From positions 124,001 to 188,000 of the forward strand of contig NW_026250428.1 of NCBI RefSeq assembly GCF_024521635.1: 64,000 nt of DNA. The letters are read 5' to 3'. Made by a program: the position numbers and the translations under genes. Source of the stretch: Tricharina praecox. Taxonomy: Eukaryota. Positions 1-64,000 of this stretch are shown here, piece after piece. Numbering within the stretch: position 1 is the first letter of the stretch; each line of letters begins with the position of its first letter. The notes below the pieces were generated by a model. It was given only the letters and a program-made list of their open reading frames with translations, had not been told where the DNA came from and searched no databases.

Positions 1-220
1 CACACAAAGGGGTGTTTCTTCGATCCCAAGTGCAACCAGCAAGTTCACATCGGACCATGTCGGACACTGCACGCAAAGGCCGGCGGAAACGGCCGCAAGA
101 ATCACGAGCTGATTGAAAGAATCAAAGCTATGACCTCCGATTCATGAAACGAACAAGTGAAGGTATCACATGATCATACTGTAGTACAGCTGCCGCTCGC
201 CCGCCATCCACCGTCCTCAT

Positions 221-1620
221 CTAATCCGACTCCTCCTCCATACCCGACTCATCCTCTATATCCTGCCTGATTGCTCGCAGTATCATGAGGAACTCTTTCT
301 CGCCGTCACTGCTGGTCTCAAACCCAAGATCAATGACATGCTCCATCAGTGTAATCAGAAAGCTCGCTACAATTTCGAGCCCCTCGCCCTCCGGCCCCCC
401 CTCTGTATAAATACGGAAAAAGTCCTTCAAGGCCACCTTGAGCAGGTATTCGCCAGATACCTCGTCGCACAGCGATATTCCACGCGGCGAACTGTGGCGT
501 ACGGCGAGATACTCGTAGATGCCGGGAAGGTGCTCGAGATCCTCTATTGCCGGATGCGGCAGAGGACTGGAGGTTGGTTGTGCACTGCTCATCATCGGTG
601 TGTTTTGTTGCGATTGATCAGGTGTTATAGGGAAAGGGGTAACAAGTGGGATATGAGCTTGAGGAATGCGCGGCGGCGGAGAGTCGTAGATATAGTATTG
701 TGGCCGCGTGCGGATCATTTTGAATGCGGGAGTCTTTTGAGTTTGAGATGGGACCATGACACAATCATCTCCGTGCAGGTTGAAGGGAATGTTTTCGCGC
801 ATATCCAGAGTCTTCCGCCGTGATCGGCGTGGCCACATATCAAAGGTACTTACCTACCTTGTAGACTATTTCGCGTGACAGGAGGCCGAGTCGGCCCGGT
901 CACCGGTGATATCTGTATGCCCTCGTAAGGGCAAGTTTACCTGAGGTATCCTTTGAAGCCAGACAGGACACTCATTGCTTTATGTGTTACCGCTGATTTC
1001 AGAAAGAGTTTCCAAACTTTGATACCGAACTGGGAACGTCGCGAAGCATTAAAGTGGTGCTTCCACGTTCTCACCACCGGCAGTCCTACTCCTGGGCTGG
1101 GCCCGCCACCTGTTTGGAAACACCTCAGTTTTTTTGACAGCCACGATAACGACTTGAGTGACCACCATCTTGGGCTCCATTTCATCATGCCACGCCTCGA
1201 AAGATAAATACATCTTCACTCCAGGTAACTATGAACATCGCGCAGATATTCCATTTCACATGCGCACACGCTTCTCCCCACTGTGACCGAGCCAGGCGAC
1301 AATGCCGCGACATCAGTTTGCAGCAGGTGATCTGATCTGATCTTGTTTTGAAACAATGATAATACCGCAGTAGAGGGTACTAGCCAGCTAGTAATTCGCT
1401 TTGGTTGCTGTTGTCAGCCAAAGCCACCTCCTTGCCGCCGTTTAAGTAAAATAGTCCCATAACCACCAGCGCTCGCGCTCTAGTACCAGCAAACCGGTTT
1501 CGGCCCGACCACAAAAACCGTTCTTGGCTCTGGCACCTCCTCAATGTCCAGAATCTGAAAGCAGGCCAACTCGACCTCTCTGTAGACGAGCCTGTCGATT
1601 TCCGTGCCGGTATCGAACGC
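221..1620 (-). CDS. Hypothetical multi-exon protein (acidic helical C-terminus); 5' end uncertain
   Basis: Terminal ORF segment ...DEVSGEYLLKVALKDFFRIYTEG...IRQDIEDESGMEEESD* looks protein-like. Donor-like GTAGGTAAGT (~850) and GTAAAC (~938) occur on the minus strand, with further protein-like segments upstream (DTGTEIDRLVYREVELACFQILD). No family recognised. Confidence 0.35.
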
Positions 1621-3617
1621 GTCATCCTGCATATCCTTCCTCACCTCTATTAGAGCAATATCAATCCCTCACTGGCTCGATCACCCGCCGTAGGATCGGC
1701 AGTACTACCGACAGCGGCAGTGCCTCTCACATCGCCCGCGCCACCGGACTCTGCTGCCGGAACCACATGCAGGATTGGAAACTAAACCGCTCGCTCCCGC
1801 GGATGAATCCAAGTGTAGCTTTGACGTGCTGTCAGGCGAGATCACGACGGGGACCGTCAGATATTGGCTGCCCATTTGCATTCGTGCGTTTGTTGAGTTG
1901 TAGGTTGCGGATTGGTTGATTTATAAACTTATTGATTCACAGATGTAGATCTTATGTAGAGAGAACGGATAATTTCGGCCTCGAGTAGTCTGTGATGTGT
2001 AGATTTTTATGCACTGTTCATGAGGCAACCATGTCGAGCCAAACGCGCCTTCAACAAGCGCAAAGACGAAATCACCTGCCATCTAGCCGATCTGGCAACT
2101 GCCATCCCTGCGTTCCACGAAAGAGATGTTGACCTAGCCGCGAGCTTCACAGGCGCTCACTACGACCACGTCATGTTAGCGTACGGCGACTTCGTTTTGG
2201 TATTTATTTTATGCGGCCAAAGAGGAGACGAGTGATACTTTGTGTTTCCATGTAAATCCTACGCCCACGACCTACCGATCCGACGGCTATGAAACACACA
2301 CAATCTCGTCTTGGCTACACATGCGTACTGCTTGAGCCCAAAGCTTACGGGAGAGACAGAAAACATCAGTTTATTGTCGCATACGGCCTTTACTAAATGA
2401 CCTTTGGTTTTAGTACTGAAGGATGAGTCTCGTCATGCCAGCTAGCACCCTTCAGGGTCCTCAAAATTGCTGGAGTGGCGGTTGGTTGGACTTTAGCGTC
2501 ATTCCAGTAGTACAAAAAATGGAACCACTCAAAAGCTCATAACCAGCGTTGACTCTGAGGGACCGGCTGGGCGACTGGTTGGGAGATAGTTGGATGGAAT
2601 CATCATTCTGGACGTCCGCCCTTACAGACAACATTCCACACGCGTCAACAATAGTTACCCTCAATACACGAAGAAATCACCAGCTCTGCCAGGCATCATA
2701 TACCTACTGCGACTAGAAATTACACCCCCGATACAATTATTTGCTCAGAATCAGGTGCGAAAATGCGCAGATTCATCAGGTTGTTGTAATCTATCACGAA
2801 TGACAGATAAATCTTCTGCGAAAGGGTCTGTATCATCGTTTCGGTCAATATTAAGTTGATAATTTGTAATCCTCATACATTTGTGTTGATCGTTTGAGTC
2901 CCGTATTTTTTCCGTGATACGTGGGGCATGATTTCGGAGGGGCATGGTGTCGGAGGTTTGATAGTATCCGAAGTTCAAAAGCTTCTCAAGTTACCATAGC
3001 AACGAGTGTTCGAGCACTTCATTCCTGACCTATCCCTATAACGGCCCAGGAGGTTAGCGGCCACCTGGTTGAAAACACTTGTTATGTCAGCCAATTACAC
3101 TGCTTTTGCACCACACTTCCGTCCCCGTTTAGGCACGCTAAAGTCCAACCAATTGCCCTGCCGCGAATTTTTAGGGCCTTTAATGCAAATTGTCAGAGTT
3201 TGTGCGTGCGGAATGTGTCGATGCCGACCACAGCAATGATAGGCGTCCGGAATGTGGTTATGACAGTTGCAGAAATGCTGGCAGACCACAGTAATGCTGG
3301 CAGACGATCGGCGCGCATCGTCATCGGTATACTATACCATGACCTATGGGACGGACTCGGGATTCTGTAGATATAGAGGGATTCTGTAGATGTAGAGGGC
3401 TTCCAGTCCGGAGAGTTGTGCAGTAATTGAACATGACAAGCATTGAGATTATCTTCTATTTTGACACGAATGACACAACCGATAACGCTCACGTACATTC
3501 TGCTCCCATTATAAACCTCCCATCCACAACCCATCCATCATCCACCATCCAATCCTTCCCTCCTTCTCGAAGATTACACATCACCAAAGACAATATTTAC
3601 ACACCACAACAATCAAT

Positions 3618-4148
3618 ATGCAGATCAATTTGTGTATCCTCCCGATCCTCTCCACCATCGCCGCGGTGGTTTCGGCTGCTCCCTCCGGCATCCTTGCACG
3701 CTCCGGTAGCGTCGCGGCCACGTCCAACAACAAGGCCAACGAGTCCACCGCCGAATACCACATGATCGAGATCCCGGGAATCGATGACGCCATTGCGAAC
3801 CCGGAGCACAGACACGAGAACGGGTTACCACACTACACGGTGGTTTGCAAGACCTCCTGGGCGTCTCCCACCTTCGACGAGATCGACAACGTCGTCTTGA
3901 AGGTCTCCAAGAAGGCGAGGGATGATTGTGGCCAGTACAATCATGGGGGGAGCAAGTGCACACGCTTGCAATGGTACAAGGGCGGTGCTCTCTCGCTGTG
4001 TGGCAAGGCGGGATGGACAATCCCTTGCCCCTCGGTTGCGTGGGCAGGCCAGGAGATTAAGAATAGGTGCGGAAACGACGATATGCAGAGGGCTGGTGGC
4101 CATTTGGCCTTTGCGGCTTCTGGTTACATGAGGACTGTGATTCATTAG
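3618..4148 (+). CDS. Small secreted cysteine-rich protein, 176 aa (effector/toxin-like), copy 1
   Basis: Intronless ORF with hydrophobic signal peptide (ILPILSTIAAVVSA-AP), a pro-region and a mature domain with 6 Cys (CKTSWASP...CTRL...SLCG...IPC...C...AGG). TATAAA at ~3510. Paralog at 45459-46046. Confidence 0.85.
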   Translation: MQINLCILPILSTIAAVVSAAPSGILARSGSVAATSNNKANESTAEYHMIEIPGIDDAIANPEHRHENGLPHYTVVCKTSWASPTFDEIDNVVLKVSKKARDDCGQYNHGGSKCTRLQWYKGGALSLCGKAGWTIPCPSVAWAGQEIKNRCGNDDMQRAGGHLAFAASGYMRTVIH

Positions 4149-4401
4149 ATTTATTCTGAACGCTGAGGGTGAATGGCTGGTGGAGGGAGATTCGGAGGCC
4201 AATTGATTCTTCCGCTACATTCCTACCTTTCTATCTCGATGTGACCTGGTGCATACCGTCTGACTGTAGTATTCATTAGATTTATCCTGAACGCTGAGGG
4301 TGAATGGCTGGTGGAGGGAGATTCGGAGGCCAATTGATTCTTCCGCTACATTCCTACCTTTCTATCTCGATGTGACCTGGTGCATGCTGTCTGACTGTAG
4401 T
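4140..4401 (+). repeat. Tandem duplication, 2 x 131 bp, spanning the stop codon and 3' UTR of copy 1
   Basis: Units 4140-4270 and 4271-4401 both begin attcattagattta and end tgactgtagt with only a few mismatches. The paralog at ~45.3-45.45 kb has a single unit. Confidence 0.95.
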
Positions 4402-4679
4402 GTTGCTCCCCCCGTGCTTCGTCACGTTTGCGAAACGAGATTTTATGCCTCCTCGCTCTGATAGTTCTCGTAGCTAAAGTGAATCCAGAGAATGCCATTG
4501 CAATATTGTTAGCCGTGAAGAATTATAGGGAACGATGACCTCAGCTGGATTATTCCGCGCTCCTCTGGAGGTATGTAGACTCGGTAGACGAAAGCGCTCA
4601 ATATATGCCACCTTGAATTGGGTATTATCGTGGTGATATGCGAGATGTGCTGTAACCTACCTAGAGTGAGTACTTTGTA

Positions 4680-5375
4680 AGAAGAATCGACCCGGTACAG
4701 TACGGCGGGATGATCACTGGCGCGGGAGGCTCGAGCTGGTAGAGCGACAGGTCATCTGAGGGGTGGTAGTGGTGGCTTCTTCGCGCGGGTAGCCGGGGAG
4801 ATCGTGCTCGAGCTATTGCGCTGTGGCGCGTGTCCCCTCCCCTGCACGGAGCTGCGCCATCAGGCGCAGATATGCTTTGAGGAGCGGAGGCTTCTCGGGG
4901 ATATAGGGGGACCTTGTGAATCTGCTGATCGATTCGCGTCTAGCGACCTCCGCGTCGATGGTAAACGAGCTGCACAGTAACTTGGCTGAGTCGCTGCCGG
5001 TGCTGTGGAAGTGGGTGGGTTGGGGCATTGTCGAGATGGGAGGCAGTGGCCACTGTGCGGGGATCTAGTCGGTGGTTGGAGTACTTGCGGTGCTGGAAGG
5101 GGTGGGGATCGGGGGGACGTAGATGCGTGGGCAAGTGGGCAAGTGGCAGGGCCACGATGGAGCGTCTTTAATGTTTTGGTTTTCCAGAAGACAGGCTCCC
5201 GTTTCACCCCTTGGAATTTGAGCTCGGTAGAGGGGAGGGCCAATTGCTGGTAGCGGAACATGGATGTCATCACCCACCTTACCACGAGCAATGTTAGTGG
5301 AAGTTAATCCACTCGAGCGAAATAGCCTATACTTAGATCACCTCTGTCCAGGCAGCTTGAAGGTTGGGAAAGTCG
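4680..5375 (-). pseudogene. Unknown gene 'X', copy 1 (truncated, stops/frameshift)
   Basis: Peptide LKAYLRLMAQLRAGEGTRAT...PSDDLSLYQLE matches the copy at 9161-9616. In-frame stop at 4813 and a small insertion after WTEVI. Confidence 0.6.
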
Positions 5376-5384
5376 ACTATTGCG

Positions 5385-7600
5385 ATTCTACCGGAGTGAG
5401 GGCCGGCGAAACGATTTACGTACCGATAGTACGGGTTTTGATGGTAAACTTGGTCACTCCTTCCAACAATGAGTGGTGGTTTAACTGTGAACATAGAACG
5501 ATTGAGAAGAATGAAAAATGTGGGGCTCCTGGCCGAGCTTCAAGAGTAGCTACACCATGGAATTGAGACCCATGTTGTTAGCGGGAAGTGGTGATAGTTT
5601 GCGGGTGAAGAATGGCAGACTGGTTCAATGAGACCAGAGAGAGGGGGAAGAGGAGAAGAGGAGAAGAGGAGAAGAGATGAGGAGAGCGGGGCGAGGGGGG
5701 GGGTTTATAGTCAAAGATTTCTGCAAGTCGACACTTCCCGACTATGGGTTTGCGCGGGAGCTGCGGGTCGACAGGTTGGAAGTTTTGGTGGGTGTCATGG
5801 TCCTGGAGACTAAGCTCGCTCAAGTATGGGTTGCTTGGTCACAGAAGGAAGCTATGTGGACACGAAGTGTACGGTAGAAAAAAGTGTCGAGTAGGAACAG
5901 GTGATATGATGTGACTATTCCACCACCAGCCGGTATCGAATTCCTCCTCCCATAGCTTCTCAACATTCACCGTATTTCATATGCTCCAAGCGGCCGCCTC
6001 TTTCCAGCCCTCGTGTAAACGAGTCTCGAAGCCACAGACTACATCCGAACTCATCACGCCAGATCAAACAGATACAACGCGTAATCTTTCTTCCGCCTAA
6101 CCCGCCGATACAGCCTTCTATGAGTCTGACTTCCGGTCGCAAACCCCGTTTCCTTCATCCGACGTTTTAAAAAACACAGCGGTATGTACCCGGCATCGAT
6201 CCTTTGCGGTACGTCGAGTTTCACCATGTACCGGTGCAGCAACCGACGCAGTACGGAGTAGGGAACCATGTCGCATACGGCTCGTGTGGCCCGAGAGACG
6301 TTGCGCAGCGATAGGTACTCGTTGATGCTCGAAAGCTCTTCGATGATATTCAGAAGTACCCCCGGCGGGAGGTGGTAGGAGGTGGAGGGAGTGTCGGGTT
6401 GCATCGTCGAGGAGGGGGAGGGATCACCGGGTTCCATTGCCGAGGAGAAAGATGGATCGCAGGGTTGCATCGTCGAGGAGGGGGGCGGGGGGTCGGGGGT
6501 GTGTTGATCGTTCGTTGAGGGGTACAGTTGTGGAGCGTGCGAGGATGCAGGTAGCTCGGGCGTCGGCTGTCCCTCGGTGCCGTTTCTCGGAACTAGCGCA
6601 GAGTCCCTCGGTGGTATTCTGTGTGTCACTCTGAAACCTAGAGACTGCGAAGACCATAGATTCCCCAGGATGCCCGCTCAGAGAGTGATCAAAAGAAGCA
6701 GGGGCTCTACATTTCCACAGCGGAGAAAATGCGCTTGGTCTCCAACTAGAAAACGGAGTACCTGACGTGGACAACGCTCATGTGTCATGATGAGCTATGA
6801 GAGCTTTGTGGTAGGTCATATGCGTATACCGGTGGTGGGCTGCGGACTGCGGGAATTTCGGATGGTGAAGGACTCTGCCTGCCTGCCTGCCGCAGTCCGT
6901 CCGCGGTTTTTCCTTGGGACAGACGGGATAGACGCTCGGGATGTCTGGTAGGATTGAACCTGTCAAACTTTGGTCGCCCGGAGATCTTAGTTAAGGTTTA
7001 GTGGTGGAAGAATCTCGACGGCGGCCAGGCAAACTCTGATGAGCGGGCTCGGCGAAGTCTGATCAGCGGCCAACTTTGTTCGGCGGCCAAACTTACATGG
7101 CCTCTCAGTCTTAAATAGGGGTCTTCGCCGTGAACGAAGGGTTCTTCTTCTGTATCGAATACAATATCATCATCTGTCTACCTATATATTTCAACAGTAA
7201 TAATTAACACCGCGAAAGAGGCCTTGAAATCCAACAATCAACTCATCAGTCACAATATTCCAGGCCGGAATCGCGGACAGCGGTTCACACGTATCACGCG
7301 CCGAAGATCTGAAGCCAGTGCTGCGCATCCAGTGCTTCACTTAGACCTGTCACCCGTAGGCTCTGTCGATTGAAAGTTTTCGCAATTTGCAATTATTCCG
7401 ATGAGTGGTCGCTACTCGACGCCCATAGTCCAGACAAACAGTGTGAATCTTCCAGGTCCCACCGTTCCACAATCCAGCCGAACTTCAGTCTTCGCAAAAG
7501 CTTCCCCGTGTTCCGCCTAGACCACCTTCTACTCGTCACATCTACTACTTTTGAACTGAGCTCTTGCACCTGTCAATATCGCCTTGTCGGGACTGTGTTT
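5385..7600. repeat. Left arm of a large inverted duplication (partner ~16180-18316)
   Basis: Colinear reverse-complement matches, e.g. 5571 catgttgttagcgggaagtggtgatag vs 18080 ctatcaccacttcccgctgacaacatg, and 7478 ccgaacttcagtcttcgcaa vs 16275 ttgcgaagactaaagttcgg. Non-matching insert at ~6700-7190. Confidence 0.85.
6054..6629 (-). CDS. F-box-like protein family A, copy 1 (first in-frame ATG at 6470)
   Basis: YHLPPGVLLNIIEELSSINEYLSLRNVSRATRAVC fits the F-box pattern LP-x-E-(VL)-x-x-I...L-x-x-V-(S/C)-R. It is preceded by short MEP/MQP-xDPS repeats and has a paralog at 16907-17440. Confidence 0.65.
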   Translation of the reverse strand: MTHRIPPRDSALVPRNGTEGQPTPELPASSHAPQLYPSTNDQHTPDPPPPSSTMQPCDPSFSSAMEPGDPSPSSTMQPDTPSTSYHLPPGVLLNIIEELSSINEYLSLRNVSRATRAVCDMVPYSVLRRLLHRYMVKLDVPQRIDAGYIPLCFLKRRMKETGFATGSQTHRRLYRRVRRKKDYALYLFDLA

Positions 7601-7862
7601 AATCTTTGATGAAGTTACAGCCTGTTGTCCGCCTACCGCGCGCACACGCTACCCACCTCACGATTACAGAAGAAAAACATGACCACACTCCTCATTGCAC
7701 CATTCCCGGACACAGTACCCTTCCGGAAACTCCTGTTCGGCCTCCTCCTCTGTTGTTAAGGTTTTCTTCCCCATCTTCGCCGTCCTTCGGTATTCTAACA
7801 CTGCTTCCCAACAGCGCTCGTCTGCGAACCGGTCTTCCATGCTCCATTTCCTCTTCTCCCGT

Positions 7863-8099
7863 CAGTGTTCTACATAGACCAGACCGGTCGGCCAACCAGA
7901 CGGGTCAGGCGGGATATAACCTGACCGACCAGGCCTAATACTTTTCTGGTCGCGATATATCCCGACCCGACTAGACCTAAAATGTTTTGGTCGGAATATG
8001 TACCGACCCGACCAGACCTAAAATATTTTAGTCGGGATATATCCCGACCAGACCCGACCATGCCCAAATTTGGTCGGGACTGGTCTATGTAGAACACTG
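7863..8099. mobile_element. hAT-type MITE, 237 bp
   Basis: Perfect 20 bp TIRs cagtgttctacatagaccag / ctggtctatgtagaacactg; 8 bp TSD with one mismatch (tctcccgt / tctccctt); internal subterminal repeats (cccgacc, agacctaaaat). Confidence 0.9.
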
Positions 8100-9797
8100 T
8101 CTCCCTTCCAGTTTCTTTCATGATCCTGGTCTACATCGCCTTTTTTGGGGTCCTCCACTGGTCGCTGGTATGAAGAGGTGATCGCGAGCCTGTTTGCAGG
8201 GGTTGCACCGCCATCACCGGTGGTCCTCTTGCTTCTTGCTTCTTGACTCGGTTGATGTACAGCCTACTGACGTGTTGTCGGGTTTCTTCATGGATTGAAG
8301 GGGAGGCTTGAAACCCTTATGGGTAATACTATCCCAGGCCCGTCCTGTTCCTCCTGCCACCTCTTCGCGCCGATTCGTCTCTTCTGTTTGGCTAGTGATG
8401 CCGGAATGGCGAACTTGCGTTTCCCATACATACATGTGGTTGTACCGCATCCACTCGACACTGGTTTGTTCGCGGCCTGTTTGACCCATCGTTCCGCTTT
8501 TTGGCCCCCTTCGATGCTCAAGTGTGCCCAGCACCAACAGTCACCTTTGGTTTTAGTACCTTTTTTTTTTTTGCCGGAAGAAGCCGAGTGATACGCAGTG
8601 TATCCTGATAAATTACCACGCGTCTCAACATTGACACCATTCTAAATCCTATCAAACACACAGAATCTCGTCTCAGAGACACATGTGCACTTTGGGTCAT
8701 TAATTAAGGGAAACCGCTCATGCAATACATCCTGAGTGAATGAGTCACCGAGTGATTATAGCAACAAGACGTAAATTTGTCAAAGCTTCATGTCGCTACT
8801 ATTCGGATAGTAATAAGAGTACGTATCCGCCTCGGCCTCCCCCACCCTCCCACCATCTTCCCCCCCCTCCATCGCACCATCCTCCACCTGCTCCTCATAT
8901 CCCCCCCACCCACCACCCAACCAGCCATCCACTAATTCATAAACAATCGCCTCCTCCACCCGCCCCCCCTCCACCACCTCAGGCCTCAACCCGTTGCACA
9001 CCTTCTCGTCCAGATCATAAAGAACCACACGCCTCCAGTGATTCCGGAAGTCATACGCCCCATGCGTGATCCTCGCGCCGACTACATACTTCCCCAGCGG
9101 CTCGGCCTCGTACGTGGTGTCGTTCCTGGCAGAAATGGAGTTAGTATTGTAGGGTACGGCCTACCTACATAGAGGGAGTGTTTTGTTGGACCCTGTACAG
9201 TACGCCGAGATCGTCACCGGCCCGGGTGACTCGAGCTGGTAGAGCGACAGGTCGTCTGAGGGGGTGGTGGTGGTGGTGTCCGCTTTGCCAGGACAGCCCG
9301 GTAGGTCGCTCCATTTGGCGTTCTCGAGCCAGTGCAACGTGGCGCGTGCCCCCTCCCCTACGCGGAGCTGCGCCATCAAGCGCAGATAGGCTTTCAGCGC
9401 CCACGGCTTCTGCGGTGTCGAGGATTGTGCGGGGCTGCTGATAGATGCGGGCCAAGCGACGTCCAACTCCACGGTCAGCGAGGTGGAAACCAATATCGCT
9501 GAGTCGCTACTGGTGCTTCGAAAGTGGTGAGGTGGAACATTAGCGAGATGGAGGGGAGTGGTTGTGGATAAATCGCCGGGCTGGAAGCGGTGAGGGTGGG
9601 TGCATGGCAGCTTCACGGTGTCGTCCTTTTGATGTTTGAACCTTCGAGAAGACCGGCTCCCGTGTGACTGCTGGGCTGGGTGGAGGGGAGGGCCGATTGC
9701 TGCTAGCGGAACACGGAAGTCGCCAGGCCACCCTCCCAGGTGTAAGTTTAGTGAGGATTAAACCACTAGAGCGAGATAGCCTAAAGATCACCTCCGT

Positions 9798-9976
9798 TGT
9801 GGAGCGTTACATCATGTTAGTAAGCGGTGGACTAGTGGTGGGGGGACGAGGCACGAGGAGCAGGACGGACGACTCTCTTGTTGACCTTTTCTGTACTGAG
9901 ACCAAGATCATCATCAGCAATCAATCGTTCACCCATCATCAACCCCATCGTCACGATTCATCAAACCGGCCGCTCA
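9798..9976 (+). repeat. 5' LTR (179 bp)
   Basis: tgtggagcgttac...ggccgctca; 6 substitutions and 1 indel versus the 3' LTR by eye. Confidence 0.95.
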
Positions 9977-9994
9977 TGGTGCTCTGACTCGGAG
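9977..9994 (+). promoter_or_regulatory. Primer binding site
   Basis: tggtgctctgactcggag immediately follows the LTR. Its reverse complement reads like a tRNA 3' end (CCGAG-TCAGAGC-A-CCA). The tRNA identity was not determined. Confidence 0.75.
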
Positions 9995-10028
9995 TGAATT
10001 AAAACAGCAGAGGACAGTTTACAGTGCC

Positions 10029-10078
10029 GTGTCAACAGAGGAAGAGCAGAGAAAGAGGGAGGAGAGAAATCCAACTCC

Positions 10079-10111
<33 letters not shown>

Positions 10112-12472
10112 AACAACAACAACAACAACAAGAAACCGGTTCGGTAGGAGGCAGGTGAAATTGGAGTCACCGGCCTTCGAAACGATCACTAGGGAACAGT
10201 TCAGGAGGCTGGAACCAAGAGCAGTGTGCAATCCATACGTTCAGGGCTTCGCTGAATTTTACACACTAGGACTGCTAAGCGTACGGTCACGCATACCAAA
10301 CAACGGTCACCCTGAACTTTACCTCGACGAGAAGCATATCACAGCTGTCGAGACAGAAGTGGCAAGTAGCTTTGTCCCCAACGAGAGAACCACTATTTCA
10401 AACCCATCGCAATACAGAAATCAGCTTACGCTGTCGGACAATTCTAGCGGATCAGAAGAGGAAGAAGGGAATTACTGCGAATTACAGCTGGAAGAAGGAA
10501 TCTTTCATATTACTTTCCAATCTCAATCTCCTCCATCCCCTCCATCGGTGATTCCTTCATCTGAATTAGGAAATTCGCTGACTCCCTCCCTACATATACA
10601 GTCTTCTGCCACCACCGATCATACCGAGCACCATCGTCGTCCAACTGGGAATACCATCAGGATCAAGGTTTTCAAAGGCATTAGGGACGGGTCAGAGGTT
10701 CCAGAGGAATTCCTAGACGACATTGAGTTCACCACCGAGCAACTGGAGAGCACCGCACCTACCGACAAGACTCGACTGAGATTCTTCCGCCAGTACCTGG
10801 ACCTGGAGGAGTACGCTTCCAATAGGTGGAACCTGGATGTTCCTCAGGCCGACAAGAAGGATTGTCAGAAGGTTGTCGCAGCCTTTAAGGGCAAGTTTGG
10901 AAATGGGCAACAAGCGGGCCAGAAAACGGGTGAACTACAGAATGGGATAGCCAGCCTTGCCCAGGGTGAATCGGAATCCATAGCGGCGTATGTGCACCGT
11001 GCAAAATTGATCAACAAAAAAAACACCCCAGAGTTCAGCAACCTTTTAGCGATGCGTTTTGTTCGAGGTATGCAGGATGATTTCCATAAAGACAGAGTGG
11101 AACTCTCGCGGGGGGAGGAGAAATATACAGCTACATTTACGCAAGTATTGTCCAAGTAATGGGGTCATACAGGCGACTAGGACAGGCGGACCCATTCAGT
11201 GACAGTAAATCTGCGGGAGGGATATCTGCCACTCCAGACTATCTGGTCCCAGCGAGGGGGATGGCCCCAGCTGCGGCAGCTCAGTTGGAACCCAAACAAC
11301 CTGAGACGAACAGGACAGACGAAGCTCTGGCCAAAATGATATCACTGCTTGAGAAACTTGATAATGCGCAGGATTTTAAGAAGCCGGCCCACACTACTCC
11401 CGGTGGGGACCGTCCGGCGTCACAGGGAAAGCGAAGGATGGGCTATCCATTTGACATAAGTGGTATTCAATGCTGGTTATGTAGCAATTTCGGCCGTTTC
11501 CCAGACAAATGCACAGTGGAAACAATCCTGCCGGTCGAAGAACAACGAGACCTGAAAAGGAAGATTCTGACAGAACTGGCCAAAGCAAAACAACAAGCGA
11601 AAATTGAGGAAGCAGTTAGTCAAGCAACTATGAGCCTGTTGCGTCCGACTGAGGAAAACATGACTACTGTGGATCCAAACTTGAAAGGCTACCAGTTTCA
11701 ACGCGCTGCTGGTGTACAAGTAGTGAGACGCCCAGATATCATGAATGCAGCATCTGCATGTGCTATTCTAGCGAGGATACCAGCTGTTAGGGGAGTGGTG
11801 GAAAATGCGTTGATGGCAGAGAAACGGAAAACTGGAGACGTACCGGACACGCCCGCCCAGCGAAGCTACAACGTCCAGGGCACAGCGATTGAAACACTGC
11901 TTTGCTATGAAGATACAGCGAGCCCGGTGGCATCCACAGAAAACTCCCCTCTTTTACATGATCGATCTCGGGAGAAAGAGGCAGTTCATTATTCGCCACC
12001 GACAGTGGAAGATGCTGCAGAGGGATTATCTGCAGATACAGGAATCCCGTTGATACCTAAGATGACGGACACACTGGGTGATATTTTCACTGACACACAA
12101 TCCCCACTGGAACGGGAAGATTTGGGGGAAACACCGAATGGCCCATCAGCGTCCCAACCACAACACAGACTCGCCAAGCGCGAGGAATACAAGAGGCCAG
12201 AACCGATCCTAATGCTGAGAGGTGATAAACAATACAATTTGGAAGAAGTAATCAACTCGATTCAACCAAATACAACACTTGCACAGCTGTTAGATGCGTC
12301 CTCGGCGCTGCGGCAACAATTATTCAGCCTACTGCGTACAATCATACCTCGAACAAGGAAGCGTCGATTTAATACAGCAAACCTGGTTAATAATCTGGCT
12401 TCACCCCAGACACCCCCGGCCATTAACAAGGGGTATATATATGCAAATCCACCTTCGTCAGCCCGGAGTTAG
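10029..12472 (+). pseudogene. gag: gag-like polyprotein (frameshift at 11159)
   Basis: Retrotransposon gag motif LAQGESESIAAYVHRAK...LAMRFVRGM, a degenerate knuckle CWLCSNFGRFPDKC and a TLAQLLDAS motif; (CAA)n microsatellite at ~10078-10131. Confidence 0.8.
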
Positions 12473-12691
12473 GCATTCAGGATGCTATATCCACCAGCAC
12501 CTCACGGAGAACCTGCACTCTGCGGAGGCCACGGAAGAGAGTAGACCACAAATGCTGCCGACCAGAAAATGATAGAAGAGAAGGGCATCATTAAGGTGGT
12601 GGCAGTGGGGCTACCAACAACAGAGGATCAAACGGGATGGAAAAACGACGAGGCGGTTTCGAAAAAAGAGGAATTTGAAAACCAATAACAA

Positions 12692-14121
12692 TTGTGGAAG
12701 GACTGGTTGAGCGAGCCGGATTACCGACAGATACTGTTATACAAGTTGGGAGGAGAGTTAGTTTGGTCGTGGGAACAGGAGGATATGAGAAGGCAGAAGA
12801 AAAGGAAGATAAAACACCAGTCGACTAGATTTGTATTGGGGCATGGGGGAGGCGAATACCGCACCTTGTTTTACAGAGAGAGAGATGGACGGCTAATCTA
12901 TGTGTTAAAAACAGGGATATCGAGACGACGCTGGCAAACATCCACGACACACATGGTCATTTTAGCACAGGTATCACGGCAGGGAGAGCTTTCGGGCAAT
13001 ATTACTGGCCTTTGAGGACTCACGATATCGCCACTTGGGTGGCGTCTTGCCCGATGTGCCATCGGACACGACCGATCAAACCGTCAGGACATCTCAAGAC
13101 GGTGGTGCAATTCAGTCCCTTCGACATGATTGGGATGAATTACATCGGCCCTATCTCCCCGCCGTGCAAGACGACTGGCAATCGAATCATTCTGGTCATG
13201 GTGGATTACTTCTTGAGATTTTTATTCGCAGGAGGTTTCAAAGAGTGGCCATCGCAAGCGATGACTATAACGACGATCCTGGAGTCGATAGTACCAATAT
13301 TTTGTTGGCCGAGGACGGTGTTTTGCGATAACGGCAGCCACTTTGTGGGCAAAGATTTCCGATCACTTCTCGAAAGCCATGGCGTGACGCTCATACCAGC
13401 ACTTATAACATAACCTTCGTCAGTGGGATTTTCTGAACGCTATGTGCAAATGATCATGGGTAGGATAAGGCTGCAAGCTATGAAGAGGGGAAGCATTGAT
13501 CATTGGGGACTCATGATATCGAATGGCGTAATCGACATCAACACCCGCCAGATCAAAATCCACGGATTCTCGCCAGCGGAAATCCTGTTAAGATTTAACC
13601 CGGCGTCATCGCACTCAACACCTGCAACAGCACGACAGTGGCTAGCAGCGGCGACATCTCTCGAAGATATTATCGGGTGCAATGCCCACCAATTTTGATT
13701 CTATATGATGAAGCGCGACGATGATGGCGAGCGAGCAACGAACCGGCTGTGCGAAACCCAAGACTCCAGAGAATCGAAATACGAACCTCGCTGGTCACCG
13801 CCGAAGGAGGTAGATCTAGTATTGGTTCGCGACAAAGCACTCGACAACCAGAAAGGCAATAAGCTGTTGCACAGATGGTCAGCACCTCGCATTTTGGAGC
13901 ACATAAAACCGAACGGCAACACGGCGTACGTACGGAAAATTCACGACCCACCGCCGGACAAGACAAAGAATGACCACTTTGACGACTTAAAAGTCTTCGT
14001 TAAACGTTCGACTCGAAAAGATTCCGCCGAGATACAACCTGACAGCGTTAGCATCGAGTCTCGAGACACCAGGAAGCGAGGCGGGGCAACGCGCGTATAT
14101 TTTATGGATGGAGGGGGATAA
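12692..14121 (+). pseudogene. Retroviral-type integrase (frameshifts/stops)
   Basis: H-x2-H-G-H-F region near 12945-12963; WVASCPMCH; PFDMIGMNYIGP; MVDYF; VFCDNGSHF; SVGFSERYVQ; C-terminal DLVLVRD...KLLHRWSAP (GPY/F-like). Confidence 0.9.
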
Positions 14122-14593
14122 ACTCCGGGTCGAAGCTTCATTCAGCCCGGGGAGTGAGAGAGAGTGGTTGGAGGAGAAGAACTCATAGAAGAGAGAGAGA
14201 GGAGATACATCGGCCACGAACTACTAACTGTTAACTTATGACCTGTGTGGATGGCTGGCATGTTTGCCAGGTAAGTCTGTCGATTATCCTTTGTTGGACT
14301 GAGATGGGGGGAATGGCTGAGCGGGTCGGATCAGTGATTGTGTGTTGGACTGCCTTGTGTTTTTTTCTTGTTTGTTTGCATTGTCATCTGGTGGTAGTCA
14401 GAGGCGGGTCAAGGAAATCCAGAGCGAAAGGGAGGCGGACCTGATGTTGATGATGGTTTAGAGGGGACAGTGAACTTTGTCGGCGGAGGATGAGCTTTTC
14501 AGCGGGGGGTGAACTTTGTCGGCGGCTGGCGAGCTTTTCGACGGAGAGTGATCACTTCTGCATGGTGGTAGAAATTCATCTGTCTCGGGGTCA

Positions 14594-14771
14594 TGTGGAG
14601 CGTTACATCATGTTAGTAAGTGGTGGACTAGTGGTGGGAGACGAGGCACGAGGAGCGGGACGGACGACTCTCTTGTTTACCTTTTCTGTACTGAGACCAA
14701 GATCATCATCAGCAATCAATCGTTCACCCATCATCAACCCCATCATCACGATTCATCAAACAGGCCGCTCA
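14594..14771 (+). repeat. 3' LTR (178 bp)
   Basis: Direct repeat of 9798-9976, followed by TSD CCGT. Confidence 0.95.
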
Positions 14772-16179
14772 CCGTCCAGACAGCGTGAAGGTGGGGCCGC
14801 TCATCTGGCACGAGCGAGGCGCATGGCCGTCCGTTAGTCCTCGCGCCATCCAGCGTTACTCTACTTCGCCTTCCCCGTTTCGAAGCCAAAACGCTTTCCG
14901 GATGCCAGCAAGATCTACCGCCACGTCTACCGCCACGTCACGCCACCTGGCTGGACGTCGGCTGGTCGATCTGGGCTTCGCGTCTGTATCTCGCAATGCG
15001 GATATTGCCGCACGGACTGCTAGGAGGTAAGTCCTCATTTAGCTGGTTGTCGTTGGGTCGAAACCATCAACAAGTGAGGAAGTGCACCATGTGGCGCTCG
15101 GACTGGGCGTGGCCTTAAGATGTGCCCTTGAGGCGTGATCGCCATGCGTGCGGCTGGATGACGGAATGGCGATGTCAACCTTAGTGAAGCCCTGTAGCTA
15201 TAGCCCCGATCCAGAATTGACCACCATATTGAATTTAAAGAATCGGAAAGCAAGTGCTTTTGTGTGCCCTTTGCCTCCGAATCAACTTTGCACCAGTCTG
15301 GAAACGCTCGGACACTCAACGATAGCTTTTCCGGGCTGAACGGCCCCGCACTGTGGCTGTGGAGAGAAGCCGAGCAACCGGGAGCCGTTTCGCGAGCATT
15401 GTGATCTTGTAGTCAGGGTTGCGGATTGCCGTTCGCGTTGATACCTCGCGAGAAAGGTGAGGTCCGTGGTAGTCTGGGGGCACTGCCAGAACAGCCGGCT
15501 TTCATGGTGGATGACGGCGGGATCGGCGTGAATTGCCCTTTCACCACCGCCGACCTAATTTACCCCGCAATTGCACCGCCCCTCATTCACTATTCACAAC
15601 CACCTCCCCACCTCCAAAGAATACCGGCGAAACAACGGCCACTGTTGACCCCCCAGCCCTTTCACACCATATCTACCACCCAGCCCGTGTCTTTGCAAAC
15701 TACAATGACTGCTGAACGCTCACCCCCTCCTCCCCCAAGTCTAAAAAATCTGCACCGCCCCTTGATGAGCTACTAACACACCATAGTCACAATGGAACAA
15801 CCGCTTCCCGTCCATCTGATTCCCTCGGGCAACAAACATCCCAGGCCTCCCACCTTAACGATGCACATCTCCGTCGCCAAAACCACCTAGCAGCCGTCGG
15901 TGTTACCATCACAAGTTGGGAGGAGAAGAAGGACTCGAGAAAGTAGTTGAGTAGAGGCGGTGGTGTAGCTCTGTCGTGTGGTCCCGTCGCCGCGTCTCTG
16001 TGTCGCTGTGTTGCTCTGTCGCCGCCTCGCTGTGTCTGTCTATCCAAGTGACTAGTTCTCGTGCGTGTGGCGTTGCCACGTGAGGCTTGACGAGGCGACG
16101 TTACAGTAGAGATTACGTGGGCTTGGCGTCTTGTCATTGCTGGGCACGTGGCGTCCAGTCACCGGTTGTTACTGGGATC

Positions 16180-18316
16180 GCCTGTAAGGGTGCAGCAAAG
16201 ATCCCAGTTCCCGAGTAGTAGATCTGAAGAGTAGAAGGTGGCCTACGTGAAGGTCGTGGATCACGAGAAAGCTGTTGCGAAGACTAAAGTTCGGCCGGAT
16301 CATGAAAATTGGAAGATTCATGCCATTCGTTCCTACCCATGGGATTCAGATACCTAACCACTCAGCGGGGTAGTTGGAACTTGCCACAACAGTCAATCGA
16401 CACAGTTGCAGTGACAGGGCACAAGATCCGCAGCCGCGGCTCCGGCGAGTGATATCTGTGAACCGCCATCCGGCCTCAAACATCGTAACTCATGACTCAT
16501 GACTAGATCGTTGATTTTTAAGACTTCTTTCGCGGTGCTCATTCCTACTAGGGTACCCACGTTATGATCTATCATAAGCCACTTGTGTAGACTGTAGGCA
16601 CGATAGGATTGTTGGTTGGGGCAGCTGGGCTGATGCGCACCGACTACCGGACGAATTGAGGTAATTTGTAAACGATGTGCTCAATCCTAGGTATTCGACA
16701 TTCCCATCATCTGCCCCTTAGCTTGCAAGACTGCGGCCTGTCGGCACGAGTATGCCCTCCGGTGCCCAAGGTCTCCTCCGAAGCTAAGGTCCATATTGAC
16801 GGCCACTATTTGGGAGGGAACCTGGGGTCACCTGTGGCAGTCGCAGTCTGTAGGATCTGGGTGACACGGGGACTAGGCCCGAGACAAACTGCGCTAGGTC
16901 CGAGAAATGTCACCCACGACAACCGACGCCCGAGCTGCCTGCATCCACGCACCATCCACGCACCATCCACAGTGTATACCACCCACCTCACACCAACCAC
17001 AACCCCCCCCCCCCGGCTCGCCCTCATCGACGATGGAAGCCGGCAATCCCTCCCCCTCCTCTACGAGAGAACCCGGAGATCCCTCTCCTTCCTTGACGAT
17101 GGAACCCGGCGATCTCTCCCCCTCCTACCACTTCCCAGCGGAGGTACTTTTCAATATCATCGATCATCTTCCAAGCATCAGCGAGTACCTATCTTTGCGC
17201 AACGTCTCTCGGGCCACACGAGCCGTATGCAACATGGTGCCTCTCACCACGCTGATTCGGTTGCTGCTCCGGTTTGTGGTGAGCTTGGAAGTAGCGCAAA
17301 CGATAGGTGCCGTGTACAGACCGCTGTGCTTTTTGAAACGTCGGATGAGGGAAGCGGGGTTTGCGACCGGAAGTTGGACTCAACGAAGGCTGTATCGGCA
17401 GGTTAGGCGGGTGAAAGCTCTCGCGTTGGATATGTATTAAGCTGCGGGGGATGGTGTTTGAGGATTGGCTCCCTAGTGAGAGTTCGATGTGGTGGATCTT
17501 CACGCTTTTCGTGAGGTGTCCGGATGTAGTCTTTGACTACGGGATGCGTTTAGTTACATTTGGGCTGGAAATTGGCGACCGCTTGGATTGAGCGATAGAA
17601 AGAGCTCTGGATAGCCCTGTTGTATGTGGGGATTGTTAGCTTTTCTTTTCTCTGTTTCTGCGCGGCTCATGAGATACGGTGAATGCTGAGATGCTATCAG
17701 AGGAGGAATTCGATACCGGCTGGTGGTGGGATAATCACACAATATCACCTGCTCCTGCTCGACACTTTTTTTTTACCGTAAACTTCGTGTTCATATTCCC
17801 TCTTTATGCGGTCCGAGGAATCATACTTGAGCGAGGTTCGTCTCCACGACCACGGCATCCACGATCACGACACCCACGAGTAGTTTGAATCCGCCGACCT
17901 GCATGCTGCAGCTCCCACGAGACCCCATAGTCCGGAAGTGTCGACTTGCAGAAATGTCTGACTATAAACCCCCCTCGCCCCGCTCTCCTCATTTCTTCTC
18001 CTCTTCTCTTCCCCTATGCCCTCTCCCATTAAACCCCGCTGCCCTCATTCCACCTGTTTGCGATTCTTCACCTGCCTAACTATCACCACTTCCCGCTGAC
18101 AACATGGGTTTCGCTTTCACCGTGTAGCTACTCTTGAAGTCCGACCGGGAGTCGCACATCGTTCATCCTGCTACAACGTTCAAAGTGAAACCGCTATTCA
18201 TCGTTGGAAGAAGTGACGAAGTCCACCCTTAAAACCAGCACTATTGGTACGTACATTGTTCATAGAGGTGGAGAGTATATAAGGTATAGATCGCCCGGCC
18301 CTCTCCCCCGGTAGAA
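16180..18316. repeat. Right arm of the inverted duplication
   Basis: Reverse-complement colinearity with 5385-7600 (see left arm). Confidence 0.85.
16907..17440 (+). CDS. F-box-like protein family A, copy 2
   Basis: YHFPAEVLFNIIDHLPSISEYLSLRNVSRATRAVC; shares PLCFLKRRM.E.GFATGS.T.RRLYR with copy 1. Confidence 0.7.
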   Translation: MSPTTTDARAACIHAPSTHHPQCIPPTSHQPQPPPPGSPSSTMEAGNPSPSSTREPGDPSPSLTMEPGDLSPSYHFPAEVLFNIIDHLPSISEYLSLRNVSRATRAVCNMVPLTTLIRLLLRFVVSLEVAQTIGAVYRPLCFLKRRMREAGFATGSWTQRRLYRQVRRVKALALDMY

Positions 18317-19366
18317 CAGTAATGGAACGATTGAATCCTGCGTTCCGACTCGCGTGGAACTCAATACTCAGGGGATTGGGATGAATGTTGCCGCATCATG
18401 AATGGCTCTGCGAAGTGCAGATTTCGATTGTGAATTGGCGACCTCTCATTCCCGCTACGCTTGTGATAGAGAGAGATCTTCCTGTTTTATTTCGCATGCA
18501 GCCTATCTAGACTATGGCGAACCAACGAACTCCTTTTCCTTCCCGCCTTGGCCAGTCGGGGGGAAAGCCCCGATACCGACCAGTCCGATGCCGCGCCCCA
18601 CTTCCCCTGCCCCATCGCTTCTCCCCCGTCTTCCGCTTCCGCTCCAAGACACTATCACCGCGTATAATCATCTCCTCCTTCCTCGCACCGGCTGCAGACG
18701 CAGTACCCTCCTGGGCACTGTTGCTATGCCCCCGACGCCTCATCCTCATCCTCCTCCAAGTCTGGTGGAGCTTTCCTCCCCACATCCGACGTTACGCTGG
18801 TGATCGCTATCGGCATTGATACGAATGCACTCGTCGAGTCACACCGTGCGATAGTTGTACTTGGCTCGACCTTGCGGCTGATTACTAGATCATTTGAGCG
18901 ATGCTGTCGCGATGTCATTGAACAGCAGCCAGCTTCTGGATTGCAAGAGCCGATTGTTCTGTAGAACAACACAGTCATCACGTACTCTACACTAGAGTGC
19001 AGTTGACCGTCCCACCTGTGTAGCAGTAGTCCGCAGTCATAGCCGAGCGGTACTTGACGCCGAGTACCCTAGCGCCACCACTGTGGCACATCCCCGCCAT
19101 TCTCCACGTTAGTTTGTGGCGCACCATGCACCGACCACCCCCGCCATTCGCAGTCGGCTTCGACGCATGCGTCAATCTGACGTCCGAACTGTCCGAAGGC
19201 GGTGGAGCGAGCTCGGTCGCACCGCACTTGATACCTAATTTACCAATGGACCTCCATCTGTCAGCCTTCTCGCACCCTACCCTCGCCAACGATACCCACC
19301 GCACACACTAGCCGATACTCCGAACCATCCTAACCTTAGCGACCTCCACCTCCCCTCCCCGCCTTA

Positions 19367-19840
19367 ATGTCCAGCACCCCATCAATCCCCATTTCCCACG
19401 CCACAGCTTTAGCTCCCACCGGCGCCCTCCCGCCCATCGCCGCTCCCTCCCTTCCTCCCTCCATCTCTCCTCTACCTGGCTCAACCTCCGCCTCCGCCCC
19501 CACCATTGACCCTTCCCACCACCTCCGCCTCAACCAGCACTCCCCATCCTCGACTACTTACTGGTCCCAAGAAACACCCCAGACCCGCCTCTTGGCGCTA
19601 CGCCGTCACTTATTCATCACCGCGCACCTCCAAGCGCACCTGCTGTCCATGAGCCGTAACCACCCAGCTTCGCGCACCGCGCGTATAGAAGCGTGGGTCT
19701 TTGAGGCGCAGCTAGCACATCGCGCTGACTGCCGGGTGGAGGATTGTACTCGTACCAGCGGACATGGTACAGACTCCTGGGTGGCGCCGGTGCTGTTCAC
19801 GTGGAGTAGTAGCACGGGCGTCGTAAGGTGGACGAAGTAA
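19367..19840 (+). CDS. Hypothetical protein, 157 aa (Pro/Ser-rich N-terminus)
   Basis: ATG-initiated ORF with a low-complexity N-terminus and an ordered-looking C-terminus; no family recognised. Confidence 0.35.
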   Translation: MSSTPSIPISHATALAPTGALPPIAAPSLPPSISPLPGSTSASAPTIDPSHHLRLNQHSPSSTTYWSQETPQTRLLALRRHLFITAHLQAHLLSMSRNHPASRTARIEAWVFEAQLAHRADCRVEDCTRTSGHGTDSWVAPVLFTWSSSTGVVRWTK

Positions 19841-20341
19841 GCTCTTGCTGTGGAGACGCCCGGGGGCTGGAGTGGGTTGCTGACAATGATGAAGTGAGCA
19901 TACGACGTATGACGTCGTGCTTAGGGATAAGGCTGTTGTTGCTGTTGAGGTGGTGCAGGGGCTGAAAAGCGAGATAGCGGCTGTGATGCGGTTGTGGAGT
20001 AAAATTGTCACTACTAGGCGGAGAACGGGGAAGCAGGAGGGTAAGCGGAAGGATGATGGGCTGGAGGAACTGCCGGTACGAGAGCTTGTGTGGTAGAATA
20101 CCGTACCAAGGGAAGCTGTTCACCTTCTTCGCGCACGTGATTACACCGGTTGCGGAGGAGAACATAATATCTGAAGAATACCGTGGTTTGGCGGGCTCCA
20201 AAGCGCATTCAATTTCTTTGGTAAAACATGTTCTGTACACTACAACAGTCCAATCGATACATTCCCAACTCGTACGTTCCCAACGCCACCCTCGCCAAAA
20301 TCGCCACAGTTGCCACCCCCACCACCACCTCGATACCCAGT

Positions 20342-23300
20342 TCACTCATTGTCCTGTCACCCGCGCTGTTAGCGGAAAATGACCATCGATGTTGCAGGAA
20401 AGTGGCTTGACTCACAAAGATAGAAAAGCAATTCTGCAACACGGTATCGATCGCGCGCACCTGCCAGCCGGTGTCGGCCATGTTCGCGTTCGTGTTGCAC
20501 ATCAACGTCGGCCTGTGTCGTGTCGGGTTAGTCAACGATCTCGATCCCGAAGATAAAAAAGAAACATAAAAGGGCGGCAGTACCCAAAGCAAATGGCTAG
20601 GTTCCCGGTGTTCATCCGGTTCGTGTTTGCATGCTGCTGGACGGCGTGGAGGTGCTATGAATCGTCAATACCGGGTAGTAGGAGTTCAGATGACCAGAGA
20701 CAACCAACCAGAATGAGACGACGAAGAATGGCGTAGTTAGGGTCCGGCAGCTGGTTTATCAATCCGTGCAACGCATCGCGGCGGCTGACGGGATCGTCGA
20801 TTTCTGCGACACCTGTTAGTGCCTGCGGAACCCAAGGGAGCGGATTGACGTACTGGATGCGCCGATGAATTGCGCGTAGAGTTCGTTCGCTGGATTTCAA
20901 GTCAGCGGGATACATATTGGATCTGGGGGCTGGCGACTGTCGTACTGATGACTGGGTCCGGAAGCTCCATCAGGAACTGCTTCAACACACTCGCGACGCT
21001 GTTGACGTCGTGGAAGAAATCTTCGGGACGGCGGAAGTCCAGGTTCTGGTCTGCGTCACATTAGCATCCACTCCCGGGTCGACGCGGTCCCGGCTTACCA
21101 TTGTCAAACATGATCTTGATCTGGTCGACATGCTTCTTATCGCCCGAGAGACGGTAGATGCCCTCGACGTCGAGCCCATAGAGTTCCACTGCCTGTATGC
21201 ACTCTTCGATCACCTTGGGAATCAGGAGATCATCGCGTGCAAACAGATCGTCTAGGGATACTCCGAAGATCGGGTTCAGAGATGTAGGGTGCACCGCGGT
21301 TTGCTGCGAATCCGAGCGCAGCATTGGTACCTGTCCGGGGTGGACGGGCTGAGCGATGGGCAAGGTGACCGGCTGTTGAATGACTGCTCCAAACCCCCCG
21401 CCATTTGGAACCATAGCGCTCTGGGGATCTTGCGGGGCCATTCCTGCTGGTGAATTGAGTTGGACGGGGCTGCCACGGTTGCCGTTGCCATTCCCAAGGA
21501 GGTTGCGTATGCCACCCTGTATGCCGCCCTGTATGCCACCCAGTACGCCTTGCGGGGGGGTATTCTGCGGGATGCCGTATTGCTGATGGGGTTGCGGTTG
21601 CTGCAGAGGTTGCTGCGGAAGTTGCTGCGGAAGTTGCTGTTGCTGGAAGTGCTGCTGCTGCTGATGTTGCTGCTGTTGATACTGCTGCTGCTGCGGCATA
21701 TGCTGCTGCTGTTGATGTTGCTGTTCCTGGTGTTGCTGCTGCTGGTGTTGCTGCTGCTGGTGTTGCTGTTGCTGATGTTGTTGCTGCTGATGTTGCTGCT
21801 GTAGATACTGTGGATGTTGCTGCTGTTGTTGCTGATGGAATGGTTGTGTTGCAACGAGACTCTAAGACACAATGTTAGATGAAATACTCACTACCTGCCT
21901 CTTTCCACCCCATACGTACCGGGTGAGGCTCGAACTTGAGCTCTGGTTCCTTTAGAGGTAGTGGCGTCTTCGACGAGAACTCAAACAAGAAGAACTTGAA
22001 GTCGTTGTCATTGTCGATGAAGCCCACCATATCTCGGAGCGTGCGCGTTTCTAGTCCACCAGGCATCAGTCTACTGCTTGGCGCACAGAGGACTCGATTT
22101 GCATACCACGTTCTGGCTCGCCCGGAGGGTTTATCGTCAGAGCATTCCTGAGAATGAGTTTCTCGTTGAGTTCGGCTGTATCCGTTAGCGATCATCACGG
22201 TCCGTAAGAATATCCAATCACACGCACCGTATTTCTGAAGATGTACCGTCAAGCCGGCATCGCACTCCCGGACCAGCTCTCGCAGAGCACCAACAGCCTG
22301 CGGACGGAGGGCTGCAACCAACTCTTGTCGGTTGGCATTCGCGATCTGCACCTTGCTCTCGTAGTCGGCAGAAGCAGCCAGGACGCGTCGGTGAAGCTCC
22401 TCCTCGTGCTGCGACCCGGATCTGGATGCCTTGAAGCCGAACGACTTGGTAGGTCGCGCCCCGGTCTTGACGCGGTCGTATTCTTCTGCACAGCTGATGT
22501 ATTTCGCTTTCGCCTGTCGCCATCGCCATCAGCCAACAGGTCCCTCCTGCCCACGTTCTCGAAACCCGGGAACAACGAACCTTCTCCGCGGCCTGCTCTG
22601 CATCATGCGCCTTCTTCTCAGCTGTAGTCCCAGTCTGCTTCCAATGCTTGCGGTTGCGCTCCATGTTGTTTGCCAACTCGAGCATCTCATCGTGAATCTG
22701 GTGTAGAGCCAGCGCAAAGTCGAGACCATTCTCCGCCAGCCGATCGTGCAAGCGCGTTATCCCCTCGAACTGATGTCCGTACGATTCCTGCCGGCAGTCC
22801 GGTCTGCGCAGCGACTCGATGGTGGCTTTGCATAGCTTTCGGATACCTGCGCGAAGATGCGGTCCGTTAGCGAACTGTACGGGAGAACGCACTAGCTTCT
22901 ACCCCGCGCTTTCCCCTGCCTCGTCGCCAGACACTCAACGCGTGAGAGGCCTCGGCTCGGTGGACGCGCATTCGCACTCCGGCCCAGTCCGTCACCCCGC
23001 CCCGAAACCTCCCGTAGATAGACAACCGTCACGTACCTTGCGCCTGGTCGTCCTCCAGCATCGCCCGCTTCTTCAAGAAAACCGCAAAGTCCTATCGCAC
23101 ACCTAGTCAGCGGTAGTAACACGCGTACACCGCGGTGGGAACACACCCTGCTCGACGAAATCGACTGCTTCAAACGCGTAAGGAGTGCAGCGACACCGAT
23201 CTATTCTCTGTCAGCGAGAGCCGCAGCGACCGCAACGGGAAATAGTGCGCGCACCTCCGACCGCAGTATCTCTGTCAACTTTGCGGCCGCGCCGTCGTCC

Positions 23301-23389
23301 ACGAGCGCGCTCGCGCTCGCCGCGTCCGTGGGAAGCGAGGTCATCAGGGTAGGAGGGGTATCTTTGTTGTAATCGGCAACCGACGCCAT
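20342..23389 (-). CDS. RGD1: Rho GTPase-activating protein with N-terminal F-BAR/FCH domain (Rgd1-like), multi-exon
   Basis: F-BAR segments: IGVAALLTRLKQSISS; DFAVFLKKRAMLEDD; LHQIHDEMLELANNMERNRKHWK; RELVRECDAGLTVHLQK. RhoGAP segments: IFGVSLDDL...CIQAVELYGLDVEGIYRLSG (arginine finger); LLKQFLMELPDP; LPDPNYAILR; NRMNTGNLAICF; PTLM. ATG at 23389; last micro-exon DNE* ends at 20342. Confidence 0.92.
21596..21836 (-). repeat. CAG/CAA-rich coding repeat, (HQQQQ)n polyglutamine linker
   Basis: Visible tgc/tgt triplet array with a 15 bp period, inside the RhoGAP exon. Confidence 0.9.
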
Positions 23390-23680
23390 CGCTGCCGAGT
23401 TTGAAAAGACGAGGTGGTGATGTGTTGAGAGGGTGGTGGTGGCAAGAGGCGCAGTGGAGAAGAGTAATCGCACGCCGTGCTACGCAATGGCGATCTCATG
23501 CAACCTGGCCGGGGTAATGACGCGGCATTCCCGGCCGTTCACCGGAAGGTACCTTTGAGGCTCCTGTGCTATGCGACTCGGCTGCATCCACACAAAAACA
23601 CTTCGGAATACTACCACCTCGCGTTACGCTCCTTGCGACGATCGACGACGATCGACCGCATCCCCTCGAAGCGCTACACG

Positions 23681-24337
23681 ATGAGGGAGGCCATGTCATT
23701 GGTGGTGATGGGATGTCGACGGCTACAGCACCGGCTTTCTGAAGAGAATGAGCAGTACAGGACGACTCCGGTGGCGGTTATCGAACGCTACGCACGGACG
23801 GACCATCCACCACCGGCGGGGACGGTAACCTGTTGACCGCAGTCAGACTTGCAGGCATCGCAACGACGCGCCGGTTTCCGATCGCTATGTACACGCGCCG
23901 GGACGGCCCACCACCGGTGGAGACGGCAACCCGGTGACCGCGGCCACAGATTTCTGAAAGAGAAGGTACTAAACGAGGGTAAATCGTCGTGATGGGGGGC
24001 CTTATCTCCACCGAGGTGCTATTCCGTCGCGGTAACTTCGCTAACTGCTCTTCCAAAACAGAACACGGCCAGGATGACATGTGTCGGCGAACCGATCGTT
24101 TCGTCCGTCGAGAAGGCGCCACGGCGAACGCCGACAGAAGCGACCAGCAGGAAGGCTCGCTTAGCACCCATCCTCTTCGGCAACGACGACGACTTGTACG
24201 GCCACTCTTCGAAGCATAATACCGTCAAGAGGGACGTGTTCTTGGTGACGATAGCGGAGGGAAGCCTGCGGCCTCGGGTTCCAGAGGAGGAGGACGAGGA
24301 GGCCTGCCAAGCTTCGCCCGACGCCCCGTGGAGATGA
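23681..24337 (+). CDS. Possible small spliced hypothetical gene divergent from the RhoGAP
   Basis: Donor gtaacc at 23825 and branch/acceptor gctaac...acag at ~24040-24061, then an 87 aa terminal ORF; the model could not be closed. Confidence 0.25.
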
Positions 24338-26240
24338 CGATTTGCCGACTGCGACACAACCTTTCCGTGTTGAAAATGGACGAGGTAACTTGGCAAGAGA
24401 GAATCTTCGAACGGCAACTGTGGCACCGAACTTCAGGTGCGGCGGCGGAGGGTTTATGGCGTGGAAGGCCTTGTCCTAGGGCGAAGAAACAAGCTTGACG
24501 CCGCCCAACACAGTTCGCTTAACGAGGCCGAACAGCGCCGATGGTGACAACACCCAAATCTCAGTCTGATTCCATGATACTACCATCCGTCAACCCCAGG
24601 ATTCAGTGCTTGTTTTCAGGAATGGCAGTGATGTTGGGTGGGTGGAAAAAATGCTTCTTGATCTCCAGCCCCGCGCAGATAAGCTGGACCTATGGAAGAG
24701 TGGTGAAGGATACAGCTTGACATTCAACACATTGTACTCTACTCGAGCATGATGTCGCTGTGAAATTGGTTATTTGTATCACTTGAGACTACAGTGCCAT
24801 AGTCTCAGTCGTCCCACCCCATTTGCCCTGGTGTGAGACCATTGCCTTCCATGCTCGCATTACCGCCACCGGTAACCTGGAGGACATGATACGACGTACA
24901 ACATCTGTATGATTTACGCATCTCAATAGTCGGGACGAACGGTGGTCCAGCAGTTGGTATCAATTCCTGGAACAACGATGGGCCGACTACCTAGACGGGG
25001 AAGCGAAAGAAGGTCGCGTACCAAGAGTGAATCGTGTAAAGCCAGGACGATACTAAAACTCCGCCACCCGTTACCGATAATATAACAGATTGCCGAAGAT
25101 CATTCTTCCGTGACGATAAGCGCAAATTCCAACAAGCCCATTAGGTCCCAGTTGTGTGATTAGATGGCCTAAAGTCGTGCGCGAGACAACTCCAGCCGTG
25201 ACTCGGCACCAGCCGAATTTATACGCTTCGTCACGGGCTTCCGCTGGGCCACCAGGCGAGACGAGATTGACTACCTCGGTGACTAATCATATTCTCCGCG
25301 AGTGATACTTCATGAGCGCCTGTGGTATGAACAGAATCGCGGCGGCAGAACGGTCTGCGATTCAATATATCGTGCCAGTACTATGTCCTGATTGCGCCTG
25401 ATCAACAGCATGTATCTCTCCATTTCTCCCGAGCCCAAGAGATGCCCGGCTACCTGTACAGCCTACCCAGCGTTGACGGTCTCCTTCCCCGCTAAAAGAC
25501 GTTTTTTATATTCGGGTAGGGCACGGGCTCGGAGGATTTCCCGCACAAGGTGGGCGATACATACCGACGCTGCCGGTGCTAGTGTAGGACCAACGAAGAT
25601 TAAGAATGAGCATGTGAATACCCCGCCAGAACCTACCTTGTAGTTACGACCACTCATAACACACCATAACCGAGCAGCAACACTATATATCACTCGCATC
25701 AACCGGTGGAAGTAAATTCTTGAAGATTATTATGATGCTCACATCTCAGCCATGATCGGATGTAAATCAGAATGATTCGGGGTTCAGACTTTTGGGATAT
25801 CGTATTTCGGGAACATCACCCTGCGATTGCCTGACTATTTGCCCCTAAGGCCTCCGTAGGCTGGCGTTGGGTGTCGACTCAATGAGCCTCGGCAACTACT
25901 GTACGAAATATGTCTTAATTTTAGACACACCTACTACTTACATAGACACCCGTGATGGCCAAGATGAATTGCGGGGTACAGACATACCCCGTGATTAATC
26001 GTTAGTATGGTACCTGCAGCGTGATTAATATGCAGAGACGCAACAGAGTTCCCGATTCACTTGCCCCTCATTACTCAATCGTCATTCAATCCATCCCAAT
26101 CTATGGTTAACCTAGGTCGAGCGTTCGTCTCTGTGGCGGCCGGTGCTCCTCGGCATCTGGAGTACCTCGGCCAGTTCACTCATTCAAAAGCGTAGAATCT
26201 TCCGCCAGCAAGGAAATCTTCAATTCGTTCACCAGTCGTC

Positions 26241-28098
26241 ATGTATTCACTACTACTAGCCTTTTTCACTGGACTCGCCGCGGTTGCTGCTGCTCCCGAC
26301 GAGCTTCAAGTCGTTACCACCGCCGGTCCAGTCATAGGCCACTACGCAAAGAACGGCAACCTGACGAGTGAGCAAGGACGAGTGCCAATCTCGCCTTCTT
26401 TGGAACTGACGATGTTATCTCCACAGTCGTGCGCGAATTCCTAGGAGTCCCATACAGCCGGCCTCCGGTTGGCGAGCTACGATTCCAGCCTCCACAGCCA
26501 CCAACGCCATGGTCCGATCCGGTGGTGGCGGCGAACTTTGGCGCAAGTTGTTGGCAGTCCCCGTTCGAAGTTGGTCTGATCAGGCAGCCGCCGCCGAGTC
26601 GCGAGTCGGAAGATTGTGTTCGTCCTCCTTGCAGTGCCGGATGGGTTCGGGCGTGGCTGAAGATGGGAAATAGCTCACAGTTAACGTCTGGGCACCGAGT
26701 AAGTCGAGGGCAACCAATGGAGGTGCCGCCGTCATGCTGTGGACCCATGGAGGTGGGTTTGCTTGGGGCACCAGCGAGACGAACATGTACAATGGTGCCA
26801 ACATTGTACGAGATCATGAAGGCGTGATTGTCGTATCGTACAAGTAGGTTCTCTGCCAGACAACTGATGGTTTGCCTGCTGACCGTATCACAGCTAGTAA
26901 GTCGAGGCTCGACCGGATGCGAGAGGGAGATTCATACTCATGTTTTAGCCGTCTGAATCTGTTCGGATTCCCGGCCGCGCCTGGACTGAACGCCACGCAA
27001 CTGAACCCAGGGTTGCTTGACGTGCGGAGGGCCGTCGAATGGGTGTGGGACAACATCGCAAACTTCGGAGGGGTACGTGTCGATGGCTTCGTTCGAGTGA
27101 TGAACTATGTGGCTGAGATGTCAACAGGACCCCCACAAAATCACCATCTTCGGCGAATCCGCCGGTTCCGCAGCTATCGACGCGTACCTCTACTTCGTAA
27201 GACCATTCCGCGCCTCTCGCCACCCATACTGACTATGCAGGCCAAAAACGATCCGATCATCCGCGGCGCAATCCTGCAAAGTGGTGCAATAACCATCCCC
27301 TCCGGATCAGGTGGAGAACCCAGCCGCTTCGGCCCGCGCACCATGAACTGGAACAATCTTAGCGCAGCCGTCAACTGCCCTATCTCACCAGCTGCCACGA
27401 ATCTCGAGTGCATCCGCAAACTCCCTGCAGCGACGCTATTCAACGCCACAGCACGCTACAACATCTCCTTCGCCCCCGTGGCCGACAACGGAACCATATT
27501 CTCCGACACCGCGCACCGCCTGCAACGCGGGAATTTTGCGCGGGTGTCCGTTCTGATCGGGAGCAATGATCAGGAGATTCCTGGAGCTTCACCCGCCGCG
27601 GTCAACGCCACGCTGACAGGATTCACCTGCCCTGCTGCGAAAAATGCCGCCGGACATGCCAAGTTCGTGCCCACGTGGATGTTCCGCTGGTTCGGTGACT
27701 TTCCCACGTATCCTGGTGCCCCATCGCTGGGACCATACCACGGAACAGAAATCTCGAACATCTTTGGTAGCGCATCCGGTTCCAATCTCGTGAGAATCCC
27801 ACAAGCGGCTGACGTGAGGGTATAGGCACCTTCAACTCGGCGATCGCAACCTCGGAACAAATCGCCTCGAGCAAGTACGTCCAGGCGGCATGGGTAGCAT
27901 TCGCGAAAAATCCGACACGAGGACTCGCTAGATATGGCTGGGTGTGTCTTCCTCTCCCTCTGGTGCATGATGCGAGAGGCTGACGGTTTATGACAGCCCA
28001 CCTATAATCCGTATAGACCTACACTCGTCAGACTGGCGGTCAACAATACCGCGAAAGCTTCGTTCGCGATGCCGGCGACGTATCATTCCGCTTGTTGA
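26241..28098 (+). CDS. Secreted carboxylesterase type B (alpha/beta hydrolase), multi-exon
   Basis: Signal peptide; FLGVPYSRPPVGELRFQPP; SEDC; WTHGGGF oxyanion loop; NPGLLDVRRAVEWVWDNIANFGG; ITIFGESAG (catalytic Ser); GSNDQE (Glu); YHGTEI (His); WVAFAKNP; several GT-AG introns. Confidence 0.95.
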
Positions 28099-29521
28099 GT
28101 CCGCGCGCTTTGAGGATATAATACGGCGAAGAATGGGATGCCGAGAAGTCTAGTTGTTAGCTGGCTATATTCTGATTATTACACTCTTTCTTGGCCTTCA
28201 CGTGCCTCCAGTCGCTCATGGTCCGGCTTATCATGCGATCTTGTGCTGAAAAAACCATTTAACTACTCCTCTAGTCCAACTCTTGCCGGGAATGCTATTT
28301 ACAAGTCCTCCAATGTGCAGCCCAACCATCATGAAAATTCACTGTTGGTACTCATGTGCAGGAAAGGATGAAATTCGGTGATTCTCGAATACTACAGGCA
28401 GCTTTTGGCTGAGTTAAAGTAAGACACGTCTAGTGAGCCGAAAAAGCCTCGGCTGTCTCCAGTGATCGGACTCCCCAACTGGCGAGGTGAAATGTTTTAG
28501 CTACATAGATGCATGAGATATTACTCGTTGGTTGGCTTCTTTTTTCGAACAATTTAGAGCTTGGGTTCGAGTTGGCCTGGTACATGAAGATACAGGCTCG
28601 TAACTGCGCAAGACGAATGTGGAAGGCGACGCGAGACCGACATCACTATAATGACCTCATATTGGCGGATATGATGGTTGCGCACGGTACTGATTCTCGA
28701 TGCTCTGATATTCGTCCTGGAAGGGGAGAAAGAAGAGTAGGTAAGCTGTACCAAGCTATGCTGCTGCTTCACAAGTAGTCGGTGTTTCGGATAGTGCAGG
28801 TGGATATTTGGGAACGATAGACGACTTCAGGTAGGAGCTGGAAGCAAAAAGCTGAACCGTGGCTCGAACCAAAAACCTTCACCACCCCGGTGGGTGGCTT
28901 GGAAACCCCGATAGATGGACCGCTGTCCATGCTAACTCCACCAGGTGCGTGACCATTAGGCCACACAGGCATTTTTCCGTGCTGTAAATTTACCACGCGC
29001 GGTTATGAGCCCGTGAGAGCTCTGCCACGTTCTAACACAGCGACTAGAGAGCAGTGCTGCTACCCGCCAAATATCATCACGTTCATTAGCTCGACCCTCC
29101 GTGATAGTGACAACTTCGTAGTACCTGTGCAGCTTGACGGCTGCGTTGTACGCCCGTAAAAGGATTGACCTGCGAGGTGCCAACAGGACTGTGAAATTAG
29201 AATATTCCGCCCAGTCGGGCGTATTCTATGCCCTGGACGGGTACGAATTTGTCGCGCCCGAGATATCATGGACTTAAGAGCTCTGGAAAATCCAGACTCC
29301 AGAGGGGGACTGTGGCCCCGTTACGGGGAAGAGGAGGTTACTGGGAGGGTGAAAGATTGGGTAACTTTACACATATGCCCTTCTGGAGCTGTACGGATCC
29401 ACCCATCTGGAGCTTTATCGATCCACCCATGCCCTCCAAGCACTCAGTGACATCCAGCTCAACTCCTTCCCTCCTGCTCACCATTCAGTTCACCAGCCAT
29501 AACAGTGCTAAACTCTGCGCA

Positions 29522-31100
29522 TGCCCAAAGCCTGCTGTCGAAGGTACCTAATTATCAACTTGACGCAATATATCTACAAGTCACTAGAGCTCTACGAAAC
29601 AAAAGAAGACGCCAAATTGCGGCTCGAAGAAAGCCGTAACCGAATAAATCGTTTCATTCTAGAATCTGGAGGACATCACCGAAGTACAGCCTCTGCTCAC
29701 GACTCCTCGTTCATGTCTTCGTCCTCATTCTAATTTTAATTCTTGCTCTCGTTCTCGTACTTCCCCTCCCATACTCCCTCCCCTCAACCGGGAACATGTT
29801 CTACGCGCCAACTACCCCCGCTACCAGCACAACCAGCAGCGTAGTACCATAAAAGCGGGTCTCTGGTGACAGCTGGCTTGCCCAGGCGTCAGCGCCGCGG
29901 TGAGGCGACGCGGTTATGACGTGAACCATATCGGATGCCTGCTTAGCCGGTAGCGGGAGTTCCACCGTCACTGCCCGGAAATACTCGCTCTTGTTGCTGA
30001 CCGGCCACGACAATTCTCCCGGGATGTGAACATCCGCGGGGAAAGAATGTGTGGCCGCGTTGAGCTTCGCCGATGACCACATCTGTGCGTCGTGTGCGCA
30101 CTGTCCTAGCGGCGCCGTCGGGCTCGCCGGAGGAATTCGTCAGGGATACAGGGCTTGACGAGCAGTGGTCGTCGCTCGAAGAGACGAGATCCCGAATAGG
30201 AGCATCGCCGCCACTAGGAGTGCTGCCCGACTCGGCCAAATCGGGTGCCTCGCTAGCGAGGACTCCCGCGGTGTCGGCGATAGCAGCATCAGCTTCTTGG
30301 GCGGCAATGTTGACGGCGGCGGCAGCTCGGGCGGCTGCCCTCGCAGCTTTGCGGTCGCTTGCGCCCTTGTCAGTGTACGTCCAATGATCCCGGAAAATAG
30401 AAATAAACCAACATCCGTCCCGGGCGCTCGTGGTTTGGAGTACTCGGCGACTCCTCGCGACCCTCCGCGTCTGTGCTGCCATTTTCGACAGCTGCCGGTG
30501 GGGTGACGTCGGCGAGGTGTCCCTCCAGCCGCACGCAACGGGCGTGGAGCTCGGTGCACTCCTTACGGAGCGAGTCGCATTGGGGGCGAGCCGCTGGTAC
30601 TCAGTGTACTGCTTCCTGCATCGGTGTGTCAGTAACGATTTCCAACGATGATATGGGTAGTAGAAAGACTTACCATGAGAGGCGGGGAGATTGGGTGTTT
30701 TCTGGAATCACGAGAGAGATTTGGTGATGGTTGTGGGGATGCAAACTGAAATTAGTAGCTGAGAGATTTATTTCTGATCGAGTTGTGACTTGTACCATGT
30801 AGGAGGAAAAATGTTTGTCAGCGAAGAACAGCAGTGAGACACATCATAATAACTAACTCGCTGTAGCCGGGCTGCGGGCTGGCTTTTATTGGGCTGGGCT
30901 GTTGCCTGAACTGGTTGTATGTAGAAGAGAGGGAAAGGCGGGATTACCCACGACTTTATACTAGAAAACGGTGTAGAGTTGAAGCTTCTGAGGCTGGTAG
31001 GAGCCATTGCATTTCGTTCGTGGTGAGGCTCAATCGCAATTCCAAGGCTGAGGGGCATGTCGCCCAAATAGGTAGGTAGCTTAAATTTTCGAGGATACCA
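29522..31100. repeat. Direct duplication, copy 1 (partner 32054-33712), carrying an unknown minus-strand gene
   Basis: Colinear matches such as gaaccatatc.gatgcctgcttagcc.gtagcgggagtt and gagatttgg.gatggttgtggggatg; shared peptides QCD.LRKECT.L.ARCVRLE and RKAARAAARAAAA.NIAA. Confidence 0.85.
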
Positions 31101-32053
31101 CGTTAGATCATCGATATTATATGGGCACTGTCGTGAGGATAACAACCTTATCCTCACGGAAGCAGTAGCCATCGCCAACCTCTACGCTATGGCCGATATC
31201 ATCCTGACCTACACGCTTTGGCGGTGGCTTCTCCCAGGGAGACGACGGTGGTACAGAAGTTTGGAAACTCAATCCTCCGCTGTAGACCGGCAACTACTAG
31301 ATGTCAGAGTTGGACTTCCGAAATCAACGACGAACGCAAGAATGCTGGCTGGCGATACATCCGCGACTATCTTCTTCGGCTACCCGAGTATTCGGCATAT
31401 CATAAATCAATCCTGATTGTAACCGGAAGAGCCATCACGTAGAAGTTCATGAAGTCACGCTCGTGATCTAGCGAGTGCTTTCCTGTAAGCCCCGCCTGTA
31501 TAGGGCAGAGCCTGATGGTTTGGATACAAGACAAAGACGAGGGAGCGTCTGTTTGAGAGCTGTCCATAGTGGAAGAAAGAACAGAAAGATCTGTGGACGA
31601 GGGTCCGTAAAGCCACGGGCCGGCGCACGGAAAGATTGAAGATCAAAAATCTCCTCGCGAATCAAGAACGTGGTGCGGCTGTCCTCAGTTTCCTCGTCAG
31701 CAAGGACGGGGGTTGGAGGATACGCCTCCTCGGATCTAGCGAGCGAGTTCGAACTTCGTCTGTTCCCACACTGATCGGCTGCAGTTCCGGTTAACACTGT
31801 AATCGGATATCCTGATGTTTTGGTATTTGTGTCCATGGACGTTATCGAATATCTAGCACCGGAAGAGCCTTGTGGAGTAGTGTGCGTAGCGAGAGCCTGA
31901 GGAACAGATTTCTTCGTAGCCCGACCCGTATGGATTCTCATTTGCCGCCGATGCGTCAATTCGAGGCTATCAGAGCACCATCAGATGAGAGAAGCGTAGC
32001 CATGGGGTCCTAAACGTTGAGGTAGATATCATCTATGGTCCTATGGATATCTA

Positions 32054-33712
32054 CCCAGAGCCTGCAGTAGAAGATATTTGATTATCAAGTTTGACGGAAG
32101 ACATTTACAAGTCGCTGGAATTCTACGAAGCAACACAAGAAAGAACTTGACGAAAGCCGCAACCTAAGAAAATGTTCCATTCTAAATCCTTGAGGACAGC
32201 ACCGTAGTACTACCTCCGGCACCGCCTTCGCCTCCTCGTTCTCACCATGACTCGCGATCCCGTTCTCCCCTTCTTCCTCCCCCTCGTTATCACTCTCTTC
32301 CTCGTACTCGTTCTCGTCCCTCCCTCCCTGCATCACCACGCCGGATCTATGCGCTGACAGCTCCCGCAATCAGAACTACTAGTAGTGTAGTACCCTAGAA
32401 GCGGGTCTCTGCCGGCAGCTGGTTCGCCCAGGCATCAGCGCCACCGGGACGTGAGGAGGTTTTGACCGGAACCATATCTGATGCCTGCTTAGCCAGTAGC
32501 GGGAGTTGCACCGTCACTGTCAGGAGAAGCCAGATCCCGTACAGGAGCATCGCCACCACCAGGAGCCCTGGCGATACGGTCCGAATCCAGCGCAGGTGCA
32601 GACAGCTTCTCTCGGTCAACATCTAGGTTGACACAGTTGCCTCCTGGTATGGAGCTAGATCACTATCCAGGTCAACCGCAACTTCCTGCTCGTGCTGCAC
32701 CGGAGCGGCCGACGGCATCGCAGCTCCCGGTCCGCCGCCGAAGACAGCCTCGCGGCCATCCTGGGGGAGGCTGGGATCCAGTGCCCGCATACAGAACTTC
32801 ACCGATCAGTGTGACTTGCACACTGACTGAGAGCAGCTCCGGCGCGTCACCATCGGATTCCGTCAGTCGGTAGCAGCAGGTGGTGATTCGATTGGATCCA
32901 CCGAGGAAATTGCGGGAGCAGAGCTGCCCGACTCTGTCAAGGCGGGTCTAAGGGCCCCCGCAGCGTCATTGATCGTAGTATCAGCTTCTTTGGCCGCGGC
33001 GATGTTGACGGCGGCGGCGGCGGCGCGTGCCGCAGCCCTGGCGGCCTTTCGGCGACTTGATCCCGTGTCAGTATACATCCAATCGTCTGCTGGCGATGCC
33101 GAAGAATCCTACATGCGTCACGGGCGGTCGGAAATTGGAGTACTCGGCGACTCCTGGCGACCCTCCGCGTCTGTGCCGCCGTTGTCGACAACTGTCACTG
33201 CGGCGGCAAGTTGCCACTCCAGCCGCACGCAACGGGCCTGGAGGTCAGTGCACTCTTTACGGAGCGCGTCGCACTGGGAGCACCCTGGCTGAGCCTGCGC
33301 CTCGCGCAGAAGCGACTGGTACTTGTTTTGCTGTCGCCTGTATTCTATCAGTAACTATTACCAACGACGGTAGAGCAGGGAGACGCACCATCAGAGGCGG
33401 GGAGGTTGGGTGTTTGCTGGCATCACGAGGGAGATTTGGCGATGGTTGTGGGGATGGAGGTTGCAATTAGTAGCTGAGAGATTTCTTTCTGGGCGAGTTG
33501 TATGCAGGTGGTTGTATGTAGAAGAGTGGAAAGCTGGGATTACCCACGAATGTATACCTGTAGATGGTGTGGGATTGAAGCACCTGAAGCTGGTAGGAGC
33601 CATTTGATTTCGTTCGTGGCGAGGCTCAATCACAACTCCAAGGCTGAATGGCACGTGCACGTGCACGTATGTTGCCCAAATGGTGAGGTAGCTTAATATT
33701 TCACCGATACCA
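32054..33712. repeat. Direct duplication, copy 2
   Basis: See copy 1; a different sequence occupies ~32520-32930. Confidence 0.85.
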
Positions 33713-33889
33713 GCTTTGAACATATCTGGAGTAGAACATCGACGCATAATAACATAACATCGGCAAACGTCTATACTAATGCCATAATTGTTTGGAATAA
33801 TAGTCTATATTGCCATAGTTTCTCCGACGTTTCAAACCTGCCACTCAATCCCGGGCCTGCCGAGAAATGAAGAACACATAGAGGAGAGA

Positions 33890-34290
33890 GAGGAGATGGG
33901 GTTCACCGTCTATTTGATAGACGATGTCGGGAAAGAAGATGAAGCAGGAAGAGAAGAAGAAGACAACGCCGCCACTGGTGTGGGCTTGGTGGACAGCGAA
34001 GGAGAGAATGAGGAGATGATTGTGAGGAATGCGGTTGCAGACGCATGGTGGAGCAAGATGTAGGTGCAAAGGGAGGAGCACCAGCTATACCACGTCCCGA
34101 CAGCTTCCCGAGGCACCTTGATATTCCCCAAGGAACGGAGGCCGCGAACGAGCCTGGGTAACATCCACTATATTCAAACTGAGGCAGCTATCGAGAGCTG
34201 GTTTACTACGACAACGTTGACGATCGGATCCCATCTTACGAAAGAGGAGACTACTAAGGCGGAGGAAGGAGACATCAAGGCAAAATAGAA
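33890..34290 (+). mobile_element. Possible gypsy pol relic (linker preceding RT)
   Basis: One frame with a single stop: acidic stretch, then LIFPKERRPR...LTIGSHLTKEE. Resembles pre-RT regions of fungal gypsy elements from recall only. Confidence 0.3.
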
Positions 34291-34780
34291 GCCAGTTGAT
34301 TTTGTGGATTAGGAAGGCGGCAGCGAAGAGGGAGAGATACGTACGCCGGACGATAATTCGGAATATTGTTTGTACTTAGACAATGAGAGCGAGGCTGGAA
34401 CGGAAAGAAAGCGCAAGCTGGTGAAGAAGGCAACGGTTAGATCTTTGCGGAATCCGCCGGAGGGATGCTTCGAGAGCTGGAGTCATGTCTCTTGTGCACC
34501 CTGGGTGCTGCAGAGGCGCAGCATAGGCAGAGGTGGCTTGCGGCCTTCAGCGAGCGCAGGAGGGAAGAGACCTTATTGCGACCTATGTGCTATGTAGGGG
34601 GCCCGTTCCAACCACGATGCGGTCAGCCAACGTTTATCTGTCTATGCTGACCACTTCTCTCTTCATGTTGCCGGTCTGTGGTCATCGTCAGTCCTGATCA
34701 GTTCATCAGTTCGTCACCTTGTATTATCATCGCTAACATCCCATCCGTGTGCCTCTCAGTATGATTCGAGCGATCCTTGC

Positions 34781-34953
34781 TAAACAACGTCGCCATCTTC
34801 GCTTTGTCAGCGCCATTACTGTCGATGATCTTCGCCATGCCTGACGCATGGGGAGTCCCAGCAACGGCAGTACGGAAATGTGGCAGGTCGGGGGCTCGGG
34901 ACTGAAGAGCTATTCTAGTATCAGCCGCCATTCTCAGTGAACGTTTTGGAAGG
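34781..34953. repeat. Dispersed repeat, inverted copy at ~50081-50249
   Basis: ccattact.tcgatg.tcttcgccatgcct..cgc.tgggga.tcccagcaacggcag shared in opposite orientation. Confidence 0.8.
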
Positions 34954-36639
34954 AGTGACGAACCCCATCCTTATAATCAGGCTTATCCGTACGTGGATCG
35001 CTCGTGGCTGGGGAGAGTATGTAGACCGTCGGTTTCTCCGTGAGCATATCCATACAAGACTTGAATCCTTTGTGCCGGCTCCGTGAAACTCAAAAGAACG
35101 TAATGAGCCGAAGGAGATTAGATCAACGTCATCGATCCTGCCGGAACGGGCCGTGGGAACCTAGTGCAGAAGGGGTTCGTGTCTACCAGTAGCTTCGGAG
35201 CAGTTGGAAGAACAGAACCATCGGTCTCCGGTGAAGCTGGCCCCATGCTTGTAGGCGGCAAAGGTGATGGTGTAGGTGGCAGTCGCGTGGGCGCTGTGAT
35301 ATTCCGTGGATAGGTACGTAACGTCATGCTGGGTGTCGGGCAGATGCGAGATGACGCTCGGATCACGTGATATGGAAGCGAACACTCTCACCGTTCACGT
35401 GCACTGCATCGTTCCCACATACTCCTCCACCAGCATCCCAATATACAATCAGCATCGCCGTCGCGCTCATCTTCCACACCGTCCGACTGATTTTGTCGTC
35501 TCAGCCCGTTCACCCGAGCAGTCTATGAATGCAGTCATCTCGCCGCGTCGACCGGACATCAATCGGGCATCAACGGTACCAGGCAGGATGGTTCCCCAAT
35601 GGGAAAAAAACAGAGTGAGGGGCAAATTGAGGATTCGCTTTGCTGTCACGCCCTTTCTTTGATCTTATTCTTTCATGTCACATTCTTAATATCCTGCCGT
35701 GCAATCCAGGACAGCTCTTCATCCTTTCTGCGTCGGTGAACCGACTACAGCCTCTCCTCCACCCACAGACAGATGCCGGTACTGTCCTTCGATTCGACAG
35801 CACCTACCGCCTCGTCGCCGTTGCCTGAGAGCTCTGTGAAAACCGCATCATGCCGCGCCGACAGGACTCAAATCGCGAATCCACGGTGTCAGCATTGTCC
35901 CGTATAAAACAGAGTACGGATCGGATTTCCTAGCGCGCCCTTTTGTCTTCTTCTTATTTCCTCAAGATTATGTGAGCCGCGGGTCATTCGTGGGACATTA
36001 GAGATACGGGGTTTTACCAGCTGGTATCTTGCGGAAACGAGTACATACGCATACGTACCGTGGGGCAAAGAACTTCGCACAGGGTAGTGTCATTCAAGCA
36101 AGGTGACGCTCTGGGTCTTAGACCGCCGCCTGAGATCTCTGATTAGTGGTAGCCAGCAATCATCACATACAGTGACATTCCACGACCGGATGCCGCGGGC
36201 GCGAATGCCAATCGTCGGCTTTGAAGGTGTTGCCGACCTGCAGTCGGCAATGCTAACAGTTCGCCCCGTGTATCATTTATGTAGCGAGAGAATGCAAAGA
36301 ATCACCAATAGTTACGCTCGGGCTCGCAAATCATGCCTCGAAGTCTTCGTGCAACCGATACGAGGACAAGCACCTGAGAGTCTATGTGAAATGTAGTTAC
36401 ATGAGGAAAACCTGAGCGATAACGGTACTTAGCCTCTCCTCACTACGACCCGACTATCAAGTGTATGAGCAACCCTATCTAGTGTTCGAAATCATCGTCT
36501 GCTCCAATTTGCAGATTGTTCTTCACAAAGTCTTGTTTCTGGTACTTCTCCGCTTCATTTGCCCCTACTGGTGGGGACACTCAATTAGTAATTACTTCCT
36601 CCTTTGTCCCACACTTCATCCATCACTCCACCACACTAC

Positions 36640-36741
36640 CGATTCATCCACACCGACACATCCACACCAACTCATCCACACCGACTCGTTCACAGCGACT
36701 CATTTACACCAACTCATCCACACCGACTCATCCACACCGAC
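36640..36741 (+). repeat. Degenerate minisatellite (accaactcatccacaccgac-like)
   Basis: Repeated ctcatccacaccgac motif, 4-5 copies. Confidence 0.75.
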
Positions 36742-37618
36742 TGAGCGACGCACGCAGCTTGCGTACCTGGACCAGCCTCTTGGCTATGACCCGGCCCGAA
36801 TCGCTGCAGTGCTCGACATAGTCCCACGGAAGAGGCCAGTGGGCAGCCTGAGGCAAGTTGTGGTAGGAGATGAAATGCATCATCTCCGTAAGAATTGGCT
36901 TCAAGTCGACGCTGTTGTTGATCTGCTCGCAGAATTCGCAGATCCGCAAGTCGACGTCGCGATTGTCCTCGGGGGTGACGACCAGTGCAGGGTACACCAG
37001 TAAGGTGAGCACCTCGATCTGGTCTACTTGCTAGGTTATTTTAGGTCTAGCTTATTGTTTTTTTATTGCCTGGCCTTCAAATTTCCATGATGCCCGACGA
37101 ATTGTCGTCCTATGGATCGTAGCCGAACACCATCCGAATGGCGCCGGCTCCTTCGGATATATTGCGAGCGGTATGCAATATCTGGCGCCAGAAGGCCACC
37201 TTGTCGCCGGACTCTGCCAAGCTGGTGTTAACTGCGGTTCAATTCTGGGACCTCACAAATAGCGGTCTTACTAGCGGCCATCGTTCTGAATCGATCCCAC
37301 ACATCGTCAGTGTGTGGCAGCGCCCTCGGTACAGGGTACCGCCTGATGAGCTCCATCCTTAATTCACCGCCTGTGAATTCATCATCTTTGATTAGCCGCA
37401 GCCAGCTGGCAGCAATCATGACATCAGCGACATACCTGCGGCAAGATCCAACCAATTGTTCGGAAAGCTGCAGCTAGTTGGCCGGGAATTGACAGCGAAG
37501 AAGCAATGAGTGTAGATGAGATCGACGACCAGCAGCGTCTCATCGCTCTTGGGGGCACGAATGCCCTCCTCCGCCCTGCGGAGGATTTTTTGTGGGAGGA
37601 TAGATTTGGCGGGAACAT
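36728..37618 (-). pseudogene. F-box family B paralog lacking the F-box, with a 60 bp disruptive insertion
   Basis: 36763-37450 is nearly colinear with 51021-51695 including the second intron. Insertion 37024-37083 breaks the frame, and the 5' end differs. Confidence 0.8.
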
Positions 37619-38644
37619 GTGCCCTTGTTTACTTCAGCAGTAAAAATAAAAAGTGAGTGCTGGGAGAAAAAAGCCGAAGTGGCTGAGATGGTGAAAAGTA
37701 GGGAGAGGGTTGTGTGGTGGTAAAGACAAGGAAGGGTGTGCGGTCGCCGTTCTTAAATACAGAAGGATGGTTACACTAACACGCCAAGCGCCTGTGCGGT
37801 CACGTGGACTTTGAAGGTCACAAACTTTGAAAGGTCACACACGTTCGATCATGAATATTGTCTGACACATCTTGCACTGTCGTCTTGGAAGGCTCTTTTC
37901 GATCCTCGGACGTGGACTTTGGACGGAATTGTTGCCAAGATGATATGTCTGGTTGTCGACCAGGGTGCTGCGTGGTTACGCTCGTTTGTTTTGCACGTTC
38001 ATTCTTGCTTTGTTTGATCGTTGCCGTCTGTCTGAGCGGTGTTGTGTCGGTTGACTTTGCTAGTGCCGTCGCATCGGGTCTATTGGGGTCTGTCCAGAGG
38101 TTTCAGTTCTCCCGTTCATTCTAACCAGCATGCGCTCAGTACAACCTTCACATCATGTAATCGTAACCGGCTGGGAGGCCGCACTGGCCGACACGTGCTC
38201 CCTTTTCTGGTATCTAACGGTGGGGTAGGCTAGAGCAATGCCAAAATTTCAGCGGTATAGTTGACAAAACAAAACAACAGCATCAGGGAAAAAAAACTCC
38301 GATGGGCGCGGGGAGAGGTTTGTACTGCGTGAATTGCACATGGCGTGTCATAATGGTTGGATAGGAACAATGCCATGTGACCACAGATGTCCATGCCGCA
38401 CCGCAGCTCTCGTGGTATGATCGTAGCTAGCCAGGTGCTGCGCACAGCGTAACACTCTCACTGAATAGGCACGGTGCCTGGATTGATAGCAGTCCATGAG
38501 TCACGGAAACCGGCCATGTACTGCACATAAGGTAAGACCGTGTATAACGCCCACTGGGCGCGGAATCTAGTACGTTCAAGTGATCTTGCTCATATAGATA
38601 AATACTGTAATTGCGAATTATACAGGATCCTCCTACATATCCCG

Positions 38645-39130
38645 TCCGCCTTTCCCGCCCTTTCAGCCTTCCCCGCCATCTCAGCCTTCCCCAACCTCTC
38701 AGCCGTTCCCAACCTCTCAGCCTTCCACACACACTCAGCCTTTCCCGCCATCTCAGTCCTCCCAGCCCTCCCAGCCCTCCAACCCCCCCAGTCCTTCCCG
38801 TCGGAACTCGTCCTATCTTCTTCCACTTCAATACCCTCATTTTCATCGCCACCGAATCCTCCACATTGTGAAGATCAATGTAACCAAGACTCCTCAACAA
38901 AATTCTCGTGCTGAATGCTGTTGGTTGCCTTTGTCTCTTGTCGGCCGCGGCGGCCGATGTATGGTGTCGGGGAACGAAGGCGACGTGGAGGCGGGGAACG
39001 AGGGCGACGTGGAGGTGGGAAACGAGGGCGAGGTGGGGAACAAGGGCGGGGCGGAGGAGGGAAACGGGGGCGAGGTGCAGGCAAGGGACGAAGGCGAAGT
39101 GGAGGTGTCGTACGATGCCGAGGTGGAGGT
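38645..39130. repeat. Two low-complexity minisatellites (ctcagccttccc-type ~38645-38790; gggaacgagggcga-type ~38970-39130)
   Basis: Visible ~18-24 bp degenerate units. Confidence 0.7.
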
Positions 39131-39329
39131 CGTACCGGTCTCTTGGGAGGCCGTCTTAATCGTCTGTGCTGCCTACGGTTTGGAAGTCAGTTAGAGAGCC
39201 GGTATGATGGATCCGTGGGTATAGGGAGTGCGGTCTGTGGATTTGTGGAGTAGCGAATGTGGGAAGGATTGATGTTGTTAGAGAACAAGGAAACACATGT
39301 TATCCCGACAAGTTCGGATTGTGACAGTC

Positions 39330-39479
39330 TGTCAGTCGACTGCAGTCGACTGCAGTCTCAGGCTGAAAATGTTTTGGACGGACCGAATCCAAACCGTCCT
39401 CCAATTTCATGGACTATATTGGACTGATGCAGTCCGTCCAGTCCGGACTGCAGTCCGGACTGGACTATAGGGAGCACTT
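39330..39479. mobile_element. Single end of a hAT-like element
   Basis: Reverse complement aagtgctccctatagtccagtcc resembles the MITE end cagtgttctacatagaccagacc; dense palindromic gactgcagtc/ggact subterminal motifs; no partner end found. Confidence 0.45.
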
Positions 39480-40355
39480 GTTGTGGGAGCACGGAATAGT
39501 TGTGGGAGACCAGTCGACGAGCCTGAAGAGATGACGGCAGTGACGATTCCAACGGCCGGAAGAGGTGATAACGCGGAAGAGTTGTGGGAGAACGGAAGAG
39601 TTGTGGGAGCACGGAAGGCGATGGCGGCGCCAGACGAGATAATGGCACAGGTAGAGATGACGGCAGGGACGAGTCCACTGGCCGGAAGAGGTGTTGGCAT
39701 GGAAGAGTTGTGGCAGCACGGCAGAGAACAAGGGCAAGGGGGGCGAAGAGGTGAAGGCGGCGAAGAGTCGAGGAAAACAATGGTTGAAGGAGCGAGTTGA
39801 CGGTACGGGAGAGGTGCCGGCGCCGATGATTTGTGGGAGCACGGAATAATTGACGGCGCGGAAGAGTTGTGTGAGCACGGACGGGTTGACGGGCGCGGAC
39901 GTGTTGTGGGGACTACGCCCGAGTCCATGGGCCGGAAGAGATGACGGCACGGACGAGATGACGGCACGGACGAGATGACGGCACGGACGAGATGACGGCA
40001 CGGACGAGATGACGGCACGGACGAGATGACGGCACGGACGAGATGACGGCACGGACGAGGTGACGACACGGACGAGGTGACGGCACAGACGAGGTGGCGG
40101 CACGGAATGGTTGTGGGAGTACGCACGAGTCCCCTGGCCGGACATGGTAGTGGCACGGATTAGTCGATGGGCTGGACTAGGTGATGGCACGGAAGGGTGA
40201 GGGAGTGAGCCAGTCGACGGCGGGGGCGGAAGAGGGCGAGTCAAGGGGAAGTGCGGTGAAGAGGTGACGGCATGGAGAGTTGTGGGAGCACAGAACGGTT
40301 GCGGGAGTCGGCCAGTCGAGGACGAGGGAGCGGAAGAGTTGTGGGAGCACGGAAG
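39480..40355 (+). repeat. Compound minisatellite: dispersed gttgtgggagcacgg motif plus a 17 bp tandem array at 39938-40107
   Basis: gagatgacggcacggac x7 perfect plus 3 degenerate; ttgtgggag-type motif about ten times in one orientation. Confidence 0.9.
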
Positions 40356-40499
40356 AGGAAGAGGGAGGGAGCGGACGGGGTGTATGGACAGGGCGGATAC
40401 TGCTGTTTGGTAGATAAACCCCTTGATATCAATGAAACTACAAGATGTTCGAGTGCCCACCCGACGTCATGTCCACGGAATATCTCTCAGGATAGGGTG

Positions 40500-42600
40500 G
40501 AACGCCCTGCCACCGTCCCCTATGCACCCGCCGCAGTCACCGTGACACTACATAAATACGCAGCCACCCTAATGAAGTAGATTTTTTTTTCCTGATGAGA
40601 CCAACAAAGTAAACGACAGCCCGTCCAACGTTTGGGACTTTGTAACGGGTCTCGCCTGTGTCGGCGACATCATTCATACACAGCACCCGCTCTCAGCTCA
40701 AATCAAAACAACTGTGTTCGCACTGGTCACACCCTCTAAACGAGCTGGTCTCAACGAGTCACAGCCTTTTCACAACTTCTTCGCAATCAGTCTCTCCCAG
40801 GTCAGAAGAGTAGCGATGAAACCGACGCACCAAGCCGTCGTTTCCACGGTGTCCCACAGCATGTACTCTAGGGAAGAAGCTGGGAATGGAAGACCACCAT
40901 TCCTTCTTTTTGCTTGCTGTCCCTAAGATATGAGCTGAGAATCACATCAAAAAACAACAAACTTTTGGGCAATCTCAGGACGTAGGAAACTACTCAACCC
41001 TTGATGTGTCGAACTGTTGTGGCCGAGCGATTGCCAAATCCGCCTTACACAGACTAACCATTACTGAATCTTGCAACGTGAAAATACTGCTATCTTCTAA
41101 AGCCCTTCACCCTCGCCCCTGCAACTTGTTTCAGCAATGAAAGTTCCGTTCTAGTTGTGCTTTACCTGACCGATGCGCCCTAGTATGCCGCCGCCCAGTG
41201 AAGTCGGCAAATGATGATTGCCCCGATAGTACCAGGCCAACTATGAAGTATAAGATGACACCCGAAGCACTAGATTGACAAACTTTCATTCCAAACAGTC
41301 TCCTGCAGGACTAAACAGTGAACATGTCTGGAGGAGAGCCTGTGTCACAGATTGTCACTCGCCCGGCGTGAGTCATATCACTCATCATCACTCGCCATTT
41401 CCGACCGGCTGGATGTTGCACGTTTGGGACGAGTCGTGCGCGTTTACTATGTTTCTATGCAGTGAATTTTCCGAAAAAAAACTCGAATGGCTTAAAACTG
41501 ACCGACGAGCCGGTTTTGAAGAGCAGCATTCTGACTGCATAAGCAGGTAGTCACAGTATCGAGCTGAAGATGGAAGAATCAATTCACATCGCAAATCCAT
41601 CTGGACCAACCTTATACATACCGTCAATTGAATCCAAGATCGCCAGAAAGGAGACAGAGATAGCGAACCGATCGCTGTTCAGACGGGAGACGTGTTTTTC
41701 GAGGGGAAGGGGCTAGGATATTTGATTGTCTCCTGACTCTCATTTGGTCTAGCTGCTAGGGTAGGGAGGTAGTTTCCATCTACCGAACCGCAACGACTGC
41801 CATGCTCTACCTTGGAATCGCCATCAGCTCCTATGTTTACGAGGTCATTGCGCGACTTGCGGCCACTGGACGGGCCGAGACTCCCGCGCCACCTGATACT
41901 TCTGTGGCGAGTCGATCGTTGTCACCCATGGACCTATCACGGCGTATCCGGGGTGCAGGAAGCGTATCTGCTGATACCCGAGGGAAGTCAGCGCGTGATC
42001 CGCCAAGCCAGCTGCACTGTCTAGAACTAACTGACTAAGGAACAGGTTTAATTTGCATAACTGGTTAAACTGCAAACCTATTGGCAGGTCTGGATGATGG
42101 AGGTCGCATATCCCTCACGAGTACATGCAGCACGCCGTGTAGAATCAAGTCTGAATCTGCCTTCGATATGTAGAAAAGAGCCGTTTTGCGAGGGATCTTT
42201 CACTAAAGCGCTGTGGATGCGATTCGCGTCGGGGTTGGCATGGAATATAGCATGTCGGACAAGGAGAACAGGGTGGCGCTGGTGAAGACCCTCGCCAGCC
42301 TCGTGAATAGTATTGCAGATGCCATCAATGGCTTTGGTTACCCTCTGGAAAGGGTATAAGATGGTGGTTTGATGACGAGAGAAACGGGGTGTGTCGCCGT
42401 TCTTTTGGAAGCTGGGCATCCTGCAGCTGTTTTCCCGATGCGTACGAATGAATTATTATAATATTGGAAGTCGAGGAAATTTTAGCTCTGTTAGAGTGTT
42501 TCCTTCCGTTTTCAAATGTTGTGGAGTTAGATGGCGATTTTAAGGAGTTAACACAGCGACTTTCGGAGGACAAATGGTGTTCTGTTGATGCAGCAGTTTT
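40500..42600 (-). pseudogene. Long decayed reading frame of unknown family
   Basis: Successive protein-like segments in shifting frames (IHSYASGKQLQD..PF; ANRIHSAL...IEGRFRL; DRFAISVSFLAILDSIDG) broken by stops. Confidence 0.25.
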
Positions 42601-43290
42601 TTAATGCCCTGCGGTCGGCTGGTGAGATGGAATTGATTGTGAGAGGTCAAGTGAAAGGGACGCGCTTGGCGAGAAGCCAATGAGTGCTGGAAGATCATGG
42701 GTGAAGATAATATAAGGTGAACCAGTAAAGTCGTATGTGGGTACGTGTGTGTCAAGGTGCAGATGACTGGAGGTACAGATCACTGGAGGTAGAGATGCGG
42801 GAAGGTGAAGAGGCCCGAGGGTACAAGTGCTCGGAGACACGAATGCTTCTATATGCGAAATAAAACAGGAAGATCTCTCTCTCTCATGGTGATCTTCCAG
42901 TCAGAAACAAGATTGATTTGGCCGGTTCAGATATCTGTAGAGATTCCTGGACTTTGAACCATTCGGTGGATGCGAACCCGGATGAGCGTGTCATGTGAAA
43001 CGTGCGTTGCCGTCGTGAACTACATACCCACTTTGTTGTGTTGAGGCTACTGTTTGCGGAATTCGTGGATCGCAGGTTCCAGCCTTCACTCATCCTGGTT
43101 TCTCACCACCAACGGCAAGTGCGATGGCGTCGGTGGGGTCGCGATTACTCCATCCCCTCTCCTTCTTCCTTCTCTCGTTCTTCCTTCCTCACCAGGACAA
43201 CAAATCATCTCCACCTTCGTCGCAAAAACTCCTGGTTCATCAATCTCCACTCCCACAACTCCACACAAACTATTCATCAAGAGACACAAC

Positions 43291-43900
43291 ATGTCTAGAA
43301 GATTCACCACTGCCGCCTTCCGTAGGCTCTGCAAGAAGACGCCTAATGGTTAGTTCTAATATTTGCCCGACCCCTTCGATCCCCCAACTAACCGCGACCC
43401 CTCCCCCAATCTCCAGGCCCCAGCGTCATCCAGAAGCTCCGCAAGAACGCCGCCGCGCACGCTACCGCCAAGACGACCTACGACAAGGCCGCTGAGTTCC
43501 TCGCTCAGCACACAGCCACGAGGGACGAGACTACCAACAAGAAGCAGGCGTTCCTCAACAATGAGAAGATCAGATGCGCTAAGGAAGCCGAGAGTATCAG
43601 GCGCGAGCTGATGTTGAGGGAGAAGAGGAGATTGGCTATGAAGAAGGCCTGCGAGGAACGCGTCAACCTCTATCGTGCAGGAAACATCGGTGCTCCTACT
43701 TCTAGAGCTCCGCTTCTACTCCTGGAGCTTCGACTTCGGCTTCTACTCCTGGAGCTTCAATTTCGGCTTCTGCTCCTGGAGCTTCGAAAGTTACTCCAGC
43801 TTCTCGCAAGGCTATGTTGCTCAGCAGAGAAGATAAGTTGCTTCTTTCCCAGATGAACCCGAAGGAAAGGGGCTTGCTTCTGACGCTTGATCGCAAATAA
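43291..43900 (+). CDS. Small basic coiled-coil hypothetical protein, one intron, probable frameshift near 43705
   Basis: ATG at 43291; intron gttagt...ctaac...ccag (~43349-43415) joins in frame to GPSVIQKLRKN...EERVNLYRAG. A 24 bp repeat x3 reads ASTPGAS in the shifted frame, ending LTLDRK*. Confidence 0.5.
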
Positions 43901-45065
43901 GGCATCGGCTGGTTAGAATTACCAGTACATAACTGTATGGGGTACGCCATAAAGCAAGGCTGTTAAACATCTCAACTTCTCACTCGTGGCAATAAAAACT
44001 ATTACTCTGTGACACTAAAACGTTTTTACTGTCACGGTCCTGCTCACGGACGCAGTCGCGGAAGGCTTTGACGAAGGCGTCAGTAGACGGTGAAGGCCGA
44101 TGGTCGAACATTTCGGCCTCATCCTCAGCGATGGTACTCAGCAGCTGCTCAGGTTGAGGGCTAGGAAAAGTACTGGCAGTGACTATGAAGTGTCAAAAAG
44201 AAGAAGATGTATCGCCTTATAATGTGCTCTTATTCCACAGTCTCTCCGGAACGGAATCTGGAGGTCCTCTATATATACAGATTATGTCGATCCCAAACAT
44301 CATTATATAGCAGACCGTTGATATGCGGAATACTCGGCTGGCCGAAGACGATGCTCGCTGGTATATCATCGGTCAGCATTCTTGCGGTTTTCTCAGCATT
44401 CTTGCCGTTCTCTCAACATTTCTGCCGTCGTCATATACTATACACAGCGGACTCCGTCCAAGTATGATATGTAATAGTTGCCGGGCTGCAGCAGACGGTC
44501 GTCTTTCCGCACTTCTGTACCACATGTGTCTCGCGGGAAGACGACACTACCGAAGATCAAATTGACCATGGCGTAGAGGTGGGCGTTTGCTACTCCGTTC
44601 GTGAGGATAAGTGCCTTCTCCTCGTGACAGTGGCGTTACCCATGATCAAACGTTGTATGCGCGAAACGTTACGCCACCTACAAAGGTACCTATAAGGGTG
44701 GCGTCGACGTACGTGCACGTGCACGTGCTCCTCAGCCTTTGAGCCGGGATTGAGCGCTTCTGGGGTACTGCACTGCTGGTCGTTCTGGTGGCGGGGGTTG
44801 TTGGCGCGTAGAGAATTCGGCCGGGAGAGGGGGAGCGGCAGTACAAGAAGGAGAACAAGGACACGAACGAGGACACGAACGAGAACGAGGAACAAAACTA
44901 GAACGAGACGGAGAACGAGGAGGAGAACGAAGACGAGGAGAAGGACGAAAATGAGAAGGAGAGGGAGGAGGCGGCAGCCCGGTGTTGTCGTCAAGATTCT
45001 AGAATGACACATTTTCTTTGGTTGCAGCTTTCGTCATGTTATTTCTTCTTTTGCTCTGTAGATGA

Positions 45066-46281
45066 TAGCACATCTCGGAAATCACCACGATAATACCAAA
45101 TTCAAGGTCGCACAGTATCTAGAGCTTTTTCGTTTTGCGAATATACTTACCTCTAAAGGAGGGTGGAATAATTCAGCTCGGTTCATCGTTCCCTATACGT
45201 CTTCACGGCTAACAACATTGCAATGGTATTCTCTGGATTCACTTCAGCTACGAGAACTATCAGAGCGAGGAGGCATAAAATCTCGTTTCGCAAACGTGAC
45301 GAAGCACGGGGGGAGCAACACTACAGTCAGACAGCATGCACCAGGTCACATCGAGATAGAAAGGTAGGAATGTAGCGGAAGAATCAATTGGCTTCTGAAT
45401 CTCTCTCTACTAGCCATTCACCCTCAGCGTTCAGAGTAAATCTAATGAAGCACAGTCCTCAACGGAGTAGAATCCTTTGGGACAAGCGGCCACCAGCCCT
45501 CTGCCTGTCGTCATTTGCGCACCTATTCCGAATCTCCTGGGCGGCCCACGCAACACTCGAGCAAGGGATTTCCCATTCTGGCCAGCCACACAGCGAGATA
45601 TCACCACCTTGGTACGATTGCAAGCGTGGGCACTTGCTTTCCACATAATTGGTCTGGTAACAATCATGCTCCCCCATATCGAGGACCCTTGAGATGAGGT
45701 GGGCGATCTCGTCGTAGGTGGGAGATGCCCAGGTGGTCTCGCAAACCAGCGTGGAAATATTTTCGTCTGCCGAATTGTAATAGTTGAAGGTGCTGTTGGA
45801 TGATGGGTCTGTGTAGACGACCGGCGCAGGCTTCTGTTTGTGCTCCGGGTTCGTAATGGCGTCGTCGATGCCCGGGATCTCGAAGTGCGGGAACTCGATC
45901 ATGTGGCATTTACCGGCGGGCTCGTTGGCCTTGTTGTTGGACGTGGTGGAGACGCTACCGGAGCGTGGAAGGATGCCGGATGGAGCAGCCGAAACCACCG
46001 CGGCGATGGTGCAGAGGATCGGGAGGATACGCAAATGGATCTGCATATTGATTCTTGTGGTGTCTAAAGGTTGTCTTTGGTGATGTGTAATGTTTGAGAA
46101 GGATGGTCGTTGGTGATGTGTAATGTTCGAGAAGGAGGGAAGGATTAGATGGTGGATGATGAATGGGTTGTGGATGGAAGCTTTTATAAGGGGAGCCGGC
46201 AAACCGACGGTAGCTACTTGACTGCATTCAAAGGAGTGATCCAGGGGTGATGATAGAATGTACGTGAGCGTTATCGGTTGT
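45066..46281 (-). repeat. Inverted copy of the secreted-protein locus 3478-4652
   Basis: Reverse-complement match over promoter (cgataacgctcacgtacattct), CDS and 3' flank. Confidence 0.92.
45459..46046 (-). CDS. Small secreted cysteine-rich protein, 195 aa, copy 2
   Basis: MQIHLRILPILCTIAAVVSAAP signal peptide and the same six-Cys spacing; start placed at 46046 by homology with copy 1. Confidence 0.85.
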   Translation of the reverse strand: MQIHLRILPILCTIAAVVSAAPSGILPRSGSVSTTSNNKANEPAGKCHMIEFPHFEIPGIDDAITNPEHKQKPAPVVYTDPSSNSTFNYYNSADENISTLVCETTWASPTYDEIAHLISRVLDMGEHDCYQTNYVESKCPRLQSYQGGDISLCGWPEWEIPCSSVAWAAQEIRNRCANDDRQRAGGRLSQRILLR

Positions 46282-47989
46282 TGTAGGGTAGTAGATAGAG
46301 TAGGGTTGTGGATAGGCCCGAGTGACGACGGATGTACCGAGGTAGATAGACCTCGGGTCCTCGACCTCTCTTCCGAATCAACTAACCTTTACCCACCTAT
46401 AGTTGTGTTATTCGTATTGAAGGGTGCTAGCTGGCATGACAAGACTCATCCTTCATGTTCCCGGCCCTATAGAGGCTACGGATGAGCGCTCAACGCAAAC
46501 TCTCTTCTCGATGCCTGCTGCTGCCCGGCTGGCACGGCAAGTACAACAGTGTCCTTCATCCTGCCATATCTAGTACCGTCAGCTAAGTTGCTCACATCCC
46601 ACTGATCCAACACGCAGAACCAGTATTTCCGACTCCTTGTTGCCATCAGAGTCTATGTAGCTCCGCAGTAGACACTAGGCATCTAAAATCTTAGCAAGAC
46701 AGCATCTTGAACCGGTTACCGCCATTCCTCCGCCAATCCTGCCCCGCTGACTCACCGATTTGCATGCGTGTACACTTTATCAGTGGATCATGGTGTTGCA
46801 CCAGAAGTAGCTGGCAGCAGCGTCGAACCTGCGAGCATGTATTGCGCGGAGTAACGATTACGAGTAAGAAATGCCTCGATATATACATCCATATTTGTGT
46901 GTCTGCTATGATCTAAGTACTAAGTTCGAACGCAATCATCATTAAACAACAAAAACCGATCGAAATGTTCGGGCGAGTGAGTGTACATGCGTGGCCGAGA
47001 AGGCGAGAGAATGAGCAATAAACGTCCGGCAAGTTCTAGACCCAGGATTACGGAATGCTCCCGACTCACCAGTAGCTCCGGTGACATTTGTGGTATCAGA
47101 TATTTCACCGCGAACTAGCGTCCGAATAGGCCGATGGAAGTAGCCCTCACGTAGGAGGACCGATCGATAATTCGGTGGAGCACGTATATAGAGATGCTTT
47201 CCGATCTGATCATACGTCCATCCATCTATCTGCATAGATGGTAAGCCCTCATTCCTTCTCATTCAACCCTGATTCCTTCTGCGTATCTTATTTAGTCTGC
47301 AGGATCTCCTTAATGACAGGCCTGGGAATCGTCCGTCCAGTACATCCTGGGCTATGACCCGGACGGGACCGAATTTTTCGGGCCCGGAATATCAAGGACT
47401 GTAAAACTCCGGGTAAGCCGGACGACGACTGGGGCCCCATTCGGATCCGGAATTGTGTCGCTAGTACTAGCTTTGGACAGTGGCGTACTGGCGTAGCTGA
47501 CGTGAATGACGCTAAGAGGCACATGACTAAGGAGTTGGCAGCACAGCGAAGAGCACATTTGTTACTACATACTCATATTAAACCGTTTAAACTCAACATG
47601 TTCAAGGGGATACTACGATTGCTTCTCTGTATACGAAGTGGAAGTGACGTGCAGAGTGCTGAAGGTTGGGAGTACTGGGAGAAGATGGATATCACAGTAG
47701 GGTAAATGTGAGCACAAGAACACCATCAAGTTGACCTTCGGCTTTGTCGTTGTACGAAAAAATGGGTACATACTTCCGTATCGGATTCGATGCAACAATT
47801 TCACCGGGCAAAATTTTCCGGAAAGCCGACACGGTACACTTAGTAGCCAGCCGCTTTCGCACTAATCATTTCCGGGCCCCATTCGGGCCCCGGGCTTTTT
47901 GGACCTGGGACGGAGCCCGACTCTTCCAGCTAAAGTCCCGCCCCAGACGGGACGGCGTCGCGGTGTCCCAATACTCTTCCGTCCGGACA

Positions 47990-49560
47990 GACTATTTCTA
48001 CGCCTGCGTAGATCTCTAGTGGCTTATAAATATATTCCGTCAAACGTGATAATGAAGTAGGTTCGACTGCAGGCTCTGGTCTCTGAGCATACATAGAGTC
48101 TAGCACAGCCCTAGATGATATCTGCATCCGCATTTGGGACTCTATGGCTGCGCGGATCTCCCATCTGCCGTAGTTATTTCAAATACATCAGATGCACCTG
48201 CAGTACGAGTATCTACATTCAGCTGGTATCTGGAAACGTCTCTGCGTGACTCAGGACGTGGCCTTCCGCGTCTCGCCAATCATCTGTAGTGTTTCTCCAT
48301 CTCACGGGCGAACATTCGCGTCCAAGCCAACCAGTGAGTAATTCTGGATTACCGTTAACTCCTCACAGACGACAAAGATCCTGCCTCCACATCCCCAGAA
48401 AGGAAGCAAGTGACTGGCCGAGGCCTGTGGGGATAATAGTTTCGCCGTGGAATTCCGTATTGGTGGTGGGTACTGTGGTTCTGCGGAGTACTGCCGATTC
48501 AGTGCCGAGGGGTCTGATATCTCTGCTGGTTCCGATTGTGATAGCCCCGCTAAGGCTGTTGATACTGCCGACCGACGAAATTTTGATGGAAGGTCGCAGC
48601 TGCCTGGAATAGATTTATCTCGTTGACTGGGACGTTGTATCCAGCATTTCCACCTCCGATAGTACTCCCGCTCTGTGCCTGTTCCTTTGCCTTCAGGATC
48701 TCAATCATAGTAATCGCTGCCTTCATCATCTTTCCATTGCCGAGGCAGCAACCGTCTCTTCCTACGCGGCGAAAATCTCAGGTTTCTCCACTTCTTTTTG
48801 AGCCTACAGCTGCTGTATCGCCTTCATAACCTCCTTCAACATCTTTTCCGTCTCGTTCTTCGACTTATCCCCGACCTTTTTCCTCGACGACTACCCCATC
48901 TTCTGCTTGCCCTTCGTGACTGGCACCGGGTTGTCCTTCGAGCTCGTGTACAGCGAGTTGTCGTCACCTAGGACCTTGCCTGAGTCATAGCTTTAGAGGT
49001 ATAGAACGTCACGATCCTCCCCTCAATCGTCTTCGCCTCCTGAACGATCCCGTTAACCCTATTACGACCCTCCAGTGTTTTTGCCGCCGAGGTACGGAAG
49101 ATCTTGCAGGTGACCTTGTCTCTCAAACTATTCGAAAAGGTCCTGGCCAGTGTATTAAGGGTATGCTTATAGCTGTTACTACATGCGTCGTTGAGCTTCA
49201 TGGTACGTTTCGCATATTGGTCGGTGGTCCCCGATCTCCTTTGCCTCAGAAGTGCAACCTCCACTAGGCCTGTATCCTCAATTGGTCTCGCGGTTGCACT
49301 GAAGTATGAATGCAGCCTTCAATTGGTCGAAGTCCTCTGGCGCCTCGTGTTCGAGTAGTCCGACGACATTGTGGACCCAGGATCCCAGGTTGGCAGTCAA
49401 CAACATCATCTTCCATTTGGCCTGATCCGCAGCTCTCCGGCAATAGGCCTGCCTCGATATTAGTCTTCAGGATGATCCTGTCGATGACGTCCTTGTTGTT
49501 CGCACCCATCTTGCTCCTGAACACGCCGATGTGTAAATTCGGTATTGCTGGGGTGATACG
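47990..49560 (-). mobile_element. Decayed LTR-retrotransposon gag-like relic
   Basis: VALLRQRRSGTTDQYAKRTMKL...LARTFSNSLRD parallels the gag motif at ~10950-11090. The 3' part (48008-48170) matches ~31980-32125 and ~29525-29595 in inverted orientation. Confidence 0.5.
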
Positions 49561-50995
49561 ATCGTCTTCCTTCCCCGGAATGAATCTATCTGGGCTGGGG
49601 ATCTAGTGAGAACCTAGGGTGGACGGCAATAGTAGCAGCAGAGTTTCACCCGGATTGGATTCAGTCAGCTGTATCTTCTGTCGTCCGTATCATTTTCCGC
49701 CGTGTACGACCTTCTTCCGCAGTAGACGTCCTCCTTTCACACGCCGTATCCCTCCTTCAATCGTGTCCTTCCTTCTACCTGATCCGTCCTTTTTCCTCAG
49801 CTTCTACCCTCATCCGCCGTATACGCCCGTGTGGTTGATGTCAGCTGGCAGTGATGACTTTCGATGACGGCGATGATGGCGATGATGGCGATGATTTGAA
49901 GATTCTATTACTTGACTTTTCGAGGGTGCTTTCAGGCTGGAGTTTCTGGGAGGGTTTATCCGAGTTGGGATGCAGGGAAGGATCTTATATCCGACTGAAG
50001 GTATCCGGGTTTGGCGCACCAGGCGCCACGGCCCGTCCCGTCGGATTCGGTGAAGTCAATCTGATCTTCCTCCGTTCATTACGTTCACTGAAATTAGCGG
50101 CTGAGACTAGCTCCCGAGCTCCGAGCCCCCGATTTACTTGCGTCATGCCACGTGTCCTTGCTGCCGTTGCTGGGATTCCCCACGCGGGAGGCATGGCGAA
50201 GACCATCGATAGTAATGGTGCTGACGAAGCGAGGAATGCAACGTTGTTTTGCATGGATGGGCCGCTTGACTGCATATTTCACATTCCTTAGCCCTCGACT
50301 GCGCACTACTCGTATCCCACATGGCGGTGAACGGTGACTACACTACGAGAGCCGATCCTGCGGTGCCATGTGTGACGACTACGTTTCCGGGGCTCATGTC
50401 GTCAACCTTATTCCGCATACCGGCGGTTGTACAATCTACAGCGAGCACTTCTCACCTGTGAGGACCTATCATGGCATTTAACGTCCCCGGTGCACACTTC
50501 TGCCATAGCCCCTTCGTATAGCAAGTGGCCACCGATAACCGTGCAGTCATTATCCTGTGGTTTTGGTCTTTTTTGGTTGACCGTTGCTGAGTTGGTTGAG
50601 GGCGGGGCTAGTCAAATTCATTTGCGAATGGCTCTCTCGCCGGCAAGGAGGATCTAGACAAAAAATAAGGAGACAGGATTGAGACATAGTGAGTGTTTAA
50701 TACCGGCTTGAAATGTGAGATTGAAAGTGACAGGAAGGAGAGTGACGATCGTCAGCGGCTAATGTCTGCATTATAATTTCGCGGTCTAACGAGCATCTGT
50801 ATGTCCTTCCCAACCTCGTAAATCCATCGTCCATTCTCGGTGGAAAAAGCACTCGTATATCCTCCCCAATGCGCATGCCTTTCAATCTTGTAGACGTCTT
50901 CGCATTCGAAGAGGCGTAAACCCGCTCGTATCACTGTCGGCGTCGTATATTAGCATAGAGTCGGGCGGGCGAAGGCAATCAGAAACCCACCTAAT

Positions 50996-51889
50996 TCAGA
51001 GCTCGAAATCATACATGCGTATCTGGACCAGCCTCTTGACTATGGCCCGGCCCGAATCGCGGCAGTGCTCGACATAGTCCCACGGAAGAGGCCAGTGGGC
51101 AGCCTGAGGCAAGTTGTGGTAGGAGATGAAATACATCATCTCCGTAAGAATTGGCTTCAAGTCGACGCTGTTGTTGATCTGCTCGAAGAATTCGCAGATC
51201 CGCAAGTCGATGTCGCGATGGTCCTCGGGGGTGACAACTAGTGCGAGGTACACTAGTAAGGTGAGCACCTCGTTCTGGTGCTCCATGATGCTCGACGAAT
51301 TGTCGTCCTCTGGATCGTAGCCGGAGACCATCCGAATGGCGCCGGCTCCTTCGGATATATTGCGCGCGGTATCCAAAATCTGGCGCCAGAAGGCCACCTT
51401 GTCGCCGGACTCTGCCAAGATGGTGTTAACTGCGGTTCAATTCTGGGACGTGACACATAGCGGTCTTACTAGCGGCCATCGCTCGGAATCGATCCCACAC
51501 ATCGTCAGTGTGTGGCAGCGGCCTCGGCAGAGGGTACCGCCTGACGAGCTCCATCCTCAACCCACCGCCTGTGAATTCATCATCTTTGATTAGTCGCAGC
51601 CAGCAATCATGATGAAATGAAGTGACGTACCACGGTCGGGGTTTACGATAAGCCAGAGCAGATGCGGCAGTTTCCACGGGTGCGGCAAGATCCAGCGAGT
51701 TCGCTGGCGATTAATGGCGAAGACGCTATGCGTGTGGATGAGGTCGACGACCAAACGCGCCTCATCCGCTTTCCAGACATTCAGAAGGGTACGGCAACTC
51801 ATCCCCAGGTTGATTGAATCCTCAAGGGTTGTGACCTGCGCGAAGATGCCAGACAACATCTCCGGCGAGAGGGAAAGGATGTTCGCCAT
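50996..51889 (-). CDS. F-box protein family B, intact, 3 exons
   Basis: MANILSLSPEMLSGIFAQVTTLEDSINLGMSCRTLLNVW is an F-box. Introns 51584-51630 (gtacgt..ctaat..aag) and 51412-51469 (gtaaga..ttaac..cag) splice in frame to the terminal exon ending MYDFEL*. Confidence 0.85.
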
Positions 51890-52659
51890 AGCGCTTGTTA
51901 GGGGATGGTAAGAAGGGGTTTCAAGTTGTTGGCTGGTGGTTGGTTGGTGGTGGCGGTGGCAGTTCTGGCGGTCGCAGCTGAGGTGATGGTGGTGTTGGTG
52001 GTGGCGGTTGTGGTGGTGGTGTTGCTGATGCTGGTGCTGGTTATGGTCGGATGGGAGTGTAATGGTTAATGGATGGAGGTCCGGCCGGCGGCTTTGTGCT
52101 ATAGGCCGAGCCATTTTTGGACGGGGATGAGTGTTTGTGCTGTCTGGTCTCAAATGCGCCGTCTGGTCTCAAAACCGCCGTACATTGAAATTGACTGGAA
52201 GCAGCTCTACGCAGGCGACATCACCATACCGTTCTGGTTCAGCTAATAGTACCCATGATCTGCGATTAGTGCCGATGATCGGCTGGGAATGTTGGACACC
52301 ATAGCATAACGACCCCAGATCGAAGGTAATGTCACTGCTGTGCTTTTTGAAGCGAAGTGCCCAGAAAACTACCTAAACTTGAGGTAGAGCTTCCCGAAAC
52401 GCAAGCCATGATCCCTGGTGCGAGTTACGGATTGCCAGACAAGGTAATAAAAACAGTGCCTCTATGGTGAGGTATACCGGTATCGCGGATTGTAACCTAT
52501 CCCACCACTTTACCGTTGACTACCACCCCACTGGACCGCCTCACGTACCGCACCGAACCCGTACCAGGAAAGCCTCACCATACACTGACAAGGACGTTTA
52601 AACCAACGCCGGACTTCCATCTTCCGACGAGACCACACCGCCGAAGCCGAAAGCCTACA

Positions 52660-53720
52660 ATATGGGCATCGAGGCTCTCCACCTAAGTGCCAAATCAGTG
52701 CGTCAATCGTGCAGGTATCTTGTGCACGACTACCCAGGTAATTGGTTGCCTAAGCACTATGGCCGGTCATTCGTCACTCATGCTCGGAATTGGCCGGCCG
52801 AACACCAGCATCGAAGTACATACACGACGCTGAGACCCCGCGGCCATTTGTATGATCGTGAAACCGTCGCTGAATAGGCAGCAACTCGCAACGGGAAAGC
52901 ATTGGGGAAAGCCCTCGATTGACGGCAGGCATGAGAAGATGGCGAGAAGCTGATGGATCGACGGACAACTGGCCGCTGGTGGGAGTAGGAGGAAGCCAAA
53001 CGCCTACAAGATGGGCATCGGTACTCTCCCCCTCTAGGGGACCAAGTACTCTGCTAATCGTGCGGATATCCTGTGTCGGATTCCCCGCGCTTCTGGTCGC
53101 TTTAGCACTACTGACGGCCATTTCTCAGTCATGCTCGGGATTGACGTGCCCAACATCAGCATCCAAGATCACGACGCAGAGACCGTGCAACGATGTGCAC
53201 CTTTCGAAACCATCGCTGGACAGATGGCAAAATGCAATAGGGAAGCCCTGGGAAAAGCGTCCGATTAACGGCAAGCCGCAAGCATGAGAGGATACCGAGA
53301 GGCTGACTACACGGCGTCGGCAGGGACACGACAGACAGCAAATGCATCAATGTACGTTTGTTTCCCTTGCACATACCTACTTCCCTCGCTAATGCTGTTA
53401 GGCATCCTGTGCTTATATGCCCATGACAGATGGGACGTCGCCGATCTCCGCTGTCGACGTGACGCCCACGATGCCGTGGTTCGATATGCCTCAAGGGTCG
53501 CCACTTGCTGGTAAAGGCTCCGCGCCCAACCTGTACGAAGAGCCGGACGTCGCCGAAAGGGTGAACGTCTATGAGACGTGTCCGGTTCGTGCTGCCCTTA
53601 CAGCACGCCCGAAGAGACGGCTGAAGAGCCGTCAAATCTATTGTGTACAGCTCGGGGAAGCTACGAATACGAGTAGGTGCCCGGCGAAGGAGAGGCTGGT
53701 GGTGAAGGCGGAGGAGTGAG
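52660..53720 (+). pseudogene. Decayed internally repeated ORF, possibly ankyrin repeats
   Basis: Degenerate ~350 bp tandem unit (52750-52955 vs 53100-53310); remnants GIEALHLSAK, NISIQDHDAET, GTSPISA..HDAVVR. Confidence 0.35.
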
Positions 53721-54814
53721 CGATGGTGGATGCCATCTGTCGATGCATGGGGTGGACCGTCGGTAGGTGAGGGGAGGGTAGGGGGTCCCGCGCTGTTACG
53801 TGGCGACGTTTTTTACCTTCGGTTTTCCTCTAAAAAACAACATCGTCTTCCTGGCCGCTGAGCGAGGAGACACGGTTATCGCTTTGCTGCTTTGCTGCTG
53901 CTATACCCAACAACCGATCCGTGTGCATTCACCCGTATGTGGGGTGGACCGTCCGTGCGTGATGGGAGCGGGAGGAGGGGATATCCGGGTGAGCCTAAAT
54001 GACTAGCAATACGATGGGCGGGTCAGTAGTTCAGCGTCCGGTGCCATATAATCATATCAAGATTCATTTCCAGTATCCACTTTTCATGTAATTAGCTCGC
54101 TGAAAACAATCAAACTTCTTGAGACTATTATCACATCATTCTTCCGCTACGCACTTTTAACCTTATTCCCGCTATGGCAGAAAGCTTACACGTAATCATC
54201 CTCTCCCGTCTAAGATTTCTGCAGCTCGCTTCCTCGCAGTAGCAGCAAGTCTGATCTTCCCGCCCATATCTCCCTCCTAAGTAACAAAGAAACGAAGAAC
54301 AACCCACATCAATTACGCAGAACGGTAACATCCACACCATCAGCACCATCCACCCCAAGACACTGCTGACTCGTCCCCCAATCGCCCAGCGTCCACCGAG
54401 GTCCGAAGAAAAGCCCAAGATGCCAACGAAAACTTCCACGCGCCAGCGCAATCCGGGCCCCACCGTGGTGAAACCGCAGGCACCCATCGACGATTCTAAA
54501 CGCAGGCCGGATCGTGTGGGGAAGCCGTATTGCCCCTACTGCGATGACCCAAAATCACTTGCGGTGGCAGATTGCATCTGCTGGTAATCGGCATTCCGTT
54601 ACGGGTATCCGCCATCGCAGACGTCATTCAGGTTTGAATGCTTGTTGTACGGAAGCGATCCGTGGTGAGGGGCATACCTACTTAGGTGCAGGTGCTGGTA
54701 TCAGCGTGAGCGGGGTGTTTTTTGTTGGTCGTGGGCTTAGATTTTGGTTATCGGTGTTTCATTTCGCGTTATGTACGGCGGTCGAAAGTAATCAAAGTAT
54801 GCGGCGTCAGAGAG

Positions 54815-55365
54815 AGAGACAGAGATCTTCCTTTGTACATATTTCGCATGCAGCCTATCTAGACTATAGCCAACCGTCGCACTCCTTTGTTGCACAGTCT
54901 GGCCAGCCAGAGGTCGAGACCCTGTTAACAACCAGCAGGATGTGGCGCCGCTGATTTTCGCGCGAACCGAATGATTCATCAACAAAGCGGTGACCCGGTA
55001 TTGCGAGTGCTGATTTATGATCACGCCAATTAGCATAAACATTTTGAAAAGCGTTACGGACATATCACCGGCTACAGTCTTTGTGCTAAACGTCAGATTT
55101 ATGCGTCCAGAAATTATCGATGACGACCGCAGCAATTTTGGAAGTGTTAGGGGTCCGGAATGTGGATACGACGGTGGCAGCAATGCTAGCGCTTCACAGC
55201 AATCTTAGTAGACAATGGATCAGCGCGCATCGTCATCGGTATGCTGTACACCATGGCCTACGGGAGGGAGTCGAGATTCTGTACATAAAGAGGACCTCGG
55301 GTCCGGGGAAATCCCGCAGTAATTGAACATGAACAGCTTTGAGATTCTCTTCTATTCTGACACTA
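54815..55365 (+). repeat. Composite dispersed repeat: 54815-54890 matches 18465-18537; 55015-55365 matches 3080-3467
   Basis: atttcgcatgcagcctatctagactat identical at 18490 and 54841; gcagtaattgaacatga and gcgcgcatcgtcatcggtat shared with the upstream region of secreted copy 1. Confidence 0.85.
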
Positions 55366-57067
55366 AAATCTTTACGGCATACATCCATAATTCCGTACAG
55401 GTTTTTGGCACGATATTCTCTTGCGATAGTTTTGTTCGACGTTTCAACCCCACAACCACTTAAACTAACCACCACTCAAACCCACCACCACTCCGCATCG
55501 CGCAAACCCCTACATACGTCAATCAACAATGCCAGTGGGGTGTGGTGATGTGGTGGGGTGGCGGGGTGGCGGGGTGGCGCAGTTTACAAGACCCAAATAA
55601 CTGTGATCGGAGATGGCTGCTTTGTGAGACAGCGTCAAGTGTACTCTAACCAAGCCCTCTCGATGACCGACTCAAAGATCGACTGGTGATATGATTATGT
55701 GAGATATCATTGCATGAAGACGGAATTTGCCTTTGGATCTCCTTAAGTTAATTTTCTTCTCTATCTAAGCATCACCTTCTCCTACCTCTCTCTAATATCT
55801 GTCAATCCAATCACCCCTCAAACTCCACTGCTATCGATCGACGGCCAACCGAAGATTAAACCCTTAACAGTTAAGGCTCCAACTACCACGAGTGCCACAT
55901 GCTTGCGAAAGCATGGTCTGTGGTGCGTAGCCTTCGACTACACCCCACATTTGCGCCTCCTTTCAGGTATATTGGTGCCACAGTCTCGTCACGGTAATCT
56001 TCAGTAATGGCAGTGCAGTACGGAGGCCGATGATATCGACCGGGTGTTGTTATCTCCACGGAGCATAGGGACCTCCTCGCCACTGTAACATCTCCTTCTC
56101 ATTCTCTGGGGGTTGCAGGCCCATCTGTCGTGTCCATAACTTCTCGGAAGACAACTGAACAGGCGTTCCCATCTCGTACCGGATATTTATCTTGCGTGTT
56201 ATTCCTTCTCCTTCTCTGCCGCGAATCGGTGCTAGCATCACCGAATCTCAATTTCCCAGGGTGAATATGTCATTGTCCAACACATTATTCTCCTCGCCAC
56301 ATCGATGCACGGTCGTCCGCCTCCATTTTCGTCGACAAGTCAGGGCCCGGGGTACAGTCGTCGTCTTGCAGGTTGCCAACTCCGCCGAAGCCTATTCCAC
56401 TATCAGTGTTTTTCATCCCTAAAAATGACACGTCCGTCACTCACCGTTCCAATACACATTCTGTGCCACAATCGTCGTTATACGACTTCTTCCGGTTTCT
56501 CCGTAAACCGAGGCTATGTCGTACCGACATCTTCACCTCCACCAAATACAATCTCTCGCTCGCCGTAGGCCCGTAACCCTCTCTCCGTTGTGAATTAGGT
56601 GACACCTGAAGAAAATCCGAGTATGTTGTCTTTCCAGCGGTCGTGATCTAGGTAGTAGGCCATTCTCCGTACAGTTACTATTTCCGAGTGCGAAAGATCT
56701 TCCACGCCATCTTTTCTCGTCCGTCTTTCCCAAAATGCGGTATTACCTACGTCACCGTATTTGCACTACGATTCTTCAACGGGATTCAACAGGCTGGCTG
56801 GCGCTTTGTGCCTGGGGAAAGAGGGAAGAGGTTGTTCAGATCGTCTCAGTTGTTGCGGCGGAGGAGATCGGTAAGGTGGAGACGTTGGAGCTCCTCGAGC
56901 GATTATTCAGCTCTTCATCTGGTCGTCCGCGATGCTGTGCAGTAGTCATGGTCGTAGGATGATTGTAGAGGTGGTGGAGGAGGTATCCATTATTTCATGT
57001 TTGGGGGGGGGGGGGGGGGGGTCGCTGTCAGTTAATCATTAATCAAAAAAAAAGAAAAAGCATTCCT

Positions 57068-58200
57068 TCACCGACAGTTCCGACACGAACTAGAAGGCGG
57101 CGTTGTTGGCGTGGCTGGGCCAGATACCACAAACAAAAGCCAACTGCGACCGCCAGGGCAGCCTCGACGACCATCGTCGACACGCCACTCCTCTTCGGCT
57201 GCATGACCGCCATCCGCTCCGCTAGAATCCTCTAGTGGACCTCCTCACGGTCAATCGAAGCATCCCGGTGGAGGGCGGTGGCCATGCCGCCGGCCGAGGG
57301 CATGTCAACGAGACGGTCGATGGCTGCGAGCTCTCTCTCGACCCGGAGCGCCTCCCAGTAACTCCACTTCACCGCCTCCTGCGCTAGCACCTAACGCTCC
57401 ACCGCCATGCGCGCCTGCTTCTTACACTCGAGCCGGAGCACCTCCTGTCGACTCCGCTCCGCCTCCTGCTCCGCCAGCACCTGACGCTCCAACGCCAGGC
57501 GTGCGTGCTTCTGGCGGATGTGCTCCGCCACAAGGGCCTTCGTATGCTTCTCGGCCTTCATCGCACGCTCTTGCTTAGCCTCCCGGAGTATCTGCGCCTC
57601 GGTAAGTTTCTCCGCCTCCTTCTCCTTCTCCCTCGCCAACCGCTTCTCCCTCTCGTCCTCTGGGCCAAGCCCCTCACGGACTCGGGCGGCGCGGTAGTGC
57701 TACTCGATGCAGCTCTTCCGGCGGGCTTCCTCCACACGAAACTCCCACTGCTCGAGAGTTTCGTTCTCCTTGCGCTCCGGCAAGGCGGTGAGCGGCTTGA
57801 CCTCTATCCTCGCTCCCTTGTGAAGTGCTGCCATCGCCGCCCTTTGCGCCCTTCGAGAACGGCGCTTAGTGGCGGGGGGTGCACTCACCGGTTGAGTGTG
57901 GACGAGAGTTTCGGCGGCGGCTGCGGCTCTGGTGGCTGCGGACGCATCCTCTGCGAGGCGTGCGATATCACGCTCGAGCTAGAGAGCCTCCCGGCATCTC
58001 CGCTCTGGCTCTTGCTGAACCAGCAACTCCGCATTTGCTGGTTCAGTAGTGGTGGAACCGGCGGAAACCAGCGAGACCGGGGCGGGGGAACAGCTTTCGT
58101 GTGTTAGCGTACTCCAGATTTGATGGAAAAACAGCTACATACCTTGGGCCGTCCTTGTATTCGGCTTCTGGGCCGTCTTCGTGTGGTGTGGTGCACCCAT
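57068..58200 (-). pseudogene. Coiled-coil protein gene with four in-frame TAG stops
   Basis: ATG at 58200, then intron gtatgt...gctaac...aag, a probable frameshift, and one long E/R/A-rich frame interrupted by TAG at ~57978, 57700, 57391 and ~57232; hydrophobic tail MVVEAALAVAVGLLFVVS. Confidence 0.6.
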
Positions 58201-58919
58201 CCTGAACAGCTTTCGGAAAGTTTTGTGGAAGGGAAAAAACAAATCTGATTGTTGTAGTCAGAGAATGCTGAAGGTGGTCAGAGTGGGTTGTGGTGTAGTG
58301 AAGAGGGAAGGAAGAAAAGGGAAGGAAGGAGAGGGAAGCAAGAAGGAAAGCAGCCGGTAGGTGGTGGACCCGCTAGTCTGCGAAATCTAGGGCTTCGATG
58401 TGTGCGGTGCGATCGGGTGATTCCCTATATTTGGCCTTCTCGCGCACTAGTGTCTGTGGAGTGAAGCTGCCTGCAGAGCTACTAACCAAAACAGCTGTTC
58501 GATCCCACCAACCTCTTACCGCCCTTCCTCTTGTTAACTGAGTTGTAGCGTGCTCCCTCTTACTAATCAAGAAACATGATTACCTACGCAAGTTGCCGGC
58601 TGGGTGTTTACGCTTTGCCGCGATGTTTGGGGTGGGTACTTTTTGACGGCTTTCACCTAGTATATTCCTACAGTCATCTAGTGGACCGCAGGGCTGGGTG
58701 TTCTTCCCGGGCATGCTTTCCACAGGACTAAGCCGTTCAATCATACAACAACGTTTTCGAGAAACGCACTACCTTCGCGACCAAAACACGATCTACAGCT
58801 GCGCCTCGTCCCACTCGATCTTCTTCGACTATCCTCCATAACCACGTCCCTCAACACGACCTCATCTACCGTACCGACCAGACTACACCACAACTCCCAC
58901 GACGATCATATCGCACACA

Positions 58920-59287
58920 ATGTCCAGTCCCGAGTCTATGCCTACCGACATCTCTGACATCCTCTCGGATTTGAACGCCCAGAACATACACATCGGCGAC
59001 GACGTCTTTGATTCCCCGATGTGCTCGCCTTGATCGAGCGAGTCGTGGATTACGAACTGGACCTAAAGGCAATCATCCGCGACGCGGTCCAGGTCGTTGG
59101 CGACATCGACCAGGCGTGCGAGTTGGTCGCCACCCTGCTGTCGATGATCAAGACCCTCGACGAACAGCGCAAAGTTTTGAAGGCTCTTGAAGAGCGCTGT
59201 GCCTTGCAACGCAATACTCTCAAGGAGGCTGTCGAGATGGCAGAACTGAACGATGTGCTGCCCAAGTCCGGAGAAAATGGAAATTGA
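58920..59287 (+). pseudogene. Small helical protein, one frameshift, divergent from the coiled-coil gene
   Basis: MSSPESMPTDISDILSDL... shifts frame near 59015 into LALIERVVDYELDLKAIIRDAV...; pyrimidine-rich 5' leader. Confidence 0.45.
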
Positions 59288-61174
59288 TCGCCCGGCGTGC
59301 TGTTACGGAGAAAGTGGACAAGATGCAGGATGATATGGTTTGAAGGATACGGCAGGGGAAGCGAGCTCTGAGAGGGTACCCATTGCTGTTACAGATTACC
59401 TAGTTATTTCTCATCTTGTTTCTCCTGTTTGTTTTTTCTTTGGTGGATGTTCACTTTCTCCTCTGTCAGTGGTGACTGGTATTTTTTCACACAAGGATTT
59501 TTAGACGGTCAAGAGTTTTACTGAGCCTTCCGAGTCCCCAAAGTCCCTTTCCTTATGTCTTTTAATTGTCTCGCGGGCTAACTGACCTTGCCCTTCTTTC
59601 CTTTCTCGTAAGAACCTCCGTCCGAGGGGAAATGTTAAATATAGACGTCCGGTAGGTTCGCAGGATACCTCGAGCACCATATGCAATGGAGGCACCGGAT
59701 TGCATACTCATGCCAGCACGCCACGGTCCTCGTCATGGTCCTCAGTGATCACCTAGAAACCTCGCACTTGTACAGAGAGTACGTACCCATTTCTGCGCTG
59801 ACTAGAATAACTTCCAAGTCTTTCAATCTTCATACTCCCGCTTTGTACACCTTCCATAGCCGGCTCTGGCGGTGCGGTTGTGACAGATTTTTGAACTAGT
59901 TTGCACTGTTGGCAACTCGGCTTTGCGGTCGTTCATCCCTCGAGTTCTCGCCTTTTCATTCTTTGCTCCTTTACCGCGGGTTAAATGCCGGTAAATCGTG
60001 TACCCAGTTCCAACGAATGACTGGGTACTCAGATACCTTGGGCCTCGGGCTTTCTACCGACCATTATCTTTTTCTTGAGCATGTGCACAATCGTCCGAAA
60101 TGCACGAGTGACATATCATGCTTGTCTGTAACCAATGGTTCCGATTGACTGAAGCACAATCACTAACCAGCACTCGCTTTTGAAGAATCAGGTTTCCAGG
60201 AAATTGTGTCGACTGGAAGAATCGCTCAGTGCTGAGTCGCTTCGAACGTATAGCATCCTCTCGTGTCTAAAATCCACTTCTGCACCTCTGGGATGTTGTT
60301 CCTCAGTTCAGCTCCCCATATGTGCGTCTACATGTTCAAATTGTCCTGCGGAGACGTCATCCGCACCATGAAAAGAAGCCAATTAGTGTCCTGACAGAAG
60401 GCTAAAAGATATATTGAGGAATCACGCAAGCGCATTACTACACTAGTCATTGAAGCCGATGATGTCGATCGCTACTGAACAGCGACCACTGCCCTGGTTG
60501 GAAGATATTACGTACGCCGAAGGCTGTGGGCGTTGATTGAACCGCCTTCAATAGGGGCCAGCTTATGTAGCTCTAGGTCTACTATACATGCTAATATACC
60601 CTTTTTTATAAAAAAAACTGCCGTCGGTGACAAATGGCGAGTGATATTATGTGAACAACTGTAACATCCATCGCGTGGCTGTGGGGCGTCCGTGTTCCGC
60701 GGGCTGGAAGTAAACCTACGGCAGAAGGTCTTGGTACAAACAATAGGCTGTCGGATATGTGGACACTTAGTTAACCACCTCTAGTCTCCTTATTAACATT
60801 TGGTTATAAGAACTTCACATTATGGAGTGTGCCCATCGTCACATTGTGGCTCCAAAAAGACGCTCGTACGGTACAGAGTCGACACGATGGCGTCTGTTTG
60901 TGAGGTTCTGTTATACTCATCGACTCATAGTGGTTATATGTAGAATTCCTATGACGGCGTACATTCCCCTCCCCATCCTTGTAAAAGTGCAATCTCTGTC
61001 TCCCTGTACCAACCAGCAACCAAATCTCCCACCCCCCCTCTTCAACCCGTCTACTCTACTGTACTTCGCATTCACCACCATCACCCCTCTCATCACCCTG
61101 CCTGTTCTCTACCAACATCATTCCTTTTCACTCACATTCACACACTACTTTTCTCTCCAACCATCTACTCACAC

Positions 61175-61318
61175 GACCGGACAGAATAATCCCCCCCCTG
61201 CACATTTTGATTACCCGAGATCAGATCTGTTGATAAATCCTATGGCAGAGCCACACGCCGCCAGAGATCTAATCTCAGCTAATCAAAATGTGCAGGGGGG
61301 TGATTATTCCTTCCGGCC
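61175..61318. mobile_element. Small foldback/MITE-like element with ~54 bp imperfect TIRs
   Basis: gaataatcccccccctgcacattttgatta..gagat.agatct vs agatct.atctc..taatcaaaatgtgcaggggggtgattattc; no TSD found. Confidence 0.7.
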
Positions 61319-61890
61319 ATGTTAGTAGAACGCCCGTAACTTCTGCCAGCCCCTCTCCTCCCAATTAGCCAGTTCCGCAGCACCTCATTTTTCAACTACC
61401 TCCTCATACATCCACCTACGGCTCATCTCATTGCACATTCTATCCACCCCATCAGCAAGTCTATCGTTTAACCGGAGAACTTTCCATCCTCATATTTTCC
61501 AAATGGTGTCAGCCACGCAAAGGTTTACTGATACACTGTGTGAAGCGACGGATCCACCCCTTTGAAACATATGGATACAGTCTGTGTTATATTGCCTAGC
61601 CACATCTGGAGGTCGCTTTGTAAGTTCCGAAATCGTATGCATGTTGTTGGAGAAGAAGAACATCCTGTCTCTCTTACGGTCTCAAGTGACATTTTCCATC
61701 ACAAATCTCGCCCTTTGAACCGTCTCCTTTCTTGCATCCAAAAAATGTCCTTTTGCGGACTGAGAGTCCTCAAAATCATCCCACACACTCAATCTTATTC
61801 ATATCAGGCGAGAGACAGGGGACCGGTTACAACGATGGATGTTGTTTTCTTCGTAACTCCATTTGGCGTCAGCGGACATCATGCTTGATG

Positions 61891-62139
61891 CTACTGAGTG
61901 CAGAGGCGCATTGTCCCCGACTCCTCGACAATCCATACTTCTTTGCCTGTATTTGCTTTTGGCATTCGGATAACATAAGTGATGAGGCGGGGATAAAGTT
62001 GTTCCGTGCCGAGTACTATCCCCCGTGCAGCCACAAACATGAGGAACGTGAGGATGGTTTGCTTCCAAGCATGGTAATTTTCGCTGTTTAGGAGCTCAAC
62101 GGAACCATGCTTGCACGTGAACATGTTGGTTGAGGCCAT
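61891..62139 (-). mobile_element. Ty1/copia gag N-terminal fragment
   Basis: VELLNSENYHAWKQTILTFL...GIVLG fits the copia gag L-x-x-x-N-Y-x-x-W motif; later ANTGKEVW. Confidence 0.75.
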
Positions 62140-62182
62140 TGCGAGTGGGTATCGGTTGTTCGAAGCGAGAAAATATATTCGC

Positions 62183-62520
62183 AGTCGACTCCTCCTTTGC
62201 TTCGGTCCCCCCGCTCACTCTTCTTTACGTTGAAGATCCACTCTGGTGGAGGTCGGCGGCGCCGTGACTGACCTGGAGCACGAGGTTCGGTGGGGATCTG
62301 TTCGTAGATCTCCTGCATCGTACGATATTCCGCCGTGCCGGGAATGAGGGCGTTCCGTCGTTGCTCTGCAACCCGTTCCTTCTCCTCCTGCCTCTCATTC
62401 TCAATAATCAACATCTTGCTTTGAAGCTCTTCCTTCGATTCCTTCTCCCAAAGAAAAGATGGACCATTCATCCCATATGCCAGCGCGCCTCAGAAGATAA
62501 TCCGGGCGGAACCCTTTTCT
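62183..62520 (-). mobile_element. Tc1/mariner (IS630-like) transposase fragment
   Basis: IIF*GALAYGMNGPSFLWEKES (cf. MFWG...GP) and RGDRSKGGVD. Confidence 0.7.
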
Positions 62521-62524
62521 TCTT

Positions 62525-63470
62525 GGGACGGGCATGTGGGCTCAATGTGTCCCCACGATTGGCAGATCTCACACTGCGTGTCTGGCTTGACGTCCCGGTA
62601 CTCCTCACTCTTGATCAGTCTGCCACAGAGCCGCAGTCCCTTCCTAGCCGCAGCACACTCTCCAGGTTTCTTCCCCATGCGACCATAATCACCGTGCCTG
62701 TTTTCTCCCGTCCTCTTTCTTCATCTCTGCTCTTAGAATTTCCTCTGAGCCAAGCCAGCGGAGTCTCTGCAAGATTTTCAGCCCAAACTGGGCATTTTAT
62801 GCCTCCAGTGCCTTGTGTAGGGTGTCCAGTCCGTCATCGGTCAAGAAGATGTCCAGCGGGATGCGGTAGAGCTTGACTTTCATCCGTTGCTCGTCAGCCC
62901 TGACCTCTGCGATGCCTGGATCCACTGTGCGTGCTGCCTGTAGAATCTGGTCCTGATAGCGCAGGAGAATCACGGCATCCGCTCTATTCGCCGCCATTGT
63001 GGTTCCCTCGGCTGTTGACATTCACCTGGCCTATCCTTACGTGACGGGGTGCCCCCGCCTCGTGCCGGGCGCTGCCTCGGCCCCTTGCTATAGCCTCCGC
63101 TGCCAGTCCCCCATCTTCTGGTCGAGCATTGCGGCTAGGCTCTCACTGAGCTGGCCTGCAATGAGTTGCCTCTCGGCACTTGCCGCTCAAGCTAGGCCCC
63201 AGCCTTCATGAGGGCTCCCATGACCGACTGGAGAAGTACTTGCCTTCGCGATTGCTGGCTGGGGGACGGTTCGCGTAGCGTCGCGCGATGATGCTGTGGC
63301 TCTGTCGGGCCGCCAATGGTTTTTTCTGCTGGGTAGCTGGGTGGTGCTGGCGAGGCGTTGCCATGGCCCCTGTGCAAGCGCCTTGGTGCTGCAAGGCGCA
63401 TGAGCTGGCGCCCGGGAGTTCCTCTTCCGGGGGAAATTTGGTTTCCGACGCGGGCTGGCTGTTGTTCAGG
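62525..63470 (-). mobile_element. LINE (Tad-like) ORF1 fragment
   Basis: ILQAARTVDPGI...KVKLYRIPL...LRWL...GLRLCGR...PDTQCEICQSWGHIEPTC (CX2CX4HX4C knuckle). Confidence 0.7.
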
Positions 63471-63474
63471 GTCC

Positions 63475-64000
63475 GCAGCAGGTACGAGCACAGTGAGTGA
63501 AAATATGTATCCTCGCAGACACGGAAGCAGACATTCATGTCCATGATCTACTGAAGGAGGATGTCCTTGAAGATGTCGATGTTGAAGATTATCCGTGGCT
63601 TCGACTGGTCAAACGCGCTCTCGATCGTCTGCTGCGTCTTGGTTCCCCGTTCGGTAGCAATGTTCCCGTCTGGACCGATACGGTACTTGGAACGCAGATG
63701 TGCAATTTCGTTTTTCGTAGTCGTCATTGCGGAGGTGGCAGCAGTTAATGGATTCGGGCCTGCTCGTAAATACCTCAGTCAAGGCCTATGAGTGGTGTTA
63801 GCGATGGAAAGCCACTTACATCGCTAGTATTGCCATCGGGGAATCCCCCTCACCGTACACTCCTTCTCATTCTCCGGCAGCCAGATATGGCTTGAGCGAA
63901 CCTTCGTCTTCGCTTTGAAAACCGCCGGGATCGAGTCGGTGTCTGCCGACGCGGCCTGTGAACTATTTTCCGGTTCCAGAAGCTGATGGATATACTGTGG
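63475..64000 (-). mobile_element. hAT transposase N-terminal fragment (degenerate BED finger and following helical domain), runs off the window
   Basis: RSSHIW...PRWQY*RC(intron)PNP...AHLRSKYRI is an eroded W-x-C-x2-C...H-L-x3-H; then QQTIESAF and FNIDIFKDILLQ*IMDMNVCFRVCEDTYFHSLCSYL. Confidence 0.75.

Follow-up and report, generated by a model that had tools for sequence, protein, structure and literature searches.

The minus-strand mosaic of transposable element (TE) fragments at the end of the 64,000-nt stretch analysed in the present study (hereafter the window) is probably the decayed wreckage of TEs, present as a single copy in a fungus-like genome, joined by deletion or break repair, and passively transcribed. 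A preliminary description had reported internal coding pieces of four unrelated TE classes fused end to end, and this is partly confirmed: the pieces are real, broken and on the minus strand, and they belong to three kinds of TE gene, perhaps to a fourth. Read along the minus strand, the 5' piece of a hAT-like transposase is followed by 457 nt of GC-rich sequence, an internal piece of a LINE-like gene and, last, a Tc1/mariner transposase reduced to its C-terminal half (Table 1). The mosaic codes for nothing; all of the main pieces carry stops or frameshifts, and the longest minus-strand open frame within the chain comprises 138 codons. The practical upshot is routine annotation, in which the patch is masked and no genes are called.

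Herein, we propose that separate TE copies, nested or side by side, would have been joined by illegitimate deletion or break repair with the loss of their termini, that an insert of ~173 nt resembling a copia gag would have been placed later inside the Tc1 piece, and that a MITE of 158 nt would have landed downstream. We infer this order of events, the mechanism of deletion and the lack of function. Several observations favour the wreckage interpretation. First, a nested insert splits the Tc1 frame. Second, every piece is broken. Third, the MITE reflects ordinary transposition nearby. Fourth, the chain occurs once in the window and the runs compared. These properties are shared with transcribed TE graveyards, in which broken TE classes lie side by side with nesting, stops and frameshifts, in single copy and under a long non-coding transcript. 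However, the main fragments here have no termini and share one strand, and the LINE-like and Tc1 pieces meet directly, within 12 nt and in frame; these differences from the graveyards also count against wreckage. Four sequencing runs were compared with the window: X1 and X2, presumed to be RNA and derived from two studies, and X3 and X4, which are DNA, the latter as metagenome contigs.

Table 1. Positions of the features of the mosaic and its surroundings in the window
Feature	Positions	Strand	Remarks
hAT-like transposase pseudogene, 5' fragment	63479..64000	-	runs off the window end; relatives P0003, P0004 and P0005
Spliceosomal intron, 60 nt, within the hAT-like piece	63760..63819	-	GTAAGT ... 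CTAAC ... CAG
Spacer, hAT-like to LINE-like piece	63022..63478		GC-rich (GC 0.64)
CCHC gag-like protein of LINE ORF1 type, internal fragment	62526..63021	-	~aa 73-235 of the 324-aa P0039
Junction zone, LINE-like to Tc1/mariner	62523..62534	-	without filler; both sides in one frame
Tc1/mariner transposase fragment, part A	62169..62534	-	~aa 206-323 of 410-462-aa relatives
Insert of ~173 nt splitting the Tc1 piece	61996..62168	-	alignment to P0009 broken between aa 108 (to 62169) and aa 109 (from 61995)
Tc1/mariner transposase fragment, part B	61600..61995	-	reaches ~aa 232/241 of P0009
MITE-like foldback, 158 nt	61168..61325		TA flanks at 61166-61167 and 61326-61327
Apparently transcribed span	61046..64000	-	one 6.1-kb contig each in X1 and X2, with 0 and 3 differing letters

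Identity and decay of the pieces

The hAT-like piece was identified through three relatives, P0003, P0004 and P0005, which were the 3 of 72 candidates passing E<=0.01. Positions 63715-63479 of the minus strand correspond to residues 5-83 of these proteins, with tblastn identities of 77, 66 and 62% and E values of 8e-36 to 9e-29, and the similarity stops sharply at 63479, which is residue 83 of the relatives. Further likeness to them was sought in the spacer, the tail and 58000-61045, and none was found (best z 2.0, with 3 of 100 shuffles equal or better; z<=1.1 in the other frames). The decay marks of this piece are two in-frame TAG codons, at 63826-63824 and 63550-63548. The fragment reported in the preliminary description is thus borne out by its matches to the relatives, and its name comes from the blocks SFDMWSG, VDNASNN and CFGHVLNL of P0004, which are taken here to be those of a hAT transposase and which have no library match. 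Conserved blocks and a C-terminal dimerisation domain (PF05699) are features of hAT transposases (PMC4316626). No hAT family was reported in P0003-P0005 by Pfam, PDB or NCBIfam; the precomputed families of these proteins are PF27041 and PF27039, which were not reported in our own Pfam scan. Their AlphaFold pLDDT is 39.4. Pfam gave no match to the BED zinc finger (PF02892) at E<=10 in the two exon translations, with X placed at the stops. By eye, the BED finger of the piece looks degenerate. A related hAT-like copy, record 21 of X3, lies on 63505-63897.

The 457 nt that follow show that the hAT-like and LINE-like pieces do not adjoin, contrary to the earlier statement that no spacers separate the fragments. 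Within this stretch there was no likeness to the N-terminus of P0039 (z<=1.6) or to the hAT relatives, and no Pfam family was found in any of the three minus frames.

Of the reported LINE ORF1, a CCHC gag-like fragment was confirmed. Positions 63021-62692 match aa 73-173 of P0039 with an E value of 9e-13 in a single pairwise comparison, and positions 62645-62541 match aa 197-231 with 49% identity; the Smith-Waterman z scores against this protein are 20.5 and 18.4, and none of 200 shuffles scored as well. A knuckle of the form CX2CX4HX4C occupies 62573-62532 of the piece, three Cys/His knuckles are present in P0039, and the Atlas gave zf-CCHC (55% of cluster members) and PRE_C2HC (44%) for this protein, as leads only. 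One stop (TAA at 62799-62797) and one frameshift, between 62716 and 62645, mark its decay. Type I ORF1 proteins carry at least one RRM immediately upstream of the CCHC zinc knuckle or knuckles (PMC4120745), and the AlphaFold model of P0039 (pLDDT 40.0) is too low in confidence to show an RRM. Pfam gave no family, and no reverse transcriptase or endonuclease (ORF2) family was found in the open reading frames of 55.5-64 kb.

The Tc1/mariner claim was likewise upheld, for a piece longer than had been seen before. The C-terminal ~55% of the transposase extends from 62534 to ~61600, and the 5' half of the gene is absent. In a phmmer search, 33 of the 36 matches fell on query residues 63-184 (best E 3.9e-13), and tblastn extended the match into 61998-61918 and 61921-61625. 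DDE_3 exceeded the Pfam cut-off in five of the eight Tc1-side relatives scanned, HTH_Tnp_Tc3_2 is also present in Tc1 relatives, and P0008 matched an IS630-family transposase model with an E value of 5e-15, under the cut-off of that model. This piece has accumulated three stops (TGA at 62492-62490 in part A and two in-frame stops in part B) and at least one frameshift, near 61920, in addition to the 173-nt insert. Neither a TIR nor a TA-flanked Tc1 terminus was recognised in 61330-61600, and the minus frames of this tail contained no Pfam TE family.

Within the insert, a leader of 29 nt precedes an ATG at 62139, and ~47 codons show a resemblance to the beginning of a copia-type gag. Its insertion is visible in a related Tc1 copy (record 19 of X3), in which 90 letters correspond to 261 of the window and ~171 nt are missing at the insert site. 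The preliminary description had placed a copia gag after the Tc1 piece. Instead, the gag-like stretch is nested inside that piece, and its match to copia stays under the threshold: Retrotran_gag_3 was matched in Pfam with E values of 0.056 and 0.014 and 13.7-15.6 bits against a cut-off of 24.1, and no Retrotran_gag_3 or DUF4219 gag motif above the family threshold was found in the insert. The Atlas scores of 0.93 and 0.92 for this stretch are leads only, and a word-index homologue search gave 10 candidates, none of which was scored. No direct repeats of LTR size surround the insert. A putative target-site duplication, GAACAAC, was dismissed, as 6903 of 20000 random placements were equal or better. 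The open reading frame formerly called copia (61891-62214) is a chimera of the small insert and Tc1 sequence, the latter making up its C-terminal half, which illustrates how nested pieces may be taken for one when a sequence is read by eye.

No other feature was recognised by family searches: the Rfam and tRNA scans returned no families and no tRNA, and 89 open reading frames of 45-99 aa in 55.5-61.9 kb contained no TE family in Pfam. RIP was ruled out as the cause of the decay, since TpA/ApT (0.38-0.69) and (CpA+TpG)/(ApC+GpT) (1.1-1.9) are not RIP-like across the pieces.

Junctions, termini and orientation

The description of the pieces as fused end to end holds for a single contact. The LINE-like and Tc1 pieces form the sole direct junction of the chain, which lies within 12 nt and joins the interiors of two genes; the knuckle matches end at query aa 63-66 and the Tc1 matches start at aa 63-73. 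The hAT-like and LINE-like pieces lie apart, and the copia-like insert is nested within Tc1. A word-index homologue search with the translation of the LINE knuckle and the Tc1 piece gave 359 candidates, of which none was scored.

No termini (TIR, LTR or LINE 3' end) were found for the hAT-like, LINE-like or Tc1 pieces inside the window, and the reported lack of termini therefore stands for these three main pieces within the window. It does not extend to the MITE, the inverted arms of which measure ~61-65 nt and are 86% complementary, and which is flanked by TA duplications. Empty sites are present in X3 and X4, with joints 61165->61326 and 61164->61326, and the MITE is an insertion separate from the Tc1 piece, with its own TA/TA flanks. 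Among the origins suggested earlier, heavy deletion in a nested pile gives the best fit to the nested piece, the pseudogenic state of the pieces, the junction between gene interiors and the single copy. Several deletions must nevertheless be assumed beyond simple nesting, since no termini of the main elements were found. The chance that four pieces share one strand is 1 in 8, as had been stated, and the common orientation is therefore not significant. Taken together, however, the one strand and the in-frame junction are more naturally predicted by a one-step origin, either templated or mediated by reverse transcriptase.

In the templated form of such an origin, a polymerase would have switched templates among dispersed TE copies during repair, with the short stretches as filler DNA; an example would be a gap left by the excision of a hAT-like or Tc1 element, followed by abortive gap repair. 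We consider this origin unlikely but worth weighing, because the LINE-like and Tc1 pieces join gene interiors without termini and without filler within 12 nt, the length of the insert (173 nt) would suit templated insertion, and different internal deletions occur in related Tc1 copies of X3 (joints 61439->61626, 61663->61922 and 61998->62277). However, neither a hAT nor a Tc1 terminus was found beside the chain within the window, the direct repeat bounding the insert can be put down to chance (6903/20000), and a common orientation is not predicted. Ds-like derivatives with filler DNA are attributed to templated gap repair. Ds-like elements with filler DNA that sometimes matches gene fragments have been described (PMC3260210). 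Like the hAT-like piece, these derivatives have lost most of the transposase gene and carry foreign sequence after the remainder; in contrast, they retain both 11-bp TIRs and 8-bp duplications (PMC3260210), whereas here the 3' end of the hAT element was not found and its 5' end lies beyond the window.

The form mediated by reverse transcriptase is a chimeric retrocopy, in which the reverse transcriptase of a LINE would have moved from one RNA template to another in the course of target-primed reverse transcription, so that the cDNAs of several TE transcripts were fused. It agrees with the shared orientation, with pieces that are coding parts of transcripts and with the direct junction of the LINE-like and Tc1 pieces, and it has a precedent in a fungus: the MINE and tripartite chimeras of Magnaporthe arise by template switching of LINE reverse transcriptase, and many of them are transcribed (PMC2104539). 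As in the mosaic, sequences from different transcripts adjoin one another directly and point the same way. However, the 3'-most part of these chimeras is a 5'-truncated LINE, and duplications of 10-20 bp flank them (PMC2104539). In the mosaic, Tc1 sequence comes last at the 3' side, the LINE-like piece is internal to ORF1 and occupies the middle of the chain, the intron of the hAT-like piece is still present in the DNA, and the 457-nt stretch interrupts the chain, and a retrocopy is accordingly very improbable. Of these origins, we retain deletion or break repair among separate TE copies as the probable one.

Transcription and copy number

The chain is apparently contained in a spliced minus-strand RNA 6.1 kb or more in length. 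The contigs of X1 and X2 that cover it end at 61050 or 61046 and extend ~3.2 kb past the window end, and the intron joint 63758->63819 ('cut +1') is present in one contig each of X1 and X2 and in none of X3 or X4. This RNA would start beyond the window, keep using the intron of the hAT-like gene itself and end near 61046-61050. The intron reads canonically on the minus strand, and the RNA is therefore sense to the fragments. We infer that the transcription is passive read-through rather than a dedicated function; as the locus appears to be transcribed in both X1 and X2, which come from separate studies, the absence of a function is assumed.

A dedicated function had been suggested in the preliminary description, namely that the chain is a TE-memory locus producing silencing RNA by analogy with piRNA clusters. 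In this form, the sense RNA and the hairpin of the 158-nt MITE would give rise to small RNAs silencing the hAT, LINE and Tc1 families, either through an RNA-dependent RNA polymerase or with the hairpin as a substrate of Dicer, as a fungal counterpart of a piRNA cluster. The chain is apparently transcribed from one strand, as this function would require: X1 and X2, from two studies, each have one contig that extends over the whole chain with splicing in the minus-strand sense. Moreover, this RNA would contain the MITE hairpin, which is nearly perfect and strong (-112.9 kcal/mol, z -14.6), and the chain is kept with ~1% differences in the metagenome contigs of X4. Uni-strand piRNA clusters of animals, such as flamenco, contain dozens to hundreds of TE fragments antisense to the transcript. 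The mosaic resembles them in having TE fragments of one orientation in a long single-strand transcript, but it has only three or four fragments and its transcript is sense to all of them, which counts against the piRNA-cluster analogy. In addition, the X4 contigs differ from the window at similar rates in the chain (16 of 1497 letters) and in the flank (36 of 2352, one flank piece entering the transcribed span), and no extra constraint is therefore seen. Fungi are not known to have a piRNA pathway, and the organism here looks fungal; nothing relevant to a comparable fungal TE-memory locus was found in the literature searched. The TE-memory function, like a retrocopy, is very improbable. As the patch seems to be transcribed into one spliced RNA of TE sense that includes a strong MITE hairpin, the silencing-RNA idea is cheap to test. 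If small RNAs from the locus did control the matching families, this would bear on the evolution of genome defence outside animals, and we know of no earlier example of a cluster-like TE trap from a fungus.

The mosaic is single-copy in the window and the runs compared. No DNA match to 60000-64000 was found elsewhere in the window, and the chain did not recur there or in any of the four runs. The depth of X3 over 62616-63317 equals that of one contig (8.52) and is 10.3 in the next bin, and extra contigs of X3, all of them diverged, were observed over the Tc1 and hAT parts. The serial capture by a carrier element that had also been suggested is not supported by these results. In that scenario, a Helitron-like, Pack-type or other capturing element would have taken up the fragments one after another and would move them as a unit; co-oriented gene fragments without termini of their own are typical of captured cargo. 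However, neither carrier termini nor a second copy of the chain was recognised in the window, and over the LINE-like piece, as over most of the spacer, the DNA runs have no extra contigs. We consider a carrier the least probable of the origins discussed, and wreckage of separate TE copies remains the preferred explanation.

The chain is common to the DNA sources. Record 20 of X3 spans 62294-63765 with one difference, and record 29 of X4 spans the junction of the hAT-like piece and the spacer with two differences in 346. The metagenome contigs gave no match to an exact 26-mer from near the window end, and when they were searched with P0001, 111 stretches were matched and none was confirmed. Near-identical cover by X1 and X2 is absent over ~59000-61045, and these runs have only short diverged pieces at 57616-57660, 58755-58938 and 59876-59914, while X3 and X4 cover 30 and 29 of the 30 bins, respectively.

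Composition of the mosaic

The preliminary description had presented four transposon pieces fused on the minus strand near the end of the window, and this observation was partly confirmed. Three pieces, hAT-like, LINE-like and Tc1/mariner, were supported and share one strand, whereas the copia signal was weak and lay nested within the Tc1 piece, and a stretch of other sequence interrupts the chain.

Positions in the window of the features of the mosaic and its tail
Feature	Position	Strand	Basis or character
hAT-like piece	64000-63479	minus	protein matches and related DNA copy
Intron	60 nt within hAT-like piece	minus	GTAAGT ... CTAAC ... CAG
Stretch between hAT-like and LINE-like pieces	63478-63022		457 nt; GC 0.64
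LINE ORF1-like piece	63021-62526	minus	alignment to P0039
Tc1/mariner piece	62534 to about 61600	minus	phmmer, tblastn
Insert	62168-61996	minus, inside Tc1 piece	split of P0009 alignment
MITE-like foldback	61168-61325		158 nt; arms about 61-65 nt, 86% complementary

First, positions 63715-63479 of the hAT-like piece matched residues 5-83 of three proteins (77, 66 and 62% identity; E 8e-36, 3e-29 and 9e-29; tblastn), the only relatives at E<=0.01 among 72 candidates. A diverged DNA copy in X3, one of two soil metagenome runs of one study (X3, X4), was placed on 63505-63897 (record 21), which places the upstream exon and the intron in one repeated family. The reading frame contains TAG codons at 63826-63824 and 63550-63548. 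Beyond 63479 the likeness to the relatives is lost: nothing in the next 457 nt, the tail or 58000-61045 resembled the remainder of these proteins (best frame z 2.0, a score reached or exceeded in 3 of 100 shuffles; others z<=1.1). Pfam, PDB and NCBIfam returned no hAT family name for the three relatives; we take them to be hAT-like from sequence blocks in one of them (P0004) and from precomputed Pfam accessions carried by the relatives.

Second, LINE-like likeness starts by 63021. Positions 63021-62692 aligned to residues 73-173 of a 324-residue relative, P0039 (E 9e-13, a single pairwise comparison), and 62645-62541, past a frameshift, to its residues 197-231 with 49% identity (Smith-Waterman z 20.5 and 18.4, equalled by 0 of 200 shuffles). 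Three knuckle matches were obtained with phmmer against the whole library (E 9.7e-6, 4.8e-5 and 2.2e-4); the piece itself holds a CX2CX4HX4C knuckle, and two further Cys/His knuckles follow in P0039. An RRM with CCHC knuckles behind it is the type I ORF1 architecture found in the I, Jockey, R1 and Tad1 clades (PMC4120745). Because of the knuckle and the P0039 alignment, yet with an AlphaFold model of P0039 too low in confidence to show an RRM (pLDDT 40), no RT found by domain search of nearby ORFs and Atlas offering only leads (zf-CCHC and PRE_C2HC clusters), we call the piece gag-like, probably LINE ORF1.

The preceding 457 nt, which separate the hAT-like from the LINE-like piece, lack a Pfam match in all minus frames and resemble neither the N-terminus of P0039 (z<=1.6) nor the hAT relatives; thus, contrary to the earlier suggestion, the chain is not seamless. 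At the LINE-like/Tc1 boundary, knuckle hits stop at query residues 63-66 and Tc1 hits start at 63-73, placing the junction within 62534-62523, with no filler and one frame on both sides. The reported lack of recognisable termini held for the three main pieces within the window, although the hAT 5' end would fall outside it and the downstream MITE has TA on either side.

Third, 33 of 36 phmmer hits of the Tc1 piece fell on query residues 63-184 (best E 3.9e-13). Among eight Tc1-side hits scanned in Pfam, DDE_3 was above the cut-off in five and HTH_Tnp_Tc3_2 below it in seven, and in transposases of 410-462 aa the piece matched aa ~206-323. The match resumes beyond the supposed copia gag (61998-61918 and 61921-61625), up to residue 232 of the 241 of a Tc1-side relative, P0009, so that the piece represents the C-terminal ~55% of a Tc1/mariner gene. 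It is broken by three in-frame stops, one of them a TGA at 62492-62490, and by a frameshift near 61920. Related copies in X3 carry differing internal deletions (joints 61439->61626, 61663->61922 and 61998->62277).

In the P0009 alignment, the match breaks off after residue 108 (62169) and is taken up again with residue 109 at 61995, and a related Tc1 copy (X3 record 19) has 90 letters at this site against 261 in the window; therefore, about 171-173 nt were inserted into Tc1 sequence. In the insert, a 29-nt leader precedes an ATG, from which about 47 codons resemble a copia-type gag start. The copia signal is sub-threshold (Retrotran_gag_3 13.7-15.6 bits, cut-off 24.1; E 0.056-0.014; Atlas leads 0.93 and 0.92), and the homologue search found no homologue of this stretch. 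Since the Tc1 match resumes on its far side, the ORF at 61891-62214, previously read as a copia gag following Tc1, is by its sequence a chimera whose C-terminal half is Tc1. A short direct repeat at the insert ends did not reach significance, since 6903 of 20000 random placements scored as well.

Probable transcription, copy number and the MITE

Six runs contain the stretch, and four were aligned to the window. The DNA of the region is represented in X3 and X4 with few differences; both main junctions are bridged by X3 record 20 (62294-63765, 1 difference), and X4 record 29 covers 63376-63721. X1 and X2, runs from two other studies whose "RNA?" label is a guess, each gave one contig (6082 and 6103 letters; 0 and 3 differences) on 61050/61046-63758 and 63819-64000, which reaches some 3.2 kb beyond the window. 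Both omit 60 nt with GT..AG ends on the minus strand, and shifting the cut by one base gives the intron motifs in the table. This joint is in no X3 or X4 contig. We take the skip as splicing, and hence as evidence for RNA made from the minus strand and sense to every fragment, although such a contig is not proof of one single molecule. The ends of the two contigs at 61050 and 61046 lie no more than 5 nt apart, at a place where a DNA run continues, a weak hint of a 3' end.

Positions 60000-64000 have no DNA similarity to the rest of the window. In X3, 62616-63317 is covered at the depth of a single contig (8.52), with 10.3 in the following bin, and additional diverged contigs lie over the Tc1, MITE and hAT parts. 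These families are therefore repeated, but the chain itself was met only once. X4 differences were similar in rate within the chain (16 in 1497 letters) and in the flanks (36 in 2352; manual count, one flank piece, 60956-61286, entering the transcribed span), which gives no indication of special constraint.

Downstream of the Tc1 piece, Pfam assigned no family to 61600-61330 in the minus frames. The adjoining foldback is a textbook Tc1/mariner-type MITE insertion, and X3 and X4 contigs join 61165 to 61326 without it, so that the insertion is polymorphic or recent. In one metagenome contig, MITE-like sequence is fused to Tc1 coding sequence of the opposite orientation (61233 to 61782), which hints that the MITE derived from the Tc1 family of the mosaic. 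A related copy is contained in X2 record 12, a contig of 2660 letters.

Origin of the mosaic

The simplest account is transposon wreckage, a known kind of object. First, hAT-like, LINE-like and Tc1/mariner copies would have lain nested or adjacent. Deletions or break repair would then have removed the element ends and joined the interiors, and the small insert and the MITE would have come later. The patch would be transcribed passively, still using the intron of the hAT-like gene. The difficulties with wreckage are that it calls for several deletions, that not one terminus survives, that all oriented pieces share the strand (a chance of 1 in 8) and that one of the junctions is exact, with a single frame running across it. 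These points make one-step templated repair a serious, if rather unlikely, rival for the origin of the chain, with a parallel in the Ds-like elements with filler DNA described in PMC3260210. Fusion of cDNAs by RT template switching, known in Magnaporthe (PMC2104539), fits poorly, because the LINE-like part is internal, in mid-chain, and an intron is still present in the hAT-like piece.

The mosaic had also been proposed as a silencing locus, a source of small RNA. The spliced minus-strand contigs now favour the transcription that this requires, but a polarity sense to the fragments is the wrong one for the analogy with piRNA clusters. As RNA, the MITE is predicted to form a near-perfect hairpin (-112.9 kcal/mol, z -14.6), which would be the one obvious Dicer-type substrate. 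Only a demonstration of small RNAs together with silencing would make the mosaic much more significant.

Other repeats in the window

An LTR-flanked element lies on the plus strand, opposite to the chain, at 9798-14771, with 179-nt direct repeats of 96% identity (9798-9976 and 14594-14771), Integrase_H2C2 and rve at 12829-13410 and an unusually A-rich strand (AT skew 0.19-0.23); its two long ORFs (9900-11156 and 11090-12469) had no Pfam family. A direct repeat made up of two adjoining blocks and about 590-650 nt long (36760-37406 and 51016-51604; 93-95% identical, 14.2 kb apart) could represent either the LTRs of one large element or a repeat present as two solo copies. Inverted duplicated blocks of 76-90% identity pair 5410-6687 with 16804-18260 and 3502-4660 with 45058-46196, and F-box ORFs in the former pair suggest a duplicated gene family rather than transposons. 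Gene-like ORFs in the window carry F-box, RhoGAP and carboxylesterase domains; together with the signals of the 60-nt intron and the occurrence of the locus in soil metagenome runs, these suggest a eukaryotic, fungus-like source. Finally, 58755-58938 and 57616-57660 match deep X1/X2 contigs (depth 220-1447) at only about 85-90% likeness; the matches probably stem from highly expressed paralogous genes or from repeats at other places in the genome.
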